IMG/VR virus record: IMGVR_UViG_3300044655_001510
DNA length: 64,000 nt
Source: an uncultured virus (IMG/VR IMGVR_UViG_3300044655_001510)
Taxonomy: Duplodnaviria; Heunggongvirae; Uroviricota; Caudoviricetes
Reading direction: 5' to 3' (one strand)
Within the stretch, counting starts at the first letter, position 1, and each line of letters opens with the position of its first letter. A program made the translations under genes and the position numbers. Below the pieces are notes generated by a model, which saw only the letters and a list, made by a program, of their open reading frames with translations, had not been told where the DNA came from and did no database searches. Below are positions 1 through 64,000 of the stretch, piece by piece.

Positions 1-363
1 GTGGTATCAAACCATAGATCACCGACTGACGGTGAAGATGGTGCAGTGTCACCAGTAGTAATAGAACCAGAACCTTCTGAACCAGCAGTTTCTGGGTTTG
101 TATCGACCCAAGTATTTGAGTAATACACATACAATCTACCACCGGTGGTATCAAACCATAGATCACCGACTGACGGTGAAGATGGTGCAGTGTCACCAGT
201 AGTAATAGAACCAGAACCTTCTGAACCAGCAGTTTCTGGGTTTGTATCGACCCAAGTATTTGAGTAATACACATACAATCTACCACCGGTGGTATCAAAC
301 CATAGATCACCGACTGACGGTGAAGATGGTGCAGTGTCACCAGTAGTAATAGAACCAGAACCA
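1..363. repeat. Perfect 144-bp tandem repeat (2.5 copies; 48-aa unit in fibre)
   Basis: 1-144 = 145-288, partial third copy 289-363. Confidence 0.95.
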
Positions 364-1952
364 CCTGTTCCACCTGAACCAATAGCGGCTGCGATTAATG
401 CATTTACTTGTGAAACAGTTGTACCGTCTGTTATTCCCAATCCCGCAAGCGTTGTTTCCAATGATGCACTCGTTACCAAGCCTTTATCATTTACTTGAAC
501 TTTATTAAACGTACCGGCTGTTGTAATTGAATTTAAGGTAATGATATTAGTCCCAGCAGAACTAATTACATCGCCTGTTAATGCAGGTAATGCAGTAGCT
601 GAAATTGTACCAGTTAAATCATTTAACGTGAGTGTAACCACACCTGTATGACCATTAACCGATGTTACACCGCCTAATGGGTTTAACATTTCTAGCCAGT
701 TAGCATCAGAACTTGCAGGTAATGCATTTAAGATATAAGTTTTGTTTACTGTACCTGCAACAATTGCAATATCACCAATTGCAGCCGTCAACGCATTTCG
801 TTGAGCGATGGTTGTTACTGCAAATCTATTGTTTATAGTAAATGCTGGTAGATATAAACTATCAATTTTACTATTACTGTTAAGACCTACATATCCGTTA
901 GCTTGATTTAACTTGTTAGTATTCAGCTTTAATGACAGTTGGCTGTCAATTTCAGTTTTATTATAAACTGGAATTATACTTGCCGCAGTGACAATACCTT
1001 TAGCATTAACTGTAATACTATTATAGTTATTACCAGCAGTTACACCAGATGTGCCTAACGTTAATAAGCCAGTACCAACTGAACTAACCACATCACCCGT
1101 GAATGCAGGCAATCTTGCTACGCCTAACGTACCACTAGTTAATAACGATGCGTTTGTGGTTGCATAATCAACAGTTTCTCCGCTGGTTGCTCTGCCTTTA
1201 GAATCAAAAGTAACACGATTGTAAGTACCAGCAGTAATACCACTGGTACTTAATGTTAATACACCAGTACCGGCAGAACTAACTACATCACCAGTCATTG
1301 CTGGTAATTTGGCAACTGTTAGAGTTCCTGGTATATTGGTTAGGGTTAAACTAACAGTACCAGTGTTTCCATTAATAGAGGTTACACCACCTAATGGATT
1401 TAACATTTCTAACCAACTAGCATCGGAACTTGCTGGTAATGCGTTTAAGATATAAGTTTTATTTACTGTACCTGCAACAATTGCAATATCACCAACTGCA
1501 GCGCTTAATGCGTTTCGTTCAGCTAGCGTTGCTACTGCAAATCTATTATTCAAGGTGATTGCTGGTAAAAAGATGCTATCTATTTTAGCGGTATCATTCA
1601 ACCCAGCATAACCACTTGCAATACCTTTATTTGCCAGTGATTCCTTTAATGACAACGCAGCAGCAGTTGCTACGCTAACTGGTTTAGCAGAATCAGCAGT
1701 ATTATCAACGTTTGATAGATTAAAATCTGCTTTCGTTAACACTACCGTACCAGTCTGGCCGTTTACAGAAACAACACCTGCAACCGATGATCCTGATGTG
1801 AAGTAATCTAGTGCAGACCAATTAGCAACACCATCACCGATCTTTAACTTCTTTGTATCTGTTTCAAATCCAAATTCACCTGAACTTAGTGTTGGATTAA
1901 CCTGAGACCAATTATATGCGGTGTCTCTTCTTTGTTGTATTTTATTTGCCAC
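1..1952 (-). CDS. Tail fibre protein with Mtd-N-like N-terminus (partial, runs off window start)
   Basis: GTG at 1952 overlaps the upstream TAG; translates MANKIQQRRDTAYNWSQVNPTLSSGEFGFETDTKKLKIGDG, followed by fibre repeats; absent from the ORF track because there is no stop in the window. Confidence 0.8.
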   Translation of the reverse strand, partial: MANKIQQRRDTAYNWSQVNPTLSSGEFGFETDTKKLKIGDGVANWSALDYFTSGSSVAGVVSVNGQTGTVVLTKADFNLSNVDNTADSAKPVSVATAAALSLKESLANKGIASGYAGLNDTAKIDSIFLPAITLNNRFAVATLAERNALSAAVGDIAIVAGTVNKTYILNALPASSDASWLEMLNPLGGVTSINGNTGTVSLTLTNIPGTLTVAKLPAMTGDVVSSAGTGVLTLSTSGITAGTYNRVTFDSKGRATSGETVDYATTNASLLTSGTLGVARLPAFTGDVVSSVGTGLLTLGTSGVTAGNNYNSITVNAKGIVTAASIIPVYNKTEIDSQLSLKLNTNKLNQANGYVGLNSNSKIDSLYLPAFTINNRFAVTTIAQRNALTAAIGDIAIVAGTVNKTYILNALPASSDANWLEMLNPLGGVTSVNGHTGVVTLTLNDLTGTISATALPALTGDVISSAGTNIITLNSITTAGTFNKVQVNDKGLVTSASLETTLAGLGITDGTTVSQVNALIAAAIGSGGTGGSGSITTGDTAPSSPSVGDLWFDTTGGRLYVYYSNTWVDTNPETAGSEGSGSITTGDTAPSSPSVGDLWFDTTGGRLYVYYSNTWVDTNPETAGSEGSGSITTGDTAPSSPSVGDLWFDT

Positions 1953-2275
1953 TATGCACTGCCTCCGTCAATTAGCATATCTTCTTGTCCATAGACGGAC
2001 GATGCCGAACCACCATCTAAATTTAATAATGAATCAACCGTTAAATCAATCACATTCGCTGCATCATTGTATACGATTGATATACCAGTATGGGTACCAT
2101 TAGTAAACATAGCAGCAGCGTAGTCCTGTACCATTTCTTGTGTTAAGGAACCACCAGTACCAACCAAGCCATACAATTCAGTAAAGTTTGCATTGACTTT
2201 GTTAAATGCAGAATATAGACTATCTGCACTCTTATCGTTTGGTGTTGAACCTGTGTTGATTTTTAACTGGGTCAT
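1952..2275 (-). CDS. Virion/baseplate-fibre associated protein
   Basis: N-terminus INTGSTPNDKSADSLYSAFNKVNANFTELY resembles T4 gp9/gp10-type N-terminal motif. Confidence 0.65.
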   Translation of the reverse strand: MTQLKINTGSTPNDKSADSLYSAFNKVNANFTELYGLVGTGGSLTQEMVQDYAAAMFTNGTHTGISIVYNDAANVIDLTVDSLLNLDGGSASSVYGQEDMLIDGGSA

Positions 2276-2303
2276 CTGTTTTTCTCTTTATTTGTTTTGG
2301 GAA

Positions 2304-2531
2304 CTACCGGATGCCACCTAGACGTTTTACTGCATCTAATTCATCTTCTTTACCTTGACTTTTCATGAACTCCACGATTTTGTTATAATCTGCCATAGTC
2401 ACTGGACCATGCTGCGATAGTTTAGTTACAATTTCTGCAACATCGTGTAAGTCAGCATCTTGCTTCACGTCTTCGCGAGCAAGTTCAAGTAATCTAATGA
2501 ATAGTGGTACGTCTATTTGGATAGTATCCAT
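2304..2531 (-). CDS. Hypothetical phage protein
   Basis: MDTIQIDVPLFIRLLELAREDVK; TAAATA late-promoter-like motif upstream. Confidence 0.7.
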   Translation of the reverse strand: MDTIQIDVPLFIRLLELAREDVKQDADLHDVAEIVTKLSQHGPVTMADYNKIVEFMKSQGKEDELDAVKRLGGIR

Positions 2532-2558
2532 TTTGTTTTTCCTCATTTGTATGGGTAT

Positions 2559-2975
2559 TTAGCTAATTTTGATATCCGACAAGATTAGTTCAATCTCTTC
2601 TTCTACAGTTAATCCTGCTGGAATCGTGATATCCACCTTTGTTGGATTTTCAAAAAGGGCATTGGTATCTGCGAATCGGCCTTCTGTAATTCGATTAACC
2701 CAGATAATATATGCATCACCGAATGCTTCTCTGGTTTCTTTAGTTGGGCATACAAAGTCAGCAATAGCAATGTAACCTGCTTGACTTACTGTATCACATA
2801 GAAATCCCATTCTTCGTGCTTGCTCAATTCTGTCTTCAATTGAGAATCCCAAGTCTTTATTCAAGTTAGCTCTTACTGCATCTGCGTTAAAATGTACCGC
2901 CCGTAATCTTTTAGCCAATTGTGTTGCCAATGCAGTCTTACCAGCATTTGGTAAACCCATTACTAGAATTTTCAT
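2559..2975 (-). CDS. Adenylylsulfate-kinase-like P-loop kinase
   Basis: GLPNAGKT Walker A, NADAVR, DLGFSIEDR and DFVCP motifs. Confidence 0.75.
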   Translation of the reverse strand: MKILVMGLPNAGKTALATQLAKRLRAVHFNADAVRANLNKDLGFSIEDRIEQARRMGFLCDTVSQAGYIAIADFVCPTKETREAFGDAYIIWVNRITEGRFADTNALFENPTKVDITIPAGLTVEEEIELILSDIKIS

Positions 2976-3017
2976 CTGTATTCCTATTAGTTAATATTCA
3001 GTATTTAGTAGGCATTA

Positions 3018-3044
3018 AAAAGCCGTGGCAGAAATGCCACGGCT
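3018..3044 (-). terminator. Intrinsic terminator
   Basis: AGCCGTGGCA-GAAA-TGCCACGGCT hairpin with T-run on minus strand downstream of 3072..4205. Confidence 0.7.
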
Positions 3045-3071
3045 CTTGTGGAAAGCTAATTAGTTAACTAA

Positions 3072-4205
3072 TTAAACGTTACCAGATACTAAAACTTCCG
3101 TCGCTGAAATGTACATAATCGTCAAACCACCACGAATAGCCAAAGTTAAAGAACCTGTTTTAGCAGTTGCAGTACCCATTAGGTAGCATGTAAGACCAGA
3201 ACCAATAGTAATGGTGTTAGTAGCACTGTGCATGTTGTACACGCTGATGATGTCGCCAGCAACGAAAACGTTTGCAGGCATTGTCAATGCAGCAGAAGCT
3301 GTTAGGTTAATGTTTTTACCGTTATCTGCAGCAACTAATGTATATGCAGATGACTTGCTAGCTTGTGGAACTGAACGTAATTTACCAGATTCATCAGAAA
3401 CAGTACCAGTGAATGATGGTGAAGCTATTGGCGCTTTTAATGCTACCGTGTTTGTCAACGCAGCAGCAGCAGTGTTATCAGCTGCCAATTCGTCAGCAAT
3501 TTCTTTTAATGTGTCAAATGCCGCAGGAGCAGCACCAACAACTGCTTGGATAGCAGTCGTTACTTGTGCACCAGTTTGGAAATTAGAATCATTAGTAAAT
3601 GCAGAAACCAATGTTGGTACTGTTGGAATTGTTGGTTTGTTAGTCAAATCGGCATAAGAACCAGAAGTAGCAACAGTCGCTAATGAAGAGCTATCAGCTT
3701 TTAATGCTAAATCAGAAGCAGAAATACCGCCGCTTGCTAAGATGTTAGAAACTACCGCTTGGATTTTTCCATAACCGTAAGTAAATACCAATGTTTTACC
3801 GTCGAAAGCGCTAGTACCGATAGAAATTTGATCAGCCAAAACAGTTGGTGAAATCTCAGCAAGAATGATAGTATCGCCTTCAGCAGTGAGGTCTTGTACA
3901 GTACAACCCCAAACCAAACCACTTTGTGGAATGTTGGTTGCAGTAACTTTACCACCAGCAATAGTTTTAGATTCAGTTACGAATTCCAAACCATCGATGT
4001 TTTCTTTCCAGACCAATAACCATTCAGAAGTTGCTGGTGCTACTCGAGCCATCCATTGGTAAGTTGCTTTGCCACCTTGAGTAAACAGGTCACCAGTAGT
4101 ATCAAGAACAGTGATTCTCATACCATCGAATGGAGTAGTAATCAAGTCACGTGCAGCTAATGTTGCAACAACTCTGTCGCCGTCGTTAGAAATAATAATA
4201 GCCAT
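3072..4205 (-). CDS. Tail fibre-like protein
   Basis: ATSGSYADLTNKP and APAAFDTLKEIA fibre motifs. Confidence 0.75.
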   Translation of the reverse strand: MAIIISNDGDRVVATLAARDLITTPFDGMRITVLDTTGDLFTQGGKATYQWMARVAPATSEWLLVWKENIDGLEFVTESKTIAGGKVTATNIPQSGLVWGCTVQDLTAEGDTIILAEISPTVLADQISIGTSAFDGKTLVFTYGYGKIQAVVSNILASGGISASDLALKADSSSLATVATSGSYADLTNKPTIPTVPTLVSAFTNDSNFQTGAQVTTAIQAVVGAAPAAFDTLKEIADELAADNTAAAALTNTVALKAPIASPSFTGTVSDESGKLRSVPQASKSSAYTLVAADNGKNINLTASAALTMPANVFVAGDIISVYNMHSATNTITIGSGLTCYLMGTATAKTGSLTLAIRGGLTIMYISATEVLVSGNV

Positions 4206-4320
4206 TTTGTAAATCTCCTTGTTAAATGGAACTTCTTAGGAACCCCTAACACTGTTAATTATCGGTACTAGGGGTTATTAATTGGTGTTAACCGAAATTA
4301 CACCGTTGTTAAATTGTTAA

Positions 4321-5463
4321 TTAAGCAGCTGCTTTAACGTATTGAACTTGTACATTGAAACCGAACCACTGACCAGTAATATCAAGTGAAAGTACGAAAG
4401 TTTTACCAGTTGCATCAGCCACGTCTTTTGAAGCAACAGGTGCGTCATATGCAACACCAGTTGAATCGATATAACGTACAGTTGCAAAGTTCATGATACC
4501 ATTAACGCCTTGTTGCGGAGCAGCAGTCAATACGATTTTATCGCCAGCAACAACAGCAACAGTTTCTAATACAGGAACAGCAGATCCAGCTTTACGTTCA
4601 ACCACTTCAGCATCTAATGCAGTAGTCAATACAGTATCAGCAGCTTCGCGTGCAGTAACTTCTGAACTCATTGCTGCAATACGTGCATTCGTTTCAACTA
4701 AGATAGCAGCATCACGTGCAGTAGCTTCAGCTGCGATAGCAGTAGTACGATCAGTAACTTCAGTAGCCAAATTAGTTGTTAATGTACCTTCAGCAGCTTT
4801 AGCGCGAGTAACTTCAGCAGCCAAGTCGGTAGTTAAAACGCCTTCAGCAGCAGTAGCACGAGTAACTTCACCAGCCAATGCAGTACTTGCAGTAGACGCC
4901 AATGTAGTAATCGCACCGTTAATTGTGCTGTCGGCAGCTTGGAACGCAGCTACTACTTCTGTTAATGAATCAAGTGCAGCTGAATCGGTATTACTCAATA
5001 CATTATCAATTCTAGTTGCCAAAACAGCATCAGCAGCTTCGCGTGCAGTAACTTCTGAACTCATTGCTGCAATACGTGCATTCGTTTCAACTAAGATAGC
5101 AGCATCACGTGCAGCAACTTCAGCAGTGATAGCACCTGCACGCGCAGTAACTTCATCTGCCAACGCGCTAGTCAATGCAGAATCAGCCGCGACGCGTGCA
5201 TCGTGTTCAGCAGTAATAGCACCAGCACGTGCAGTAGCTTCAGCTGCGATAGCAGTTTGACGAGCAGATACTTCGGTGCTTAAATCAGCATCTAATTCAT
5301 TAATAGCAGCAACTAAATTGCTTTTTTCAGCAGTTGTTAATGTAGATAAGTCACCATCGTTAGCGGCACGAGTTGCAGCTTCATTGTCGATGTTTGTTTG
5401 TAAAATTGTTAAGCTATCATTTAATTTATAAATGGTACTTTTATTGCGAACGATAATTGCCAT
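4321..5463 (-). CDS. Coiled-coil fibre protein
   Basis: Repeated AEVTARAAA heptads, AALDSLTEVV motif; GGAG RBS. Confidence 0.8.
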   Translation of the reverse strand: MAIIVRNKSTIYKLNDSLTILQTNIDNEAATRAANDGDLSTLTTAEKSNLVAAINELDADLSTEVSARQTAIAAEATARAGAITAEHDARVAADSALTSALADEVTARAGAITAEVAARDAAILVETNARIAAMSSEVTAREAADAVLATRIDNVLSNTDSAALDSLTEVVAAFQAADSTINGAITTLASTASTALAGEVTRATAAEGVLTTDLAAEVTRAKAAEGTLTTNLATEVTDRTTAIAAEATARDAAILVETNARIAAMSSEVTAREAADTVLTTALDAEVVERKAGSAVPVLETVAVVAGDKIVLTAAPQQGVNGIMNFATVRYIDSTGVAYDAPVASKDVADATGKTFVLSLDITGQWFGFNVQVQYVKAAA

Positions 5464-5657
5464 GTGTAAATCTCCTTTTTATTGGGCCTAGTTTTTCCAT
5501 AGACTAGTAAACTGAGAGTAGCTGCGATGCCTCCAATGACTACCGCAAGCGGGGTGATCTAATTATCCAAGAAAATATAATTGTATTTGATACCAGTATT
5601 TACTGGTTAAAACAAAAAATGCCAGAATATAGTTAAATTCTGGCATTTTGATGAAAT

Positions 5658-5855
5658 TTATATGGAACTGTTAATCAATTTAACTAACAAACGTACTCTA
5701 TCAAAAAGGCTTTTGTGAGTACGCGAATATTCTTGTTTTAATTCAGCAAGTTGTATTGAACTAACCTGTAAATCCAGTTTACCGTTTTCAATAACATAAC
5801 CCACGCCTTTGACCTCAATGGCCCAAGCCGCAAAGTAAAAATCACGTATTATCAT
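5658..5855 (-). CDS. Hypothetical protein
   Basis: ORF at end of fibre operon, followed by hairpin at 5616-5650. Confidence 0.6.
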   Translation of the reverse strand: MIIRDFYFAAWAIEVKGVGYVIENGKLDLQVSSIQLAELKQEYSRTHKSLFDRVRLLVKLINSSI

Positions 5856-5858
5856 TCA

Positions 5859-6932
5859 TCAGTCCTTTGACATGTAAGAGACTACTCCGAGTCCCTCAAT
5901 TTCGGTGCTTTCGTTTAAGCACGCGTACCATACTCCATTTTCTTGTGTTGTTGTTATACCATCGTATTCTGTTAATATCCCAGTAGTGAAAACTTGCATT
6001 AACTGAAATGCAACATCACCGAATGGTTTTGTCGGTAGTGGAATACGATTATTTTCAATTGGTGTTTTGTCTGTTGTTTTAAGGCTAAACATTGCACTTG
6101 ATAATAATTCATCAAGTGGTAATTCGCGTACATTACCATTATCTAGTATTAACGCATTTTTATGTGGTCCTTGCGTTGCTAACTCAATAACTAAACCAAT
6201 CTCAGTTTGAATTGCGCATCCACAGAAAGAAAATCCTAACTTCTGTACAATATGACCAGAGCCAGTTGGCGGTATATCAGTATATTGCCCGGGTACTGTA
6301 TCTAGGAATAAAGTACCAATTGGAACTTCAACATCGATGTCATTTTTACCTTGTAGGTAAACTAACGCAATATCACCAATTAACCAGTTTTCAGTAACAA
6401 ATCCGTATGCTTGGAATTCAACAGAAACCGCACTTGCCAATCTGATTTTAGCAACGCCATTATCACTAAAGATATTAACATAAGAACCAGCTGGTAAGTC
6501 TTCATCAACTAAAACTGATAAGGTATTCGCATAACTTGGATCTACCGAGATTCTTCCAACAGTATCAACCAGTAATCCATCACCGATAATGACACCACCA
6601 AGATTACAATCAGATGCTTTTGGTAGAGTATAACGAGGACCTTCTGGACCTACCGGACCGACTTCCCCTTGAGGACCCTGCGGACCTTGTGGTCCTTGTG
6701 CACCATCGTGACCGATAACACCATCTTGTCCTGGTATACCTTGTATACCCTGCGGACCTTGTGGTCCTGGTGGACCTGATGAATATGGTAAGTCATTCCA
6801 ATGACGAATACCGTCACCAAGTTTGAATCGACCAGTATCTATCTCTGTTGCTAACTCGGCTTGTGCCAATATAGGATTAACAATTTCCCATTCTATTGCT
6901 AGACCACGTCTAAGCTGGATTGAAATAGCCAT
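5859..6932 (-). CDS. Collagen-repeat tail fibre with Mtd-N-like N-terminus
   Basis: IQLRRG...ETDTG-like...KLGDG N-terminus; (GPQ)n collagen triplets. Confidence 0.8.
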
Positions 6933-7768
6933 TAGATTCCACCTCCATCAAGTGGTATAACACCACCATAAATTGATGATACACTACCACCATCGTGATT
7001 CACGTAGAACACAGCACTGACAACCCCATTGGAATCCATTTCCAATCCGTCACCTAGTTTAATACCACCAACTGTCGTAGCAGACGCTAGTGGGATGTTA
7101 TCTGCTCTTACATCCACACTAATAGTTCCAGTAGAATCAACTGATAAACCATCACCAATGATAACTCCACCCAAACTACTGGTAGTAGCTTGTGGTAATT
7201 GGTATGATTGAATGTTAACACTAAGTTTACCGTTGGCATCAACGACTAAACCATCACCAATTGTAACACCACCGATAGAAGTAGTAGTGGCTTGTGGTAA
7301 GTGATAAGCCTCAATGTCAACACTAATTTTACCAAATGAATCAACTGCTAATCCATCACCAACAATGACATGACCCAACGAAGTCGTTGTCGCTGGTGAT
7401 ATAATGGCATTTACATCAACTGCCAATACTTTATTTTGATCTAATTTTAAACCATGACCAATAGCCAAATCATCATCTGGTGCCGCGATTGGTTCCCAAG
7501 CACCATTTTGACTAATGTTTAAAGTTGATGTGCTGGTATCATACCACATTGACCCGGATCTACCAACTGGAGGTGCTGTGCTAGATAACAATGCAGGTGC
7601 ACTATCACCAGATTGACCAACAGTTAATGGTATACCACCTTTAGTGATACCATCTGAAAGGCGTAAATCACCTAAATCTTCGTTATAAAATAAGGAACCT
7701 TTGTCACCGATGTGGTCATCGGCAATTACATTATTTACTCTCCCACCTTTAATCTTCTGAATGGCCAT
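6932..7768 (-). CDS. Tail fibre-like repeat protein
   Basis: Four LPxATTxSxGGVxIGDGLxVD repeats. Confidence 0.8.
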
Positions 7769-7785
7769 CTCAATCCCTCCAGTGA

Positions 7786-8139
7786 TTAGTATCTGTTTCT
7801 TATTTGGCGCGTATCGTCTTCGTTATCGTCATACGAAAAAGAATCTTCATCAGGTTCGTTTTCATCTTGAAGTAAATCTTGAATAATAGGACTTTGCTTA
7901 CCAGCCAATGCTTTTTGAATTTCTATTTGCTGTTGCAGTGGTGGCACAAATTTTGGATTTGCATCTAATTCTTGTGGATCTTTTGCCGGAATTTTAGGTA
8001 ATTTAGCAACAGGCATATCAGACGAACGTGGGACTGCCGTGGATTGGTATCCAGGCATATCAAGTACGGGTTCTCCGTTACCGCCGAGTTTAATCTTGAT
8101 CGGCACGTTAACATTAACAACAAATTCTTTTGCACGCAT
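7786..8139 (-). CDS. Hypothetical late protein (MRxxEF N-terminus; VPPLQQ motif)
   Basis: Paralogue of 55825..56049; TAAATA upstream at ~8189. Confidence 0.7.
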   Translation of the reverse strand: MRAKEFVVNVNVPIKIKLGGNGEPVLDMPGYQSTAVPRSSDMPVAKLPKIPAKDPQELDANPKFVPPLQQQIEIQKALAGKQSPIIQDLLQDENEPDEDSFSYDDNEDDTRQIRNRY

Positions 8140-8446
8140 TGGGTTATTTCTCGTAATTGGGCAGTTAATACTGACTTTGGTATCAAGTATTTAGCCAGAT
8201 TTACGAGTTTGTGGGATTGAAAATTACATGCTTTTTGGAGGCAGGATTTTAGTAAAATCCTGCCATATTTTGAATTACTTAAGTACTAGACTGATGTACT
8301 GTTCGGTGAAGTACAGTAGAAAACAGGTTAGGAATATACTAGCAGCTATTATAGACATACCAATGGCCATTCCGTTCTCGCGAACCGCCACTAGAACAAA
8401 CCCAATTAATGCTACCAAACTTATGATTACAACAATGGGTGATATC

Positions 8447-8713
8447 TTAAGCATGTTTACTCACCTTCTTAATTGGTTTAGATTTCACTGCAACTTTCTT
8501 TTTATAGTCAGCAACCTTTTGTTGAAAGAGTAATGCACCTTTACTTGGGCATACGTCAAATAGATTCATTGGATCTGTGCAATGACCTTTGCTCATATAC
8601 CAGCGAGCAGCAGGAACCCATTTAGATGGTGGGATATCATACTGAATTGGATCGACTTTGAAATCTTCAGCCATTACAGAACCAGCTAATAAGAATAAGA
8701 TTAAGTATCTCAT
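8447..8713 (-). CDS. Hypothetical secreted protein
   Basis: Signal-peptide-like N-terminus; coupled to neighbours. Confidence 0.55.
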   Translation of the reverse strand: MRYLILFLLAGSVMAEDFKVDPIQYDIPPSKWVPAARWYMSKGHCTDPMNLFDVCPSKGALLFQQKVADYKKKVAVKSKPIKKVSKHA

Positions 8714-9192
8714 AAGTTACCCGTCGAATAGTTCTTACTTCTTAAACGAGTAGCAGTATAGATATCAATGTTGGTATCCGTTGCCAGTTTCAACAACTTG
8801 TTCACTACGTTAGTTCCGACAATCTCGTCAGACGAATCAATTACAACAACATTAGGCCAACGATAGTCTTCTTCAAAGATCAACTCTTCCAAATAACGAA
8901 TCATCTCACCAGCATAAATCTCGTGGGTATCTCGTACAGCAGTTGATAAGTTAACTGTAATAACTCGAATGTTTTCAACTTCGCTATTGGCATCTGTGAA
9001 CTTAGTATGCTTGATGTTATCTTTGATATCAAAGACCATATGAAATACTAGTTTACCTTTATTGGATTCCCTAGCAGTAACAGCAGTTAATGCTTTGGTG
9101 ATTCCATACTCGTCTTTGTTAAAGTTAAAGATAACTAACTTATTCTTGGACGGTTCTTCGTCAAATGATTGTAATGTAACTACCTCAGCCAT
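8710..9192 (-). CDS. Hypothetical protein
   Basis: 160-aa ORF with RBS, overlapping next gene. Confidence 0.6.
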   Translation of the reverse strand: MAEVVTLQSFDEEPSKNKLVIFNFNKDEYGITKALTAVTARESNKGKLVFHMVFDIKDNIKHTKFTDANSEVENIRVITVNLSTAVRDTHEIYAGEMIRYLEELIFEEDYRWPNVVVIDSSDEIVGTNVVNKLLKLATDTNIDIYTATRLRSKNYSTGNL

Positions 9193-9384
9193 TGGTTATT
9201 CCTCGTCTGTAGTTTTGACAAAACCAGTCGCAATACCAATAATCCAAGCAACTGAAGCGATAATGGTGGTATAAGAACCGAAAATAGGGTTATAATTGGT
9301 TAAAAACATCAAAACCCCAGTAAACATCGCCGAACACGCGACTATTGTAAATATCTCTTCTTTTTTCATGATTGCTCCAATTGA

Positions 9385-9708
9385 TTAAGTAACGTTGTCT
9401 AATAGTTTAAATCCAAGTGCATAAAATTTGATTAACTCAAGTAAAGCATCCGATTGGGTACTGAATACTTTGTTAACCATTCGTTGGCACTCCCATGTTT
9501 TCGGATACAGCTTATCACAGATTTCTTCCTTTAACAAGCAATTAATTGCCCATCCGATGAAATGATCATCTGCAGTGAAATGTGCTTTAACTTTCCCGAA
9601 AACAATACCATTTTCGGTTAACGTGATGGTATCTTCTGTTTTGGTTATTTCTAAATTGCTGAATCTATTTGATACTTCTTCGATTAATACGTCAATTTGG
9701 TCTTTCAT
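9385..9708 (-). CDS. Hypothetical protein
   Basis: Start MKDQIDV after GGAGG RBS. Confidence 0.6.
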   Translation of the reverse strand: MKDQIDVLIEEVSNRFSNLEITKTEDTITLTENGIVFGKVKAHFTADDHFIGWAINCLLKEEICDKLYPKTWECQRMVNKVFSTQSDALLELIKFYALGFKLLDNVT

Positions 9709-9804
9709 GTATCCTCCTAAAAGATAATGCCCAACTGTGAAGTTAGGCATTTGTAATCTACTATTTAGGGTTGTCATGGGTTTTGTAACATATTTGTCAT
9801 GTTA

Positions 9805-10902
9805 TCAAATACACTCCGTAGAATATGATTTTAACCGATATTTCAAGAAGTAGTCAACCCAATCATTTTCTTTACCTCTGAAAGAATTCATCAACAAGAA
9901 GAATAGAGGATGACTTCTGTACTGCAAAGCAAATTCTTTTGGGTTATCAAACTCTTTCAAATCGATAATACCAGTAACTTCACTTATAATAGCATTGATC
10001 TCAGTTACAACCCGTTTTTCAACTCGATTGACCGTTTCCATCATTTCAGGTTCATCAATACTGGCAATATAAGCCTTGAAGTCATCGACTTGTTCAGAAA
10101 CAACCATCTCAGCTACATTACGTTCAGTGGTAAAAGTTACTACATGATGTAAAGTCATGTACCAGTTAGTTTTCATTTTAACCATTTGGCCATTTGAAAA
10201 CTGGATTACGTATCCTTCTTTGTTCGTATCATTCACCACTGAAGTTTTAAACCAATCTAAACCAGATAACTCGTATTCAGTTATAAATGACTTAACATAT
10301 GGTATTTCCCAACCTTTTGCTAATAGAACAAGATCATCACGTGAAAAATATTCACCGGTCTCATTTGATCTAATGGCTAACAAAGTCAACGCAGGTTCTT
10401 TGTACGAACAAACAATTCGATTGGCTCGTGAAGTCAATTCGAATATAGGGGTAAAACCTTGTTCGCACATAAACTTAGAGAATTGGTACTGATGCGACTT
10501 ATAGCAGAACTTCTCATTAGCGTAATTGGCTTCGGCTGAGGTAAATGATCTTTTAGTTTTGAAGATAATTGAACCATCAATCAAAACAGGAGTGATCATA
10601 CTGCCGTCCATTTTGTCCATAACCGAAGTTACTGAGTTCCAATCTAATACACCCTCTTGAGTAAACTGGTTTTCGTTTAAATTAAAGAACTTGTGGAATG
10701 GTCTTGATACAACTTTTCCAGATGGGTCAAATGTAATACCACGACATTCACGTGCATACTCATTCTTGAACACGTCGCTTTCGAGTATATGATACGAAGC
10801 AACGGTATATCCATTGGCATCAGTTTTGAACTCAATACCTTTTACCTCACCAACTTGGGCTTTGAACTCAGCCAAGTTAGTAATAACTGGGAAGTTATTC
10901 AT
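9805..10902 (-). CDS. rnl1: T4 Rnl1-like RNA ligase
   Basis: ECRGITFD, SRPFHKFFN, KMDGS (motif I), EGYV, KMK motifs. Confidence 0.9.
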   Translation of the reverse strand: MNNFPVITNLAEFKAQVGEVKGIEFKTDANGYTVASYHILESDVFKNEYARECRGITFDPSGKVVSRPFHKFFNLNENQFTQEGVLDWNSVTSVMDKMDGSMITPVLIDGSIIFKTKRSFTSAEANYANEKFCYKSHQYQFSKFMCEQGFTPIFELTSRANRIVCSYKEPALTLLAIRSNETGEYFSRDDLVLLAKGWEIPYVKSFITEYELSGLDWFKTSVVNDTNKEGYVIQFSNGQMVKMKTNWYMTLHHVVTFTTERNVAEMVVSEQVDDFKAYIASIDEPEMMETVNRVEKRVVTEINAIISEVTGIIDLKEFDNPKEFALQYRSHPLFFLLMNSFRGKENDWVDYFLKYRLKSYSTECI

Positions 10903-11401
10903 TGGTTTCCTCATCTTTTAGATAATTGGCAATAACAGACTCTAAGGTCTCACCTTCTTTAAACTTACTAAAGTCACCGAACAACATACTGTATCTTAGC
11001 TCTACATCTGGGTTTTCTTTAAACATCTCGTACTCACGAACTGCACTACGGATATTATGTAGTTTCTTATTAACCTTCTGCTTGGCTGGGTAAAGTCGTT
11101 CTTTAATGATATCAGACAACTTCAATGCCACTAAGTCAGGTTTTTCCAGATAACTATTGAATAACTCTCTTGTGGCTTGTCTAGTATCATCGGTACGAAC
11201 CCAGTCAATGAAAATGTTATTAATGACTATCAGCCCAACATTCTCGTGCTCCTCGAACAAGTAATAATTACCAGTAGGTCCATCAAAGTTCTCGTATGAC
11301 TGAACTGGATCCCCTAATGAATACCCGTGTAGCAAGCAATCTAATTGCTTGGTTTGTATTTCTTCGTTATCTTCTATATAAAAGCTGTCAAACATTCCCA
11401 T
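10895..11401 (-). CDS. Hypothetical phage protein (MGMFD..QTK.LDC type)
   Basis: 168-aa ORF overlapping the ligase start. Confidence 0.7.
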   Translation of the reverse strand: MGMFDSFYIEDNEEIQTKQLDCLLHGYSLGDPVQSYENFDGPTGNYYLFEEHENVGLIVINNIFIDWVRTDDTRQATRELFNSYLEKPDLVALKLSDIIKERLYPAKQKVNKKLHNIRSAVREYEMFKENPDVELRYSMLFGDFSKFKEGETLESVIANYLKDEETNE

Positions 11402-11639
11402 CGGATTATCTCTCGTTAATTGGTTAAAAGGTTATTCTTCCCAAACGAAGTAAATGAAGCAAACAGTAATCATGAATGCTATAGCCAAGGTTACGTCACG
11501 TGGTAAATCTGGATCCATTGGTATTCTCCTTTAGGAAGTGATGCAGATAGTAACTGCAAATAGATATGATGTCAACTAGTATTTAATTGAACTGATTAAT
11601 GAACCCACCAGATTTTGGACGTAACTGTCCATTTGAAAG

Positions 11640-12060
11640 AATAATACTAAAAGATAACTTAAAGATGATTGTCTTATAGATGATGTCGATTACTAAAAGA
11701 TGATTGTCTTATAGATGATGTTTATATCTGATCTATTATCTTTTAGTTATGATGTTCTTATTGATGTTTATATTAATGGTCTTATAGATGATGTTATTAA
11801 TGATCTTATAGTTGAGTTATTAATGAATTATCTTTTAGAGTTAAAATGTATGGGTTCGTGGAGTTTATAATGTAGGTGTGCATCTGGTAAAAAGCTAAAA
11901 TGTATGTGCGCGAATGGAAACAGCTATAAGGGAATTATCTTTTAGGTTCAAAATGTATGTGCGCGTGGCTTAAGCAGGTAGGATATAAGGAATTCATTAT
12001 CTTTTAGGATTATCTTATACGCTCCTACAATAATAGATTTAAGATAGAAGCATTAATAGA
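11640..12060. repeat. AT-rich iterated-repeat tract, candidate replication origin
   Basis: Direct repeats AAAGATGATTGTCTTATAGATGATGT x2, AAAATGTATG x3, six CTAAAAGAT sites; no ORF. Confidence 0.45.
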
Positions 12061-12099
12061 TTTAATAATAGAGGCTTTTAATACTGCAGTATGAGGAGC

Positions 12100-12724
12100 G
12101 GAACATCTTAACCAGAAAAACTCGGGCGACTTCTAAGTGTATTTTGGCTATCTTATGTAAAAATAGCCAAAGTGTTCTGCATACAAGTATCGCATCACAG
12201 CAGCAGTAGAGCGTTACAGAGGCGGTCAGCCGGTACCTCGAGCCCAGTCTTATTAATCTGACGGTGGCCATATGAACAACTGCTACCTCATTCATATGAC
12301 GTGGGTTTTCTCAACCCATCTTTAGCCTTTTTTACTAATTTTGCTATAACACAAATGGGTTGTACGAAGGCGTATCCCATAACTCATCTGGCGGGGTAGT
12401 GTGTTATATCTCCGCTGTCAACTTCGGAACTTCCATCCCCTATGATTCAATTAGACTAGGGTTTAAGGGCACGTTATGGTCGCCTATGCACGGCTTTCTT
12501 GACAGTTCTCTCGTCTTTCTATGTCATATCTAGTAATTCGACGAGCATGTTTGGCTGGTGCCTAAAAGATAATTGAGTAATAATAGGAATTAATAGACTT
12601 GGTGTCGATATGGTCTCTAAAAGATAATAGAATAACTGCTTTTGTTGAATATAGACTTGGTGTCGGTAAGATTTGAGATGGTCTCTGTAAACTGCTTTTG
12701 TGTAAACTGCTTTTGTGTAAGTTT
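12100..12724 (-). ncRNA. Large structured non-coding RNA, possibly ROOL-like
   Basis: GC-richer non-coding stretch with many perfect stems (12143-12171, 12269-12298, 12303-12319, 12355-12380, 12510-12546) downstream of a sigma70 promoter; boundaries approximate. Confidence 0.5.
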
Positions 12725-12730
12725 TAATCT

Positions 12731-12759
12731 AGTATAGTCTTTATAATGGGGATTGTCAA
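12731..12759 (-). promoter_or_regulatory. Sigma70-type promoter
   Basis: TTGACA-17-TATACT pointing into the non-coding region. Confidence 0.75.
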
Positions 12760-13620
12760 CCTATTTTTCAAGGTATCTCGTTCACTGCTTTTGGGTAATT
12801 TCACAATATAGTTAATTGTATGCTATTTGGATATTAATGTCAACCTTTATTTTCAATTATCTTTTAGGCACAAAAAAGGGCTACCGGAGTAGCCCTTGAA
12901 TTCAAGAAAGATAGTAATATGCATAATAGGTGAGCAGAGCACCACCTAGTATCAAAGTGGTTTGTACTCCAACCACCACTGACAATCCAAATACAACTTC
13001 CTTGTAACGTTTGATTTGTTCAGCTTGATCTTCAATAATATCAAATTGAGTTTGTGACATTTTTAGCCTAATGATGTCAGGATTAATGTAGTAGCTCCAA
13101 CTAAAAACACAGTTGCAACAATGGATAAGTCGTTCATTAACGCATTGATCTGTTTAGTGCCATGTTCTTTCATGCTATCAACCCCGATAATACCCAAAGT
13201 GCAAAGCCAGTTGAGAATAGTAAAACCCATGGGTTTTCTACAACAGTATGCGCAGAAGGTGGTTCTACGGTTGTTTCGCCAGGACCCCAAAGGTAAGGGG
13301 CAGTAGTTGATCGATTTTTGTTCGATGTTTTCATTGTTTGTTTCCTTGTGAGATATAATGGTATTCGATATAGTATTTATTGCTTAAAAGTAGCAATAAT
13401 TGTTTCCAATTTGGAAATAAACTATTAACAAATAGGTTCTTCCATTAAAGCCTCGTGAGCAACTTGGCGAACCTTTCTAAACAGGGCAGCTTCAGCCCAT
13501 TGTAATTCAGTACCAGTACAATAATCAGCAGCATTCAAAGTAGCAATGCCTAGCAAAATGTTACGTAAACGTTGTTCTTCAGTTTTTGGTTCAATATCGT
13601 CAATAAAGTTAGTATTCATG

Positions 13621-13998
13621 TTAATTCTCAACAGTCATAATTTCAAAACCTTCATCGCCTTCGGAGATGAGGATGGTTGCATCAGATAATTTCTCACCTA
13701 ACGCATTAATCAATTCTTCACGGTTACGGCCTTGTGCAAGAAATCTTGGGTTTTCTTTAGTGTAAGCATACAGTTGGCCGTTAACAGTCTCAACAGTAAT
13801 AGCTACTTCGTTCTCGTCGCATTCGTCTTCCTTCTTGACTAACAACTCTTCTATTTTCATGTTCTCCAAGTCATCTACCGTAATACCAAAGTATTCTAAG
13901 ATATCACCAAAGGTTCGAATGCAATACCAATGTGATATAACCCAGCCTAAGACAAAACAACTTGTACCAACTCCAATGTATGACCAGTAATCATCCAT
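13621..13998 (-). CDS. Hypothetical protein
   Basis: AGGAGG RBS; 125 aa. Confidence 0.7.
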   Translation of the reverse strand: MDDYWSYIGVGTSCFVLGWVISHWYCIRTFGDILEYFGITVDDLENMKIEELLVKKEDECDENEVAITVETVNGQLYAYTKENPRFLAQGRNREELINALGEKLSDATILISEGDEGFEIMTVEN

Positions 13999-14013
13999 CT
14001 AACCTCCTATATT

Positions 14014-14343
14014 TTAAAATTTAAACTTGTCTTCGAAGTAAATGAAGACGGTTAGTGTATCGCGTAAAAACTTGTTTGAACAATAGTAACCCAATTTGAT
14101 CAATCTATCCTCAATATAATAAGCATCATCAGGTAAATCCAAGTTTGGTCGATAGATTTCTAAAGTAGCACCAGTCGATACTTCACGATTCTCTTTGAAT
14201 ATATAAACTGTGCAATGTTCTCTACCAGCATCTTTGGCTTTTTCAATTGCCTGTTCTACTTGTTCGAACATAAGTTCTTGATCGGTTTTCTCAACATGGT
14301 TCTTACCCTTGCGGAAAAACTTGCTAAACTTCTCTTTTGCCAT
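14014..14343 (-). CDS. Hypothetical protein
   Basis: AGGAG RBS; 109 aa. Confidence 0.7.
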   Translation of the reverse strand: MAKEKFSKFFRKGKNHVEKTDQELMFEQVEQAIEKAKDAGREHCTVYIFKENREVSTGATLEIYRPNLDLPDDAYYIEDRLIKLGYYCSNKFLRDTLTVFIYFEDKFKF

Positions 14344-14395
14344 CTTGTCTCCTGTTATTCTGATGATTGGTAGTATACCCTATATTTACCGGATG

Positions 14396-14716
14396 TCAAG
14401 AGATTATTCTACATGGTTTTGTTAATCTGCGATATTCCTTGCCCTCTGTGCTGTAGATAATACCCCGATCACAGTGAACCCACGCGGTATCTTGTTGATC
14501 TTCATTTTCGGTTGAAGTCCAACAGAAATGTACAGGTAACGCGATATCAAACTCACGAACACCAGCATACTCAGAACTGGCAGTCCATTCAGCAAATTCT
14601 TCGAATGTAGGTAAACGCCAGCCAGTCATACCATCTACATTCAAGGCAAAGCAATAGACCTTGGCATCCCACCAATTTAAGTATATACAATATTCTTCAG
14701 GGGCGAATTCAATCAT
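14396..14716 (-). CDS. Minimal DUF1566/Lcl-C-like (CLec) domain protein
   Basis: EFAP..AKVYCFALNVDGMTGWRLPT..WTS..PCR. Confidence 0.8.
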   Translation of the reverse strand: MIEFAPEEYCIYLNWWDAKVYCFALNVDGMTGWRLPTFEEFAEWTASSEYAGVREFDIALPVHFCWTSTENEDQQDTAWVHCDRGIIYSTEGKEYRRLTKPCRIIS

Positions 14717-14723
14717 GGGTTGT

Positions 14724-14751
14724 ATTATAACTAAAAGATCAGGGATGTCAA
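14724..14751 (-). promoter_or_regulatory. Sigma70-type promoter with CTAAAAGAT motif in spacer
   Basis: TTGACA-16-TATAAT; ATG only 7 nt after the -10 box (leaderless). Confidence 0.7.
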
Positions 14752-14835
14752 TATATTATTTTTGTGGAATTGGTGAGATGCGAGCACCGCTAGGCTCGAG
14801 CCATAAATACACCATACCAATATGAGAGTAACTAA

Positions 14836-15426
14836 ATGAGAATATCCGAGTTTGTAACAGAAAATACAGTTGAATTATCAAAAGAGCCAGGAACCATGAG
14901 TTTGTGGCATGGTGGAAACTTAACCAGCGACTTAGTCTTAATTCCACAAAAGACTGGTAGATTTGAATACGGTGCTGGTTTATACGCAACTACGCATTAC
15001 GATACTGCCAGAAAATACAGTAAAGGTTCACGTAAACTATATAAGATTACGTTAAGACAAGGCACAGATGCAAATAAATCATATGTTGAACTGGATAAGG
15101 CACTTGGGTTTGTTAACCAATTTGTAACTAAAGCAAAGCGTAAAGAAATTATGCAACAGCTTGAGAAGTACAATAAAAATAACATGATACCAGCGTATGT
15201 ATTCAACAACGTCATCTTAAACGAAAAAGCAATTAAGGCAACCGATACAGTTAATTTAAGTCGGTTCTTTGTTGATAACGGTATCGATTATCTACTCGTA
15301 CCAAATGCATTCGGATGGGGTGAAATGATGGTAGTTATTTTCAACTTACAGAAAATCTCAGACGTGCAACAGATCAAACCAACCGATACGATTGTTGACT
15401 ACGATTTACCAGTAAACTTTAATTAA
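14836..15426 (+). CDS. Putative ADP-ribosyltransferase-fold internal head protein
   Basis: MRISEFVTE N-terminus; LWHGG..GAGLYAT..ARKY motifs; TAAATA upstream. Confidence 0.55.
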   Translation: MRISEFVTENTVELSKEPGTMSLWHGGNLTSDLVLIPQKTGRFEYGAGLYATTHYDTARKYSKGSRKLYKITLRQGTDANKSYVELDKALGFVNQFVTKAKRKEIMQQLEKYNKNNMIPAYVFNNVILNEKAIKATDTVNLSRFFVDNGIDYLLVPNAFGWGEMMVVIFNLQKISDVQQIKPTDTIVDYDLPVNFN

Positions 15427-15455
15427 AAAAGGCACCCGTATCGGTGCCTTATCTT

Positions 15456-15638
15456 TTAGATTACCGAAGCGTAACGAAAAACTTCTTTAGCAGAAAGGTA
15501 TTTACCTTGCAATGGGTCGTAGTAAACAACCTTATCTTGTTTATCTCTGAATGGTCCTTCCATTCCGGTTACAGAACCATATCCATCAATTAGCGATGAT
15601 TTCTTAACATCACGATGTTTAGTATAATGTACGGTCAT
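15456..15638 (-). CDS. Hypothetical phage protein
   Basis: GMEGPF..YYDP..GKYL motif. Confidence 0.6.
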   Translation of the reverse strand: MTVHYTKHRDVKKSSLIDGYGSVTGMEGPFRDKQDKVVYYDPLQGKYLSAKEVFRYASVI

Positions 15639-16420
15639 AAGTCAAAATACCTCATTTGAAAATTACGGTGACTTGGTTCGTGAGGATACCCACGAGGGTT
15701 TGTAATAACGTGGCAGTCACCATGGACCACGTCTAATCCAGAATGCATATGTCCATAAATGAAATAATCAATCCCTTCCATGTATTCGGTCAAATCCGAC
15801 GAGAACAATCCGTTCATGTGGTATTGGTCTTTGTATATTGGATTGATAGTCGCATGTGAAGGTGAATGATGACTCACAACAACTGTCCGGTTCTTAGTAG
15901 TATTTAAGAACTTGTCCAATCCAATCAAGTATTGTTTGTGTAGTTTTAATGCAGTGCTAGGTAAGAACTTACCAGTGCCTTCTTTTATAACACGGAAGTC
16001 CATTAAAGTCTTTGGTGCTAGTAACATGGTTTGTGGATCTTCTCGATTGAAGTCAGTCCAGCACGTACCACCATAAAAATCAATACCTTCTAAGGTAATC
16101 GATTCACAATCTAAAACATGGATATTGGTATACTCAGCCAATGCGCGTTTTAAGTTACCAATACAATTATATTGGGATCCATACAATGAATGATTCCCAG
16201 CAATATAAATGACATGCTTGTACTTAAACGAAATAATCTCGAAAAAGTCAACAAAATCAGTACTAGTAGGATCTGGGTGATTCTGTTGGAATATTAGACT
16301 CGCAGTAGGAACAATATCACCAGCTAATACTAAAATGCTATTTGGAATCGGATGTATAATCCCGTAATCCAATTGGCGATGTTCTAAATGTAAATCTGAT
16401 GCGTAGTATATTCTAGTCAT
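15635..16420 (-). CDS. Calcineurin-like metallophosphoesterase
   Basis: SDLHLE, LAGDI, AGNH, HHSP, GHMH, NPRGY. Confidence 0.9.
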   Translation of the reverse strand: MTRIYYASDLHLEHRQLDYGIIHPIPNSILVLAGDIVPTASLIFQQNHPDPTSTDFVDFFEIISFKYKHVIYIAGNHSLYGSQYNCIGNLKRALAEYTNIHVLDCESITLEGIDFYGGTCWTDFNREDPQTMLLAPKTLMDFRVIKEGTGKFLPSTALKLHKQYLIGLDKFLNTTKNRTVVVSHHSPSHATINPIYKDQYHMNGLFSSDLTEYMEGIDYFIYGHMHSGLDVVHGDCHVITNPRGYPHEPSHRNFQMRYFDL

Positions 16421-16617
16421 TTTCGTACAAAGTAAGCAATTATGTGTGTGAATACAATAATAGATAATAGGTAACCAAACTCATACCAGTGTTTGGTAGG
16501 AATGTTGTAGTGCTGGATTTGATCAATAACCGTGGTTAACATCCATGCTAAACCGTAAGTGAGTGCGACGTAAATTAAGAATTTCATACCGGTATTTAGG
16601 TGGCACTCGCGATTGAT

Positions 16618-16833
16618 TCAACCATCTTTTAGATCTCGCACTGGGACTACTGGCCACATTCTACCACAATTATTTGCCGGGTCGCCTTGATACCAGCATG
16701 CACCAACTGATTCCTGATTAGCGTAGTATTCCGCTTGTGTTGGTAACCGCCAACCATCACCTAAACAAAAACAATACAAAACTGCCTCGTCATAACTTAT
16801 GCCAAATTCTGATGCTTTTCCGATTTCAATCAT
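16618..16833 (-). CDS. Minimal DUF1566/Lcl-C-like domain protein (array 1)
   Basis: MIEIG..YCFCLGDGWRLPT..PVRDLK. Confidence 0.85.
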   Translation of the reverse strand: MIEIGKASEFGISYDEAVLYCFCLGDGWRLPTQAEYYANQESVGACWYQGDPANNCGRMWPVVPVRDLKDG

Positions 16834-17062
16834 CTTTTAGATCTCGTACTGGGATTACTCGATATTTTTTAGTCTCACTGTCATCACGGACTTCACCATA
16901 CCAATATTTCCACGTATTCGTGTAACCAACGATAATGCGTATTTCGTCATACGTCGGTAATCTCCAACCAACATCACCTTCAATATTAAGTGAGAAACAA
17001 TAGAAGATTGCTTCCGCCCACGTCAACTCTGCTTCGTATTCTTTTGGTGCTAGTTCAATCAT
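16826..17062 (-). CDS. Minimal DUF1566/Lcl-C-like domain protein (array 1)
   Basis: Family motifs; 8-nt ATGATTGA overlap. Confidence 0.85.
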   Translation of the reverse strand: MIELAPKEYEAELTWAEAIFYCFSLNIEGDVGWRLPTYDEIRIIVGYTNTWKYWYGEVRDDSETKKYRVIPVRDLKDD

Positions 17063-17288
17063 CTTTTAGATCTCGTACTGGGATAATAGTTCCAAGATTA
17101 GTTAATCGATCACTTCGTTCACCTGGACCGTCAGCATACCAACCGTATATGTTTCTGTTATTGAAAAATTCTTTTTGCGTTGGTAATCTCCAACCAACCT
17201 TACCATCTATATTCAAAGAAAAACAATATAACTTGGCATCCGTATACGTTAATTTTTTGTGATATTCAACAGGTGCTACTTCAATCAT
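17055..17288 (-). CDS. Minimal DUF1566/Lcl-C-like domain protein (array 1)
   Basis: Family motifs; 8-nt overlap. Confidence 0.85.
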   Translation of the reverse strand: MIEVAPVEYHKKLTYTDAKLYCFSLNIDGKVGWRLPTQKEFFNNRNIYGWYADGPGERSDRLTNLGTIIPVRDLKDD

Positions 17289-17532
17289 CTGTTAGATCTC
17301 GTACTGGGATTAACCAATATTTAATTTTATGTGAAATGTTATCAACCGTGTCATTAGAATTCCACATCCCACGAATGCCATGAACTCTTACAACTCGAGT
17401 TTCTTCTAGGGTTGGAATTCGCCAATCCCGTTTACCATCAATGTCCAATAACATAAGATAAAGTCGAAGATTAGTCACCTCGGTTTCTATCCAGTACTCT
17501 TCAGGTGCTACTTCGAGTCTTGGTTCAATCAT
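17281..17532 (-). CDS. Minimal DUF1566/Lcl-C-like domain protein (array 1)
   Basis: Family motifs; 8-nt overlap. Confidence 0.85.
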   Translation of the reverse strand: MIEPRLEVAPEEYWIETEVTNLRLYLMLLDIDGKRDWRIPTLEETRVVRVHGIRGMWNSNDTVDNISHKIKYWLIPVRDLTDD

Positions 17533-17734
17533 CTTTTAGATCTCGTACTGGAGTTACATGCAACGTATGATGATGCATACTAGCACGTTCGTCATAGCAC
17601 CAGTCTGCATACATGGTATGCGTATGGTACTCGTTGATCGATGGTAATCTCCAGCCATCACCTAGACAAAAACAGTAGAATACTGCATCCTCATATGTCA
17701 TCTCACATTCTGATCTTTTACCTATTTCAATCAT
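17525..17734 (-). CDS. Minimal DUF1566/Lcl-C-like domain protein (array 1)
   Basis: Family motifs; 8-nt overlap. Confidence 0.85.
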   Translation of the reverse strand: MIEIGKRSECEMTYEDAVFYCFCLGDGWRLPSINEYHTHTMYADWCYDERASMHHHTLHVTPVRDLKDD

Positions 17735-17939
17735 CTTTTAGATCTCGTACTGGAGTTACCGGCCAAAGACTAACTCCATGACGCAGAAAGTCGTCTTTTA
17801 ACCAACCAATGTGTCCTGGTATGTAACGCGCGGATTCCCCTTCAGTTGGTAATCTCCAGTCATCACCTAGACAAAAACAGTAAAATACGGCATCGGCGTA
17901 GGTCATTCTTGAATTTGTAGTTTCACCTATCTCAATCAT
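17727..17939 (-). CDS. Minimal DUF1566/Lcl-C-like domain protein (array 1)
   Basis: Family motifs; 8-nt overlap. Confidence 0.85.
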   Translation of the reverse strand: MIEIGETTNSRMTYADAVFYCFCLGDDWRLPTEGESARYIPGHIGWLKDDFLRHGVSLWPVTPVRDLKDD

Positions 17940-18193
17940 CTTTTAGATCTCGTACTGGAATAATAACAAGTTCAGGTTCTCCCTGATCCTCAATATAACA
18001 AAGTTCATCTGAAAACCAATAATTACCCATCCAATGGTTTGGGTCACTTGCATCATACACGTAATAAATCCATTCGTCGCTGGTAGGCAATCTCCAACCA
18101 ATCTTATCATCAATCTTCAAAACAAACAAGTACAAATCGATATTGTGGATGGTCGATTTTTTTCCAATACTCTTCCGGTGCTATCTCAATCAT
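17932..18193 (-). pseudogene. Minimal DUF1566-like gene frameshifted at an A7 run
   Basis: MIEIAPEEYW start at 18193 is 1 nt out of frame with LYLFV..WRLPT..PVRDLKDD; A6 restores the frame. Confidence 0.7.
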
Positions 18194-18458
18194 CTTTTAT
18201 ATCTCGTACTGGGATTAACAAAAACTTGGATCCAACTCGAGTATACCATTCTTCATCCAACGAATCTGCGGTAGTCCAAGGTTCTCGACTGTGAGATATA
18301 TCATTTGTGGGAGGGATTTCATTAATCCAAACATGCAGATCATAATCACTTGGTAATCTCCAATCCTGTTTGCCATCAATCGTCAAAACAAACAAATACA
18401 GCTTGATTTCTTGCCACGTACATTCAACCCAGTATTCTTCAGGTGCTATCTCAATCAT
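18186..18458 (-). CDS. Minimal DUF1566/Lcl-C-like domain protein (array 1)
   Basis: Family motifs; near-duplicate of the next gene. Confidence 0.85.
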   Translation of the reverse strand: MIEIAPEEYWVECTWQEIKLYLFVLTIDGKQDWRLPSDYDLHVWINEIPPTNDISHSREPWTTADSLDEEWYTRVGSKFLLIPVRDIKDD

Positions 18459-18708
18459 CTTTTATATCTCGTACTGGGATTAACAAAAACTTGGATCCAA
18501 CTCGAGTATACCATTCTTCATCCAAAGTATCCGTAATTGTCCATCGTTCAGCCTTGATATTCGGTATGCTAACAAACCAATCCTCTTGTTCCTCTTCGGT
18601 TGGTAATCTCCAATCCTGCTTACCATCAATAGTCAATACAAACAAATACAGCTTGATTTCTTGAAACGTACATTCAATCCAGTATTCTTCAGGTGCTAGT
18701 TCAATCAT
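18451..18708 (-). CDS. Minimal DUF1566/Lcl-C-like domain protein (array 1)
   Basis: Family motifs. Confidence 0.85.
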   Translation of the reverse strand: MIELAPEEYWIECTFQEIKLYLFVLTIDGKQDWRLPTEEEQEDWFVSIPNIKAERWTITDTLDEEWYTRVGSKFLLIPVRDIKDD

Positions 18709-18919
18709 CTTTTAAATCTCGTACTGGCATGACTCTATAAACATCAGAACGATTCCGCCATGGATCATCTTGATACCAACCCAGTAAATTGTGGTTTTCG
18801 AATTCGTCAGCTGTTGACAATCTCCATCCATCACCTAAACAAAAGCAATACATAACCGCCTCGTCATAGGTCATTTTGAATGTTGATCGTTCACCGATTT
18901 CAATTTTTGGTTTAATCAT
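18701..18919 (-). CDS. Minimal DUF1566/Lcl-C-like domain protein (array 1)
   Basis: Family motifs. Confidence 0.85.
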   Translation of the reverse strand: MIKPKIEIGERSTFKMTYDEAVMYCFCLGDGWRLSTADEFENHNLLGWYQDDPWRNRSDVYRVMPVRDLKDD

Positions 18920-19127
18920 ATTTTAAGTCTCGTACTGGGATTACATGCCAACATAGATTACGGTTAGTTTGGTCATTAAAGTTCCAAACAAAGTCTACAT
19001 TGCCGTCGAATTCTTCAATGGTTGGTAATCTCCAGCCAATCTTACCATTAACGTTTAATGAAAAACAATACATAACCGCCTCGTCGTATGTCATTCTTGC
19101 ATCTGTTGTTTCACCTATCTCAATCAT
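18912..19127 (-). CDS. Minimal DUF1566/Lcl-C-like domain protein (array 1)
   Basis: Family motifs. Confidence 0.85.
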   Translation of the reverse strand: MIEIGETTDARMTYDEAVMYCFSLNVNGKIGWRLPTIEEFDGNVDFVWNFNDQTNRNLCWHVIPVRDLKYD

Positions 19128-19434
19128 CTTTTAGATCTCGTACTGGTCTAACTAAGTTATCGTCATAACCCTTATTCTCAGGCGATGACTTGTAATCCAT
19201 ACCTTGTCGATTAAAATCTACATCAATAGCATACCCAATGTCACCTTCTTCACATGACCAGTAATACCATCTAGCAAAATCGCATCCGGGCATAGCCCAG
19301 ATACTATTCAACTCCTTAACAGTTGGCAACCTCCAACCAGTTTTACCATCTATGTTGAGAGCAAAACAATACAAACGGGCATCATCCCAGCTTGATCGTA
19401 TTTCATACTCTTTTGGTGCTATCTCAATGTTCAT
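19120..19434 (-). CDS. DUF1566/Lcl-C-like domain protein (array 1)
   Basis: SWDDARLYCFALNIDGKTGWRLPTVKEL..YYWS..VRPVR. Confidence 0.85.
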   Translation of the reverse strand: MNIEIAPKEYEIRSSWDDARLYCFALNIDGKTGWRLPTVKELNSIWAMPGCDFARWYYWSCEEGDIGYAIDVDFNRQGMDYKSSPENKGYDDNLVRPVRDLKDD

Positions 19435-19703
19435 GGTTTGTCTCTCACTGGAATTAACTTGTAGTTTGAAAATCCATGTTTAGTATGTTCGTTAAAATAT
19501 AGAACAGCTTCACTGTACCAAACAAGTTCACCGGATTGCCAACATATGCCTTTTAATTGGGTGAGTTCATAGTTAGTGGGCACCCGCCAGTCTGTTTTAC
19601 CATCAATATTCAACGAGAACAGGTAAAGACGGATTTCCTCATGCGACATACAATTCCAGTATTTTTCTGGTGCGAGTTCAAATTTTATGTCTAGTCTTGC
19701 CAT
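19431..19703 (-). CDS. Minimal DUF1566/Lcl-C-like domain protein (array 1)
   Basis: Start MARLDIKFELAP coupled by TAATG. Confidence 0.8.
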   Translation of the reverse strand: MARLDIKFELAPEKYWNCMSHEEIRLYLFSLNIDGKTDWRVPTNYELTQLKGICWQSGELVWYSEAVLYFNEHTKHGFSNYKLIPVRDKP

Positions 19704-19975
19704 TATAAGTCTCTTACTGGTATGGTTATAAACAGCGGATCTTTCCACTCATTTAATTTGTCTGGTGTAACGCAATCTAAGTCTTCCAGCAGCCAGTAAT
19801 CAGAAAAGAATTGCTTGTATTCTGATGTAAAGTCGTATATCTCGTGAAGCCATTCATCTCTCGTGGGAAATCTCCAGCCTGCCTTGTTATCGATTAACAG
19901 TGAAAACAAATATAACCTAGCATCATTAAATTCGAGTTTTTTCCAGTATTCTTCAGGTGCTATTTCAATTGCCAT
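19703..19975 (-). CDS. Minimal DUF1566/Lcl-C-like domain protein (first of array 1)
   Basis: Start MAIEIAPEEYW after AGGA RBS and sigma70 promoter. Confidence 0.85.
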   Translation of the reverse strand: MAIEIAPEEYWKKLEFNDARLYLFSLLIDNKAGWRFPTRDEWLHEIYDFTSEYKQFFSDYWLLEDLDCVTPDKLNEWKDPLFITIPVRDL

Positions 19976-20003
19976 GCTTGTTCCTATATTGAATTTTTGA
20001 CGT

Positions 20004-20032
20004 ATTGTACTTAGAGATTGGTTGGATGTCAA
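20004..20032 (-). promoter_or_regulatory. Sigma70-type promoter driving array 1
   Basis: TTGACA-17-TACAAT. Confidence 0.75.
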
Positions 20033-20127
20033 GTGGATTTGTTGGTTTATGATTGAATTCAACTTAGAGGTGCGAGGAGCTATTGTAATATCGCGAGCAC
20101 CGCTAGGTTGGATTTTATTTTAGTGAT

Positions 20128-20150
20128 GCGAGTGCCGATAGGCACGAGCC
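20128..20150 (+). repeat. GCGAG-NNN-cGNTAg-N'N'N'-CGAGC hairpin element (representative of ~18 copies)
   Basis: GCGAG TGC CGATAG GCA CGAGCC; other copies listed in findings. Confidence 0.85.
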
Positions 20151-20304
20151 TTAAGGCATTATCTTTTAGACAAAAAGAAACCCGAGCTAAGTCGGGTTCC
20201 TTGGGTTTCATTATCTTTTAGATTCGAAAAGATAAATACTCATAGTAAAAGATATCGGGAAATATCTTGAACTACTAATCAACGTCTATAGAGGAGACAT
20301 CAAT

Positions 20305-21495
20305 ATGACAGTATTTAGCCCAGAAAAAACACAAGAGTTTATCACGTTAGCAACTGAAAAACATGGTAATAAGTATACCTATGAAAAAGTTCAAGTTAGA
20401 GACGGGACGGGTTATAAAAAAGATAAACTGACAATCTATTGTCTGAAGCATGGTTATTTCGATCAATCATGGAATTCGCATCTTTCATCTAGTGGATGTA
20501 TTAAATGTGCACACGATAGGGTAAATGAAGCAAACACCAAAACACAGGAACAAGTTATTGCGGAATTCCAAGAAGTTCATGGGACCCGTTACAAATATCA
20601 TTTAGTGGACTATAAAAAAGGACATATACCAGTATTGATTGAATGTACAAAGCACGGTGTGTTTTCTCAAACACCATCAAATCACCTGCAAGGTGGATGT
20701 GAAACATGTTCATATGAGTTGAGATCAGAGAATCTTCGACAGGATAGAGACAGTTTAATTGCTGATTTTAATCGAATCCATAACTCGGTATATGATTATT
20801 CACTAATGGAAGATTACAAAAATGGAAATGATAAAATAACAGTCATATGTAAAAAGCATGAACCATTTAAGATTTCAATTTTAAAACATAAGGCGGGTCA
20901 GGGATGTAAAGAATGCGGGAAATTGGCAGCAGCTGATATTCGTAGATTAGACCAGAGTGTTATGTTGGAAAGATATAGAGAAGCACACGGCGATCGTTAT
21001 GGATACGACTATTTTGAGTATAAAACAGCACATACTAAGATAAAGGTAGAGTGTTTTGATCATGGTATATTTGAAATTACGGCGAGAGATCATGTTAAAA
21101 GTGGCTGTCCAAAATGTAGATTAGCTGAACAATCATCACATATTTCACATAGATGGTTGGATAGTTTGGGAATACCATTAGAAAAAGAATATAGATTCCC
21201 GCAATATAAAGGTAGACCAGTGGATGGATTTCACGTCGAATCTAACACAATCTATCAATTTCATGGTGATTATTTTCATGGAAATCCAGTAGTATATGAT
21301 GCTAACGAATATAATGCATTGGTGAAAAAGACGTTTGGTGCGATATATGAAAATAGTTGCCGCGTTGATCAAGATTTTAGAGATCTTGGTTGTAATTTAG
21401 TTATTATGTGGGAGCATGATTGGAAAATTCATGAACGAGAACAACGTGAATTACGAAAACAGCAAGTATTGGAAGAACGGAAAAATAAGCAGTAG
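20305..21495 (+). CDS. Homing-endonuclease-like protein: four Zn-binding (DUF723-like) repeats plus C-terminal Vsr/PD-(D/E)xK-type nuclease
   Basis: Repeats C.KHG.F..H..GC..C; C-terminal VDG..YQFHGDYFHG..MWEHDW. Confidence 0.8.
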   Translation: MTVFSPEKTQEFITLATEKHGNKYTYEKVQVRDGTGYKKDKLTIYCLKHGYFDQSWNSHLSSSGCIKCAHDRVNEANTKTQEQVIAEFQEVHGTRYKYHLVDYKKGHIPVLIECTKHGVFSQTPSNHLQGGCETCSYELRSENLRQDRDSLIADFNRIHNSVYDYSLMEDYKNGNDKITVICKKHEPFKISILKHKAGQGCKECGKLAAADIRRLDQSVMLERYREAHGDRYGYDYFEYKTAHTKIKVECFDHGIFEITARDHVKSGCPKCRLAEQSSHISHRWLDSLGIPLEKEYRFPQYKGRPVDGFHVESNTIYQFHGDYFHGNPVVYDANEYNALVKKTFGAIYENSCRVDQDFRDLGCNLVIMWEHDWKIHEREQRELRKQQVLEERKNKQ

Positions 21496-21503
21496 GATAA
21501 AAG

Positions 21504-21528
21504 AAAGGCCACCGCAAGGTGGCCTTTT
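21504..21528. terminator. Bidirectional intrinsic terminator
   Basis: AAAGGCCACC-GCAA-GGTGGCCTTTT between convergent genes. Confidence 0.8.
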
Positions 21529-21531
21529 GCA

Positions 21532-22125
21532 TTAAATAGATTTCAATTGTCGTTTAGTTACAATCTCATCGGCTAGCCCGTATGCAATTGCTTCTTCGGC
21601 TGAAAGGAAGAAATCACGTGACATATCGTGTTCTAGTTTTTCGAAAGTTTGCCCAGTGTTTTTGACATATATATTTGTTAGTAATGTATTCAATCTCAAC
21701 GTCTCAGCCATTGCAATTTTCATATCAACCGCAGTTCCTTGGTTTCCACTTGACACGCAGTGTAATAAATGTCTAGCATTTGGTAGCATAAAACGCTTAC
21801 CTTTAGTTGCTGAACTAGCTATGATAGATCCCATCGATGCTGATTGGCCCATTGTGTAACTAAAAATATCGTTAGAAATCATGGACATACAATCTACGAT
21901 CGCAAGACCACTTAACACGGATCCTCCGGGGCTATTGATATACATGTGAATGTCTTTTGTTGGATCTTGTGCTTCAAGAAATAACAATTGCGCTGTTACA
22001 GAAGCAGCCATTTGATCGTTGATATCGGTCGAAATCACAATTATGCGATCTCTGAGTAATTGTGAAAAAATATCAAAAACTCTTTCACTGTTGCTCGTTT
22101 TCTCTACTACCATTGGTACCATCAT
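21532..22125 (-). CDS. clpP: ATP-dependent Clp protease proteolytic subunit
   Basis: DIFSQLLRDRII, YINSPGG, SASMG (Ser), H, RDFFLSAEEAIAYGLAD. Confidence 0.95.
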   Translation of the reverse strand: MMVPMVVEKTSNSERVFDIFSQLLRDRIIVISTDINDQMAASVTAQLLFLEAQDPTKDIHMYINSPGGSVLSGLAIVDCMSMISNDIFSYTMGQSASMGSIIASSATKGKRFMLPNARHLLHCVSSGNQGTAVDMKIAMAETLRLNTLLTNIYVKNTGQTFEKLEHDMSRDFFLSAEEAIAYGLADEIVTKRQLKSI

Positions 22126-22331
22126 GCTGTAACTCCTAAGTTTTAAATTGTAAGAAAGGTTAGTATAACCCTGATAAGAAAGTAAGTCAATCGTTAATTC
22201 ATATTAGTTTTACATTGGCTCGCACCTAGCGGTGCTCGCAACATTAATATTGTCAAGATGCTCGGCGGCTATCGCGCCTCGCAAACAATATAATACAACA
22301 ATACCACAATACCACAAAACCCAAAACAAAA

Positions 22332-22607
22332 CTATTCTAAATCACGAACAGGGTGCACACCTAATTGATAATCATTCACACCGAACCTAGTACTGAATGG
22401 TGACAAATACTTGATGTGGTTGTTGGCGGTAACTTCAGACGACCAGTAATTTCCGGGTTCGATCAATCCTCGACCTAGCATCACATGTAGTTCAGCGATC
22501 GTAGGTAATCTCCAACCGGTCTTACCCCCAATATTAAGAGCAAAACAGAACAATCGGGCTTCGTCCCAAGTTGCCTTAATCCAAACTGGTGCTATTTCGA
22601 ATTTCAT
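22332..22607 (-). CDS. DUF1566/Lcl-C-like domain protein
   Basis: Family motifs, NYWSS. Confidence 0.85.
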   Translation of the reverse strand: MKFEIAPVWIKATWDEARLFCFALNIGGKTGWRLPTIAELHVMLGRGLIEPGNYWSSEVTANNHIKYLSPFSTRFGVNDYQLGVHPVRDLE

Positions 22608-22948
22608 GATAAATCCCTTACTGCTCTGACTGTGAATCGATTGAACTTCGGGTGTTGTCCTGACAATTGATTCATGAAATTAAATCCAAACGCAGTGACT
22701 GTGGAATCCCATGTAGTGGCAGTAGATGACCAATAGTATAGATAGTCAAAATCATTGGCAGTAGATGACCAATAGTGTAGATATTCAAAATCATACTCAT
22801 TGGGAGCGTCGTAAATATTCTGTAATTCAAAAATTGACGGTAATCTCCAACCCGTTTTACCATCGATATTAAGAGAGAAACAGAACAATCGTGCATCATC
22901 CCAGTTGGCTTGGATCTCAGTTGATTTAGGTGCTATTTCGAATTTCAT
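22604..22948 (-). CDS. DUF1566/Lcl-C-like domain protein with internal 13-aa duplication
   Basis: APKSTE..WRLPS..(YWSSTA)x2..VRAVR. Confidence 0.85.
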   Translation of the reverse strand: MKFEIAPKSTEIQANWDDARLFCFSLNIDGKTGWRLPSIFELQNIYDAPNEYDFEYLHYWSSTANDFDYLYYWSSTATTWDSTVTAFGFNFMNQLSGQHPKFNRFTVRAVRDLS

Positions 22949-22978
22949 AGTGTTAACTGCTTTTGTTAAGATTCTAGT

Positions 22979-23006
22979 AGTATAAACGGATTTTCTGAAA
23001 TGTCAA
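22979..23006 (-). promoter_or_regulatory. Sigma70-type promoter
   Basis: TTGACA-16-TATACT upstream of 22948. Confidence 0.7.
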
Positions 23007-23070
23007 GTGGTTAATTGCTCGCCACTAGCGTGGCTCGCGATAATATCAATCAACCTAGGTTAATTATCTT

Positions 23071-23862
23071 TTAGTATGGGAATTCAGTTTTATTTGCGTA
23101 GGTTGGGCGGTAAGCAATAACAAAACCACCTACTTGGATTAGCTGTTCTGCTGCTACAATAGGTTGCATATTGTTTCTGTCATAGAAGTAAGCGTGACGT
23201 TCTGGATCCATACCAACTTGTTTCCAAGCTGGATTTTTCATTGCTTTTTCTGCATAGGCTTTTGCTTGCTCGGAACTCATTGGTACCCAATTACCTTTCA
23301 TCACAGCGATTGTACCTTTTTCATTTCCTTTGGCGATCTTCATTGCTGCGTTTGGATGTACACCTAGGGTTGCATTAGTTATGATTGCGGTTGAAGTATA
23401 GGCTATTGGTGTTCCAGCATCCCAACCTTTCTTTTGTTCGTGAACAGCAACCACCCAAGTATCTTTATCACGGTAAGATGGGATATCTAATCTTAATCCA
23501 ACTGGGTATCCTTTTGGTAGCAATTCCATCGGATCTTTTACTTTTTCAGTTTTGTCTTTTGTTATTACATCTTTGATTTTTTCAATAGCTGCATACATAG
23601 GAACTTCTTCATATGGGTAAACGGCTTTGACTTTGTTGACAAGTTGATCGTATTCTTGTTTAGACATTTCACCTGCTTCAACCTTTTTAATTGCGGCTTG
23701 TAGGTCTTTAGACCGTTTGGTTACATCCTTATAATGCATTGCTTGTCTGGATGTACCTTTCTCTGGTGCTGGTTGAAATTCTGGTTCGGTATTGAACGAG
23801 AGTATGTCAGCAGTTTTGGTATCGGTTTTTTTTATTGCTTCAACGATTTCGTGAATTCGCAT
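23071..23862 (-). CDS. Putative internal head protein (MRIHEIVE N-terminus)
   Basis: 263 aa; TAAATA upstream; VGLRLDIP and QVGMDPERHAYFYD motifs. Confidence 0.7.
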   Translation of the reverse strand: MRIHEIVEAIKKTDTKTADILSFNTEPEFQPAPEKGTSRQAMHYKDVTKRSKDLQAAIKKVEAGEMSKQEYDQLVNKVKAVYPYEEVPMYAAIEKIKDVITKDKTEKVKDPMELLPKGYPVGLRLDIPSYRDKDTWVVAVHEQKKGWDAGTPIAYTSTAIITNATLGVHPNAAMKIAKGNEKGTIAVMKGNWVPMSSEQAKAYAEKAMKNPAWKQVGMDPERHAYFYDRNNMQPIVAAEQLIQVGGFVIAYRPTYANKTEFPY

Positions 23863-23992
23863 TGGGTAACTCCTTTGGCGTATTGGTATATTTAGTGGTT
23901 GGTATTGTAGTTTTGTTTGGTCGGGTTGTCAAGTGGTTATTGTTGTGGATTTTGTTTGGTAGCGAGCACCGCTAGGTGCGAGCCATATAACA

Positions 23993-24018
23993 GAAAACCC
24001 ACTTTAGGGTGGGTTTTC
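23993..24018. terminator. Hairpin downstream of the VR-like gene (terminator and/or DGR-type target hairpin)
   Basis: GAAAACCCAC-6nt-GTGGGTTTTC, 22 nt after stop at 24041. Confidence 0.6.
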
Positions 24019-24040
24019 AATATTACGTTACAAAAAAAGC

Positions 24041-24581
24041 CTAAATGGTTGATCGCCGGGTGGCTCTAACGACGCGGTAGATGTCGTTCTTCTTGATGTT
24101 GCTCTGGTTGCCATTGCTTAAATTCTGCATCCAGACGTCAACGTCATTGTACTCAGTAGAGGACAAGTAGTAGTTACCAACACCAGTACCGAACGCATTA
24201 GCGGTGGCGAATGGAGTTGCTGATTTATTTGAATACATGGTAAGTAATTCGTTTTTAGCTGGTAGGTACCAGGTACTATAACCACCGGTGGTTAATGATT
24301 TTGCGTAATAAGCCGCTGGGTGCGCGGCAGAACCAAAACTATGTAGGGTTGTGGTATTATCTACGCCATTGGTGGTACTGGTGGTGCTACGAACTGTTCC
24401 ATAACTACCCCATGTTTTTCCTACTTCAGTCGATTTAGGTGCTACGTATAAATTAAAGTTTCCACTGGCACCGAGGCAATAACCTTTTGTGGAAGAACCA
24501 GAACCAATTGGTACATTAGGCCAAGCAGGACCCCCCCCCCGATACCTGGGTTCGTCTATGAAATTTTTGTAAACTACTCAT
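24041..24581 (-). pseudogene. Full-length DUF1566/CLec DGR-target-like protein interrupted by G10 tract (possibly phase variable)
   Basis: ATG at 24581 with AGGAG RBS; G10 (24531-24540) gives a stop after 21 aa; G9 gives a 179-aa ORF ..VAPKSTE..AKSLTTGGYSTWYLPAKNEL..YYLSSTEY..VRATRR. Confidence 0.8.
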
Positions 24582-24735
24582 TTTACTTCTCCTTTTATAA
24601 TATATACTTGTATTTACCGAGTTTTTGACAATCCACTATCAATATAACTGTAAAATATGAGCATCCAGCATACACTTAAGCTCGTCACTTCGTTCCTCGC
24701 AACAACTCAATATATAATAAGGAGTAAACTAACGG

Positions 24736-24763
24736 TTGACATTCTGATTTTATACAGTATACT
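24736..24763 (+). promoter_or_regulatory. Sigma70-type promoter
   Basis: TTGACA-16-TATACT upstream of 24794. Confidence 0.7.
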
Positions 24764-24793
24764 ACCGGTAATTTAATCAAGCAGGAACATAAT

Positions 24794-25084
24794 ATGAACA
24801 TTGAAATAGCACCAACGGTGATAACAGCTAACTGGGACGATGCCAGGTTGTATTGTTTTTCTCTTAATGTTGATGGTAAAACTGGATGGAGATTACCAAC
24901 CAGATTGGAATTACTCGAAATATATCAGTCTGGTAGATATGTACGATTAAATTTTTGGTGTTGGTCTGCTACTGAGTACAATGATGTTGGAGCTTGGGTT
25001 AAACTATTTGGAAATGGTAGAGACGATGTCCGTCTTAAAGAGACCAGCCACGGTCTAGTTATGGCTGTGAGGGATTTGGTATGA
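24794..25084 (+). CDS. DUF1566/Lcl-C-like domain protein
   Basis: Family motifs, CWSATEYN. Confidence 0.85.
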   Translation: MNIEIAPTVITANWDDARLYCFSLNVDGKTGWRLPTRLELLEIYQSGRYVRLNFWCWSATEYNDVGAWVKLFGNGRDDVRLKETSHGLVMAVRDLV

Positions 25085-25398
25085 ACATTGAAATAGCACC
25101 AGAAGAATATCGAAAATACGAGTTGACGTGGGATGAAGCAAAGATGTATTGTTTTAGTCTTAATATAGATGGTAAGGTTGGATGGAGATTACCAACAATT
25201 GACGAACTGATAGGCATTCGTGATACGTTTTACTTAGACTTTAATGACCCATCAGTTTGGGTGTGGACTATTGAATGTACCGACGATGATCAGGCGACTC
25301 AAGTTGATTTAACTGATTTTGAGACGTTGACGTATTACAAAACCGATGGTGATTCGGTTTGGGCTTATCCTGTGAGGGATGTATGTACTTTGAAATAG
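25081..25398 (+). CDS. DUF1566/Lcl-C-like domain protein
   Basis: Family motifs. Confidence 0.85.
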   Translation: MNIEIAPEEYRKYELTWDEAKMYCFSLNIDGKVGWRLPTIDELIGIRDTFYLDFNDPSVWVWTIECTDDDQATQVDLTDFETLTYYKTDGDSVWAYPVRDVCTLK

Positions 25399-25631
25399 CA
25401 CCCAAATCAACAGAGATAGAAGCCACTTTGGGTGAAGCTAGGATGTATTGCTTTTCTCTTAATATAGATGGTAAAGTTGGATGGAGATTACCTACAGGAG
25501 AAGAACTAAACGAGATTTACGAATCAGAAAATGAGTATGCAACCACTTGGTATCATTGGACTGCAGACGATGATGTGGAGAGTGATGGCAGACTTTATGT
25601 TAGACCTATTCGAGATCTAAAAGATAATTGA
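25383..25631 (+). CDS. Minimal DUF1566/Lcl-C-like domain protein
   Basis: Start MYFEIAPKSTE. Confidence 0.85.
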   Translation: MYFEIAPKSTEIEATLGEARMYCFSLNIDGKVGWRLPTGEELNEIYESENEYATTWYHWTADDDVESDGRLYVRPIRDLKDN

Positions 25632-25720
25632 ACCATTTTGATACCTCGTGAGCAATAAAACACTTGACAACCTAGACTAACTACAGTAAACTTGCTGCAA
25701 CATTAACAGAGGAGTGCAAT

Positions 25721-26101
25721 ATGATTACCGAAGAATTACGCACATATATTGACATGGTTGCCACGGAATGGGAATCAGATCAGTTGTACGAGATGGCCAA
25801 TGTATTCCCAAAACGGCATGGTATAGAGAATGTTGTCATTTGGGTTGGTAAGGCTCCGAAGCAGCATGGCTTACGAGTAAAGGTTTCTAACATACCAAAC
25901 AAAATGAGCATGCCGGATAGCTTCGTAATCATGATTCCAAGTTTGGATTACGACCCACTGCAAGTAGCGGATTGGATTACTACTAAAACAATGAATCGAA
26001 TACTTGATTGGATTAAACTGAATCAAGCCTTGTTAAATGACTATGAAACCGGTATCCTTGATGATACTGAGTTGTTTTTAAACAATATATCTAAGGTATG
26101 A
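25721..26101 (+). CDS. Hypothetical phage protein
   Basis: GAGGAG RBS; EMAN..GIENVVIWVG..HGLRVKVSN. Confidence 0.75.
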   Translation: MITEELRTYIDMVATEWESDQLYEMANVFPKRHGIENVVIWVGKAPKQHGLRVKVSNIPNKMSMPDSFVIMIPSLDYDPLQVADWITTKTMNRILDWIKLNQALLNDYETGILDDTELFLNNISKV

Positions 26102-26493
26102 ATATGGAAAACGAACACACCGATTTCAACTTTGATTTAGAACGTATGAAAGAGGCAGTTGAATCAAAAACAGTTTCAATTCCAGTAGCGGCATTGGAAA
26201 ATTTCGAGGCATTTGATGCTTGGCTTAATACAGAAGAAAACGGGTATAGCAAACTAAGAAGTCGATTACCAAATCCATTTGCAGTTGATTATCAGCACGA
26301 ATCTGGTCCACTAGACATATACACTGAAGTTGAAATGATGAAGTTTGCTGAATCAATTATCAAGGAAGCTGTGAAAGTTCTCGACGACTATAGTGAATCA
26401 CTTGATTGCGGTACTGACTACAAAAATGGATATAGTCACGGATTTGAATGGGCTATCAACGTATTAGAAAATCACTTTGGAGTTAAATCATGA
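26098..26493 (+). CDS. Hypothetical protein
   Basis: Coupled ORF. Confidence 0.65.
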   Translation: MNMENEHTDFNFDLERMKEAVESKTVSIPVAALENFEAFDAWLNTEENGYSKLRSRLPNPFAVDYQHESGPLDIYTEVEMMKFAESIIKEAVKVLDDYSESLDCGTDYKNGYSHGFEWAINVLENHFGVKS

Positions 26494-26891
26494 ATCATTC
26501 TGCTATCTTCAACCTAGTTGAAGAAATTGACAAGCCAACCAAAGCATCCGAAATGATGGAATACTCTAATTCTTATTACAGACAAATGAATCCTAGGGAA
26601 TGGGATATTCCATTTGCTGATAAGGACATTCAATATGTAAAACTGTTCGAGAAATTGGATTGTACTGAAAGAGAAAAAGACATCGCGTTTATTTCTAATT
26701 TCTTCCATTCAGTATACGTTACTCTACATGTAACGATTCTTGCTTTAGGCGAACGACCTAGTCCTAGTGCAATTGATGATTTAAACAGAACCTTTGTGAC
26801 TTTACAAAGATTAGATGCAGTAGAAACATTACTGAATGGTAAGATTACAACTGAAGAACTTTATCGAATTATTGGAGAGTTGACAAAATGA
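26490..26891 (+). CDS. Hypothetical protein
   Basis: Coupled ORF. Confidence 0.65.
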   Translation: MNHSAIFNLVEEIDKPTKASEMMEYSNSYYRQMNPREWDIPFADKDIQYVKLFEKLDCTEREKDIAFISNFFHSVYVTLHVTILALGERPSPSAIDDLNRTFVTLQRLDAVETLLNGKITTEELYRIIGELTK

Positions 26892-27057
26892 ACGAACAGA
26901 TTAAACAAGCAGCATTAAACGCAGCAAATGCGATCGCAGATGATTTCGTAGTGGGTTTCTGTGACCATCGAATGGTTGAGCACTTTGCTGCTCATATTGA
27001 AAAACATATTGCACTGTTGGTTGAATCAATAACCAACGAACAGTTCGGAGTTGAGCA

Positions 27058-27315
27058 ATGAATGGTAGAATCAAAGAACTGTTGTATCAGGCCAACTTAC
27101 TCGATGACGATGGTTGGAGTACAAGCAACTTGACAAGGGATGTAGAGCAGTTTGCGCAGTTGGTTATCCAAGAATGTATTGATCAAATAGAATCCTATCA
27201 AATTCCTGTTGGTAATAGTCCTGCTGGTGAACTAGCCAGTGAATGGACATACGATGCGTTATCTACAATTAGAGATAACATTAAAGAACATTTAGGGATC
27301 AAGCCATGCGAGTAG
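27058..27315 (+). CDS. Hypothetical phage protein (MNxRIKEL..FAQLVIQEC type)
   Basis: Coupled ORF. Confidence 0.7.
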   Translation: MNGRIKELLYQANLLDDDGWSTSNLTRDVEQFAQLVIQECIDQIESYQIPVGNSPAGELASEWTYDALSTIRDNIKEHLGIKPCE

Positions 27316-27752
27316 TAAAAGGTGATCTAATACAATTGGCATTACAACAACGATTTGATGTGATCGTGCATGGTTGTAATTGCTTCAATAATATGGGTGG
27401 TGGGATTGCAAGACAACTTGCAATTCGGTGGCCTGAAGTAGCAGTAGTTGACCGTGATACAAACATGGGAGACAAGAACAAACTTGGTACTTTTACAATC
27501 GCAGAAACTCCTGTGTGTAAAGTTGTGAATGCGTATACACAGTATCACTACGGACAAGCCACTGGTCCGCATTTCGATTATGCCGCATTTGGTTTAGTAC
27601 TTGAAAACTTAGAAAAACGATTTAGTCCAGAAACTAAGTTTGGATTCCCATTAATCGGTTGTGGACTGGCTGGTGGTGACGAGATCCGTATTTTACGCAT
27701 GATCAAAGAATGGTCAACGTTTAGGGACGTTACTGTTGTTCGCTTTGACTAA
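27306..27752 (+). CDS. Macrodomain protein (T4 Tk.4-like)
   Basis: GDL, HGCNCFNNMGGGIA, NAYTQ, PLIGCGLAGG. Confidence 0.9.
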   Translation: MRVVKGDLIQLALQQRFDVIVHGCNCFNNMGGGIARQLAIRWPEVAVVDRDTNMGDKNKLGTFTIAETPVCKVVNAYTQYHYGQATGPHFDYAAFGLVLENLEKRFSPETKFGFPLIGCGLAGGDEIRILRMIKEWSTFRDVTVVRFD

Positions 27753-27768
27753 AAGATAATAGACTAAT

Positions 27769-28062
27769 ATGAACTTTGAAATAGCACCTAAATCCACTGA
27801 GAGTCAATTAACATGGGATGATGCCCGTTTGTATTGTTTTGCTCTCAATATTGATGGTAAGACCGGTTGGCGTTTACCCACTAAAGCAGAGCTAGTTGAG
27901 ATATTTCAGTCGGCAAATGACTTTAGGGGATTTTGGTACTGGTCATCTACTGAGTACAATGGCAAGAATGTATGGGTTCAAACATTCAACAATGGTTTTC
28001 AAAGTCTACTCGGGAAATACGATAACGTCTCATACGTTAGAGCCATTAGGGATTTATCATGA
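27769..28062 (+). CDS. DUF1566/Lcl-C-like domain protein with VR-like C-terminus
   Basis: WYWSSTEYN..W.Q.FNNG.Q..YVRAIR. Confidence 0.9.
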   Translation: MNFEIAPKSTESQLTWDDARLYCFALNIDGKTGWRLPTKAELVEIFQSANDFRGFWYWSSTEYNGKNVWVQTFNNGFQSLLGKYDNVSYVRAIRDLS

Positions 28063-28370
28063 AATACGAAATAGCACCTAAATCCACTGAAACGAAACTC
28101 AATTGGAATGATGCCAGATTATATTGCTTCTCTCTTAATATCGATGGTAAGACTGGATGGAGATTACCGACCAAGGACGAATTGAACGAAATATACGAAT
28201 CAGAAAATGATTTTGAAAACCGTTGGTACTGGTCCTCTACTGAGTACGATGACAGATACGCCTGGGGTCAGCAGGCTTGGAGTCAGGATTTGGGTCAGTA
28301 TGGCAAGGGCATCGATGGTAAAAACGGCGTCAACTACGTTAGAGCCATTCGAGATCTAAAAGATAATTGA
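28059..28370 (+). CDS. DUF1566/Lcl-C-like domain protein with VR-like C-terminus
   Basis: WYWSSTEYD..AW..NYVRAIR. Confidence 0.9.
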   Translation: MKYEIAPKSTETKLNWNDARLYCFSLNIDGKTGWRLPTKDELNEIYESENDFENRWYWSSTEYDDRYAWGQQAWSQDLGQYGKGIDGKNGVNYVRAIRDLKDN

Positions 28371-28479
28371 ACCACACGATTGCGAGCACCGCTAGGTGCG
28401 AGCCAATAACAAAAACACTTGACAACCTAGACTAACTACTATATACTCCACCCAACATTAACCACAACGGAAAATTAAA

Positions 28480-29799
28480 ATGAGAACACAACCACAAGAC
28501 ATTATCAAACAATTAGAAAGTGACAACAGCAGATTGGTTAAAGAAGCAGTACTAGCCGATGCAATGAAAGAAGAACTTGACGAGTTTTTCGAAGGTGTTA
28601 AGTTAGCATTGGATAACTTAATTGTATTTGGTGTGAAGCAAGTACCCGTAAAAGAAGAAGATGCTGGTCAAGGATTGCCTTGGACTGCGTTTGTTGAAAT
28701 GGCTGATGCCTTAAGATTCCGAACTATTACAGGTAATGAAGCAAAGGATGCCATTAAGTTAGCGATGGATGTTGCCACCCAAGACCAGTGGAATAACTGG
28801 TATCGTAGAATCTTAATTAAAGATTTACGTTGTGGTGTTACCGAGAAAACAGTTAATACAGTTGCTAAGAAAGCGAAAAAACCACAGTACAAAGTTCCTG
28901 TATTTGATGTTCAACTGGCAACTGATGGGTTGAAACACGATGCTAAGATGGTTGGTAAGAAGATCCTCCAGGAGAAGCTAGACGGCACGCGTTGTATAAC
29001 GATTGTAGACTACGAAGCACGTGAAATAACACAATACACTCGTAATGGAAAAGAGTTAGTTAATTTCCCACATGTAACAGAAGCCTTACTAAAACACATA
29101 GATGACTTTGGTCGTAGTTATGTATTAGATGGTGAAATCATGAGTGAGAACTTTCAAGCACTTATGAAGCAACTTAATAGAAAATCGGATGTTAAAACTG
29201 AAGATGCTTATCTTAATGTATTTGACATTATGCCATTGGTAGAGTTTAAAGCTGGTATTAGTGAAATGGGACAACGTCGCAGACTTAACTTTTTAAACTC
29301 ATTCAAAGGCATACTAGAAGATACTGGTTGCATCAAAGTATTACCTTGGATTGAAGTAGACTTAGATACCTTTATTGGTGAAATGGAATTCAAAGACTTT
29401 AATCAAAAATGCTTAGATGAAGGCTTTGAAGGTATTATGGTTAAAGACCCAGATGCAAAGTATGAATGTAAACGTGGAACTTCTTGGTTGAAAATCAAAC
29501 CATTTATTACAGTTGACTTAGCCATTGTTGGATTTGAAGAAGGTACTGGTAAAAACGAAGGTCGTTTAGGAGCTATCATCTGTGAAGGTGAAGATGATGG
29601 TAGATTGATTTCAGTTAATGTCGGTGGTGGATTTACTGATGAAGAACGTACTTCTAACTGGGCTTGTAAAGATAATATGCTTGGTCAAGTAGTAGAAGTT
29701 CGTGCCGATGCAGTTTCACAAAATCAAGATGGTACTTTTAGTTTACGTTTTCCACGATTCATTAGATTCCGTGGATTTTCAAGAGGTGAAAAAATCTAA
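28480..29799 (+). CDS. lig: ATP-dependent DNA ligase
   Basis: EKLDG motif I, VLDGE, FD, EGIMVK, WLKIK, SLRFPRF. Confidence 0.95.
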   Translation: MRTQPQDIIKQLESDNSRLVKEAVLADAMKEELDEFFEGVKLALDNLIVFGVKQVPVKEEDAGQGLPWTAFVEMADALRFRTITGNEAKDAIKLAMDVATQDQWNNWYRRILIKDLRCGVTEKTVNTVAKKAKKPQYKVPVFDVQLATDGLKHDAKMVGKKILQEKLDGTRCITIVDYEAREITQYTRNGKELVNFPHVTEALLKHIDDFGRSYVLDGEIMSENFQALMKQLNRKSDVKTEDAYLNVFDIMPLVEFKAGISEMGQRRRLNFLNSFKGILEDTGCIKVLPWIEVDLDTFIGEMEFKDFNQKCLDEGFEGIMVKDPDAKYECKRGTSWLKIKPFITVDLAIVGFEEGTGKNEGRLGAIICEGEDDGRLISVNVGGGFTDEERTSNWACKDNMLGQVVEVRADAVSQNQDGTFSLRFPRFIRFRGFSRGEKI

Positions 29800-30074
29800 T
29801 GACTGAACAATCAGAATTACTATGTAAAGATTGTGTTTACTCTAGCGTCAGTTTAATTGATAAGGTAATCACGTTTGGTAATCCACAAAGTTACAATTAC
29901 AAGTGTTCACTGTATGTTATTGAAGCAGAGTACGATCCAGTAATAGGAAAAACCACACCGGCTAGTATTGGTTACTGCTCTTCTGCTAGACATAGCGAAA
30001 AGATATGTGGACCTAATGCAACTAAGTGGATACCCAAGTCTAAGTACGGGTTGTTTACTTTGTTGAAGAAATAA
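29799..30074 (+). CDS. Hypothetical Cys-rich protein
   Basis: CKDC..C..C..CGP. Confidence 0.65.
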   Translation: MTEQSELLCKDCVYSSVSLIDKVITFGNPQSYNYKCSLYVIEAEYDPVIGKTTPASIGYCSSARHSEKICGPNATKWIPKSKYGLFTLLKK

Positions 30075-30178
30075 CTACATTGGCTCGCACCTAGCGGTGC
30101 TCGCGACTTGTATCTTAACTTAGATATTGCGAGCACCGCTAGGTGCGAGCATTAAATACCTATTTAAAGGAAACAAAA

Positions 30179-30394
30179 ATGAAAGAATATCACATTAGAT
30201 TTAACACGAAGCACAACAACGAAACTCCGCTAGTATGGCGTGTGTTTGAAGATGGCGTTGAGAATTTGGTTAAATCGTTAAATATTACAGTACCAGTTAC
30301 TGATTCAGCTACAGTTGAGTATGGAGAAACAAAATGGAATATTTGTTGTAAGGGTACTATGACTATCATCGATGACGTTGCTCATATCAAATGA
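30179..30394 (+). CDS. Hypothetical phage protein
   Basis: MKEYHIRFN..WRVFE..KWNICC. Confidence 0.7.
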   Translation: MKEYHIRFNTKHNNETPLVWRVFEDGVENLVKSLNITVPVTDSATVEYGETKWNICCKGTMTIIDDVAHIK

Positions 30395-30627
30395 AACTAG
30401 AATTTACGCCAACCGAATATCAACAGGTAATGTCGTACAGTGATGCTAAACTCTATTGTTTTTCTTTGAATATTGATGGTAAGACTGGTTGGCGATTACC
30501 AACAATGATTGAATTGGGTGAGTTGTACAAGCAAACTAATGATAGTATGTGGTGTTTAGCTTATTGCGAATCTGACCACGATGAGTTTAATAGACTTTGT
30601 TGGCCAGTAAGAGAGATGGGTGCATAG
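30391..30627 (+). CDS. Minimal DUF1566/Lcl-C-like domain protein
   Basis: Family motifs. Confidence 0.85.
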   Translation: MKLEFTPTEYQQVMSYSDAKLYCFSLNIDGKTGWRLPTMIELGELYKQTNDSMWCLAYCESDHDEFNRLCWPVREMGA

Positions 30628-30642
30628 AGCACCCATTATTGT

Positions 30643-31197
30643 TTAAAGCCATTTGTTTATTGCTTGATGTGCACTTAGCATAGTAGCTGAATGCCATAAG
30701 TCTTCGATTGGTTCTTCCATTATCCAATTTGGATCTGGATTATCTGCAATTAACCAAGAAGTATGAGGTGACCAAGGTTCATTCCCAGCCAATTCTGCTT
30801 CTAGTTGACCTCTACCCCAAGAACAAAAACCATACATGAGTCTGAAATATTTGGGAACATTCCCATCAGCCATCATGTAAAGCATGTCTTTATTAGAAGT
30901 CATTGCCCAATCTTTGTGAAATTGAATTGTACTACCACATTCCCATTCAGCATCATGTAGCATCCAAACCGAAGTTGGATCTACTGGACCACCCCAATAT
31001 ATTGGAAAGTTAACATCAGCCGCGATATTCAAGTCAACTAAAACATCTTGAAGTGTTAAGTCTGTTGGTTGATTTAAGCAAAGTGCAAAAGTACCACCTT
31101 TTGTATGGTGTGTTACCAAATGAACTGTTTCTGTGAAGCATCCTTCTGGAAATGTAGGTGGTGCAATAAGTAACGAGCCTGAACTAACTTTAGTCAT
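30643..31197 (-). CDS. YqgE/AlgH (DUF179) family protein
   Basis: LLIAPP, LNQP, WGGPV, GFCSWGRGQLEAEL. Confidence 0.85.
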   Translation of the reverse strand: MTKVSSGSLLIAPPTFPEGCFTETVHLVTHHTKGGTFALCLNQPTDLTLQDVLVDLNIAADVNFPIYWGGPVDPTSVWMLHDAEWECGSTIQFHKDWAMTSNKDMLYMMADGNVPKYFRLMYGFCSWGRGQLEAELAGNEPWSPHTSWLIADNPDPNWIMEEPIEDLWHSATMLSAHQAINKWL

Positions 31198-31204
31198 CGG
31201 CAAA

Positions 31205-31402
31205 TTACTGTTGGTCAGTAGCGCACACAATTTTGATTGTGTTAGGATCAAGCACTTCATGAACTTGTGCTTGGATGATTGCTCTACCTGCTTCTGGGGC
31301 CTTGCAGTAATCCGCAACTACTTCTGATAATATTAACTCTGTTGTTTTAATGGCAGCACAACCTGACATTAATAACGCAAGAACAACTACTAGTTTCTTC
31401 AT
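31205..31402 (-). CDS. Small lipoprotein
   Basis: MKKLVVVLALLMSGC lipobox. Confidence 0.7.
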   Translation of the reverse strand: MKKLVVVLALLMSGCAAIKTTELILSEVVADYCKAPEAGRAIIQAQVHEVLDPNTIKIVCATDQQ

Positions 31403-32142
31403 TTTGATATCTCCTGTAAATTCCTGACGTAGTTAGTAATAGAATGGTTTTCATAGAAGTTAATCTGACCTTTCTTAATACCAACCCAAAATCCTTTTAA
31501 TCTGTCAATCACTCTACGCAACCAACTCATCACTGCTACATGTCCATCGTGGTCCATGTAATTTAATTCACCATGATGAATATAACTGCCTATTGGATTT
31601 CTAGTAACGATATCCGAGTTATTAACCCATCTATGATGTTCGATATTCAAACTATTCATAAACTCAACGTATTCAGCATTACCGACTCTTGGGCTACCGA
31701 ATGTGAATAGCACTGGATTTTGTAGATAAGTTAATTGATGGCATCTTGACGTAATCAAGGTTGCCATCGCTGCACCTAAACTATGACCCGTACACCAAAG
31801 TTGTCTATTGCTTCCAAACTTTTTCAATAAGAAAAGTAAATCAGGCCAAACGTTGTCTACATATTGTTTAAATCCATGATGAACCAATCCATGATGGCTG
31901 CTACTTGGAACTAGTTTAAATTCTAAATCTGTCTTTATGTCATTCCATTGAGTCGGTTGTGTACCACGGCATACAATGATAGCATCGCTACCATTCCAAA
32001 GGAAATAGGCTTCTGAATCGTTCGTTGATAGAAAAATACTATCATAACCAAAGTCGTTAAACAGTTGGTTATCGTTATATGCTAAATCGCTCAGTTGAGC
32101 CATTAGTAGTGCTTGCTTGTATACTGTTAACTGTGAAATCAT
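31399..32142 (-). CDS. Class 3 lipase
   Basis: CRGT, VHHGF, GHSLG, TFGSPRVG, DIV, H. Confidence 0.9.
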   Translation of the reverse strand: MISQLTVYKQALLMAQLSDLAYNDNQLFNDFGYDSIFLSTNDSEAYFLWNGSDAIIVCRGTQPTQWNDIKTDLEFKLVPSSSHHGLVHHGFKQYVDNVWPDLLFLLKKFGSNRQLWCTGHSLGAAMATLITSRCHQLTYLQNPVLFTFGSPRVGNAEYVEFMNSLNIEHHRWVNNSDIVTRNPIGSYIHHGELNYMDHDGHVAVMSWLRRVIDRLKGFWVGIKKGQINFYENHSITNYVRNLQEISK

Positions 32143-32153
32143 TTGATTAATCC

Positions 32154-32414
32154 TTAATCGTCGTAAGGGAACTCTCCACCGAATAGTTCACTTTTTTCTT
32201 TTTGTCCGTAGACAGAACGCATCTTACCATCTTGACCACGAATCTTTCTATGATTGGAACGTGCGATATGACCACGAGCTTTACATTTGCTCAATTCAAC
32301 TGCAGACATTGATGTTGGGTTGATGCTAGTACAACGTTTCTTTGTACCTAGTTTCTTGTACCCAGCTGCGTTTTCATCGAGTTCTAAATCTGCGATTACT
32401 TCTGAAATTCTCAT
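32154..32414 (-). CDS. Small late protein (MRISEV N-terminus)
   Basis: TAAATA upstream; basic C-terminus. Confidence 0.65.
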   Translation of the reverse strand: MRISEVIADLELDENAAGYKKLGTKKRCTSINPTSMSAVELSKCKARGHIARSNHRKIRGQDGKMRSVYGQKEKSELFGGEFPYDD

Positions 32415-32505
32415 GTATTTGTCACCTATAATATGTTAATATAAAGGTATTTAGCCAGTAACCTAAAAGATAATCGAGTAAATACTAGACAACCTTGGAG
32501 AAACA

Positions 32506-32748
32506 ATGCAAACTATTAAACTCAGTCTACTCAAAGAAATCTTAACCTATGATACAATCTACTCGGTACCAAAAGCGTTTGAGATTAGTGTCATGGTTGG
32601 GATTTCATCAATTAAACTAATTCAGATTATCGAAAAAGAAGATAAAATCGAGTTAGTAGACAGTAACTATAATCACCACATTTATACATGGGATACAGAA
32701 CTTGATGTTACTATCTACAAACGGGTGGAATATTACATTGGGGAATAA
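32506..32748 (+). CDS. Hypothetical protein
   Basis: GGAG RBS; TAAATA upstream. Confidence 0.6.
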   Translation: MQTIKLSLLKEILTYDTIYSVPKAFEISVMVGISSIKLIQIIEKEDKIELVDSNYNHHIYTWDTELDVTIYKRVEYYIGE

Positions 32749-33704
32749 CCCCATTCATGAATTGAGTTACCATCGGTATACAAGTCCTTCGCTTTAACAG
32801 TCTTTGTGATAACTTTAAACTTATTACCAAGATTTGCTCTACCGTGATCGATGGCATACTGCTTAGAAATAGAAACCCAATCACCTGGATTAATTCCTAT
32901 TTTGGTAGCAGCTGTGGCAGGTGTATTCGCTAATCGTTCTAGCTCATTGGATACAAACTCGTAGTACTGACTTTTCGTATAACCAGTGATACCAGTTGGA
33001 AGTCTACCAGTTTTAAGCATATGTGCTTTTTCTTTTTCATACTTTTTAACCAATTCATCATTGGTCAATTCGTGAGGTACTGCGCGGTAGATTTTAATTG
33101 CTTGATTAGGTCTACCACGCGCACCTTGCATGATACTAATACTCGCATTGTCGTAAGATTCACCTGAACTATACAACCTAGCAGCATTACTCGAATAGAT
33201 ATCATCTGGATAGATACCAGTCAAATCATGTAGCGGTCTATCATAGCCATTATTATAGGGTGCGGTATGCTCACCGCGATAATCTTCATCTTCTTTAATA
33301 CGACGTTTTTTCGCATTAGGAAATCCAAGTAACTTCTCAACTGCTTTTAAGTTAATGCGTTCCACTTCAGCCGTGATAGTTGGCATTTTTAGTTTACGAG
33401 CAGCGAATACTCGGTGATGCCCATCTTCTAAGTACCAATCTTCTTTAGTATGGTTTCCATCCAAACCTAGAGATACCTGAACTGGCTCGTCAAACTTAAC
33501 AGTACGAACCCAAGCCATACCATACTTGTTGAATAAGTCCTGTGGATTTTCCATATCGGTATATTTGATTTTGATTTTTCTTGGATCAAGTTGGATAATG
33601 TCACCGGTCTTGACTCCATAGGCCATTTCACATAGCTCATCCCAATCAAGTTCTAGTAACTCATCTCTGGTGTATTGGGATTCTTTTAGTTCGTGCAATC
33701 TCAT
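32733..33704 (-). CDS. Putative internal head protein: ParB/Srx-like domain plus C-terminal domain
   Basis: MRLHELKE; LEDGHHRVFAA; IYRAVP..INPGDWVS..YA..HG. Confidence 0.7.
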   Translation of the reverse strand: MRLHELKESQYTRDELLELDWDELCEMAYGVKTGDIIQLDPRKIKIKYTDMENPQDLFNKYGMAWVRTVKFDEPVQVSLGLDGNHTKEDWYLEDGHHRVFAARKLKMPTITAEVERINLKAVEKLLGFPNAKKRRIKEDEDYRGEHTAPYNNGYDRPLHDLTGIYPDDIYSSNAARLYSSGESYDNASISIMQGARGRPNQAIKIYRAVPHELTNDELVKKYEKEKAHMLKTGRLPTGITGYTKSQYYEFVSNELERLANTPATAATKIGINPGDWVSISKQYAIDHGRANLGNKFKVITKTVKAKDLYTDGNSIHEWGYSPM

Positions 33705-33801
33705 TGGTTATTCCTGGTTAATAGCTATATTTACTTAAATATTATTAGTTGACAGTTTCTGTTTTTGGCTATATACTACTCAATCATTAACAGGAGGACG
33801 T

Positions 33802-34041
33802 ATGTCACTAGAAGAAAAAACAGTAACAATCAACTATACAAACTATCGTGGTGAAACTGCTGATAGAAACATTGTGCCTAAAGGTATCTTTTTTGGAACA
33901 ACAAAGTTTCATACACAGAAACAATGGATGCTACATGCTTACGATGTAGCAAAGCAAGACTATAGAGATTTCGCGTTACGCGATATTCATAACTGGGGAG
34001 AGGTGGTCAAACATGAAGCCAAGAATATCACTTGGGCCTAG
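33802..34041 (+). CDS. Stand-alone WYL-domain protein
   Basis: YTNYRGE..R..P..QWMLHAYD..RDFAL. Confidence 0.8.
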   Translation: MSLEEKTVTINYTNYRGETADRNIVPKGIFFGTTKFHTQKQWMLHAYDVAKQDYRDFALRDIHNWGEVVKHEAKNITWA

Positions 34042-34278
34042 TCCAAGTATCATGGGAAAAGGTGGTTCTCATCAAATCAAAAATGAGTACATACCGGATG
34101 TTCAATCTGAACTAGACGAGTATTATCAATATTTGTCAGATATGCAAATCAACTTGAATTGTTCCGAGGAGGGCGATCAGCCCTCCTCGGCTTTAAACCT
34201 CGCATTTCACGCCTAAAACCTAAATATCAACTTCCTAAAAATTGATAAATACGGTTGTCAACTTTAGGAGATTTTAAA

Positions 34279-34437
34279 ATGGAATACATCAAAGCTAGAT
34301 TGAAAGAACCATCAACTTGGGTTTCTTTGGTATCACTAGGTGCAGCATATAACTTATACACAGCAGACCAATCACAAGCTATTATTGCAGTTGTATTGGC
34401 TTTATCTGGTGTGCAAGGCGCTGTAACTAAAGCATAG
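34279..34437 (+). CDS. Small membrane protein (holin-like)
   Basis: RLKEPSTW plus two hydrophobic segments; TAAATA and AGGAG upstream. Confidence 0.6.
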   Translation: MEYIKARLKEPSTWVSLVSLGAAYNLYTADQSQAIIAVVLALSGVQGAVTKA

Positions 34438-34503
34438 AAAGTTGTTGACAAGGCATACCAATTCCGGTAAACTAAGATTTTACAAACAACAGAGGATCAA
34501 CCT

Positions 34504-34707
34504 ATGACATCACCAGATGAAAGATATCGCGCAGTCCAAATGGCTGGGCAATTCTTGAAAGATATCAGCACTCGACCAAACATGAACAAAGACGTAGTAG
34601 CACGTGCTAGAAGCATTTTACGTCATTATCCAAGTACTTATGACTTACATCGTGCAGCATTAGAAATGCCCGACTTCTTTGCTGAAGAAGTGGAAACGGA
34701 AGCGTGA
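34504..34707 (+). CDS. BPSL0761-like small protein
   Basis: MT.PDERYRAV..FL..ARSILRHYP. Confidence 0.7.
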   Translation: MTSPDERYRAVQMAGQFLKDISTRPNMNKDVVARARSILRHYPSTYDLHRAALEMPDFFAEEVETEA

Positions 34708-34955
34708 TGTTATCGGCTGAGGATTGCACTATGATACTATATGCTGTTATTTCGGTGGTTTCGATGTTGGTTGGTTATGCTTTGTCAATTTCATCTATCA
34801 TGAAACAATGTGATATTAATACAGAATTACGAGTGCAAATCCTCGAAACGTTAAACCGTGAACGTAAGTTAATTGACGAATACCGCGAGTTCGTATTAGA
34901 AACCAAAACTGTAAATTCCCAATTGCAAAAGCTACTTGATAGCTTAACCAAGTGA
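34704..34955 (+). CDS. Hypothetical membrane protein
   Basis: N-terminal TM segment, coiled coil. Confidence 0.55.
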   Translation: MMLSAEDCTMILYAVISVVSMLVGYALSISSIMKQCDINTELRVQILETLNRERKLIDEYREFVLETKTVNSQLQKLLDSLTK

Positions 34956-35410
34956 ACTTAATATTCCTGGATTTTGACGGGGTATTAAACAATACCGCAT
35001 CCTTGGCTGAAGGTATTCACCTTTGTCCAGAAAAGGTTATCATGGTTAGAAACTTGTGCATCGAGTTAGATTGCCAGGTAGTTATCAGTTCATCATGGCG
35101 CGTCATACACACGTTGGCTGAAATAAAGGAATTACTTTACCGTACCGGTTTTCATTGTAGAACGCGTATTATCGATACAACTCCAATAAATGGTATTATG
35201 GATGCTGGATTGAATAGATATCGACGTGGATACGAGATAGAAAAGTGGTTATGTTCTAAGGCAGAAGATTACAACTATGCGATAATCGATGATATTGACG
35301 AGTTCTTACCATATCAAAAATCACGGTTTGTCAGAACAAACGATCATACGGGTATAACATCCGATGACATTTTCAAAATTAAACAAATTTTAACGAGGGA
35401 GACCAAATGA
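34952..35410 (+). CDS. HAD-family phosphatase (RNA-repair-associated type)
   Basis: FLDFDGVLN, ISSSWR, RGYEI..W, IIDD. Confidence 0.85.
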   Translation: MNLIFLDFDGVLNNTASLAEGIHLCPEKVIMVRNLCIELDCQVVISSSWRVIHTLAEIKELLYRTGFHCRTRIIDTTPINGIMDAGLNRYRRGYEIEKWLCSKAEDYNYAIIDDIDEFLPYQKSRFVRTNDHTGITSDDIFKIKQILTRETK

Positions 35411-36051
35411 GTATTCCAGGTTTACCAGATATGTCAGTTGCAACAAAAGCGTTGTCAGCTGATATGGATTCACTCACTGCAAAAGCCGGTAGTGGATGTG
35501 ATATATTCGGAACATTAGGCACTATGGTTAGTATCGAAACTTCTGCGTTGTTTGCCAATATACAAAAAGGTATAACAGAAGCGATGAAGACTATTGGTAA
35601 TGTTATAAAAGGTATTACTGATATGATCGATGCGGTTGCAGGTAAAGTTCAGGCATTCATGGCTAAGATTGGTGAACTAGCCAGTGCCGCGATTGCTAAA
35701 ATTAATGCGGTTATTGCCAAGATTGGATCAATGATCACCGGTGCTATCAATACATTAAAATCAGTTATCTCAGATATCATTGGTGTGATTGATGATATGG
35801 CTTCTGTACTTGGTAAAGCAGTTCGTGCGTTGATTGCTAAAGGCTGTTCTTTAGTTATGGGCGCAGCATCGGCTATCGGTAGTGGTGTTTCTGATATGAT
35901 TGATTCAATGACTTCAGAAGATCCATTTCCAGCAGAAGCAAGTATCAAAGCAGCTGCAGATAAAGCATTGGGTTCGGTCGGCGCTTCAAGTACAGCATTA
36001 GGCGATTCAGGCTTTGACTCAAACGTACTAGGCGAACTGGACGCAATCTAA
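35407..36051 (+). CDS. Hypothetical helical protein upstream of PAAR
   Basis: Ala/Ile-rich amphipathic repeats; coupled to PAAR. Confidence 0.7.
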   Translation: MSIPGLPDMSVATKALSADMDSLTAKAGSGCDIFGTLGTMVSIETSALFANIQKGITEAMKTIGNVIKGITDMIDAVAGKVQAFMAKIGELASAAIAKINAVIAKIGSMITGAINTLKSVISDIIGVIDDMASVLGKAVRALIAKGCSLVMGAASAIGSGVSDMIDSMTSEDPFPAEASIKAAADKALGSVGASSTALGDSGFDSNVLGELDAI

Positions 36052-36356
36052 TGGCTAGAGGCGTAGCACGACTAGGAGACACAACACATGGTACTTGTTC
36101 ACATCCATCACATGGACCAAAAGAAGTAACTGGTAAGATTATCACTGCATCAGGTAATGTATCTGCGAATAATCGCAAAGTTGCTAGATTGGGTGATACC
36201 GTTGAAACGGATTGTGGACACTACAGTATTATTATCACTGCATCCGGTAATAGCAGTGATAATAACAGACACACCGCGAGACTCGGTGATAAGATCGGTG
36301 ATGGACCTTATGATGCAGTAATCATAACAGCATCACCAAATGTTTTTTGTAATTAA
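36051..36356 (+). CDS. PAAR-repeat spike tip protein
   Basis: Three ARLGD repeats with His/Cys ligands. Confidence 0.9.
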   Translation: MARGVARLGDTTHGTCSHPSHGPKEVTGKIITASGNVSANNRKVARLGDTVETDCGHYSIIITASGNSSDNNRHTARLGDKIGDGPYDAVIITASPNVFCN

Positions 36357-36375
36357 CTTCCATTTAGGAGAAAAG

Positions 36376-36819
36376 ATGACAGCTTGTGCAATTGGAGTTC
36401 AACAAGGGGATATGTTTGTAGGGATTTACGTTCACCAAAACGGTGAACCCGAAAATGTAGGTGCGATTTTAGACAAATACTATGACAGTGTACGTTCAAA
36501 TACACTAGTTAGATACGGTGATGTTTATGAATTAGGAGCTACTATCGGTTCAATCCATACAGCAGAAACCGAAATTCCAAAAACAAAAGTTCAAGGAATT
36601 GATGCGCCAGTACCAGAAGAAACAACGTTTTATGGTCGCGACTTAGGTGATACCGAGTTGACCAGTGAGCAATTCTTTAATGCGGATAAACTAAAGGATT
36701 TCTACACAAAGCACCGTGGTAGTAAACATGTCTACGTTCGTGGAAGACATGGTTGGATGTACTACGTTGCAGATGAAGATGAATGGGTTTCAGTCTCGGA
36801 CGTGCTAGAACATGCTTAG
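36376..36819 (+). CDS. Hypothetical phage protein
   Basis: IYVH.NG.P..VG.IL..YY..FYGRDLG; AGGAG RBS. Confidence 0.7.
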   Translation: MTACAIGVQQGDMFVGIYVHQNGEPENVGAILDKYYDSVRSNTLVRYGDVYELGATIGSIHTAETEIPKTKVQGIDAPVPEETTFYGRDLGDTELTSEQFFNADKLKDFYTKHRGSKHVYVRGRHGWMYYVADEDEWVSVSDVLEHA

Positions 36820-36934
36820 TTATCTGGCACTTTCAGTAATACTAGCATTGATGATATCAATTATTTCAACAAAAGGTTGACAAAATGGCAGAATACTAGT
36901 ATTCTGCCATTCTACTTTTAACAAGGAGAACATC

Positions 36935-37255
36935 ATGAAATCAAAAATCGTAGCATTGACATTATTGATAGCTTCAAGCGCATCTATCGCAGGTGAACGT
37001 ACTTACTTCTACTCAGAAACAGTACCATACGGTACACGTAAAGATGCTATCTATCAATACAACTTACAATTACACAGAGAACTAGCGAATCAACGTGAAA
37101 TGGATGAACTTAGATTTCAATATGAATTAGAGCGTGAACGTGAAATGCGTAGACAAGAAGAATTTAACTATGTTGAAACTTGGCGTGAACGTGCTTGCGA
37201 TGAATATATTATCTTAAATCGCAACTCAAATTACTACAAACGCGATTGCAGATGA
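36935..37255 (+). CDS. Hypothetical secreted protein
   Basis: Signal peptide; promoter and AGGAG upstream. Confidence 0.65.
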   Translation: MKSKIVALTLLIASSASIAGERTYFYSETVPYGTRKDAIYQYNLQLHRELANQREMDELRFQYELEREREMRRQEEFNYVETWRERACDEYIILNRNSNYYKRDCR

Positions 37256-37496
37256 AGAAGTTACCGGTCAAAGTAGCATTGACGAGAGAAGATATTGCGA
37301 AGATGCCAGATCCAATATTCAAGTATCTTGTTGATGCTATGGTAGAAAAAGCGAAGCAAGAAGGGTATGACGTACCAAACGACCCTAATCTAGTATTTGG
37401 CAATTGGAAGATTAAATGTGAAATAGTAAATACTAAAGATTGACATTACTTACTAAATCAAATATACTTACATTTACTACATCACAGGACATCCAA

Positions 37497-38285
37497 ATGA
37501 AAATTACAGAAACAGAAACCGACGAACAAATTATCACCAGAATTAGAGAACGCTTTGAAGTGCTGGATCACATGACTAGTGCAGTAAAAGATGGCAACAT
37601 CAGAGCCTTAATTGTCACAGGCCCACCAGGAGTTGGCAAGAGTTTTGGGGTCGAAAACATCCTATCCAAACAAGATCTTTTCGACACAATCGCCAACAGA
37701 AAACCAAAATACGAAATCATTAAAGGTGCTATCAGTGCACTAGGCCTATACCGTAAACTCTATGAATATAGTGGTGAAGGTAATGTTTTAGTATTTGATG
37801 ACGCAGATGGTATCTTCATGGATGAAGTTTCTCTTAACATCGTTAAAGCCTGTTTAGATACATCTAAAAGACGATGGGTCAGCTGGAATACAGATAGTCA
37901 CCTCTTAAGACGTGAACATATCCCAGAAAGATTCGAGTTTAAAGCAGGTGTTATTTTCATTACTAATGTCCAGTTTGGTTCTATCAAAAGCAAAAAGCTA
38001 CAAGAACACTTGGCTGCTTTAGAATCAAGATGCCACTTTATTGATCTAAAAATGAATACCCAACACGAACGTATTCTTAGAATCAAACAAATCGTCAGTG
38101 ATGGTCTACTTGATGACTATGAATTCCCAACACACCACGAAGACGAAATCGTTCATTTTGTCATGAGTAATGCAGACAAGCTAAGAGAATTATCTATCAG
38201 AACCGTTCTCAAAGCAGCAGACCTTAAAAAGTCATTTGCAGATACTTGGCAAAAGATGGCTCATGTTACCATCATGAAACATTAA
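37497..38285 (+). CDS. AAA+ ATPase
   Basis: GPPGVGKS, VFDDAD, FITN, ALESR. Confidence 0.9.
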   Translation: MKITETETDEQIITRIRERFEVLDHMTSAVKDGNIRALIVTGPPGVGKSFGVENILSKQDLFDTIANRKPKYEIIKGAISALGLYRKLYEYSGEGNVLVFDDADGIFMDEVSLNIVKACLDTSKRRWVSWNTDSHLLRREHIPERFEFKAGVIFITNVQFGSIKSKKLQEHLAALESRCHFIDLKMNTQHERILRIKQIVSDGLLDDYEFPTHHEDEIVHFVMSNADKLRELSIRTVLKAADLKKSFADTWQKMAHVTIMKH

Positions 38286-38365
38286 AAATACCGCAATCCA
38301 GCTATCCTACCTCTAAAAATCAGGTAAATACTAGTATAATATTAGTAAAGGGAGGTAGGATATAA

Positions 38366-38989
38366 ATGTTCAAGGCCGAACAAGTTTGGGCAGCTGCTAT
38401 CGCCGCCCATCGAATCAATGGAGAGTATCTTCAAAATTCAGACGAATGGAGTTCAGAATCTCCACGTCTTTCAAACAAAGCCTTAATCAAACAATGGCTT
38501 TACTCTAATACGATTCCAGCAACCGATGAAGACTACAAAGCAGCTATCGAGTGCCGTAATCATATCAAGGGATACTTGTTCCTAGAAATCGCAAATACCA
38601 TATCAGAATTTCAACATATAGCACTTAAGATTGCTCAAATGGATACCTTTACAAGCCATCATCTTTTCGAGTTTTCAGTCGTTGCTTGCTTACCAATGGT
38701 AATGCAAATGGATTTGGTTCGTAAAACAGTTGATATGACTCCTTATCTAACCTTACCAGGCCATGCCGGTGATAAAGTCGTGGATACTATATCCGTTGTT
38801 TCTTGTGTCTATAACGAGAACTATCGTAAGTATAAAGTCACAGCTATCCTAGGTGAAACCTTAGTTGAATTCTGGAATCGTGAGTTTATCGACGGGCACT
38901 ATCATATTGATGCTAGTATCAAATCAGTCAATGTGGATCATACTACGAAATTAAATCACGTAAAGAGGTTGACTCCTATATATCTATAG
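38366..38989 (+). CDS. Hypothetical protein with OB-fold-like C-terminus
   Basis: GGAGG RBS; TTKLNHVK terminus. Confidence 0.7.
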   Translation: MFKAEQVWAAAIAAHRINGEYLQNSDEWSSESPRLSNKALIKQWLYSNTIPATDEDYKAAIECRNHIKGYLFLEIANTISEFQHIALKIAQMDTFTSHHLFEFSVVACLPMVMQMDLVRKTVDMTPYLTLPGHAGDKVVDTISVVSCVYNENYRKYKVTAILGETLVEFWNREFIDGHYHIDASIKSVNVDHTTKLNHVKRLTPIYL

Positions 38990-39038
38990 TATACAATTCG
39001 TTCCGTGGTTGGCAGTAATGGCCTAAAAGATAATTGTG

Positions 39039-39066
39039 TTGACAACCTGATCTTTTAGTCTATAAT
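39039..39066 (+). promoter_or_regulatory. Sigma70-type promoter with ATCTTTTAG in spacer
   Basis: TTGACA-16-TATAAT. Confidence 0.7.
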
Positions 39067-39174
39067 AGCCACATCGTCACTGAGACGAGAAACCTAAAAG
39101 AAACTACTTGACAACATCATCTTTTAGATTTAAACTACAACCTTAACATTAACTTTTTCAAAAGCGAGATTACA

Positions 39175-40260
39175 ATGAGCACAGATATCAGCACACGTTT
39201 AGTTGGCCCTAAAGCAGCAAAAAAAGCAATTCAACACTCAATCAAAAAACGCCGTCCTATTTTTGTCTGGGGCGCACCAGGAATTGGTAAGTCGGATCTG
39301 GTCAAACAAATCGGTCAAGAACAACACCGTGAAGTTATTGACATCCGTTTAGCTTTATGGGAACCTACCGATATCAAAGGTATTCCTTACTATAACCAAG
39401 AAGCTAAAACCATGCTATGGGCAGAACCTGCTGAATTACCTAGTGATCCAGAATCAACTGCAATTCTCTTCTTAGACGAATTAAACTCAGCACCACCAGC
39501 AGTTCAAGCCGCTGCTTACCAACTTATCTTAAACCGTAGAGTAGGTAACTATGTCTTACCAGACGGTGTAGATATCGTAGCAGCTGGTAACCGTGATGGC
39601 GATAGAGGTGTAACATTCCGTATGCCAAGTCCTCTAGCAAATCGATTTGTACATTTAGAAACTACCACGGATTTCGATGACTGGCAAGAATGGGCAATCC
39701 AAAACCAAATCCATCCAGAAGTTATTGGTTACTTGGGTTTTGCTAAACAAGACTTGTATGACTTTAAACCAGCAAGCTCTAGTAAAGCATTCGCTACACC
39801 ACGCTCTTGGTCTTTCGTATCTGAATTGCTAGATGATGAATCTACTATCGACAGCGAAACTTTACATACATTAGTTGCTGGTGCTATCGGTGATGGTCTA
39901 AGTATCAAGTTTATGGCTCATCGCAAAATCGCAGGTAAAATGCCAACTGCTGATGATATCTTAGATGGTAAAGTAACTAAGCTAGACGTTAAAGAAATCT
40001 CGGCTATGTACTCGTTGACTATTTCACTTTGCTACGAGTTAAAAGATCGTGCTGAAAAGAAAGCAGCCGGTTGGAATGACATGGCTAACAACTTCTTTAC
40101 TTATATGATGGCTAACTTCCCAACTGAATTAGTTGTGATGGGTGCAAGAACCGGATTGGTATCTTATAACTTACCATTCGATGCAACTAAAATGCCTTCA
40201 TTCCATCAGTTCTCTGAAAAATATGGCAAATTGATCATCCAAGCGATGTCAGATAAGTAA
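39175..40260 (+). CDS. MoxR/dynein-related AAA+ ATPase
   Basis: GAPGIGKS, LFLDELN, AAGNR, PLANRF, TPRSW. Confidence 0.9.
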   Translation: MSTDISTRLVGPKAAKKAIQHSIKKRRPIFVWGAPGIGKSDLVKQIGQEQHREVIDIRLALWEPTDIKGIPYYNQEAKTMLWAEPAELPSDPESTAILFLDELNSAPPAVQAAAYQLILNRRVGNYVLPDGVDIVAAGNRDGDRGVTFRMPSPLANRFVHLETTTDFDDWQEWAIQNQIHPEVIGYLGFAKQDLYDFKPASSSKAFATPRSWSFVSELLDDESTIDSETLHTLVAGAIGDGLSIKFMAHRKIAGKMPTADDILDGKVTKLDVKEISAMYSLTISLCYELKDRAEKKAAGWNDMANNFFTYMMANFPTELVVMGARTGLVSYNLPFDATKMPSFHQFSEKYGKLIIQAMSDK

Positions 40261-40268
40261 GTTCTTCT

Positions 40269-40298
40269 GGTAGCGGTGTAAAAGCCGCTACCTTTTTT
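40269..40298 (+). terminator. Intrinsic terminator
   Basis: GGTAGCGG..CCGCTACC followed by T6. Confidence 0.75.
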
Positions 40299-40318
40299 CA
40301 ATTCTAAGAGGTTCTCAA

Positions 40319-40603
40319 ATGATTCAACCTTTAAACGACCGACTCTTTATCAAAAAGATTCCAACTGGAACTGTTACCGCAGGCGGTATCGTACTCCCTG
40401 GTGCAGCTGCCGAAAAACCAAGCATCGGTGAAGTCATTGCAGCAGGTCCAGGTAAAGAAATGCCAGATGGCTCTACCAGACCAATGCACGTAGCAGTCGG
40501 TGATCGAGTTCTTTTCCTTAAAACCGCTGGTACCGATATCAAAATCGACGACGATACCCTAACCCAAATGATCGAAGATGACGTATTGGCTATCTTAGCT
40601 TAA
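40319..40603 (+). CDS. groES: Co-chaperonin GroES
   Basis: PLNDR, TAGGIVLPG mobile loop, EKP..GEVIAAGPG, VGDRVLF. Confidence 0.95.
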   Translation: MIQPLNDRLFIKKIPTGTVTAGGIVLPGAAAEKPSIGEVIAAGPGKEMPDGSTRPMHVAVGDRVLFLKTAGTDIKIDDDTLTQMIEDDVLAILA

Positions 40604-40918
40604 AACTTAATAGACTAGAAGATGATGGCGTTGTAGTCTATTATCTTTTAGTCTCATTTCAGGAGAATAATAATGAAAAACGACTCATTTCTAATAGTAC
40701 TCGTAATCCTAGCAATTGTCATACCCATTGCTGCAATGATCCTCGGTATCAGCAAATATCAATCAAGAACTCAACTAGCAACAGATTCGGGTTGTACTTA
40801 CCTAGGTTCTCCGCGTGATCTAACGCAGGTTGGATTCTACAATTGCAACGGTTCCGTAGTTATGAAACTGGATAAGTAATACCCATAAATACGAGTAAAT
40901 CTTATTCGGAGAAATATC

Positions 40919-42370
40919 ATGACAGCACCTTTGCTGAAATCACAAGAAATACTTTTAGTTAGTAGTAATGACACCACCGTGAATGGTGATGCAGGATCAG
41001 GCATTGAAGTTGTTATAATCGGACAGGGCGTTACCGGAGCTATACTAGATATAAACGTAGAACGTGTTGCACTAAATGGCAACTCGTCTGACTTTACTTT
41101 CCAAAAACAAGGCAGTGATTTGGTGATTATAAGTGGATCGTCAACTGTAGCAACTATATCAATCCAAGCAGATGCTAACGGAACGCAAGTAACATTCAAT
41201 AACGGTACAGTTAATGTTTTTGCAGGCCAAGCTGGTATGACATTCGGTGGAGTAACCGTAGGCACCATCGCAGCCAATATAACACCTCTATCAATAGATC
41301 CATACTTAATTACTTCTAGTACAACACCTCCGCCAGTCCCTGGCGATACAACACCACCGACATTAGTAAGCGCAGATACTAGTACAGCTGGACAGATTAG
41401 ATTAACATTCGACGAGGATTTGAACACAACCACCGCACCGCCAACTGCATTTGAGGTTACCGTGGATGGTGTACTTAGATCCATTGCTTCGCTGGGAGTT
41501 ATGGGAACCACCGTATATTTGTCGTTATCAACTCCTGTATACACTGGACAATTGGTGACTGTCACGTACACAGACCCAACTGCTGGCGATGACGCAAATG
41601 CAATTCAAGATTTAGCTGGAAATGATGCTGCTTCAATTACAAGCACGCAAGTAACAAATAACAGCACAGTACCAGTTCCACCACCAGATACCACACCACC
41701 GACTTACCAGGGTGTATCTGTAGACTGGACTGGTGATGGAATTTTAATACTATATAGTGAACAATTAACCGACACTACAACCGTACCAACATCTGCATTT
41801 GTTGTAAAAGCAAATGGTGTGTCAGTGACTGTTGATAGTATGCGGGTAATTAATAGTCAGCCGTTCGTGAGATTGTTCTTACCAACTGGGTCTATACTAA
41901 AAGGCCAAACAGTAACGGTAGGTTATGTAGCACCAGGTGGTTCAGGACCAGATGTTCTAAAAGACTTGGCTGGAAATCCAGCAGCAACATCCCCTGAATA
42001 TTTGGCTTATAATTTCAGCACAGTAACTAATCCAAGTGATCTTACCTTACCTATATTGATGGGTGCTTTTAGTGGCGGTGGTAATACTTTATTGGGGTTG
42101 TCTTATAACGAACCGTTAGGAGGCGCAGTAGTACCGCCATCTGCGTTTACGGTTACAGTCAATGGATCACCAGTAAACGTTGTTAGTGTTCAGCCTATTA
42201 TAGCAGAATCAAATAGCGTTTATATGGAGTTAGCTAGTGCTGTACCATTGGGTTCTACTGCTACGATTAGTTATACAGACCCAGGAGGTGCCAATGGTAT
42301 TATAGACGTGGCTGGTAATCGCGCAGCATCGTATACAAATCGGGCAGTTTACACCGGCGTTGCTCCTTAA
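40919..42370 (+). CDS. Surface protein with three SwmB/Ig-like repeats
   Basis: DTTPPT..L.F/Y.E.L..AF.V.V.G..VTV.Y..DLAGN.A repeats; TAAATA upstream. Confidence 0.75.
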   Translation: MTAPLLKSQEILLVSSNDTTVNGDAGSGIEVVIIGQGVTGAILDINVERVALNGNSSDFTFQKQGSDLVIISGSSTVATISIQADANGTQVTFNNGTVNVFAGQAGMTFGGVTVGTIAANITPLSIDPYLITSSTTPPPVPGDTTPPTLVSADTSTAGQIRLTFDEDLNTTTAPPTAFEVTVDGVLRSIASLGVMGTTVYLSLSTPVYTGQLVTVTYTDPTAGDDANAIQDLAGNDAASITSTQVTNNSTVPVPPPDTTPPTYQGVSVDWTGDGILILYSEQLTDTTTVPTSAFVVKANGVSVTVDSMRVINSQPFVRLFLPTGSILKGQTVTVGYVAPGGSGPDVLKDLAGNPAATSPEYLAYNFSTVTNPSDLTLPILMGAFSGGGNTLLGLSYNEPLGGAVVPPSAFTVTVNGSPVNVVSVQPIIAESNSVYMELASAVPLGSTATISYTDPGGANGIIDVAGNRAASYTNRAVYTGVAP

Positions 42371-42398
42371 TTCATTTATCTATTGAGTTTTGATGGGT

Positions 42399-42565
42399 AC
42401 CTTATCTTTTAGATTTGGTACCTTATTTTTTAATTATCTTTTAGATTGGGTATTGTGTACATTATCTTTTAGAAAACAGTTGACAGTCAATTATCTTTTA
42501 GATTGGGTATTGTGTACATTATCTTTTAGAAATACCTTGACAGTCAATTATCTTTTAGCTACAAT
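42399..42565 (+). repeat. Six tandem ATCTTTTAG boxes at ~29-bp period, ending in a sigma70 promoter
   Basis: ~58-bp duplicated unit; TTGACA-17-TACAAT at 42537-42565. Confidence 0.85.
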
Positions 42566-42603
42566 ACAAACACCTTAACAACTAAACAACAGGAATATAC
42601 CTT

Positions 42604-43806
42604 ATGTTACTAACTCCCATCGAAGAAAAACTCACGGTTGCTCGCATCGGTCTCATGCTACGGGCTAGCTTTTTTGGTAATTTGGCATCTCGGATGAAAC
42701 TTATAAAAAGTGACGATTGGTGCTCAACTGCCGCGACTAACGGCCGCGACTTCTACTACAACTCCGAATTTGTTGAAAAACTATCGGTTAAGAATCTCGA
42801 ATTTTTATTTGGTCATGAGATTCTACATTGTGCCTTGGATCATATGACAAGAACAGGATCACGTAATAGACGCATCGCAAATATCGCACAAGACTATGCC
42901 GTAAATTCGATTTTAATTGACGAAAAAATCGGAACACCGATTGATTTAGTACCCATACTCCATGACCCTCAGTATAGAAGCATGGCCTGGGAGCATATCT
43001 ACGATCTTCTTTTAGAAAACGCACAGACCATCTCGTTAGAAGATATACTTTCTGGCCAAGATTCGCTGGATGATCATCTTTCACCTGATGATAATGAAAT
43101 TGGAGATGGTGACGGTGATGGAAAAGAAGGTAGTGGTAAACCTAAGTTTTCAAAAGAAGAATGGCAGGAAATTAAAGATTCTCTCAAAGAAGCAATAGTC
43201 CAAGCACATGCAGCGGCTGCTGGTAACGTACCTGCTGCTATTAAACGACTAATTCAAGACATGACTGAACCTAAAATGAATTGGCGTGAATTGTTACAAA
43301 TGAATATTCAATCGGTTGTTCGTAGCAACTATTCATTTAGTAGACCTAGCCGTAAAGGTTGGGCTTCTGGTGCTATTCTTCCTGGTATGATACCAGAACA
43401 AACCATTGACATCGCAATTGCTTTAGACATGAGTGGATCTATCAGTAATACACAAGCGAATATTTTCTTATCAGAAGTGAACGGTATTATTAGTCAGTAC
43501 ACTGATTATAAAATCGATTTGTTCTGTTTTGATACAGCTGTGTACAATTCAAAAACCGTGACACATGACAATTCAGAGGATTTGTTAACCTATGAGGTTG
43601 TTGGTGGTGGTGGTACTGATTTCGCGTGTATATTAGAACATCTGAAAGAAAATAACATAACACCCAAAAAACTTGTAATATTTTCAGATGGTTACGTGAG
43701 TGATTGGATTAGTGAAATGGGTCAATACACAGATTGTCTTTTTATTCTACATGACAATCCTGGCTGCGAACCTCCATACGGGCAGTTCGTGCATTATACT
43801 GACTAA
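42604..43806 (+). CDS. Metallopeptidase-vWA (DUF2201-type) protein, partner of MoxR ATPase
   Basis: TAATNG, HEILH, DMSGS MIDAS, GGGGTDF, FSDG. Confidence 0.9.
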   Translation: MLLTPIEEKLTVARIGLMLRASFFGNLASRMKLIKSDDWCSTAATNGRDFYYNSEFVEKLSVKNLEFLFGHEILHCALDHMTRTGSRNRRIANIAQDYAVNSILIDEKIGTPIDLVPILHDPQYRSMAWEHIYDLLLENAQTISLEDILSGQDSLDDHLSPDDNEIGDGDGDGKEGSGKPKFSKEEWQEIKDSLKEAIVQAHAAAAGNVPAAIKRLIQDMTEPKMNWRELLQMNIQSVVRSNYSFSRPSRKGWASGAILPGMIPEQTIDIAIALDMSGSISNTQANIFLSEVNGIISQYTDYKIDLFCFDTAVYNSKTVTHDNSEDLLTYEVVGGGGTDFACILEHLKENNITPKKLVIFSDGYVSDWISEMGQYTDCLFILHDNPGCEPPYGQFVHYTD

Positions 43807-43885
43807 AAGATAATAGAAAAGCCAGTAGACTTATAATCCACTGGCTTTTTAGTAATAGGCTCGCACCTACCGGCGCTCGCAATAA

Positions 43886-45295
43886 TTACTTTTGTTTTTT
43901 ACGTGATGTTAACGGTTTATCCGATGGTAACTTACCAGGCAACCAATCAAGACCAACAGTTTCATGTTTTCGCAATATTTTAGTTTCTCGGGTAATCGGG
44001 TTGTGTACTCTTACCGGAACTGTACCACCAACTTCATGTGGTAGTTGTGTATAATCAGAAGAAACTCTGCGATTACCAATTGCATGAATAGACCGTATTG
44101 TTTTCTGGCCTGACTGTGCGGTATAGTAGAGGTGTTTATTGGTGTTATATTCCTCCTTAGTGATAAAAACCTTTTCATTAGATGTTTTAATGAATGCAGT
44201 TAGCATACCATCTGTCACCGTTCTGTATATATGTTTATTATTCTGATATACGGACTTATGAAGAAATACACCTTCACCAGTTTCGATGTTTATGACATAT
44301 ACCATACCAACGGTGTGAGATTCGTATAACTCTCGGTTATTTGCAAACTCTTCGCTTGAAATGCGAGTATATTCACCAGTAGCTAATACTTTTACATATG
44401 CAGTACCAGCAGTTAATACTTCGTAAACATCGAGATTCGAATAGTATTCTGATGTAGTGATGTGTACCATTTCACCTGTTGTCCTAATTTTCACGGCAAT
44501 CATTCCAGAAAATATGCTTTGATATTTGTCTGGGTTGCTGTAAAACTCATCTACTGAAAGATGCACGATATTTCCAGTGGTAATCTCTCTGGCATTTAGC
44601 ATACCAGTTGAAAACGATGCGTATTTTTCCTTATTAGCGTGGTATTCATCCACATCAACCCATCTAACCTCACCAGTTTGCACATCGGTGACAATAACAG
44701 TTCCTTGCTTGATTGAAACGTATTTGTCTTTATTCGAATAATACACTTCACATGGGATGCTTTTTGTTGCATTCGTTGAAATCTCACGTACCGTGACCAT
44801 CCCCGTACATGCAGTCTCATACAAATCAATATTTCCATGATATTCTTCCACCGGTATGGTCATGTATTCACCAGTTTCTTTGCTTTTAGCAGTAGTCATA
44901 CCAACGAATGAGTTGGCAACTTTAGTGCGAGCGTCCACATAGTAAGTTTGTAGTTCTTTAAACTTAAGGGTGACAGCATGATTTCTGTGACTAGCCTTGT
45001 TACACATTATACAAAATGCACTGGCCATAGCAACCTCGTTTGGGTATGCGTTTGTAAGAATTAAGTGTGCTATGAAGTGTTGTCCTAGGGTTAATTGAAT
45101 ACCATTCCATTTATGGTTTATGAGGTTTTCATATTCTGGAAACATCGACTTGGGGCAGATATGATGAAGCTCGGTATAAGTGCCTTCTGGTAGATTCTCG
45201 TTTAATAATCTGCATCTATTGATGAATAGTTTGTAGATTTTAAGTTGGCGATTGTTGTGTTCTTTGCTCGAAAGAATTGAAGCATAAATATCCAT
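43886..45295 (-). CDS. HNH-type endonuclease with eight 33-aa tandem repeats
   Basis: ELHHICPKSMFPEY..LTLGQHFIAHLIL; repeats GMxxV..TGE..v..eeY..Nk..Y. Confidence 0.75.
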   Translation of the reverse strand: MDIYASILSSKEHNNRQLKIYKLFINRCRLLNENLPEGTYTELHHICPKSMFPEYENLINHKWNGIQLTLGQHFIAHLILTNAYPNEVAMASAFCIMCNKASHRNHAVTLKFKELQTYYVDARTKVANSFVGMTTAKSKETGEYMTIPVEEYHGNIDLYETACTGMVTVREISTNATKSIPCEVYYSNKDKYVSIKQGTVIVTDVQTGEVRWVDVDEYHANKEKYASFSTGMLNAREITTGNIVHLSVDEFYSNPDKYQSIFSGMIAVKIRTTGEMVHITTSEYYSNLDVYEVLTAGTAYVKVLATGEYTRISSEEFANNRELYESHTVGMVYVINIETGEGVFLHKSVYQNNKHIYRTVTDGMLTAFIKTSNEKVFITKEEYNTNKHLYYTAQSGQKTIRSIHAIGNRRVSSDYTQLPHEVGGTVPVRVHNPITRETKILRKHETVGLDWLPGKLPSDKPLTSRKKQK

Positions 45296-45378
45296 GTTGG
45301 AACTCCTATAGTAAAATGAATAAGTTCTAAAGTAGTCAGAATCGGCAAAATTCGTGGACTACACCCTTATTTATCCTT
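45296..45378 (-). promoter_or_regulatory. Late promoter plus structured leader with RBS-sequestering hairpin
   Basis: GATAAATA, GTAGTC..GACTAC stem, GAACT..AGTTC stem over AGGAG; conserved at 51476-51553. Confidence 0.7.
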
Positions 45379-45561
45379 CCATTAAGAAAACCCCTTGACA
45401 CTCACCCTAAAAGATAATAGAATCTACCTAAACAAAGGCTCGGCCCTGTTAACGCGGTAATTGCATAAGGCTCGGCCCTATCAGGCCTCGCAACCAATCA
45501 TGAAACAAACTCATTAATGATTCTCTTGACACCAATTATCTTTAAGTTATAATCTCAAACA

Positions 45562-45855
45562 ATGTCTATACAAATAGCACCAATCGAATACTGGAAAGAT
45601 TTGACTATAAATGAAGCAAAGTTGTATTGTTTCTCGCTTACAATAAACGATCAAGTAGGATGGAGATTTCCTACTTATGCAGAATTGTTTTCGCTATGTG
45701 GAAAAGCCCACGCGGTTGCGACGTTTGCGTACCTAGACTTTTGGTATATATGTGATACTGGTATAGTTGACATAAGAACTGGATACTTGGAACTGGGTGA
45801 TGGTGAGAAATTAAGATTGCATTATAGTATTGTACCAGTGCGAGATATATACTAA
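45562..45855 (+). CDS. Minimal DUF1566/Lcl-C-like domain protein
   Basis: Family motifs; promoter TTGACA-16-TATAAT at 45526-45553. Confidence 0.85.
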   Translation: MSIQIAPIEYWKDLTINEAKLYCFSLTINDQVGWRFPTYAELFSLCGKAHAVATFAYLDFWYICDTGIVDIRTGYLELGDGEKLRLHYSIVPVRDIY

Positions 45856-46082
45856 TATACCTAGGAGAAAAACCATGCCAAAACGAATAGCAGATATCGG
45901 AGTACCCTTAATGTTTGCCTTATCTGCAGCAATAATAGTTGACGAATATTTGAAAGAAATTGAAACTTTTGAAGCTGATTTGAAATTCTTTCTGTTTAAC
46001 GATTCGATCTTAGTCATCTTGTATTTCTTAGCCTTTTACAAACCAGTTAAATAGCCTTAAACAACCACAAAAGAGGATTAGT

Positions 46083-46571
46083 ATGAAGTTCACAACAGAC
46101 CAAGTCAATGCCACTGGTGCCCATCAACAAGGCCAGATAGCCACTGACTACGATACCTTAGTCAATACCTTTGGACAACCAAACATTGGACCATCACCAG
46201 ACCCAGTAGATTCGAAAGTCACTTGCATGTGGACAATCCAGTTCGAGGATGGTATAGTAGCGACTATCTATGACTGGGATACGATTACTACGCCATTTCA
46301 TTTACATTCTTGGATTATTGGTGGGTATGACGCAAGGGCAGTTGATAAGGTTCTTGAAACTATAGACTTGCTGAAAGTTGATTATGCTTGGCAGAACAAA
46401 ACAGAAAGTCCACCTGCTAAACTTGAAAGTATTATTAGTATTATTGAGACTGGGTTATTCAGATTAAAAACTGCAGAAACACCGATGCAAACAGCTGAGT
46501 ACTTAAACTCATTAGGTGATATTTTAAAGTATCATGCACAGAAAATAGAAAATGGTCAATCATCCGAGTAA
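46083..46571 (+). CDS. Hypothetical phage protein
   Basis: QG..T.Y..LV..FG.P..KV..W..ATIYDW..W.IGG. Confidence 0.7.
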   Translation: MKFTTDQVNATGAHQQGQIATDYDTLVNTFGQPNIGPSPDPVDSKVTCMWTIQFEDGIVATIYDWDTITTPFHLHSWIIGGYDARAVDKVLETIDLLKVDYAWQNKTESPPAKLESIISIIETGLFRLKTAETPMQTAEYLNSLGDILKYHAQKIENGQSSE

Positions 46572-46589
46572 TCTAAAATGGGAGTTGTT

Positions 46590-47120
46590 ATGTTAAACAA
46601 AGTTACCAACATTGTAAAGTTACAACATTCAGATGCTACTGCATTAAGTCGAGCAGTGGCTGGTTTTAATGGTTCTGGTTTGTTACGTGCGTTGATGCCA
46701 ATTCCGCGTGAATTGTTTTTGGACGTTGAGTCTGAAGACATTGACTTGACAAGAGAAGCCAATAGACTTGAGTTTGGCTATTCCGATGCTTACGAGTTTT
46801 GTATTGCAGAATGGGGATGTACACGTGATATTGATTCTACATTCTTGAAATCGGAAGTGGTTGATGGCACTGCCGTACTAGAGTTTGATACTGTTGATAC
46901 AGCACCATTTGATGTGTATGAACGGTTGGTTGAACTTGGGTTTGATGTGGTTGCTTATTATTGGGAAAGAAGATTGGGTTATTGTGGTATTTGGGACAAT
47001 GGGTTAGATGACTTTGTTGACATTAGTCATTATTCGTCAGAGACAGTTAAGAACCTAATCGATCCAGAATTAGATTCTATTTTTGGGATAACAGCGAGTA
47101 TAGAGGAGCAGTTTGCGTGA
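46590..47120 (+). CDS. DUF1281/YubB ferredoxin-like protein
   Basis: LMPIP.EL..YEFC..WG..FDT..AP..AYY.E..CG. Confidence 0.7.
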   Translation: MLNKVTNIVKLQHSDATALSRAVAGFNGSGLLRALMPIPRELFLDVESEDIDLTREANRLEFGYSDAYEFCIAEWGCTRDIDSTFLKSEVVDGTAVLEFDTVDTAPFDVYERLVELGFDVVAYYWERRLGYCGIWDNGLDDFVDISHYSSETVKNLIDPELDSIFGITASIEEQFA

Positions 47121-47286
47121 GAAAATATCAGTATATGTTCACCATTGAATGTGGTGGTGATGGACGGGCTAACGTCGGGATGGTCGAGAATATGATCGAC
47201 TTGACTATGCAGGAACTAATCCACGATGATTCGTTTATCGAAGCATTAGATGAAAAGATAAGTGTAACTATTCAAGTCTTGCCAGT

Positions 47287-47679
47287 ATGATCAATTTACG
47301 TGCTATTCCTAACCAAACGTTGGAACAATGCCTTGCGTCAGTACGACGTGATGGTATGACTTTGGAATGGGTTGATACGCAAACTTTTGAAATTTGTTTG
47401 GCTGCAGTGACTCAAAACGGTTTAGCACTTCAATTTGTAGAACAACAAACTGCTGCTATTTGTGAAGCAGCAGTTGCACAAAACTTAGAAGCTCTGTTGT
47501 ATGTTTATGAGTTAACACCTGCGGTTTGTCTTGTTGCAGCACTACAAGATGACAGCGCGTTTAGGTATTTTGATTTAGATGTATTACCTGAATGCGAAGA
47601 GAAAGAAGAACTTAAGAACTTACACATGATTTCAATATTAAGTATAAAAGAGAGACTATATGATTCTGGCACCAGATGA
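47287..47679 (+). CDS. DUF4116-like repeat protein
   Basis: QT.EICLAAV.QNG.ALQFV repeats. Confidence 0.75.
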   Translation: MINLRAIPNQTLEQCLASVRRDGMTLEWVDTQTFEICLAAVTQNGLALQFVEQQTAAICEAAVAQNLEALLYVYELTPAVCLVAALQDDSAFRYFDLDVLPECEEKEELKNLHMISILSIKERLYDSGTR

Positions 47680-47870
47680 TACAAAACTAAACGGCTATTT
47701 GAATATTGGAGAATCCATTTCTTGGTCAGATACGATTGATTCAAAACCGCGAATGATAATTACTGTACGTGGAGATGCGATCAAAGCATCCGTACTTTGT
47801 AGTGATCTAAAAGATAATGAACGCATTAGTGTTTTAAAGTGGGTTAAAGCAAACTTAGATAGGTTTTGAT

Positions 47871-48134
47871 ATGGACGATAAAACTACTGATTTTGAAATC
47901 AATAGCGATTGGTTTAATGTGACTATGGAAGAGTTATTAGCATTGGAAGTTGACAACTCAGATGAAGATGCAGTAGAATACTGCCCATGCGGTGAATATT
48001 TAAGTGGTGAAGACATTGCTACAATAATCGCTGCTGAGAATGGTCCTTGGACTGGAATGACAGTCGAAGAAGCGATTGCACATAATAGAAAACTATGCGG
48101 AAGAGATAACGGAGAAAACGATGAGATTAAATGA
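47871..48134 (+). CDS. Small acidic protein (antitoxin-like)
   Basis: EDIA.II.AE.G.WT.MT.EE motif shared with next gene. Confidence 0.6.
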   Translation: MDDKTTDFEINSDWFNVTMEELLALEVDNSDEDAVEYCPCGEYLSGEDIATIIAAENGPWTGMTVEEAIAHNRKLCGRDNGENDEIK

Positions 48135-48288
48135 ATTTGTAAGACCATCTGATGAAGATATGTACAGTGAAGAAGACATTGCTAGAGTAATTGACGCAGA
48201 AGTTAATGGTAAGTGGACTAAGATGACATTAGAAGAAATCCTTGCATTTCACGATAAGATTGGAGGTATTGATAATGGCAAGTTATGA
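48121..48288 (+). CDS. Small acidic protein (antitoxin-like)
   Basis: MRLNEF start; paralogous to previous gene. Confidence 0.6.
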   Translation: MRLNEFVRPSDEDMYSEEDIARVIDAEVNGKWTKMTLEEILAFHDKIGGIDNGKL

Positions 48289-48655
48289 AATGTGTGATGT
48301 GTATATTGAAACTATACAAAAGTATCCGAACCTAGCACAGAAAATGAAAGACTTCATTCAGTTAAAAACAACCAACCCATCTCAGAGATTTGGGTCATCG
48401 GATTATCCATTCAACTCAGATGGTCCGTTAGGTAAGATGAAACTTAAACATGCACATATAACACAAGACATAAGTATATTCTACAAAATGGCGGGATCTC
48501 CATCCACATTATATCTATATGGCTTGTTCTCGCATAACGAATCTGGCACTGGTAATACTAAGAATAATAAACTACAGAAGTCATTGGCTGCTAGGCTAAA
48601 GAACCAATTCCCAGACCTAAAAGATGATTTAGATTACGACTTGGACCGGTTTTAG
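48275..48655 (+). CDS. RelE/YafQ-like ribonuclease toxin-fold protein
   Basis: KDFI..K..DYP..G.L..LKHAHITQDISIFY..LYLYGLFSH; GGAGG RBS. Confidence 0.55.
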   Translation: MASYEMCDVYIETIQKYPNLAQKMKDFIQLKTTNPSQRFGSSDYPFNSDGPLGKMKLKHAHITQDISIFYKMAGSPSTLYLYGLFSHNESGTGNTKNNKLQKSLAARLKNQFPDLKDDLDYDLDRF

Positions 48656-48658
48656 AAT

Positions 48659-48877
48659 ATGAAACCTGCATTGATTAATTATACGCAATATACCAAGATG
48701 GTCGAAGAAGCTGCTTATTACCGGTGGTTAAATGGTAGTTTGGATACTGAAGCCAATTGGCATGCCGCAGTATCCGAAATAGCAAGCCAGTACAGAATTA
48801 AAACAAAGGTTGATCCAACAGAGATTCCGCGCAAGTTAACTGCGGCTCTTGCGGAAAGCCAACTTGCTTTAAAATAG
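48659..48877 (+). CDS. DUF2934-like small protein
   Basis: EEAAYYRW..G....NWHAA..EI. Confidence 0.55.
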   Translation: MKPALINYTQYTKMVEEAAYYRWLNGSLDTEANWHAAVSEIASQYRIKTKVDPTEIPRKLTAALAESQLALK

Positions 48878-49538
48878 CAGTAAGCATTGCGAATCGTTCA
48901 CGACGAGTACCTGTTGATTTTAACAGTGCTGCTGTAAATGCACCTTGATAGGTACCATCTAAGAATGCATCAGCAGATGTTTGTTCGTCTTTGCATCCAG
49001 ACCAACAGATAACTTCTCTAGTACACGAGACATTGAATTTAACAACTGTTGGTTCTGAATTTAAAACGCCTGCGCTGATGTAACGATAAGCAACATTTGG
49101 TTTTAAATCCCTAGTTGCAGTACCTGAGTGACAGCAATCAAGTAAGCATTCGATTTCAACACCAGGTGCAAACTGGCAGAATATGTCATGCAACTCGTTA
49201 TCCATGATGAAGGTATTATTCCAACTGCCATCTGGGTTGATTAAATCAAATGGACAAAGCACTTCCATTAAGTCATCGGTTTCAGTGCCATCGTTGCATG
49301 GAATTTGTGAACCATGACCAGAATAGTGGAACATAAACTTATCACCGGCTACTAGTTCTTTACTGATTTCTAGCAACTTAGTCATAATATTGTGTTTGGT
49401 TGCTTGGTCTTCAATCAGTTGAACTGTTTGATAACCATTAGCTGCGCACACAGCTAGTATATTATTGCTGTCGTTTACGCAACCGCGTAGCGGTGCAACG
49501 TTGTAGCTATTAATAGCTACCGTTAATAATTTTTTCAC
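48798..49538 (-). CDS. Metacaspase (peptidase C14)
   Basis: LRGCVND, HYSGHG, LCPFD, LDCCHSG, SGCKDEQTSADA, GAFT, QEPQL. Confidence 0.92.
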   Translation of the reverse strand: MKKLLTVAINSYNVAPLRGCVNDSNNILAVCAANGYQTVQLIEDQATKHNIMTKLLEISKELVAGDKFMFHYSGHGSQIPCNDGTETDDLMEVLCPFDLINPDGSWNNTFIMDNELHDIFCQFAPGVEIECLLDCCHSGTATRDLKPNVAYRYISAGVLNSEPTVVKFNVSCTREVICWSGCKDEQTSADAFLDGTYQGAFTAALLKSTGTRRERFAMLTAILKQVGFPQEPQLTCAESLLDQPLF

Positions 49539-49711
49539 GCACAAACCCTCCATAGTTTTAGTACCTATAGGTATTTATTGGGTGGTTGTTAAATACTCTT
49601 AGTAATGATGCGAGGCACGTTAGTGCCGAGCCATTGTGAGTATATGAATATGCGAGAGCCGATAGGCTCTAGCCATTGTGATTGATTATCTTTTAGGACA
49701 TAAATACAGAC

Positions 49712-50047
49712 ATGAGAATACATGAAATTATAACAGAGTTGACTTTTAATGGTTTGCCATGCACGAAGGATTGTTCTGGAAATTCTGCAGGCTTCAGCTA
49801 TAGTCGCCTCCATAACTACACCGATCCAGATAAATGTAGATCACGGAATGGTCATCCAAGTTTTTTAAACGCATGTCGTAAGAATGCTGCGGATCAACGT
49901 GATGGGAAATACAAGATCAAACCACCAGTTCGTGGAAATCAAGGCAGGTTCCAAAAGTTTCAACCTGAAAAACCTGATAGAAAGAAGTTCCATCAAAAAC
50001 CTGAAGTGCAGGAACCGCGAAACGATTCCCACACGATGGGGTACTAA
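49712..50047 (+). CDS. Small late protein (MRIHEIITE N-terminus)
   Basis: TAAATA immediately upstream; CTKDCSG motif. Confidence 0.7.
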   Translation: MRIHEIITELTFNGLPCTKDCSGNSAGFSYSRLHNYTDPDKCRSRNGHPSFLNACRKNAADQRDGKYKIKPPVRGNQGRFQKFQPEKPDRKKFHQKPEVQEPRNDSHTMGY

Positions 50048-50059
50048 AAAATAAGCATT

Positions 50060-51475
50060 CTAAAATGGATTGCGGTATGGTTTACTTAGTTTTTTGCACA
50101 TTTCGTGAGACATACCACCAAACCAACCTTCACCAGCCACTTCAGATTTTGATATTTTCATTGATTCACCAGTAGTTGGATTATGAACCCAAGTGGCTTG
50201 ATTTGCAGAAATCTCGTGCGGTAATTTCACATAACCAGAAGGTTTTTGATACGTTCCAACCGAGTGGATTGATCTGATGTATGAAACTCCACTTGAATTC
50301 CTCGTGTAAAGCTGTTTATTCAAGTTGTATTCTTCCGTTGTGACACGGCGTGCCTCACCTGTTAATTTGAGTTTCACCGGTATCATACCAGCGGCCGTTG
50401 ATTTGTATAAATGTTTGTTTTTCTGAAATTCGATACTAGTAATATAAACATTTTCTCCGGTACTTAGATCGATTGCGGTGACCATACCGGCCGTGTGTAT
50501 TTGGTACAAATCCTTATTTGCCTCATATTCCGAACTTGTCAATCTTACCGATTCGCCGGTTAATTTGTTCTTAGCTGTTAATAAACCAGTTGTCGCCGTT
50601 TCGTACAAATCTCTATTTGCACGATAGGTTTCTACTGGTATCGATACCAGTTTACCGGTTGCAATTTCTTTAGCACTGGTCATACCAGTGTATATACTTT
50701 CGAACTTATCTTTGTTGTTCTCGTAATCATCTACTGATACCCTAATTACATTTCCGGTGGATAATTCTCTCACCGTGGTCATACCAGAAGAAGCCGTTGT
50801 GTACTTTTCCTTATTAGTTTGATATTCTTCCGAAGGTATCCGTTTTTTCTCACCGGTGAACGTATCAACTACTTGTACGAGTCCTGTATTCATCGCAGCA
50901 TACTTGTCCTTATTCGCGTGGTAAATTTCACATGACAAACTCATTATTTCACCAGTTTCAATATCGCGAACTGTTACCATACCAGTCGTAGCAGTTTCGT
51001 ATAAATCAGGATTTGCGGTGTATTCTTCAACTGGAACCATTCCGAATATTCCGGTTTCTTTGTTTTTAACCATAGTTAAACCGCGTTGAGAGTTGATGAC
51101 TAGGTTACGAGCATCTTCGTAATAGGTTTTCAAGTTTTTGAACCTATCAACGACTGCTTGACCTTTACTTCCATTCTGTGTGCACATGAGGTAAAATGCT
51201 TGTGACATAGCACCGTTAAACGTATATGCGTTTGAAAGGATCAAATGGGCTGTGAAGTGTTGGCCTAGTGTTAATCGTATCCCATTCCAAGGGTGATCTT
51301 TTAGATTTTTGTATTCAGGAAAGAATACTCGAGGGCAGATATGATGAAGCTCGGTGTATGTGTCTTCTGGAAGATTCTCGTTTAATACTGCACATTTTGC
51401 GATGTATTTTACGTAGATTCTTAATTGACGTTCGTTGTGTTCTTTTGTTGCTAAAATTTTGGCATAAATAGTCAT
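50060..51475 (-). CDS. HNH-type endonuclease with eight 33-aa tandem repeats (paralogue of 43886..45295)
   Basis: ELHHICPRVFFPEY..LTLGQHFTAHLIL; same repeat array. Confidence 0.75.
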   Translation of the reverse strand: MTIYAKILATKEHNERQLRIYVKYIAKCAVLNENLPEDTYTELHHICPRVFFPEYKNLKDHPWNGIRLTLGQHFTAHLILSNAYTFNGAMSQAFYLMCTQNGSKGQAVVDRFKNLKTYYEDARNLVINSQRGLTMVKNKETGIFGMVPVEEYTANPDLYETATTGMVTVRDIETGEIMSLSCEIYHANKDKYAAMNTGLVQVVDTFTGEKKRIPSEEYQTNKEKYTTASSGMTTVRELSTGNVIRVSVDDYENNKDKFESIYTGMTSAKEIATGKLVSIPVETYRANRDLYETATTGLLTAKNKLTGESVRLTSSEYEANKDLYQIHTAGMVTAIDLSTGENVYITSIEFQKNKHLYKSTAAGMIPVKLKLTGEARRVTTEEYNLNKQLYTRNSSGVSYIRSIHSVGTYQKPSGYVKLPHEISANQATWVHNPTTGESMKISKSEVAGEGWFGGMSHEMCKKLSKPYRNPF

Positions 51476-51553
51476 AGTTGGAACTCTCCTCTGAAATGTA
51501 AGTTCTAAAGTAGTCAGGATCGCCAAATCCGTGGACTACACTTATTTATCCTT
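51476..51553 (-). promoter_or_regulatory. Late promoter plus structured leader (second copy)
   Basis: Aligns with 45296-45378 with compensatory GAAT/ATTC to GGAT/ATCC change. Confidence 0.7.
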
Positions 51554-51698
51554 ATAACAGAAAAAGAGAGATTAGCTCGGCACTAACGTGCCTCGCAATC
51601 ATAACCATAATATTAACACACACTCGGTTATTAGGCTCGCACCTAGCGGTGCTCGCATAGCCAACTAGTATTAATCATGAAACGCGTGAGATTATACC

Positions 51699-51986
51699 AT
51701 GCACTTTGAAATATCACCACCCGAATACGAAAAGACCTTAACTATTGATGAAGCAATTGTATATTGTTTTTCGTTAAACATTGACGGTAAAACTGGATGG
51801 CGTTTACCTACTATATCTGAAATGCAAGAGTTAGGAAGAATGGATATTGAAGTTCCAGGCTCATGCTGGATAAATGCAAAAGACAATAACCATGGATGTA
51901 TCTTCCATATCCAATACGGTGGAGTCACTACATTAGAGCACTTACCCACCATGCTTTCGCAGGCTAGACCAGTCAGAACGCTATGA
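51699..51986 (+). CDS. Minimal DUF1566/Lcl-C-like domain protein
   Basis: Family motifs. Confidence 0.85.
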   Translation: MHFEISPPEYEKTLTIDEAIVYCFSLNIDGKTGWRLPTISEMQELGRMDIEVPGSCWINAKDNNHGCIFHIQYGGVTTLEHLPTMLSQARPVRTL

Positions 51987-52228
51987 TTGAGTTATCACCA
52001 ATCGAAACCGAAACGTTCACTAATTCATTCGATGCTGCAAAATTGTATTGCTTTTCTCTTAGTGTTGATGGTAAGATAGGTTGGAGATTACCAACAAGTG
52101 ACGAACTTAAAGAGCTTTCTAAAAATTCCGAATCTTCGCACTGGGCTTGGTATTGGTCATCTGATGACGATTACTTGGTTGATCAGAACTTGTCAGTTAG
52201 AGCAGTACGAACCGTTGACAATCCGTAA
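51983..52228 (+). CDS. Minimal DUF1566/Lcl-C-like domain protein
   Basis: Family motifs, WYWSS. Confidence 0.85.
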   Translation: MIELSPIETETFTNSFDAAKLYCFSLSVDGKIGWRLPTSDELKELSKNSESSHWAWYWSSDDDYLVDQNLSVRAVRTVDNP

Positions 52229-52270
52229 ATAGTAGCATATACTATCCACTTTTAACAGAGAGGTGTCACA

Positions 52271-52624
52271 ATGAAAGCAGCAGTAATTGGTTCACGCACA
52301 ATTGTTAGTTACCCAACCATCGAACGCATTCTAAAAGATTATAATCAATTGGATGCGATCAGTACATCACACGCATCTGGAGTTGATGGCAATGCCGTGA
52401 TGTATGCTTATCGAAATCTTAGACAACCACCGCAGGTCTTTGCGGAAAATGATTCACCAGAAAGAAATCATGCTATTATTGATTCAGCTGACATGTTGAT
52501 TGCCATATGGGATTCTGAATCGGTTGGTACTCGAGAATCGATTGAATATGCCAAATCAAAAAAGAAACCAGTCCACGTTTGGTCTGTTACTGAAACCACA
52601 GTTACCCTAGAAGCAATCCAATGA
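52271..52624 (+). CDS. SLOG/DprA-like small protein
   Basis: AVIGSR, A.GVD, RN..I...D.LIAIWD..S.GT. Confidence 0.75.
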   Translation: MKAAVIGSRTIVSYPTIERILKDYNQLDAISTSHASGVDGNAVMYAYRNLRQPPQVFAENDSPERNHAIIDSADMLIAIWDSESVGTRESIEYAKSKKKPVHVWSVTETTVTLEAIQ

Positions 52625-53151
52625 ACGTTAAAAGTTTAATATCAGTTACTAAACCGTATACATCTTCTATTGACTTTGAAATTAAGAATCCAGCGACTAT
52701 TAGTTGGGCTTCCATTGGAGAAGTTGATACTGTTACTGCTCGTGAATTTGCAATTGAGTTGTTACGTCAAGTAGACGCCCTAGATTATTCAAGGCTCGAG
52801 ATTGCACCATACGAATACTGGAGCGAAGAACTGTTGTTTGAGGAAGCCAAGTTATATTGCTTTTCATTGAACATCGATGGTAAGATTGGTTGGCGGTTTC
52901 CAACACTACAAGAATGTGATATGATTCGTAAGCAAGCCGATTCTAATTTATTTCGTCGGTTATCAGAAAAAAACTGGGTATATACTTCGACTGAACCGTT
53001 TGAAGATATCGATGGATATAATACTATACGTTCAAGACCGTATGAATATTCTAATGATGGACCAGTGACAACCTATGGTTTCAGTGATGATGAATACGAC
53101 TTTGAGCAATTGGATGATTTACGTGCAACCGTTCCAGTTAGAACTCGCTAA
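52621..53151 (+). CDS. DUF1566-like domain fused to an unrelated ~57-aa N-terminal domain
   Basis: Family scaffold starts at LEIAPYEYW. Confidence 0.8.
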   Translation: MNVKSLISVTKPYTSSIDFEIKNPATISWASIGEVDTVTAREFAIELLRQVDALDYSRLEIAPYEYWSEELLFEEAKLYCFSLNIDGKIGWRFPTLQECDMIRKQADSNLFRRLSEKNWVYTSTEPFEDIDGYNTIRSRPYEYSNDGPVTTYGFSDDEYDFEQLDDLRATVPVRTR

Positions 53152-53184
53152 AAGATAATTAGAGTATTGTTGTGTGTAGCGAGC

Positions 53185-53436
53185 CTAAATCCAGGGATGA
53201 TGTGGCAATAAATCCCCTAAATTATCAACCAAAGTGTTACCACTATACTTAGTTGGTAATAGATTGATGTCGGCTGTATGCAATGCTCTGTAATAAGGTT
53301 TGGTTGGGTCAATAGAACCAGTGATAGTACCATCAGCGGCTACGACTTTACCTTGGCGTTTTGCTTCAGCCAAAGCTATCTTACCTTCGAGTCTTAATTG
53401 TCTAGTTGCTAATGTTGAAATACCGTTTAGTGACAT
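53185..53436 (-). CDS. Hypothetical late protein
   Basis: MSLNGISTLATRQLR; TAAATA and AGGA upstream. Confidence 0.7.
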   Translation of the reverse strand: MSLNGISTLATRQLRLEGKIALAEAKRQGKVVAADGTITGSIDPTKPYYRALHTADINLLPTKYSGNTLVDNLGDLLPHHPWI

Positions 53437-53465
53437 TGTCTTTTCCTTTTATTAATATTTATCCG

Positions 53466-53798
53466 ATGAACATAGAACTTGCACCTTTAGAATACATCAA
53501 AGCACTCACGTGGGATGAAGCCCGTTTGTATTGTTTTTCGTTGAACATCGATGGGAAGGTTGGTTGGAGATTACCAACTATGCGAGAATTGCATTGGCTT
53601 GGGTCAAGAGGGTTAATCACTTCGGAACATACCCAAACAATGAATTATCGGAAGTATCCTAGATACTGGTCCAGCGAGGAGCATTCTGATTACTCAGGAT
53701 GTGCGTGGCTTGCGATGCCACTTCTGGTTGATATGCATACAACTTGGGATGACAAATACGTGAATACTACCCTAGTTAGACCAGTGCGAGATTGCTAA
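53466..53798 (+). CDS. DUF1566/Lcl-C-like domain protein
   Basis: Start MNIELAP; RYWSSEE..AW..VRPVR. Confidence 0.85.
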   Translation: MNIELAPLEYIKALTWDEARLYCFSLNIDGKVGWRLPTMRELHWLGSRGLITSEHTQTMNYRKYPRYWSSEEHSDYSGCAWLAMPLLVDMHTTWDDKYVNTTLVRPVRDC

Positions 53799-53857
53799 AA
53801 GATAATTGCTTTATATGGCTCGCTCCTAGCGGAGCTCGCAGGAATTATCTTTTAGTC

Positions 53858-55822
53858 TTATGCACCACGCAACATACATCCTTGGAATGCGGTGAATGGT
53901 TGTCCACTTGTCGTATTTCTATCAGCACCAGCACCCTGTTGAACAAACACTTCAAAGTAATCACCAGTACCATTAGCATGTACTTGGCATGAAATATCCA
54001 GTTGAAACCAATTATCACCAACACTGGCAGTACCTTTAGAGTTCATACCTCGTCGATATTCTGTACCGTTTTTCTTAATACAAATCATACGTTCGCCTGT
54101 ACCGATATCACCATCAATCCTAACTGTTGCACCAAGGGCATAGTAACCTGCAACGGTTGGTGTGAATCTAGTTGATGTTACGCAGTTATGGGTATCGTAC
54201 TCTTCCGCTGTCCAAGTCACTGCGGTTAACACATCAGTTGGTATGGTTTGCACTGCATCTCGATACACACTAAATGCCGGACCATTAAGTGCACTCGCAT
54301 CGGTTCTTAGTAGATATTGTGGATGGTCATCGTCTAGCAATCCACTTAGAGACCCATGATCGGTATAAGTAGCCATTGCTGATGTGGTGCTACTAAAACT
54401 TCTTAAGTCAAATACGGATGTAAGTCTAGCATGTACCGTATTGGTGTAACTTGTTTTGCATTGGAATACCAGTTTATATAGCTGTCTTAATTCCACAACT
54501 GGGAATCCTGGTAAGGATAGATCAGTGAAATTAACTGCTTCTGCATCACCTTGGTTGGCATGTGAAGATTGACCAATAATTCCGATAACTGGATAATTGA
54601 TGTTATTGGTTGCTAAGATGAAACTAACACCAAACTTGTTATTATCGATATCAGGTGTAGTCCAGTTACCACCGCTATACAAGTTATACTTTGGTAAAAT
54701 ACCTTGTTTGACTGGAAAGTCAGTAGCTGGATCCATTACCCAACCACCACCACTGTTGATATAAAACATTGGTATTTTAGATGGGCCGGTTAAGTCTTGT
54801 TCCCAGGTATTTGGGGTTGGGGTGTTAGTACTAATGATATCAACTTGTAAATCTTCATCAAAGAACGTACCATCCGATATATCTATTTGAAGGTGTGTAT
54901 TAAGAGAACCATCACCATTTATTATAAAATTGGAGGCAGTAAAACCACTTGCAATGGCTGCACCACGGGTTCTGTGTAGATATTCATGGGTTTGCCAATC
55001 TAGGGTTATACCATGTCTTTCGTCTGCAACGTATGGTGCTTTACCGGTTAGTTTGTTCCAATAGACATACGCGGTCATACAATCATTTGGCCAATCAAAG
55101 AACGTTGTTTTGTATTGCAACGTACCATTGGAATCAAAATAAATGTAATACAGACCAGTATTATCTGGTATGGTTACTGATCTTGCGTTGGTGATTACCC
55201 ACTTAGTTCCTTTTACCCAAACATCATACGAACTATTCACTGGTGATATAGTGAAAGTTCTATTTGCGTCATCAAATGAAATCAACGAATGGGTTTTGTC
55301 AGCATGACCCATAGGTTCACCGGTTGCCGCAAACACTTCTGTTATACCAGTGATATCTGGTATAGTTGGTTTGTTTAGGATTTCGGCAACGCCACTTGTT
55401 GCCAACCAATCCGATTGAACCTGAGCCGCTGGGATAGTAGGCTTATTGGTTAAATCATTATAGTTACCACTGAACAGAACTGGTTTATTCGTTAGGTCGT
55501 TATAATCTCCACTAAACAGAACTGGTTTGTTAGACAACGAATTATAGTTACCATCAAATCCACTAATAACTTCATTAGTGATTGTGATAGAAGTTCCGTC
55601 AATTTTAACACCACCTTTTACGGTAGTGCTGGCAGTTGGTAACACATAACTTCCATCACCTGTACCGCCACCACAGACAATAATACCACCAGGCGTAACA
55701 TTATCTCCAATTCGGATAGTGTTATCTGAGCTCGAATACCAGAGGCGATCATGTTCACCGATTCTGGTACTACCATCGTCGTTGTTTCTTCTACTAGTAA
55801 GAAAGTCTTGAGTAAAACCCAT
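53858..55822 (-). CDS. Tail fibre protein with C1q-like C-terminal domain
   Basis: SG.YNDLTNKP repeats, QVQSDW, PAFSVY..RFTPTVAGYY..GDYFEVFV. Confidence 0.8.
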   Translation of the reverse strand: MGFTQDFLTSRRNNDDGSTRIGEHDRLWYSSSDNTIRIGDNVTPGGIIVCGGGTGDGSYVLPTASTTVKGGVKIDGTSITITNEVISGFDGNYNSLSNKPVLFSGDYNDLTNKPVLFSGNYNDLTNKPTIPAAQVQSDWLATSGVAEILNKPTIPDITGITEVFAATGEPMGHADKTHSLISFDDANRTFTISPVNSSYDVWVKGTKWVITNARSVTIPDNTGLYYIYFDSNGTLQYKTTFFDWPNDCMTAYVYWNKLTGKAPYVADERHGITLDWQTHEYLHRTRGAAIASGFTASNFIINGDGSLNTHLQIDISDGTFFDEDLQVDIISTNTPTPNTWEQDLTGPSKIPMFYINSGGGWVMDPATDFPVKQGILPKYNLYSGGNWTTPDIDNNKFGVSFILATNNINYPVIGIIGQSSHANQGDAEAVNFTDLSLPGFPVVELRQLYKLVFQCKTSYTNTVHARLTSVFDLRSFSSTTSAMATYTDHGSLSGLLDDDHPQYLLRTDASALNGPAFSVYRDAVQTIPTDVLTAVTWTAEEYDTHNCVTSTRFTPTVAGYYALGATVRIDGDIGTGERMICIKKNGTEYRRGMNSKGTASVGDNWFQLDISCQVHANGTGDYFEVFVQQGAGADRNTTSGQPFTAFQGCMLRGA

Positions 55823-55824
55823 TG

Positions 55825-56049
55825 TTATCCTTCGAATGGTTCGTCTTCTTCAGCCGCTGCTGTATTAAAGTTATCATCATCCGAGTTTGTCATCTTTTTC
55901 ATCAACTCGATCTTTTGCTGTAGAGGTGGTACCATTATATCACCAGAATCCATTGGTGTTTCTGATTCAGATGATTTTGTATCATCGGTTTTGTTTTCTA
56001 ACTGGTCGATTAAATCCGCCAGGGTTCGCATAAACTCTGCTGCTCTCAT
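55825..56049 (-). CDS. Hypothetical late protein (MRAAEF; VPPLQQ)
   Basis: Paralogue of 7786..8139. Confidence 0.7.
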   Translation of the reverse strand: MRAAEFMRTLADLIDQLENKTDDTKSSESETPMDSGDIMVPPLQQKIELMKKMTNSDDDNFNTAAAEEDEPFEG

Positions 56050-56381
56050 GTTTGGTTTCCTTTGTGGTAAGATTAGTTATATTTAGTTGCTGTTTTGTAG
56101 TTGACAACCGATAGATTGTTCGATAGAATAGCCCTTTCTAAATTACAAACGGAGACCAACATGGCACTTAAAGAATCAAACAAAAATCGTATCAAACCAG
56201 AAGTTCAATCAGAAGAACCTGTGGTTGATAGTGAAATCTGTGGTTATGTTACAAGATTGGTTTTAGGACCATTGTTGATTCTTGGTGGGATATTACTCAT
56301 CATTAACAACTGGGTATTACCTAACCTTTAATAACCTGGTGGCTTGTTAAGGTTTAGCAAGCCACCAACCGAGGGCTACCA

Positions 56382-56624
56382 ATGATAGAAGTATCGCCAA
56401 TAGAATTACGCCCAACCCATAATATATCACGATCCGATGCAGAATTGCATCTATTAAAATTAGATATTGGATGGCGACTGCCGACTAGAAGTGAACTTAA
56501 CAACATCATGGCTGTTATCCACGGTGAATCGCCAACCATAATGCATGCCTGGGTTGCTGAAGACTCGATTCATAGTGTTGGGTTATGCCCACTTGTACCA
56601 GTGAGAGATATTGACGATGATTGA
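56382..56624 (+). CDS. Minimal DUF1566-like protein (array 2)
   Basis: GWRLPT..PVRDIDD. Confidence 0.8.
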   Translation: MIEVSPIELRPTHNISRSDAELHLLKLDIGWRLPTRSELNNIMAVIHGESPTIMHAWVAEDSIHSVGLCPLVPVRDIDDD

Positions 56625-56820
56625 GATTGGGAAGTACTATAACAAACGAATCACGTATGACGAGGCAATCTTATATTGTTTTTGCTTGGGTGATGGTTGG
56701 AGATTGCCATCTGAAGCCGAATACATTGAGTATGAATTGCAAGGTTCTTGGTATGTTGATAGAATCTCACAAGTTAGTACGTTTTTTGTTAGACCAGTGC
56801 GAGATATAAAAGATGATTAA
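56617..56820 (+). CDS. Minimal DUF1566-like protein (array 2)
   Basis: 8-nt overlap; family motifs. Confidence 0.85.
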   Translation: MIEIGKYYNKRITYDEAILYCFCLGDGWRLPSEAEYIEYELQGSWYVDRISQVSTFFVRPVRDIKDD

Positions 56821-57034
56821 ACTGCAAATGGGTAAACCAACCATGTCGAGAATCACATACGAGAATGCACAGTTCTACATATTCTGCCTAGGTGATGGCT
56901 GGAGAATGCCAACTCTGAATGAGTGCATAATATATCAAATGTACGGTGATTGGTGGTATACTGAACGACGTTGTTACAGTGTAGATGATGTATACCTTTT
57001 ACAACCTGTTCGCGAGGTACCTGAAGATGATTGA
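56813..57034 (+). CDS. Minimal DUF1566-like protein (array 2)
   Basis: 8-nt overlap; family motifs. Confidence 0.85.
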   Translation: MIKLQMGKPTMSRITYENAQFYIFCLGDGWRMPTLNECIIYQMYGDWWYTERRCYSVDDVYLLQPVREVPEDD

Positions 57035-57287
57035 AATAGCCACTGAGGATCTTGTAGCAATGCTTACCTTCGACGAAGTAAAACTGTATTTGTTTTCTTT
57101 AGGTGATGGATGGCGATTGCCAGCAATCACTGAGGTAGTTCTATGCCGACAAAAACATCCCATTCTTGGACTAGCCGGAACGCTGTGGAGTGATGTTTGG
57201 TTTAATTTTATTCAAGCACAAACCCATCCAGGTAGAGGTAGATCCTCACACTTATTAATCCCAGTACGAGATCTAAAAGATGATTGA
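57027..57287 (+). CDS. Minimal DUF1566-like protein (array 2)
   Basis: 8-nt overlap; family motifs. Confidence 0.85.
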   Translation: MIEIATEDLVAMLTFDEVKLYLFSLGDGWRLPAITEVVLCRQKHPILGLAGTLWSDVWFNFIQAQTHPGRGRSSHLLIPVRDLKDD

Positions 57288-57495
57288 AATAGCACCAATG
57301 GACCGTGAGATCCTCCTAAATTACGAGGAAGCAATGATATATTGCTTTTCGTTAAACATCGATGGTAAAATAGGTTGGCGATTACCAACCAAAGATGAAT
57401 GGTACGATAACGATCAATTAATGGGTTGTTGGTATATTGGTAGACCCAGTAAAGGTAAATGGTTGCTTGCACCAGTACGAAGCATTGACAATTAA
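57280..57495 (+). CDS. Minimal DUF1566-like protein (array 2)
   Basis: 8-nt overlap; family motifs. Confidence 0.85.
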   Translation: MIEIAPMDREILLNYEEAMIYCFSLNIDGKIGWRLPTKDEWYDNDQLMGCWYIGRPSKGKWLLAPVRSIDN

Positions 57496-57542
57496 ACCAA
57501 AGTAAGCTATTATCTTTTAGAAAATCACCAAAGGAAAATCAA

Positions 57543-57911
57543 ATGGCAGAAAACAAATGGCATTATCACGATTGGTATGCAGTACAAAGAACCCATGTGG
57601 AATTCGATACTGTAAAACTATTAACACTAGAAACAAACAAAGGCGTAGTTCATAAACTTGTACCAAACAAAATCATTGGTAAACTAGAATATGAGTTTGG
57701 TAATAACTGTTTGAAATACTTGATTCATACTGCTACCCTAGAGAAACTACAAGATGCGGATATCTTCTATGAGTGTGAAGACAAGTTGTTTAAGTTTATT
57801 TCTTGTAATGGAGACTTAGCCGTTATAGCAGCAAAAGCCATGCGATACGAAATTCCATTTGCTGATATCGCATACAAAGAATTTGAATTAAAAACTGCAT
57901 TAAAGTGGTGA
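57543..57911 (+). CDS. Hypothetical protein
   Basis: AGGA RBS; 122 aa. Confidence 0.65.
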   Translation: MAENKWHYHDWYAVQRTHVEFDTVKLLTLETNKGVVHKLVPNKIIGKLEYEFGNNCLKYLIHTATLEKLQDADIFYECEDKLFKFISCNGDLAVIAAKAMRYEIPFADIAYKEFELKTALKW

Positions 57912-57915
57912 AGCT

Positions 57916-58149
57916 ATGATAATTGAAGAATTTGGGATTGAACTAGCACCACTGTCAGAATCCGCGATGTCATATACCGAAGCAAAAATGTATTGCTTCA
58001 CATTAACGTATGATGATAAGATCGGTTGGAGATTACCAAGCTACGATGAATGGGAAATCATTCCACATATCGTCGGATGGCACGAAAACAAGTTGGCAAG
58101 CGATAGTACTTTTCCACGACGAGTTATGCCAGTGAGAGATTTGAGATGA
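57916..58149 (+). CDS. Minimal DUF1566-like protein
   Basis: Family motifs. Confidence 0.85.
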   Translation: MIIEEFGIELAPLSESAMSYTEAKMYCFTLTYDDKIGWRLPSYDEWEIIPHIVGWHENKLASDSTFPRRVMPVRDLR

Positions 58150-58229
58150 TTGAAATAGGTGAACGAACAAAATTCGAAATGACGCATGATAATAACAACT
58201 TCTTAACAAACAACATAATGGAGTTACGC

Positions 58230-58421
58230 ATGATTGAACAATTTTCACATATAGGTACCGACCATATTTGCAATGTTTGTTCTTGCGAATTTTCGGATGA
58301 CGAAGGCGGAATTCAAGGATACTTTGGAATACTTCCAGTTGCATTTTGTCCAACCTGTTACAGTAGTATGTACGATATGGTTCAGCAAGACATGGAATAC
58401 ATGGACGACCTCGACGAATAG
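58230..58421 (+). CDS. Small Zn-finger-like phage protein
   Basis: CNVC..GGIQGYFGILPVAFCPTC; GGAG RBS; preceded in frame by a truncated family N-terminus from 58146. Confidence 0.7.
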   Translation: MIEQFSHIGTDHICNVCSCEFSDDEGGIQGYFGILPVAFCPTCYSSMYDMVQQDMEYMDDLDE

Positions 58422-58479
58422 TAGTTGACATCCAGTCAACTACAGGTATAATACTCTTAACTTAACACAGGAGTACAAC

Positions 58480-58788
58480 ATGCAAAAACTACACAGAGAC
58501 TTTAAACGATGGTTGAAATCAAATGGATTGCAACCAGAAGGTCGAAAAAAATCAAAAAGCTGGAGACGGCTATTCTCAACTTGCCCACCTTACTTTATTG
58601 GCAATGATCGCAGATGGCGTTTCTTGGTACCAGAAAACGGACAACTCAGATTTCAAGTTTCTTGTCCATTAGAACACTTTGATCGTTGGGCTAACAGTGC
58701 TGGTGAAAGTATTCCACTACCACAAACTAAAGAAGAGTTTGACAAAGCTATCCAACAACTGATATTATCTTCTAAGGATTTGACATGA
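58480..58788 (+). CDS. Hypothetical protein
   Basis: Promoter and AGGAG upstream. Confidence 0.65.
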   Translation: MQKLHRDFKRWLKSNGLQPEGRKKSKSWRRLFSTCPPYFIGNDRRWRFLVPENGQLRFQVSCPLEHFDRWANSAGESIPLPQTKEEFDKAIQQLILSSKDLT

Positions 58789-58794
58789 TAAACC

Positions 58795-58990
58795 CATTCA
58801 CAACAGGTATACAAGTCAACTACCCGACGACTAAAGATCGTCGGGCTTGCTTACTCCCATGACTAACTACTGGTGATTTAGTAGATCTCTCGATTTTAGA
58901 AGTCATTTTCAGTAAAGCCTCTGGGATTACTCCCACATCGCCTGTTGCGTGCGATGATAATTTGGTTCCATAATTGAGTCTTTGCCCTTC
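58795..58990 (-). ncRNA. Predicted TnpB omega/reRNA scaffold plus flank-derived guide
   Basis: By analogy with TnpB systems: overlaps the tnpB 3' end, ends at GTTGAC (58815), guide from flank TTGTATACCTGTTGTGAATG; 5' boundary uncertain. Confidence 0.5.
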
Positions 58991-60237
58991 ATGGAGAATA
59001 TTTGTGGCAGCATTCAAGTCTCTGTCATGGACTTCGCCACAAGAAGGGCATTCCCATTCACGAGTTGCTAAATCCAATGATTCGAGTTTATGGCCACAGC
59101 AAGAACAGGTCTTGCTACTTGGATAAAACCTGCCTACTTGTTGAACAAGAACGCCAGCCCATTCCGCTTTATATTTGATCATTTCTGAAAGAGTAGACCA
59201 AGCGATTTCGTGGATTGCTCTGCTGAGTTTCCGGTTCTTAAGTAAATTACTGACTGCCAAATCTTCTAAATAAATCACGTCATTGGTAGCCACTAGGTAT
59301 TTACTAAGGATATGATAATACTCATTTCGCTGTCGCGTAATCTTGGAATACAAACGAGCCACCTGAATCCGTAGTTTCTCGTGGTTTTTGCTGCCTTTGG
59401 TAGTTCTTGCAAACTGCTTTTGTTTGCGTTTCAATAGCTGCTTGGTTTTCGCATGGTATAGCAACGCATCTGGTTTTAAAAATCGAAGACCACTTGAAGT
59501 AATCATCAAATCTTTAATACCTAAATCAAAACCGACTTCTCGATTTTTGTAATCTTGGGTGGGTACATCTGTTTCTATTAGCACAGATGCATAATACCGA
59601 TCATCTGGATTTTTAGGAACGGTTATTGATTTAACAACTGCACCTTCAGGGATTGGTCTATGGATAACTGCTTTTACTTCTTTTAATTTTGGAAGTTTAA
59701 TGGCATTATCTAGTACTTTGGTTCCTCGACCAGGGGTTCGATATGACTGACGTCCATGTTTTGATTTGAACCTTGGCTCTTCTACTCGTTTACCTTTTCT
59801 GTTTCCAGCACGGGATTTGAACATGTTATCATATGCAGCTGCGAGGTCAGCTGATGCGCCTTGTAAGGCATTCATGTCTACTTCGCAAAGGAATTCCAGT
59901 TCTTTCTTTAACGGGGTAATGAGTTTATTGACCGCGAATCCATTCAGGTGTGGTTCACCTGCCAAATATCTTCGTTCATTTTCTGCTTTAAATCGGTTAT
60001 AGATCAGTCTCTTGCAACCAAATGTCTTCCCAATCAGAATTTGTTGCTCTGATGTCGGGTATATACGATATTTGATTGCAATTAATCTTTTCATGTCTGT
60101 ATTTAGCATTTGACAAAGAACGACTTATGGATTAACGTATGGTTTTATTACTTGATGGGGAATTAAACATGAATAGCGAATTACCACACGCATTCCTCCC
60201 GGCGACTAAAGATCACCGGGTTTCCTGCGCGAATCAG
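58815..60237 (-). mobile_element. Non-autonomous IS200/IS605-family (IS1341-like) element
   Basis: Subterminal hairpins CCCGACGA-CTAAAG-ATCGTCGGG (right end, ...GGGTAGTTGAC) and CCCGGCGA-CTAAAG-ATCACCGGG (left end); tnpB only, no tnpA; adjacent TTCAT as probable TAM. Confidence 0.8.
58820..60094 (-). CDS. tnpB: RNA-guided endonuclease TnpB
   Basis: KYRIYPT HTH, GFDLG (RuvC-I), LEDL (II), CSCC/CPSC Zn ribbon, DRDLNAA (III). Confidence 0.95.
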   Translation of the reverse strand: MKRLIAIKYRIYPTSEQQILIGKTFGCKRLIYNRFKAENERRYLAGEPHLNGFAVNKLITPLKKELEFLCEVDMNALQGASADLAAAYDNMFKSRAGNRKGKRVEEPRFKSKHGRQSYRTPGRGTKVLDNAIKLPKLKEVKAVIHRPIPEGAVVKSITVPKNPDDRYYASVLIETDVPTQDYKNREVGFDLGIKDLMITSSGLRFLKPDALLYHAKTKQLLKRKQKQFARTTKGSKNHEKLRIQVARLYSKITRQRNEYYHILSKYLVATNDVIYLEDLAVSNLLKNRKLSRAIHEIAWSTLSEMIKYKAEWAGVLVQQVGRFYPSSKTCSCCGHKLESLDLATREWECPSCGEVHDRDLNAATNILHEGQRLNYGTKLSSHATGDVGVIPEALLKMTSKIERSTKSPVVSHGSKQARRSLVVG

Positions 60238-60504
60238 ATGAATCTAAGAAATCTGTTTGCAGATGCAATTGAAGATTGTATATTTTTAGACACCGGTGAT
60301 GACAAAGATGTTGCATTAGAACCGTATAAAGGTAGTCTTCTTTACTGGATAGAAGACAAACCAGAAAATGCAATGGTTGGTTTTAAATTAGGATTACGTC
60401 CTATATTAATGGAACATAAACACAACCAGCATGCACGATGGGATCCATATCCTTGTGTAAGTAATTGGAAAGATATCTATCAAACAATCCAACGCGATCA
60501 GTAA
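60238..60504 (+). pseudogene. C-terminal part of T4 gp30.2-like HAD protein truncated at the IS end
   Basis: MNLRNLF..LDTG.DKD.ALEPY..WIEDKPENA..G; N-terminal DxDG motif absent. Confidence 0.6.
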
Positions 60505-60562
60505 CCCAAACTAAAAGATAATGTCCTCTAAATACTTCAATACCAAAAGAGGACATTATCCA

Positions 60563-61375
60563 ATGCGAATTCACGAACTACTAGAACCAAAGAAACCTTT
60601 AACTGCAGTTAAAAGTTCAACTGTATCAAAATCTGGGATGCAAGGTTCTAAGAACAAAATAGCACAACGTACTTTTACCACAAACAAAGGTAATCAAGTA
60701 GACATTCAATTCAAAACAACAACCGATGGCGATGAGAAAACAACCGATGTTGTTTTCTATGTTAATGGTACAATGTATGATACCGCATCGACTGAAGGAA
60801 AAGATATTGATAATGATTTTGATATTCTATCTGGGGTTGGCTACATTGTTAAAACCTATCTTGACAAAGCCAAAATCGACCGATGCACTTTCTCTGCACA
60901 TTCAACTCCTAGTGATACAAAACACAAATTCAATATACCAGTAGAAAGACCTAAAAGAGAATTACTCGCATCATTGCAAGGTTTAAGTTCAGTGACAAAC
61001 GAGTTACTAAAAACTGAAGAAGATGAGATTAGAAAGAATAAGTACAATGTGGTATTAGAAACAATCGAGGCAATCAAACAATATCTTACCCAGCCAGTTG
61101 AAAAATATAGTTCAAGTGAGTTTGATAAACTATACTGGCAAATACGCAAAGCTGCTGACATGAAACTCAGCAAATATCCAGAGATGAACGAAGCCTTCAA
61201 ACAACTAGAACGATTCATGTCAGTGATCACTAGTTACTCTCCAGAAGGCGTACACGTTAGACAAAATCGTAGATTCGCAGTCTATTCTAAAATCCTTAAC
61301 AAGTTCTTCTCTAGCACTTGGGATATCGAAACCTACGGTGATAGCTTCATCCTTACTAGAAAGGCATCAGTATGA
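60563..61375 (+). CDS. Putative internal head protein (MRIHELLE)
   Basis: TAAATA and GAGGA upstream. Confidence 0.7.
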   Translation: MRIHELLEPKKPLTAVKSSTVSKSGMQGSKNKIAQRTFTTNKGNQVDIQFKTTTDGDEKTTDVVFYVNGTMYDTASTEGKDIDNDFDILSGVGYIVKTYLDKAKIDRCTFSAHSTPSDTKHKFNIPVERPKRELLASLQGLSSVTNELLKTEEDEIRKNKYNVVLETIEAIKQYLTQPVEKYSSSEFDKLYWQIRKAADMKLSKYPEMNEAFKQLERFMSVITSYSPEGVHVRQNRRFAVYSKILNKFFSSTWDIETYGDSFILTRKASV

Positions 61376-62178
61376 GAATCGCAGAAATCTTAAGTGAACG
61401 TATATCGTTATCAACCTACACCCCAACAATAAACCGAGCACTACATAACGCTGTTGTAAACATATTCAAAACGCCAACGCAACCACCATCGAAAATGGAT
61501 ATGCAGTTTATGGTCAAGTACAACACTGCGTTTGTTAATGCGATCAAACCTATTCTAACAGATTACGCAAAACAAATAACAAACAGTGAGGTTACTATTC
61601 AGTTTAAATCCCTACCCAATGGAACCGGCCAGTACATAGAAGATACCAACACGATAACTATTTCACCTAAAGTACTTTCAAAATTAATAACACTGTTATA
61701 TAAACAGTTGACAGATAAGATTGACGTTTCTACTGAACTAGATACTATCATTGGTTACTTGACTTCAGTATTCCTGCATGAAGTTACTCATGCCACACAA
61801 GTAAGTCACGGACAACGATACGAATACAAACATGGCTATATCGAAAAGGACAAAATCAAATTCTTTACAGCCTTGATTCAGGATGAATTCAAATCAGAAG
61901 AAGAGAAAGTAAGAGCACACGAAATCTACAAATCTCAACCAGATGAAATAGCAGCATACGCACAAGAAGCTGCATCGGATCTAATCAATAATATTCATAA
62001 GTTACCTGTAGCTGAACAAGCCACTGCTATTACTGTATTCCTAAAAGAAATCTCAAAGCAAGCAACTACCTATTCTGATTTTAAGAATAGACAAGAACCA
62101 GGCTACGAGAAAGTATATCGCAGATACTTGAAATCAATCTACCAACATCTTACTGATTATCAATCAAGTTTAAGTTGA
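61372..62178 (+). CDS. Zincin-like metallopeptidase, putative internal head protein (MRIAEILSE)
   Basis: FLHEVTHATQ..Y..QPDEIAAYA. Confidence 0.75.
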   Translation: MRIAEILSERISLSTYTPTINRALHNAVVNIFKTPTQPPSKMDMQFMVKYNTAFVNAIKPILTDYAKQITNSEVTIQFKSLPNGTGQYIEDTNTITISPKVLSKLITLLYKQLTDKIDVSTELDTIIGYLTSVFLHEVTHATQVSHGQRYEYKHGYIEKDKIKFFTALIQDEFKSEEEKVRAHEIYKSQPDEIAAYAQEAASDLINNIHKLPVAEQATAITVFLKEISKQATTYSDFKNRQEPGYEKVYRRYLKSIYQHLTDYQSSLS

Positions 62179-62203
62179 CCGAAACTAAAAGATGATGTAG
62201 ACA

Positions 62204-62446
62204 ATGACTATCGAAATAGCACCCATCGAATACCATGACGCAATGACATGGAATCAAGCTAAACTCTATTTGTTTGCATTGAACATAGATGGTAAGATTG
62301 GTTGGAGACTACCAACAAGAAAAGAGTTTAGCGTGGATATGCATGGCCTGTATTTATGTTGGGTACAAGAAGATCAATCATCATTGATGGATTCAGAACT
62401 AGATACATTACAATACATATGTTATCCAGTCCGAGATGTCAAATAG
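62204..62446 (+). CDS. Minimal DUF1566-like protein
   Basis: Family motifs. Confidence 0.85.
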   Translation: MTIEIAPIEYHDAMTWNQAKLYLFALNIDGKIGWRLPTRKEFSVDMHGLYLCWVQEDQSSLMDSELDTLQYICYPVRDVK

Positions 62447-62521
62447 TTCCCTGTCGAGAATATGAGTTTGCTATTCACGGAAAATACCAAATAAATACAC
62501 AAAATTAAGAGGATTACCAAA

Positions 62522-63241
62522 ATGCGCATCTGTGAACTAATTACAGAATCAAAACAACGCCTAGACCCAAGTTGTTGGAAGGGCAAACACAAAGAAGGTA
62601 CCAAGATGAAAGGTGGTATCCGAGTCAATAACTGTGTACCAAACGAAAACTTCAATGCAGTATATGATGACGAAGCTGGGATGGCTCACAGCAATCTTCA
62701 TACGCTTCGAAGAGCAGTCGATGGGCTACTCGATACAATCGACGATCATGAAAACTTACCAGAATGGGCTCAAGAGAAAATCGCAAAAGCAGAAAGCATG
62801 CTGGTTTCTGTTTGGGATTACCTACAAAGCCAAGAGGATCAAGGAGTCAACCCAACAGTTGACGAGATGTTCGACATGATAGAAGATATGGTAGAAAGTT
62901 TAGCCATCAAACATAACATTGATAGCGATCTTATATGGGAAGACTTTGAATCAGTCAGTGATCGTGAACTCTTTGAAACAGCCGCGTGGCAACGCAAAGA
63001 AGGCAAGAACAAGAAAGGTGGTTTGAACAAGAAAGGTGTAGCAAGTTACCGCAGAGAACATCCCGGTAGCAAACTTCAAACTGCAGTTACTACCAAACCA
63101 AGTAAACTCAAACCAGGTAGCAAAGCAGCCAAAAGACGTAAAAGTTTTTGTGCTCGAATGAGTGGTATGAAAGGACCAATGAAAGACGACAACGGCAAGC
63201 CAACCAGAAAAGCACTGGCACTGAGAAAGTGGAACTGCTAA
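62522..63241 (+). CDS. Putative internal head/late protein of T4-like phages (MRICELITE)
   Basis: CWKG..GTK..NNCV and KGGLN.KG..KRRKSFCARM..W.C modules. Confidence 0.75.
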   Translation: MRICELITESKQRLDPSCWKGKHKEGTKMKGGIRVNNCVPNENFNAVYDDEAGMAHSNLHTLRRAVDGLLDTIDDHENLPEWAQEKIAKAESMLVSVWDYLQSQEDQGVNPTVDEMFDMIEDMVESLAIKHNIDSDLIWEDFESVSDRELFETAAWQRKEGKNKKGGLNKKGVASYRREHPGSKLQTAVTTKPSKLKPGSKAAKRRKSFCARMSGMKGPMKDDNGKPTRKALALRKWNC

Positions 63242-63246
63242 TCAAC

Positions 63247-63272
63247 AAGGGTATCTAAGTATACCCTTTTTT
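63247..63272 (+). terminator. Intrinsic terminator
   Basis: AAGGGTAT..ATACCCTTTTTT. Confidence 0.7.
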
Positions 63273-63337
63273 GTTATTGACATAATTGATTGTTTCGGTA
63301 TAATACACGGTAACTCAATTATCTTTTAGAGAATCGC

Positions 63338-63571
63338 ATGGCCATCGAAATAGCACCAGAAGAATATCACAAAGAAGAAATAACCTACTCGGAAGCATTG
63401 GTCTATTGCTTCTCCCTTGATATCGATGGTAAGATAGGATGGCGATTACCGACAGATCAAGAATACGTCTTTGAACTACCAGACCGGTACAATGTACTTT
63501 TTCAAAATTGCAATTACTTTGATCATAATACAGCAACCTGCATACCAGTACGAGATGTAAAAGATGATTGA
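63338..63571 (+). CDS. Minimal DUF1566-like protein (array 3)
   Basis: Family motifs; promoter TTGACA-16-TATAAT at 63277-63304. Confidence 0.85.
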   Translation: MAIEIAPEEYHKEEITYSEALVYCFSLDIDGKIGWRLPTDQEYVFELPDRYNVLFQNCNYFDHNTATCIPVRDVKDD

Positions 63572-63869
63572 AATAGCACCTAAAGAAACTGTAGCAAAAC
63601 TTACGTGGGAAGATGCCAGACTCTACTGCTTCGCACTCAATGCAAACAACAAAACTGGATGGCGTTTACCTACCCTCGAAGAACTCTATTACGTCAGAGA
63701 AAACTTAGATTATAAATTCGGTCATGATTACTACTGGTCGTCTGAGTCTACAGCAGATAGAGCTAATTGCGTTTTCATGGGAGGCTACAAGTATCCTAGT
63801 AAGGATTGTACAAGAAACTCACCAACCACTTTTACTTTCTACGTAAGAGCAGTCAGAGATATAACATGA
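63564..63869 (+). CDS. DUF1566-like protein (array 3)
   Basis: YYWSSE..YVRAVR. Confidence 0.85.
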   Translation: MIEIAPKETVAKLTWEDARLYCFALNANNKTGWRLPTLEELYYVRENLDYKFGHDYYWSSESTADRANCVFMGGYKYPSKDCTRNSPTTFTFYVRAVRDIT

Positions 63870-64000
63870 ACATCGAAATTGCACCAAAAGAAACTGAGGT
63901 CATAGCCAATTGGGAAGATGCCAAACTCTACTGCTTCGCACTTAATACAAATAACAAAACTGGTTGGCGTTTACCCACTAAAGAAGAACTTAATGAGATC
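63866..64000 (+). CDS. DUF1566-like protein (array 3, partial)
   Basis: MNIEIAPKETEVIANWEDAKLYCFALNTNNKTGWRLPTKEELNEI. Confidence 0.85.
   Translation, partial: MNIEIAPKETEVIANWEDAKLYCFALNTNNKTGWRLPTKEELNEI

Follow-up and report, generated by a model that had tools for sequence, protein, structure and literature searches.

The long gene of the 64-kb stretch analysed here (the window) is probably an orphaned target of a diversity-generating retroelement (DGR), carried on a 737-bp cassette beside a separate expansion of the same fold in a lake jumbo phage. Its last 37 codons, the variable region (VR), would have been written earlier by a DGR in an ancestor or donor phage, and this tip would now be frozen, because the gene has no adjoining Avd, TR or RT. 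The single-gene cassette joins a shared 5' module to the body and a terminator; a G10 tract throws the body out of frame and would further gate or abolish expression of the gene. The neighbouring genes, which the original prediction had taken for further targets, represent a separate and very large expansion of the fold, with 31 mini-genes in the window.

Table 1. Features of the window and the basis on which each was delimited
Feature	Position	Strand	Basis or remark
Long Lcl_C/DUF1566 gene	24041..24581	minus	Pfam, frame listing, orthologues, AF2 model
DGR-type VR, 37 codons, LSSTE...VRATR	24056..24166	minus	NNC footprint; colinear with verified VRs/TRs
G10 homopolymer (C10 on plus strand)	24531..24540	minus	Codons 14-17 of long gene
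Single-gene cassette, 737 bp (hairpin repeat, terminator, long gene, 5' module)	23943..24679		Absent at same G001 site
Intrinsic-terminator-like hairpin	23993..24018	minus	23 nt 3' of long-gene stop
Intergenic hairpin repeat, 23 nt, GCGAGCACCGCTAGGTGCGAGCC	23962..23984	plus	Another copy at 28382-28404
Two tandem Lcl_C mini-genes (22604-22948 and 22332-22607)	22332..22948	minus	Pfam 51.9 and 30.2 bits
Lcl_C mini-gene, 96 aa	24794..25084	plus	Pfam 42.1 bits; first of three-gene tandem set
Lcl_C mini-gene, 105 aa	25081..25398	plus	Pfam E 7.8e-8, 33.1 bits, just below cut-off
Lcl_C mini-gene, 82 aa	25383..25631	plus	Pfam E 5.7e-5, below cut-off; family motif and alignment
Lcl_C mini-gene, 97 aa	27769..28062	plus	Pfam 50.1 bits; both anchors and 33-codon span; absent from G001
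Lcl_C mini-gene, 103 aa	28059..28370	plus	Pfam 49.3 bits; both anchors

The variable region and its relatives

The long gene matches the Pfam family Lcl_C (40.5 bits, E 3.9e-10; the cut-off is 34.9), and its DUF1566/Lcl_C domain overlaps the C-terminal VR, which places it in the DUF1566/CLec2 class. The AF2 model of the protein (pLDDT 87.3) has as its best PDB match the Lcl C-terminal domain (8q4e_A, E 2.2e-4). Profile and model together indicate a small lectin-fold (Lcl_C/DUF1566) binding protein, although its ligand is something we only infer.

Within the VR, 19/37 codons carry C at codon position 3 (C3), against 34/137 elsewhere in the gene (Fisher p=0.0023) and a background of 16.6% in window ORFs of at least 150 aa (binomial p=1.2e-6). 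Of the relatives of the long gene, 121 were confirmed among viral and 132 among metagenome contigs, and the best 80 of each set were analysed (160 loci). Three of these 160 best relatives have a TR, and its mismatches to the VR are biased to A: 13/13, 15/17 and 20/21 of them fall on TR adenines. The three, lake-phage contigs L042, L059 and L097, carry both Avd and RT (in L042 in the order target-bAvd-TR-RT) and match the long protein by tblastn at 34-39% identity (E 1e-16, 4e-15 and 5e-19, respectively). Codon for codon, the VR of the long gene lines up with their VRs and TRs, and its variable codons coincide with the AAY codons of those TRs. Over 16 relatives compared, mean VR identity was 35% versus 80% in the remainder of the protein. 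Since L042, L059 and L097 hold true DGR targets with A-biased TR/VR mismatches, the last 37 codons of the long gene are supported as a DGR-type VR. We infer that this VR in particular was the work of a DGR; the strong C3 bias suggests that the writing took place not long ago, which counts against the orphan reading. In a match-or-A test over 227 loci the nearest sequences to the VR were the TRs of L042, L059 and L097, at 81-83/105 positions, and therefore none of them is the cognate TR.

Linked retroelement parts are scarce in the family: RT was seen in only 9/213 related loci and a TR in only 3/160, so that most members would seem to be orphans or to be served from a distance. Behind L095, the nearest stand-alone orthologue (61% identity), comes a DGR RT truncated at its N-terminus. 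This RT has 275 aa and 57% identity to L042 RT residues 110-363; the L095 locus has neither TR nor Avd. Differences between the L094 and L095 VRs fall 11, 11 and 1 on the three codon positions over 25 codons, compared with 36, 27 and 66 over the other 147 codons of the gene, and from this pattern the subfamily appears to have been DGR-served. The third positions of the window VR diverge from both (7, 9 and 9 differences at the three codon positions in 25 codons).

Could the tail owe nothing to a DGR? The long gene might have been acquired horizontally, with the NNC-rich tail reflecting foreign codon usage and the VR likeness common descent of a lectin scaffold. GC and C3 of the gene (45.4% and 25%, versus 38.6% and 16.6% in the window) fit such an origin, as do the absence of a cognate TR from every collection searched and the L095 paralogues, which differ through indels and not A-type changes. 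Nonetheless, we consider it very improbable: the VR has twice the C3 of the remaining gene, it is colinear with verified TRs and varies at their AAY codons, the best match-or-A sequences in 227 loci are exactly the verified DGR TRs, and a DGR RT remnant adjoins the closest orthologue.

Retroelement parts, the cassette and the G10 tract

The claim that neither TR nor RT lies in the window was borne out by every search made. Pfam was run on 77 reading frames, namely 75 of the 76 stop-to-stop frames of at least 110 aa (all except the mini-gene at 53406-53795) and two shorter ones; among these, none matched RVT_1, bAvd or 23S_rRNA_IVP. Using the L042 and L095 RTs as tblastn queries gave only noise in the window at E<=10, with positive controls working in L097 and L059, and the L042 Avd found nothing there. 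As to a TR in the window, self-BLAST returned only matches of 21-27 nt, the top non-self match-or-A score was 89/120, and no stretch was AAY-rich (at most 9 AAY codons per 36, versus 14-16 in true TRs). Beyond the window, the top score was 83/105 over the 227 loci (1.84 Mb), and scanning IMG/VR for exact 41-mers produced 0 matches. No RT was found in G001, the closest relative (327-kb phage record), or in the 71.8 kb of G004, a second jumbo-phage contig with an orthologous cassette. Being without cassette as well as without RT, G001 says little about cassette-bearing genomes.

The cassette is an indel. Window positions 22962-23942 align to L093 10931-9921 and positions 24680-26495 to L093 9920-8093; both flanks are contiguous in L093, and therefore G001 has an empty site from which the cassette is missing. 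The neighbouring protein is 98% identical between the window phage and G001, and cassette GC is ~44-45% versus 36-40% in the flanks. The hairpins predicted at 23993 and 28382 both exist, yet their proposed role as DGR elements is not supported. The former (10-bp stem, 6-nt loop, T-rich tail; fold z-score -3.5) is terminator-like and recurs 3' of the G004 orthologue, and the latter belongs to a generic 23-nt repeat with 9 copies on both strands of the window, none of which arises in any of 100 shuffles. One variant of this repeat, at 53817, has a compensatory A/T swap in its stem.

Assembly depth was compared in X1, the likely source sequencing run, in the form of Logan contigs rather than reads. 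One contig of depth 34.4 covers 23991-24274 with 0 differences among those listed, in contigs from which rare variants are dropped; the contigs flanking it have depths of 29.9 and 35.3. Several other X1 contigs, at depths of 33-35, have the 5' module in common along with 24197-24237 and the positions up to 24071, yet they lack 24072-24196, nearly the exact extent of the VR, and summed depth is 182.8 over the 5' module versus ~35 elsewhere. This pattern could correspond to one genome holding multiple copies of the cassette that differ in their VRs, as expected of a multi-target DGR. One X3 contig stops at the 3' limit of the VR (24069).

Food for thought is whether an active DGR elsewhere in the ~330-kb genome rewrites the VR in trans, perhaps together with the VRs of other cassettes that share the 5' module, which would be the original prediction narrowed to the family of the long gene. 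The window extends 24 kb to one side of the long gene and 40 kb to the other, the remaining ~260 kb probably lying outside it, so that an RT and TR could sit beyond these 24-40 kb. The strong NNC footprint, the X1 contigs that share the VR flanks without the VR at genome-like depth (with ~5-fold depth over the 5' module) and the DGR-served appearance of L094/L095 would all agree with this, and the available text of Wu et al. (2018; PMC5758913) documents both trans action and non-adjacent DGR targets. Against it stand the lack of RT and TR in the window, in G004 and in G001, the X1 VR contig at full depth with 0 differences, third positions in the window VR that are not those of L094/L095, and the truncation of the RT adjoining the L095 orthologue. 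In phage-associated DGRs, moreover, the same part of Wu et al. (2018; PMC5758913) places nearly all non-adjacent targets within 50 kb of the RT. This evidence is indirect but points against a remote active DGR, which we regard as unlikely, and we would expect no DGR in the unseen remainder of the genome. An extended form is that lake jumbo phages keep exchangeable lectin-tip cassettes, whose tips are written in trans by a single distant DGR on dispersed copies. The exchanged module would comprise a shared promoter, ribosome-binding site, MSSLQKFHRRT leader and sometimes the G10 switch, along with a shared terminator. If true, retro-mutagenesis, cassette exchange and homopolymer phase switching would meet in one virus; we think this decidedly unlikely.

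Another question regards expression of the orphaned target. Described originally as full-length, the long gene turned out not to be an intact ORF. Its ATG (24581-24579, with an AAGGAG ribosome-binding site 5' of it) and its body (24577..24041, ending in the stop codon 24043-24041) are in different frames, the body being +1 relative to the ATG, and the two are joined at the G10 tract. Nine or 12 G would restore the frame. The leader MSSLQKFHRRT is identical in the L094, L095 and G004 orthologues; no G tract occurs in the first two, and the G004 orthologue has an identical G10 after the same 13 codons, for which 11 G would be in frame. The two genes are thus out of frame in opposite directions. 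The 5' coding region accordingly holds a simple-sequence tract whose length sets the frame, as in a contingency locus, and in both assemblies compared (assembled contigs of the window and G004) that length is 10 G. Rather than a pseudogene lesion or an assembly error, the tract may be a hypermutable phase-variation switch or slippage site in a living gene, with expression limited to some of the virions or infections. It is the sole G/C run of at least 6 within the 64 kb and sits early in a putative binding-protein gene, the independent G004 contig keeps it although the bodies are only 60% identical, X1 contigs end at or beside it, and phage polyG tracts are said to have a precedent in print (Sorensen et al., 2021, Cell Rep 35:109214). 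Still, one programmed frameshift cannot serve opposite errors (9 G here, 11 in G004), ten G is a length prone to short-read assembly error, and the L094 and L095 orthologues do without the tract. A phase switch is therefore possible, if somewhat doubtful.

The Lcl_C mini-genes

Besides the long gene, the window holds 31 Lcl_C mini-genes, and G001 has 59 Lcl_C matches in its 327 kb. The mini-proteins consist of the stand-alone domain (67-128 aa); Pfam placed 4 of 7 above the cut-off (42.1-51.9 bits) and 3 below it (23.8-33.1). For the product of gene 27769, the AF2 model has a pLDDT of 95.4 and its best Foldseek match is again 8q4e_A (TM 0.83, 30% identity, E 1.9e-6). A sigma-70-like promoter at 24736-24763, matching at 11/12 positions, precedes the tandem set that begins with gene 24794.

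The sequence likeness that had suggested shared targets is real. Anchor TCTACTGAGTAC occurs three times (24149-24160 on the minus strand, 27946-27957 and 28236-28247), as does anchor GTTAGAGCCA (24061-24070 on the minus strand, 28036-28045 and 28338-28347), and for each 0/100 shuffles reach three. The equal 33-codon span likewise held, TCT to GCC measuring 99 nt in the long gene as in gene 27769; in gene 28059 it is 111 nt. Gene 24794 matches over 21 nt at 95%. The STEY and VRA anchors are conserved scaffold motifs of the Lcl_C domain.

The mode of change in the mini-genes differs from that of a DGR. Their tails lack the NNC bias of the long-gene VR, C3 being 10/40, 14/46, 6/42 and 11/55, about equal to the heads, so that the predicted bias holds for the long gene only. 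Differences among the mini-genes, and between them and the long-gene VR, showed no adenine specificity. In 13 orthologous pairs between the window and G001, differences by codon position were 28, 27 and 85 of 627 in constant parts and 30, 27 and 56 of 463 in variable parts, and lengths differ through indels. Gene 28059, for example, is separated from its G001 orthologue by a 15-nt indel and variable-loop substitutions that are not adenine-specific. Copy number shifts by unequal crossover, with whole genes gained or lost at repeated 5' ends: in G001, deletion or fusion at these repeats among the tandem genes has removed gene 27769. Elsewhere conservation is uneven, gene 24794 being ~70% identical to the G001 gene at the same position and the next gene ~100% (gene 25081 has 99% aa identity to its orthologue). 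Tandem duplication and unequal crossover, together with indels and ordinary substitution, account for the diversity of the mini-genes. Lacking NNC bias, and changing by indels, mostly third-position substitutions and unequal crossover, they are not supported as DGR targets; diversification of multiple targets thus narrows to the DGR-type VR of the long gene, and the proposal that a DGR seeded the mini-gene family is likewise unsupported.

Comparison with known systems

The canonical phage DGR cassette is mtd-avd-TR-brt of Bordetella phage BPP-1. Like BPP-1 and L042, L059 and L097, the long gene is a lectin-fold target with its VR in the last ~37 codons, and it has the scaffold residues W..Q..G.Q...K...VRA.R in common with its relatives. 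It differs in that Avd, TR and RT are all missing from its surroundings, for 24 kb in one direction and 40 kb in the other. The canonical hairpin, moreover, is in L042 and L059 a stop-overlapping 6-bp stem with a 4-nt loop, whereas that of the long gene looks like a terminator and lies 23 nt past its stop. In Legionella pneumophila Lcl, the C-terminal domain ends a collagen-like adhesin. This domain (PDB 8q4e) is the best structural match of both the long- and mini-protein models, but in the window phage it stands alone and in dozens of copies. Hypermutable polyG tracts reportedly occur in Campylobacter phage genes (Sorensen et al., 2021); the long gene too has a G run in the 5' coding part of a putative binding protein, although host and phage lineage are unrelated and the tract is here known at one length only.

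In the available text of Wu et al. (2018; PMC5758913), DUF1566/DUF823/Fib_succ_major proteins form the 'category d' DGR targets with CLec2 VRs, such as Legionella LdtA, and about half of them are short domain-only proteins. The long gene shares with this category a Pfam family that overlaps the VR and a short domain-only product. LdtA, as described there, is a surface lipoprotein, whereas the long protein shows no lipobox or signal peptide by eye, and the long gene differs further in being phage-borne and without a linked DGR. As for the mini-genes, Iyer et al. (2021; PMC7824862) describe ~35 zinc-ribbon copies in Bacillus phage G as a lineage-specific expansion, and the accessible part of their survey of 224 jumbo phages reports no FGS-type C-type-lectin domains. 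Phage G, as portrayed there, likewise has a small domain at dozens of copies in one jumbo phage, but the mini-genes are C-type-lectin-like and reach the numbers given above for the window and G001.

The variable tip of the long Lcl_C gene

The long gene carries a Lcl_C/DUF1566 domain above the Pfam cut-off (E 3.9e-10), and the AlphaFold model of its product (pLDDT 87.3) lies closest to the C-terminal domain of Legionella Lcl. Relatives were confirmed in viral contigs (121) and metagenome contigs (132), and the best 80 of each set were kept for analysis. They are mostly 215-240 aa long and, across 16 of them, mean identity is 80% in the body and 35% in the last ~30 residues, a variable stretch framed by the invariant motifs YWSSTE, W.Q.F, G.Q, K and YVRAVRR. 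A template repeat (TR) lies ~650 bp downstream in 3 of 160 loci, with TR/VR mismatches falling on TR adenines in 13/13, 15/17 and 20/21 cases; at one of the loci with such a pair (L042), the gene order is target-bAvd-TR-RT. Given these adenine-biased pairs and this gene order, the family consists of genuine DGR targets and falls in the DUF1566 'category d' class of Wu et al. (2018; PMC5758913).

Every sequence element listed in the original prediction is present in the window. Three copies of the 12-mer anchor and three of the 10-mer were found, at the long gene and mini-genes 27769 and 28059 as had been reported (none of 100 shuffles reaches three), and the long gene and gene 27769 have the same anchor-to-anchor span of 99 nt. 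In the variable region (VR) of the long gene the NNC bias is significant: 19 of 37 codons end in C, compared with 34/137 in its remainder (p=0.0023) and 16.6% across long ORFs of the window (p=1.2e-6). The bias is confined to this gene; in the four mini-gene tails tested the share of C-ending codons (14-30%) is about that of their own heads. Codon by codon, the VR is colinear with the TRs of the three loci, its variable codons standing opposite AAC or AAT. These TRs also rank top in the adenine-only test, giving the best match-or-A scores among 227 loci; at only 81-83/105, however, none of them is the cognate template. From these alignments we conclude that the VR signature predicted for the long gene is real.

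The gene is nonetheless not intact, although it had been described as full-length. Its ATG (24581-24579), preceded by an AAGGAG site, begins a reading frame with its stop at 24516, while the Lcl_C body (24577..24041) is in the +1 frame relative to it, the two meeting at a tract of ten G (G10). This is the sole G/C run of at least 6 nt in the 64 kb. The orthologue on a second jumbo-phage contig (G004) has the same G10 after the same codons, even though its body is only 60% identical. Reading through in frame would take 9 (or 12) G in the window and 11 (or 8) in G004, and both assemblies show 10; these opposite needs at equal length argue against a single programmed ribosomal frameshift. A hypermutable tract caught 'off' twice fits the data, as does short-read error at a long homopolymer. 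Switching by polyG tracts reportedly has precedent in phages, and a frame-breaking G10 in two diverged orthologues is possibly a phage contingency switch.

Features of the window and of related loci
Feature	Location	Strand	Remark
G10 tract	24531-24540 (G004 copy: L228 9977-9986)	-	codons 14-17 of the long gene
23-nt hairpin repeat, nine copies	14780, 22217, 23962, 28382, 30082, 30129, 43858, 51634, 53817	both	intergenic
DGR RT, N-terminally truncated, 275 aa	L095 8227-9054	-	convergent with the closest orthologue of the long gene, 92 nt downstream of it
Mini-genes	14396-19434, 22332-22948, 24794-25631, 27769-28370, 30391-30627, 51699-64000		
TnpB/IS605 OrfB gene	58823-60124	-	Cas12f-like TNB domain; within the phage genome
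Caspase-like Peptidase_C14 gene	48801-49574	-	
MoxR-type AAA ATPase, then DUF2201 metallopeptidase/VWA gene	39112-43803	+	
Tail-fibre-like protein, Mtd_N head	3-1967	-	three tandem ~48-aa C-terminal repeats; cut by the window edge
Tail-fibre-like protein, Mtd_N head	5862-6947	-	collagen repeat

A single-gene cassette and the proposed source of its tip

The long gene lies on a discrete block of DNA. Window segments 22962-23942 and 24680-26495 align to directly adjoining DNA in the close relative G001, making 23943-24679 a 737-bp indel. It holds a copy of the hairpin repeat, a terminator, the long gene and a 5' module, and its GC content is ~45% compared with 36-40% in the flanks. The next 400 bp (gene 24794) share only ~70% identity with G001 and the following gene ~100%, thus marking a recombinant block. 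On G004 (71.8 kb, an estimated 20% of its genome, 38% GC, six Lcl_C matches) the orthologous cassette has the same 40 nt upstream, first 17 codons and terminator, and its flanks are unrelated.

Both hairpins that had been predicted as DGR-type elements downstream of the targets exist, although their nature differs: the one at 23993-24018 resembles an intrinsic terminator, and the one at 28382 is a copy of the nine-copy intergenic repeat. This repeat has a 5-bp stem and a GCTA loop, with a compensatory A/T stem swap in one copy, is also found in G004, and probably serves the phage in regulation or as a terminator.

The nearest stand-alone orthologues (61% identity) lie at two loci, L094 and L095, which hold three and at least six paralogues respectively, all starting MSSLQKFHRRT. 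The G10 tract is missing there, and most paralogues have instead a perfect palindrome of ~28 bp upstream, its 3' arm containing the ribosome-binding site; it could sequester that site, acting in translational control, or be a recombination site. The RT of L095 lacks its first ~105 residues, is 57% identical to that of L042 and retains the LPIGNLSSQ motif. With no TR or Avd found in L095, this locus looks like a decaying DGR; a TR search of L094 and L095 with each paralogue likewise found none. Differences between L094 and L095 by codon position are [11,11,1] over 25 VR codons and [36,27,66] over the other 147, which is the DGR pattern. Between the window and L094 the VR differences are [7,9,9], and the window VR therefore no longer follows the L094/L095 template.

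Where, then, is the retroelement? Within the 64-kb window there is no TR-like repeat (best non-self match-or-A score, 89/120), AAY codons reach at most 9 per 36 compared with 14-16 in true TRs, and neither Pfam nor tblastn, run with positive controls, detects an RT or Avd. RTs are also absent from the 71.8 kb of G004 and the 327 kb of G001, the latter being a weak point for an orphan since G001 lacks the cassette too. An exact 41-mer scan of IMG/VR (24197-24237) for a paralogue or TR gave 0 matches, and in a scan of GTDB genomes for a bacterial source or template the best match had 46% identity across residues 66-162, with a cognate TR again not found.

We call the long gene an orphaned DGR target. 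In the probable source metagenome (X1), a contig of depth 34.4, flanked by contigs at 29.9 and 35.3, spans 23991-24274 without a difference among those listed, as judged on contigs and not reads. Alternatively, an active trans-acting DGR elsewhere in the genome, which is large outside the 64 kb, could still serve the VR. Indeed, other X1 contigs at depth 33-35 match the window over the 5' module, 24197-24237 and the positions up to 24071, and not over 24072-24196, the summed depth over the 5' module is 182.8, and a contig from another run (X3) ends exactly at 24069. At the level of contigs, the X1 pattern is consistent with several copies of the cassette that differ in their tips, and we infer that the joints 24018->24531, 24071->24197 and 24237->24532, like the low depth over 24310-24520, reflect further such copies. 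Even so, we regard an active distant DGR as unlikely.

For the orphaned target, the protein would most likely be a small ligand-binding module with the VR as its binding face. Adenine mutagenesis may have diversified the VR in an ancestor or donor that carried a DGR, after which the gene would have moved as a cassette with its conserved 5' module and terminator; its tip would now be fixed and production of the protein would depend on the G tract. X1 contig depth drops to 3.85 over 24310-24520, between regions at ~35, and normal-depth contigs join 24237->24532 and 24294->24423. Here either most copies carry another allele or assembly breaks at the homopolymer.

The mini-gene family

The 64 kb hold 31 mini-gene reading frames of 67-128 aa (one of them truncated at the end of the window and another lacking a start codon) with the motif M.IEIAP...LYCFSLNIDGK.GWRLPT..E...VRDLKDD. 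They form tandem sets in which the stop codon of one gene often overlaps the start codon of the next, and sigma-70-like promoters precede some sets. Of seven submitted to Pfam, four exceed the Lcl_C cut-off and three fall under it. Modelled with a pLDDT of 95.4, the 27769 protein has a minimal C-type-lectin-like fold and matches 8q4e_A (TM 0.83). G001 has 59 Lcl_C matches, 27 of them over the cut-off.

The original prediction treated the mini-genes as further DGR targets, and this is not supported. Besides the lack of NNC bias in the four tails, 13 orthologous pairs with G001 differ at [28,27,85] positions over 627 codons in constant parts and [30,27,56] over 463 in variable parts; the dominance of third-position changes indicates ordinary divergence. 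Gene 27769 is missing in G001 (L093 about 6960); the breakpoint falls where two tandem genes repeat their first ~10 codons, a sign of unequal crossover. The G001 counterpart of 28059 differs by a 15-nt indel in the loop. On this evidence the anchors are domain motifs common by descent, and the family grows by duplication. The middle segment ranges from ~20 to ~65 residues, and the proteins may represent a repertoire of one fold with differing loops. No signal peptide was obvious by eye in the mini-proteins, and we take them to be putative intracellular or virion-associated binders.

The phage and known systems

The window (38.6% GC) encodes, by Pfam, Mtd_N-headed tail-fibre-like proteins, PAAR, ClpP, an ATP-dependent DNA ligase and a T4-type RNA ligase. 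The Mtd_N proteins were set aside as DGR targets, since their bodies are collagen-like or made of repeats and no CLec tail is visible (the window edge truncates the first). Among available records the nearest is G001, a viral contig of 327 kb with an estimated completeness of 92%, whose copy of the protein adjoining the finding is 98% identical. Among 50,697 deposited phage records, neither megablast of 23000-29000 nor tblastn of the long protein found a match, and the ligase reaches no more than 33% identity, to those of SPO1-like Bacillus phages, so that a cultured relative is absent. The runs containing the stretch carry the labels of lake-water or freshwater metagenomes; together with the size of G001 and the lack of close deposited phages, this makes the window part of an uncultured freshwater jumbo phage.

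To our knowledge, DGR surveys count a target solely where a TR and RT are nearby. The long gene and most of the ~200 relatives fetched suggest that DGR-written lectin tips whose retroelement is not in view are numerous in lake phages; such tips are either fossils or served from far away. Separating the two would alter estimates of ongoing versus frozen host-range variation in phages.

Searches of the literature on phage DUF1566 and on jumbo-phage C-type lectins and paralogues found neither the expansion nor the cassette described, although supplementary tables may list further cases. DUF1566 proteins are already known as DGR targets from one survey (PMC5758913), and another, covering 224 jumbo phages, reports no FGS-type C-type-lectin domains (PMC7824862). 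Mini-type proteins form 327 clusters, mostly of 95-100 aa and without a name or called DUF1566, some of them on contigs of 256-327 kb; only 2 of the 50,697 deposited phage records contain a match, in single copy each. The mini-domain in this jumbo phage is a very large lineage-specific expansion, in dozens of copies, of a minimal C-type-lectin-like fold.
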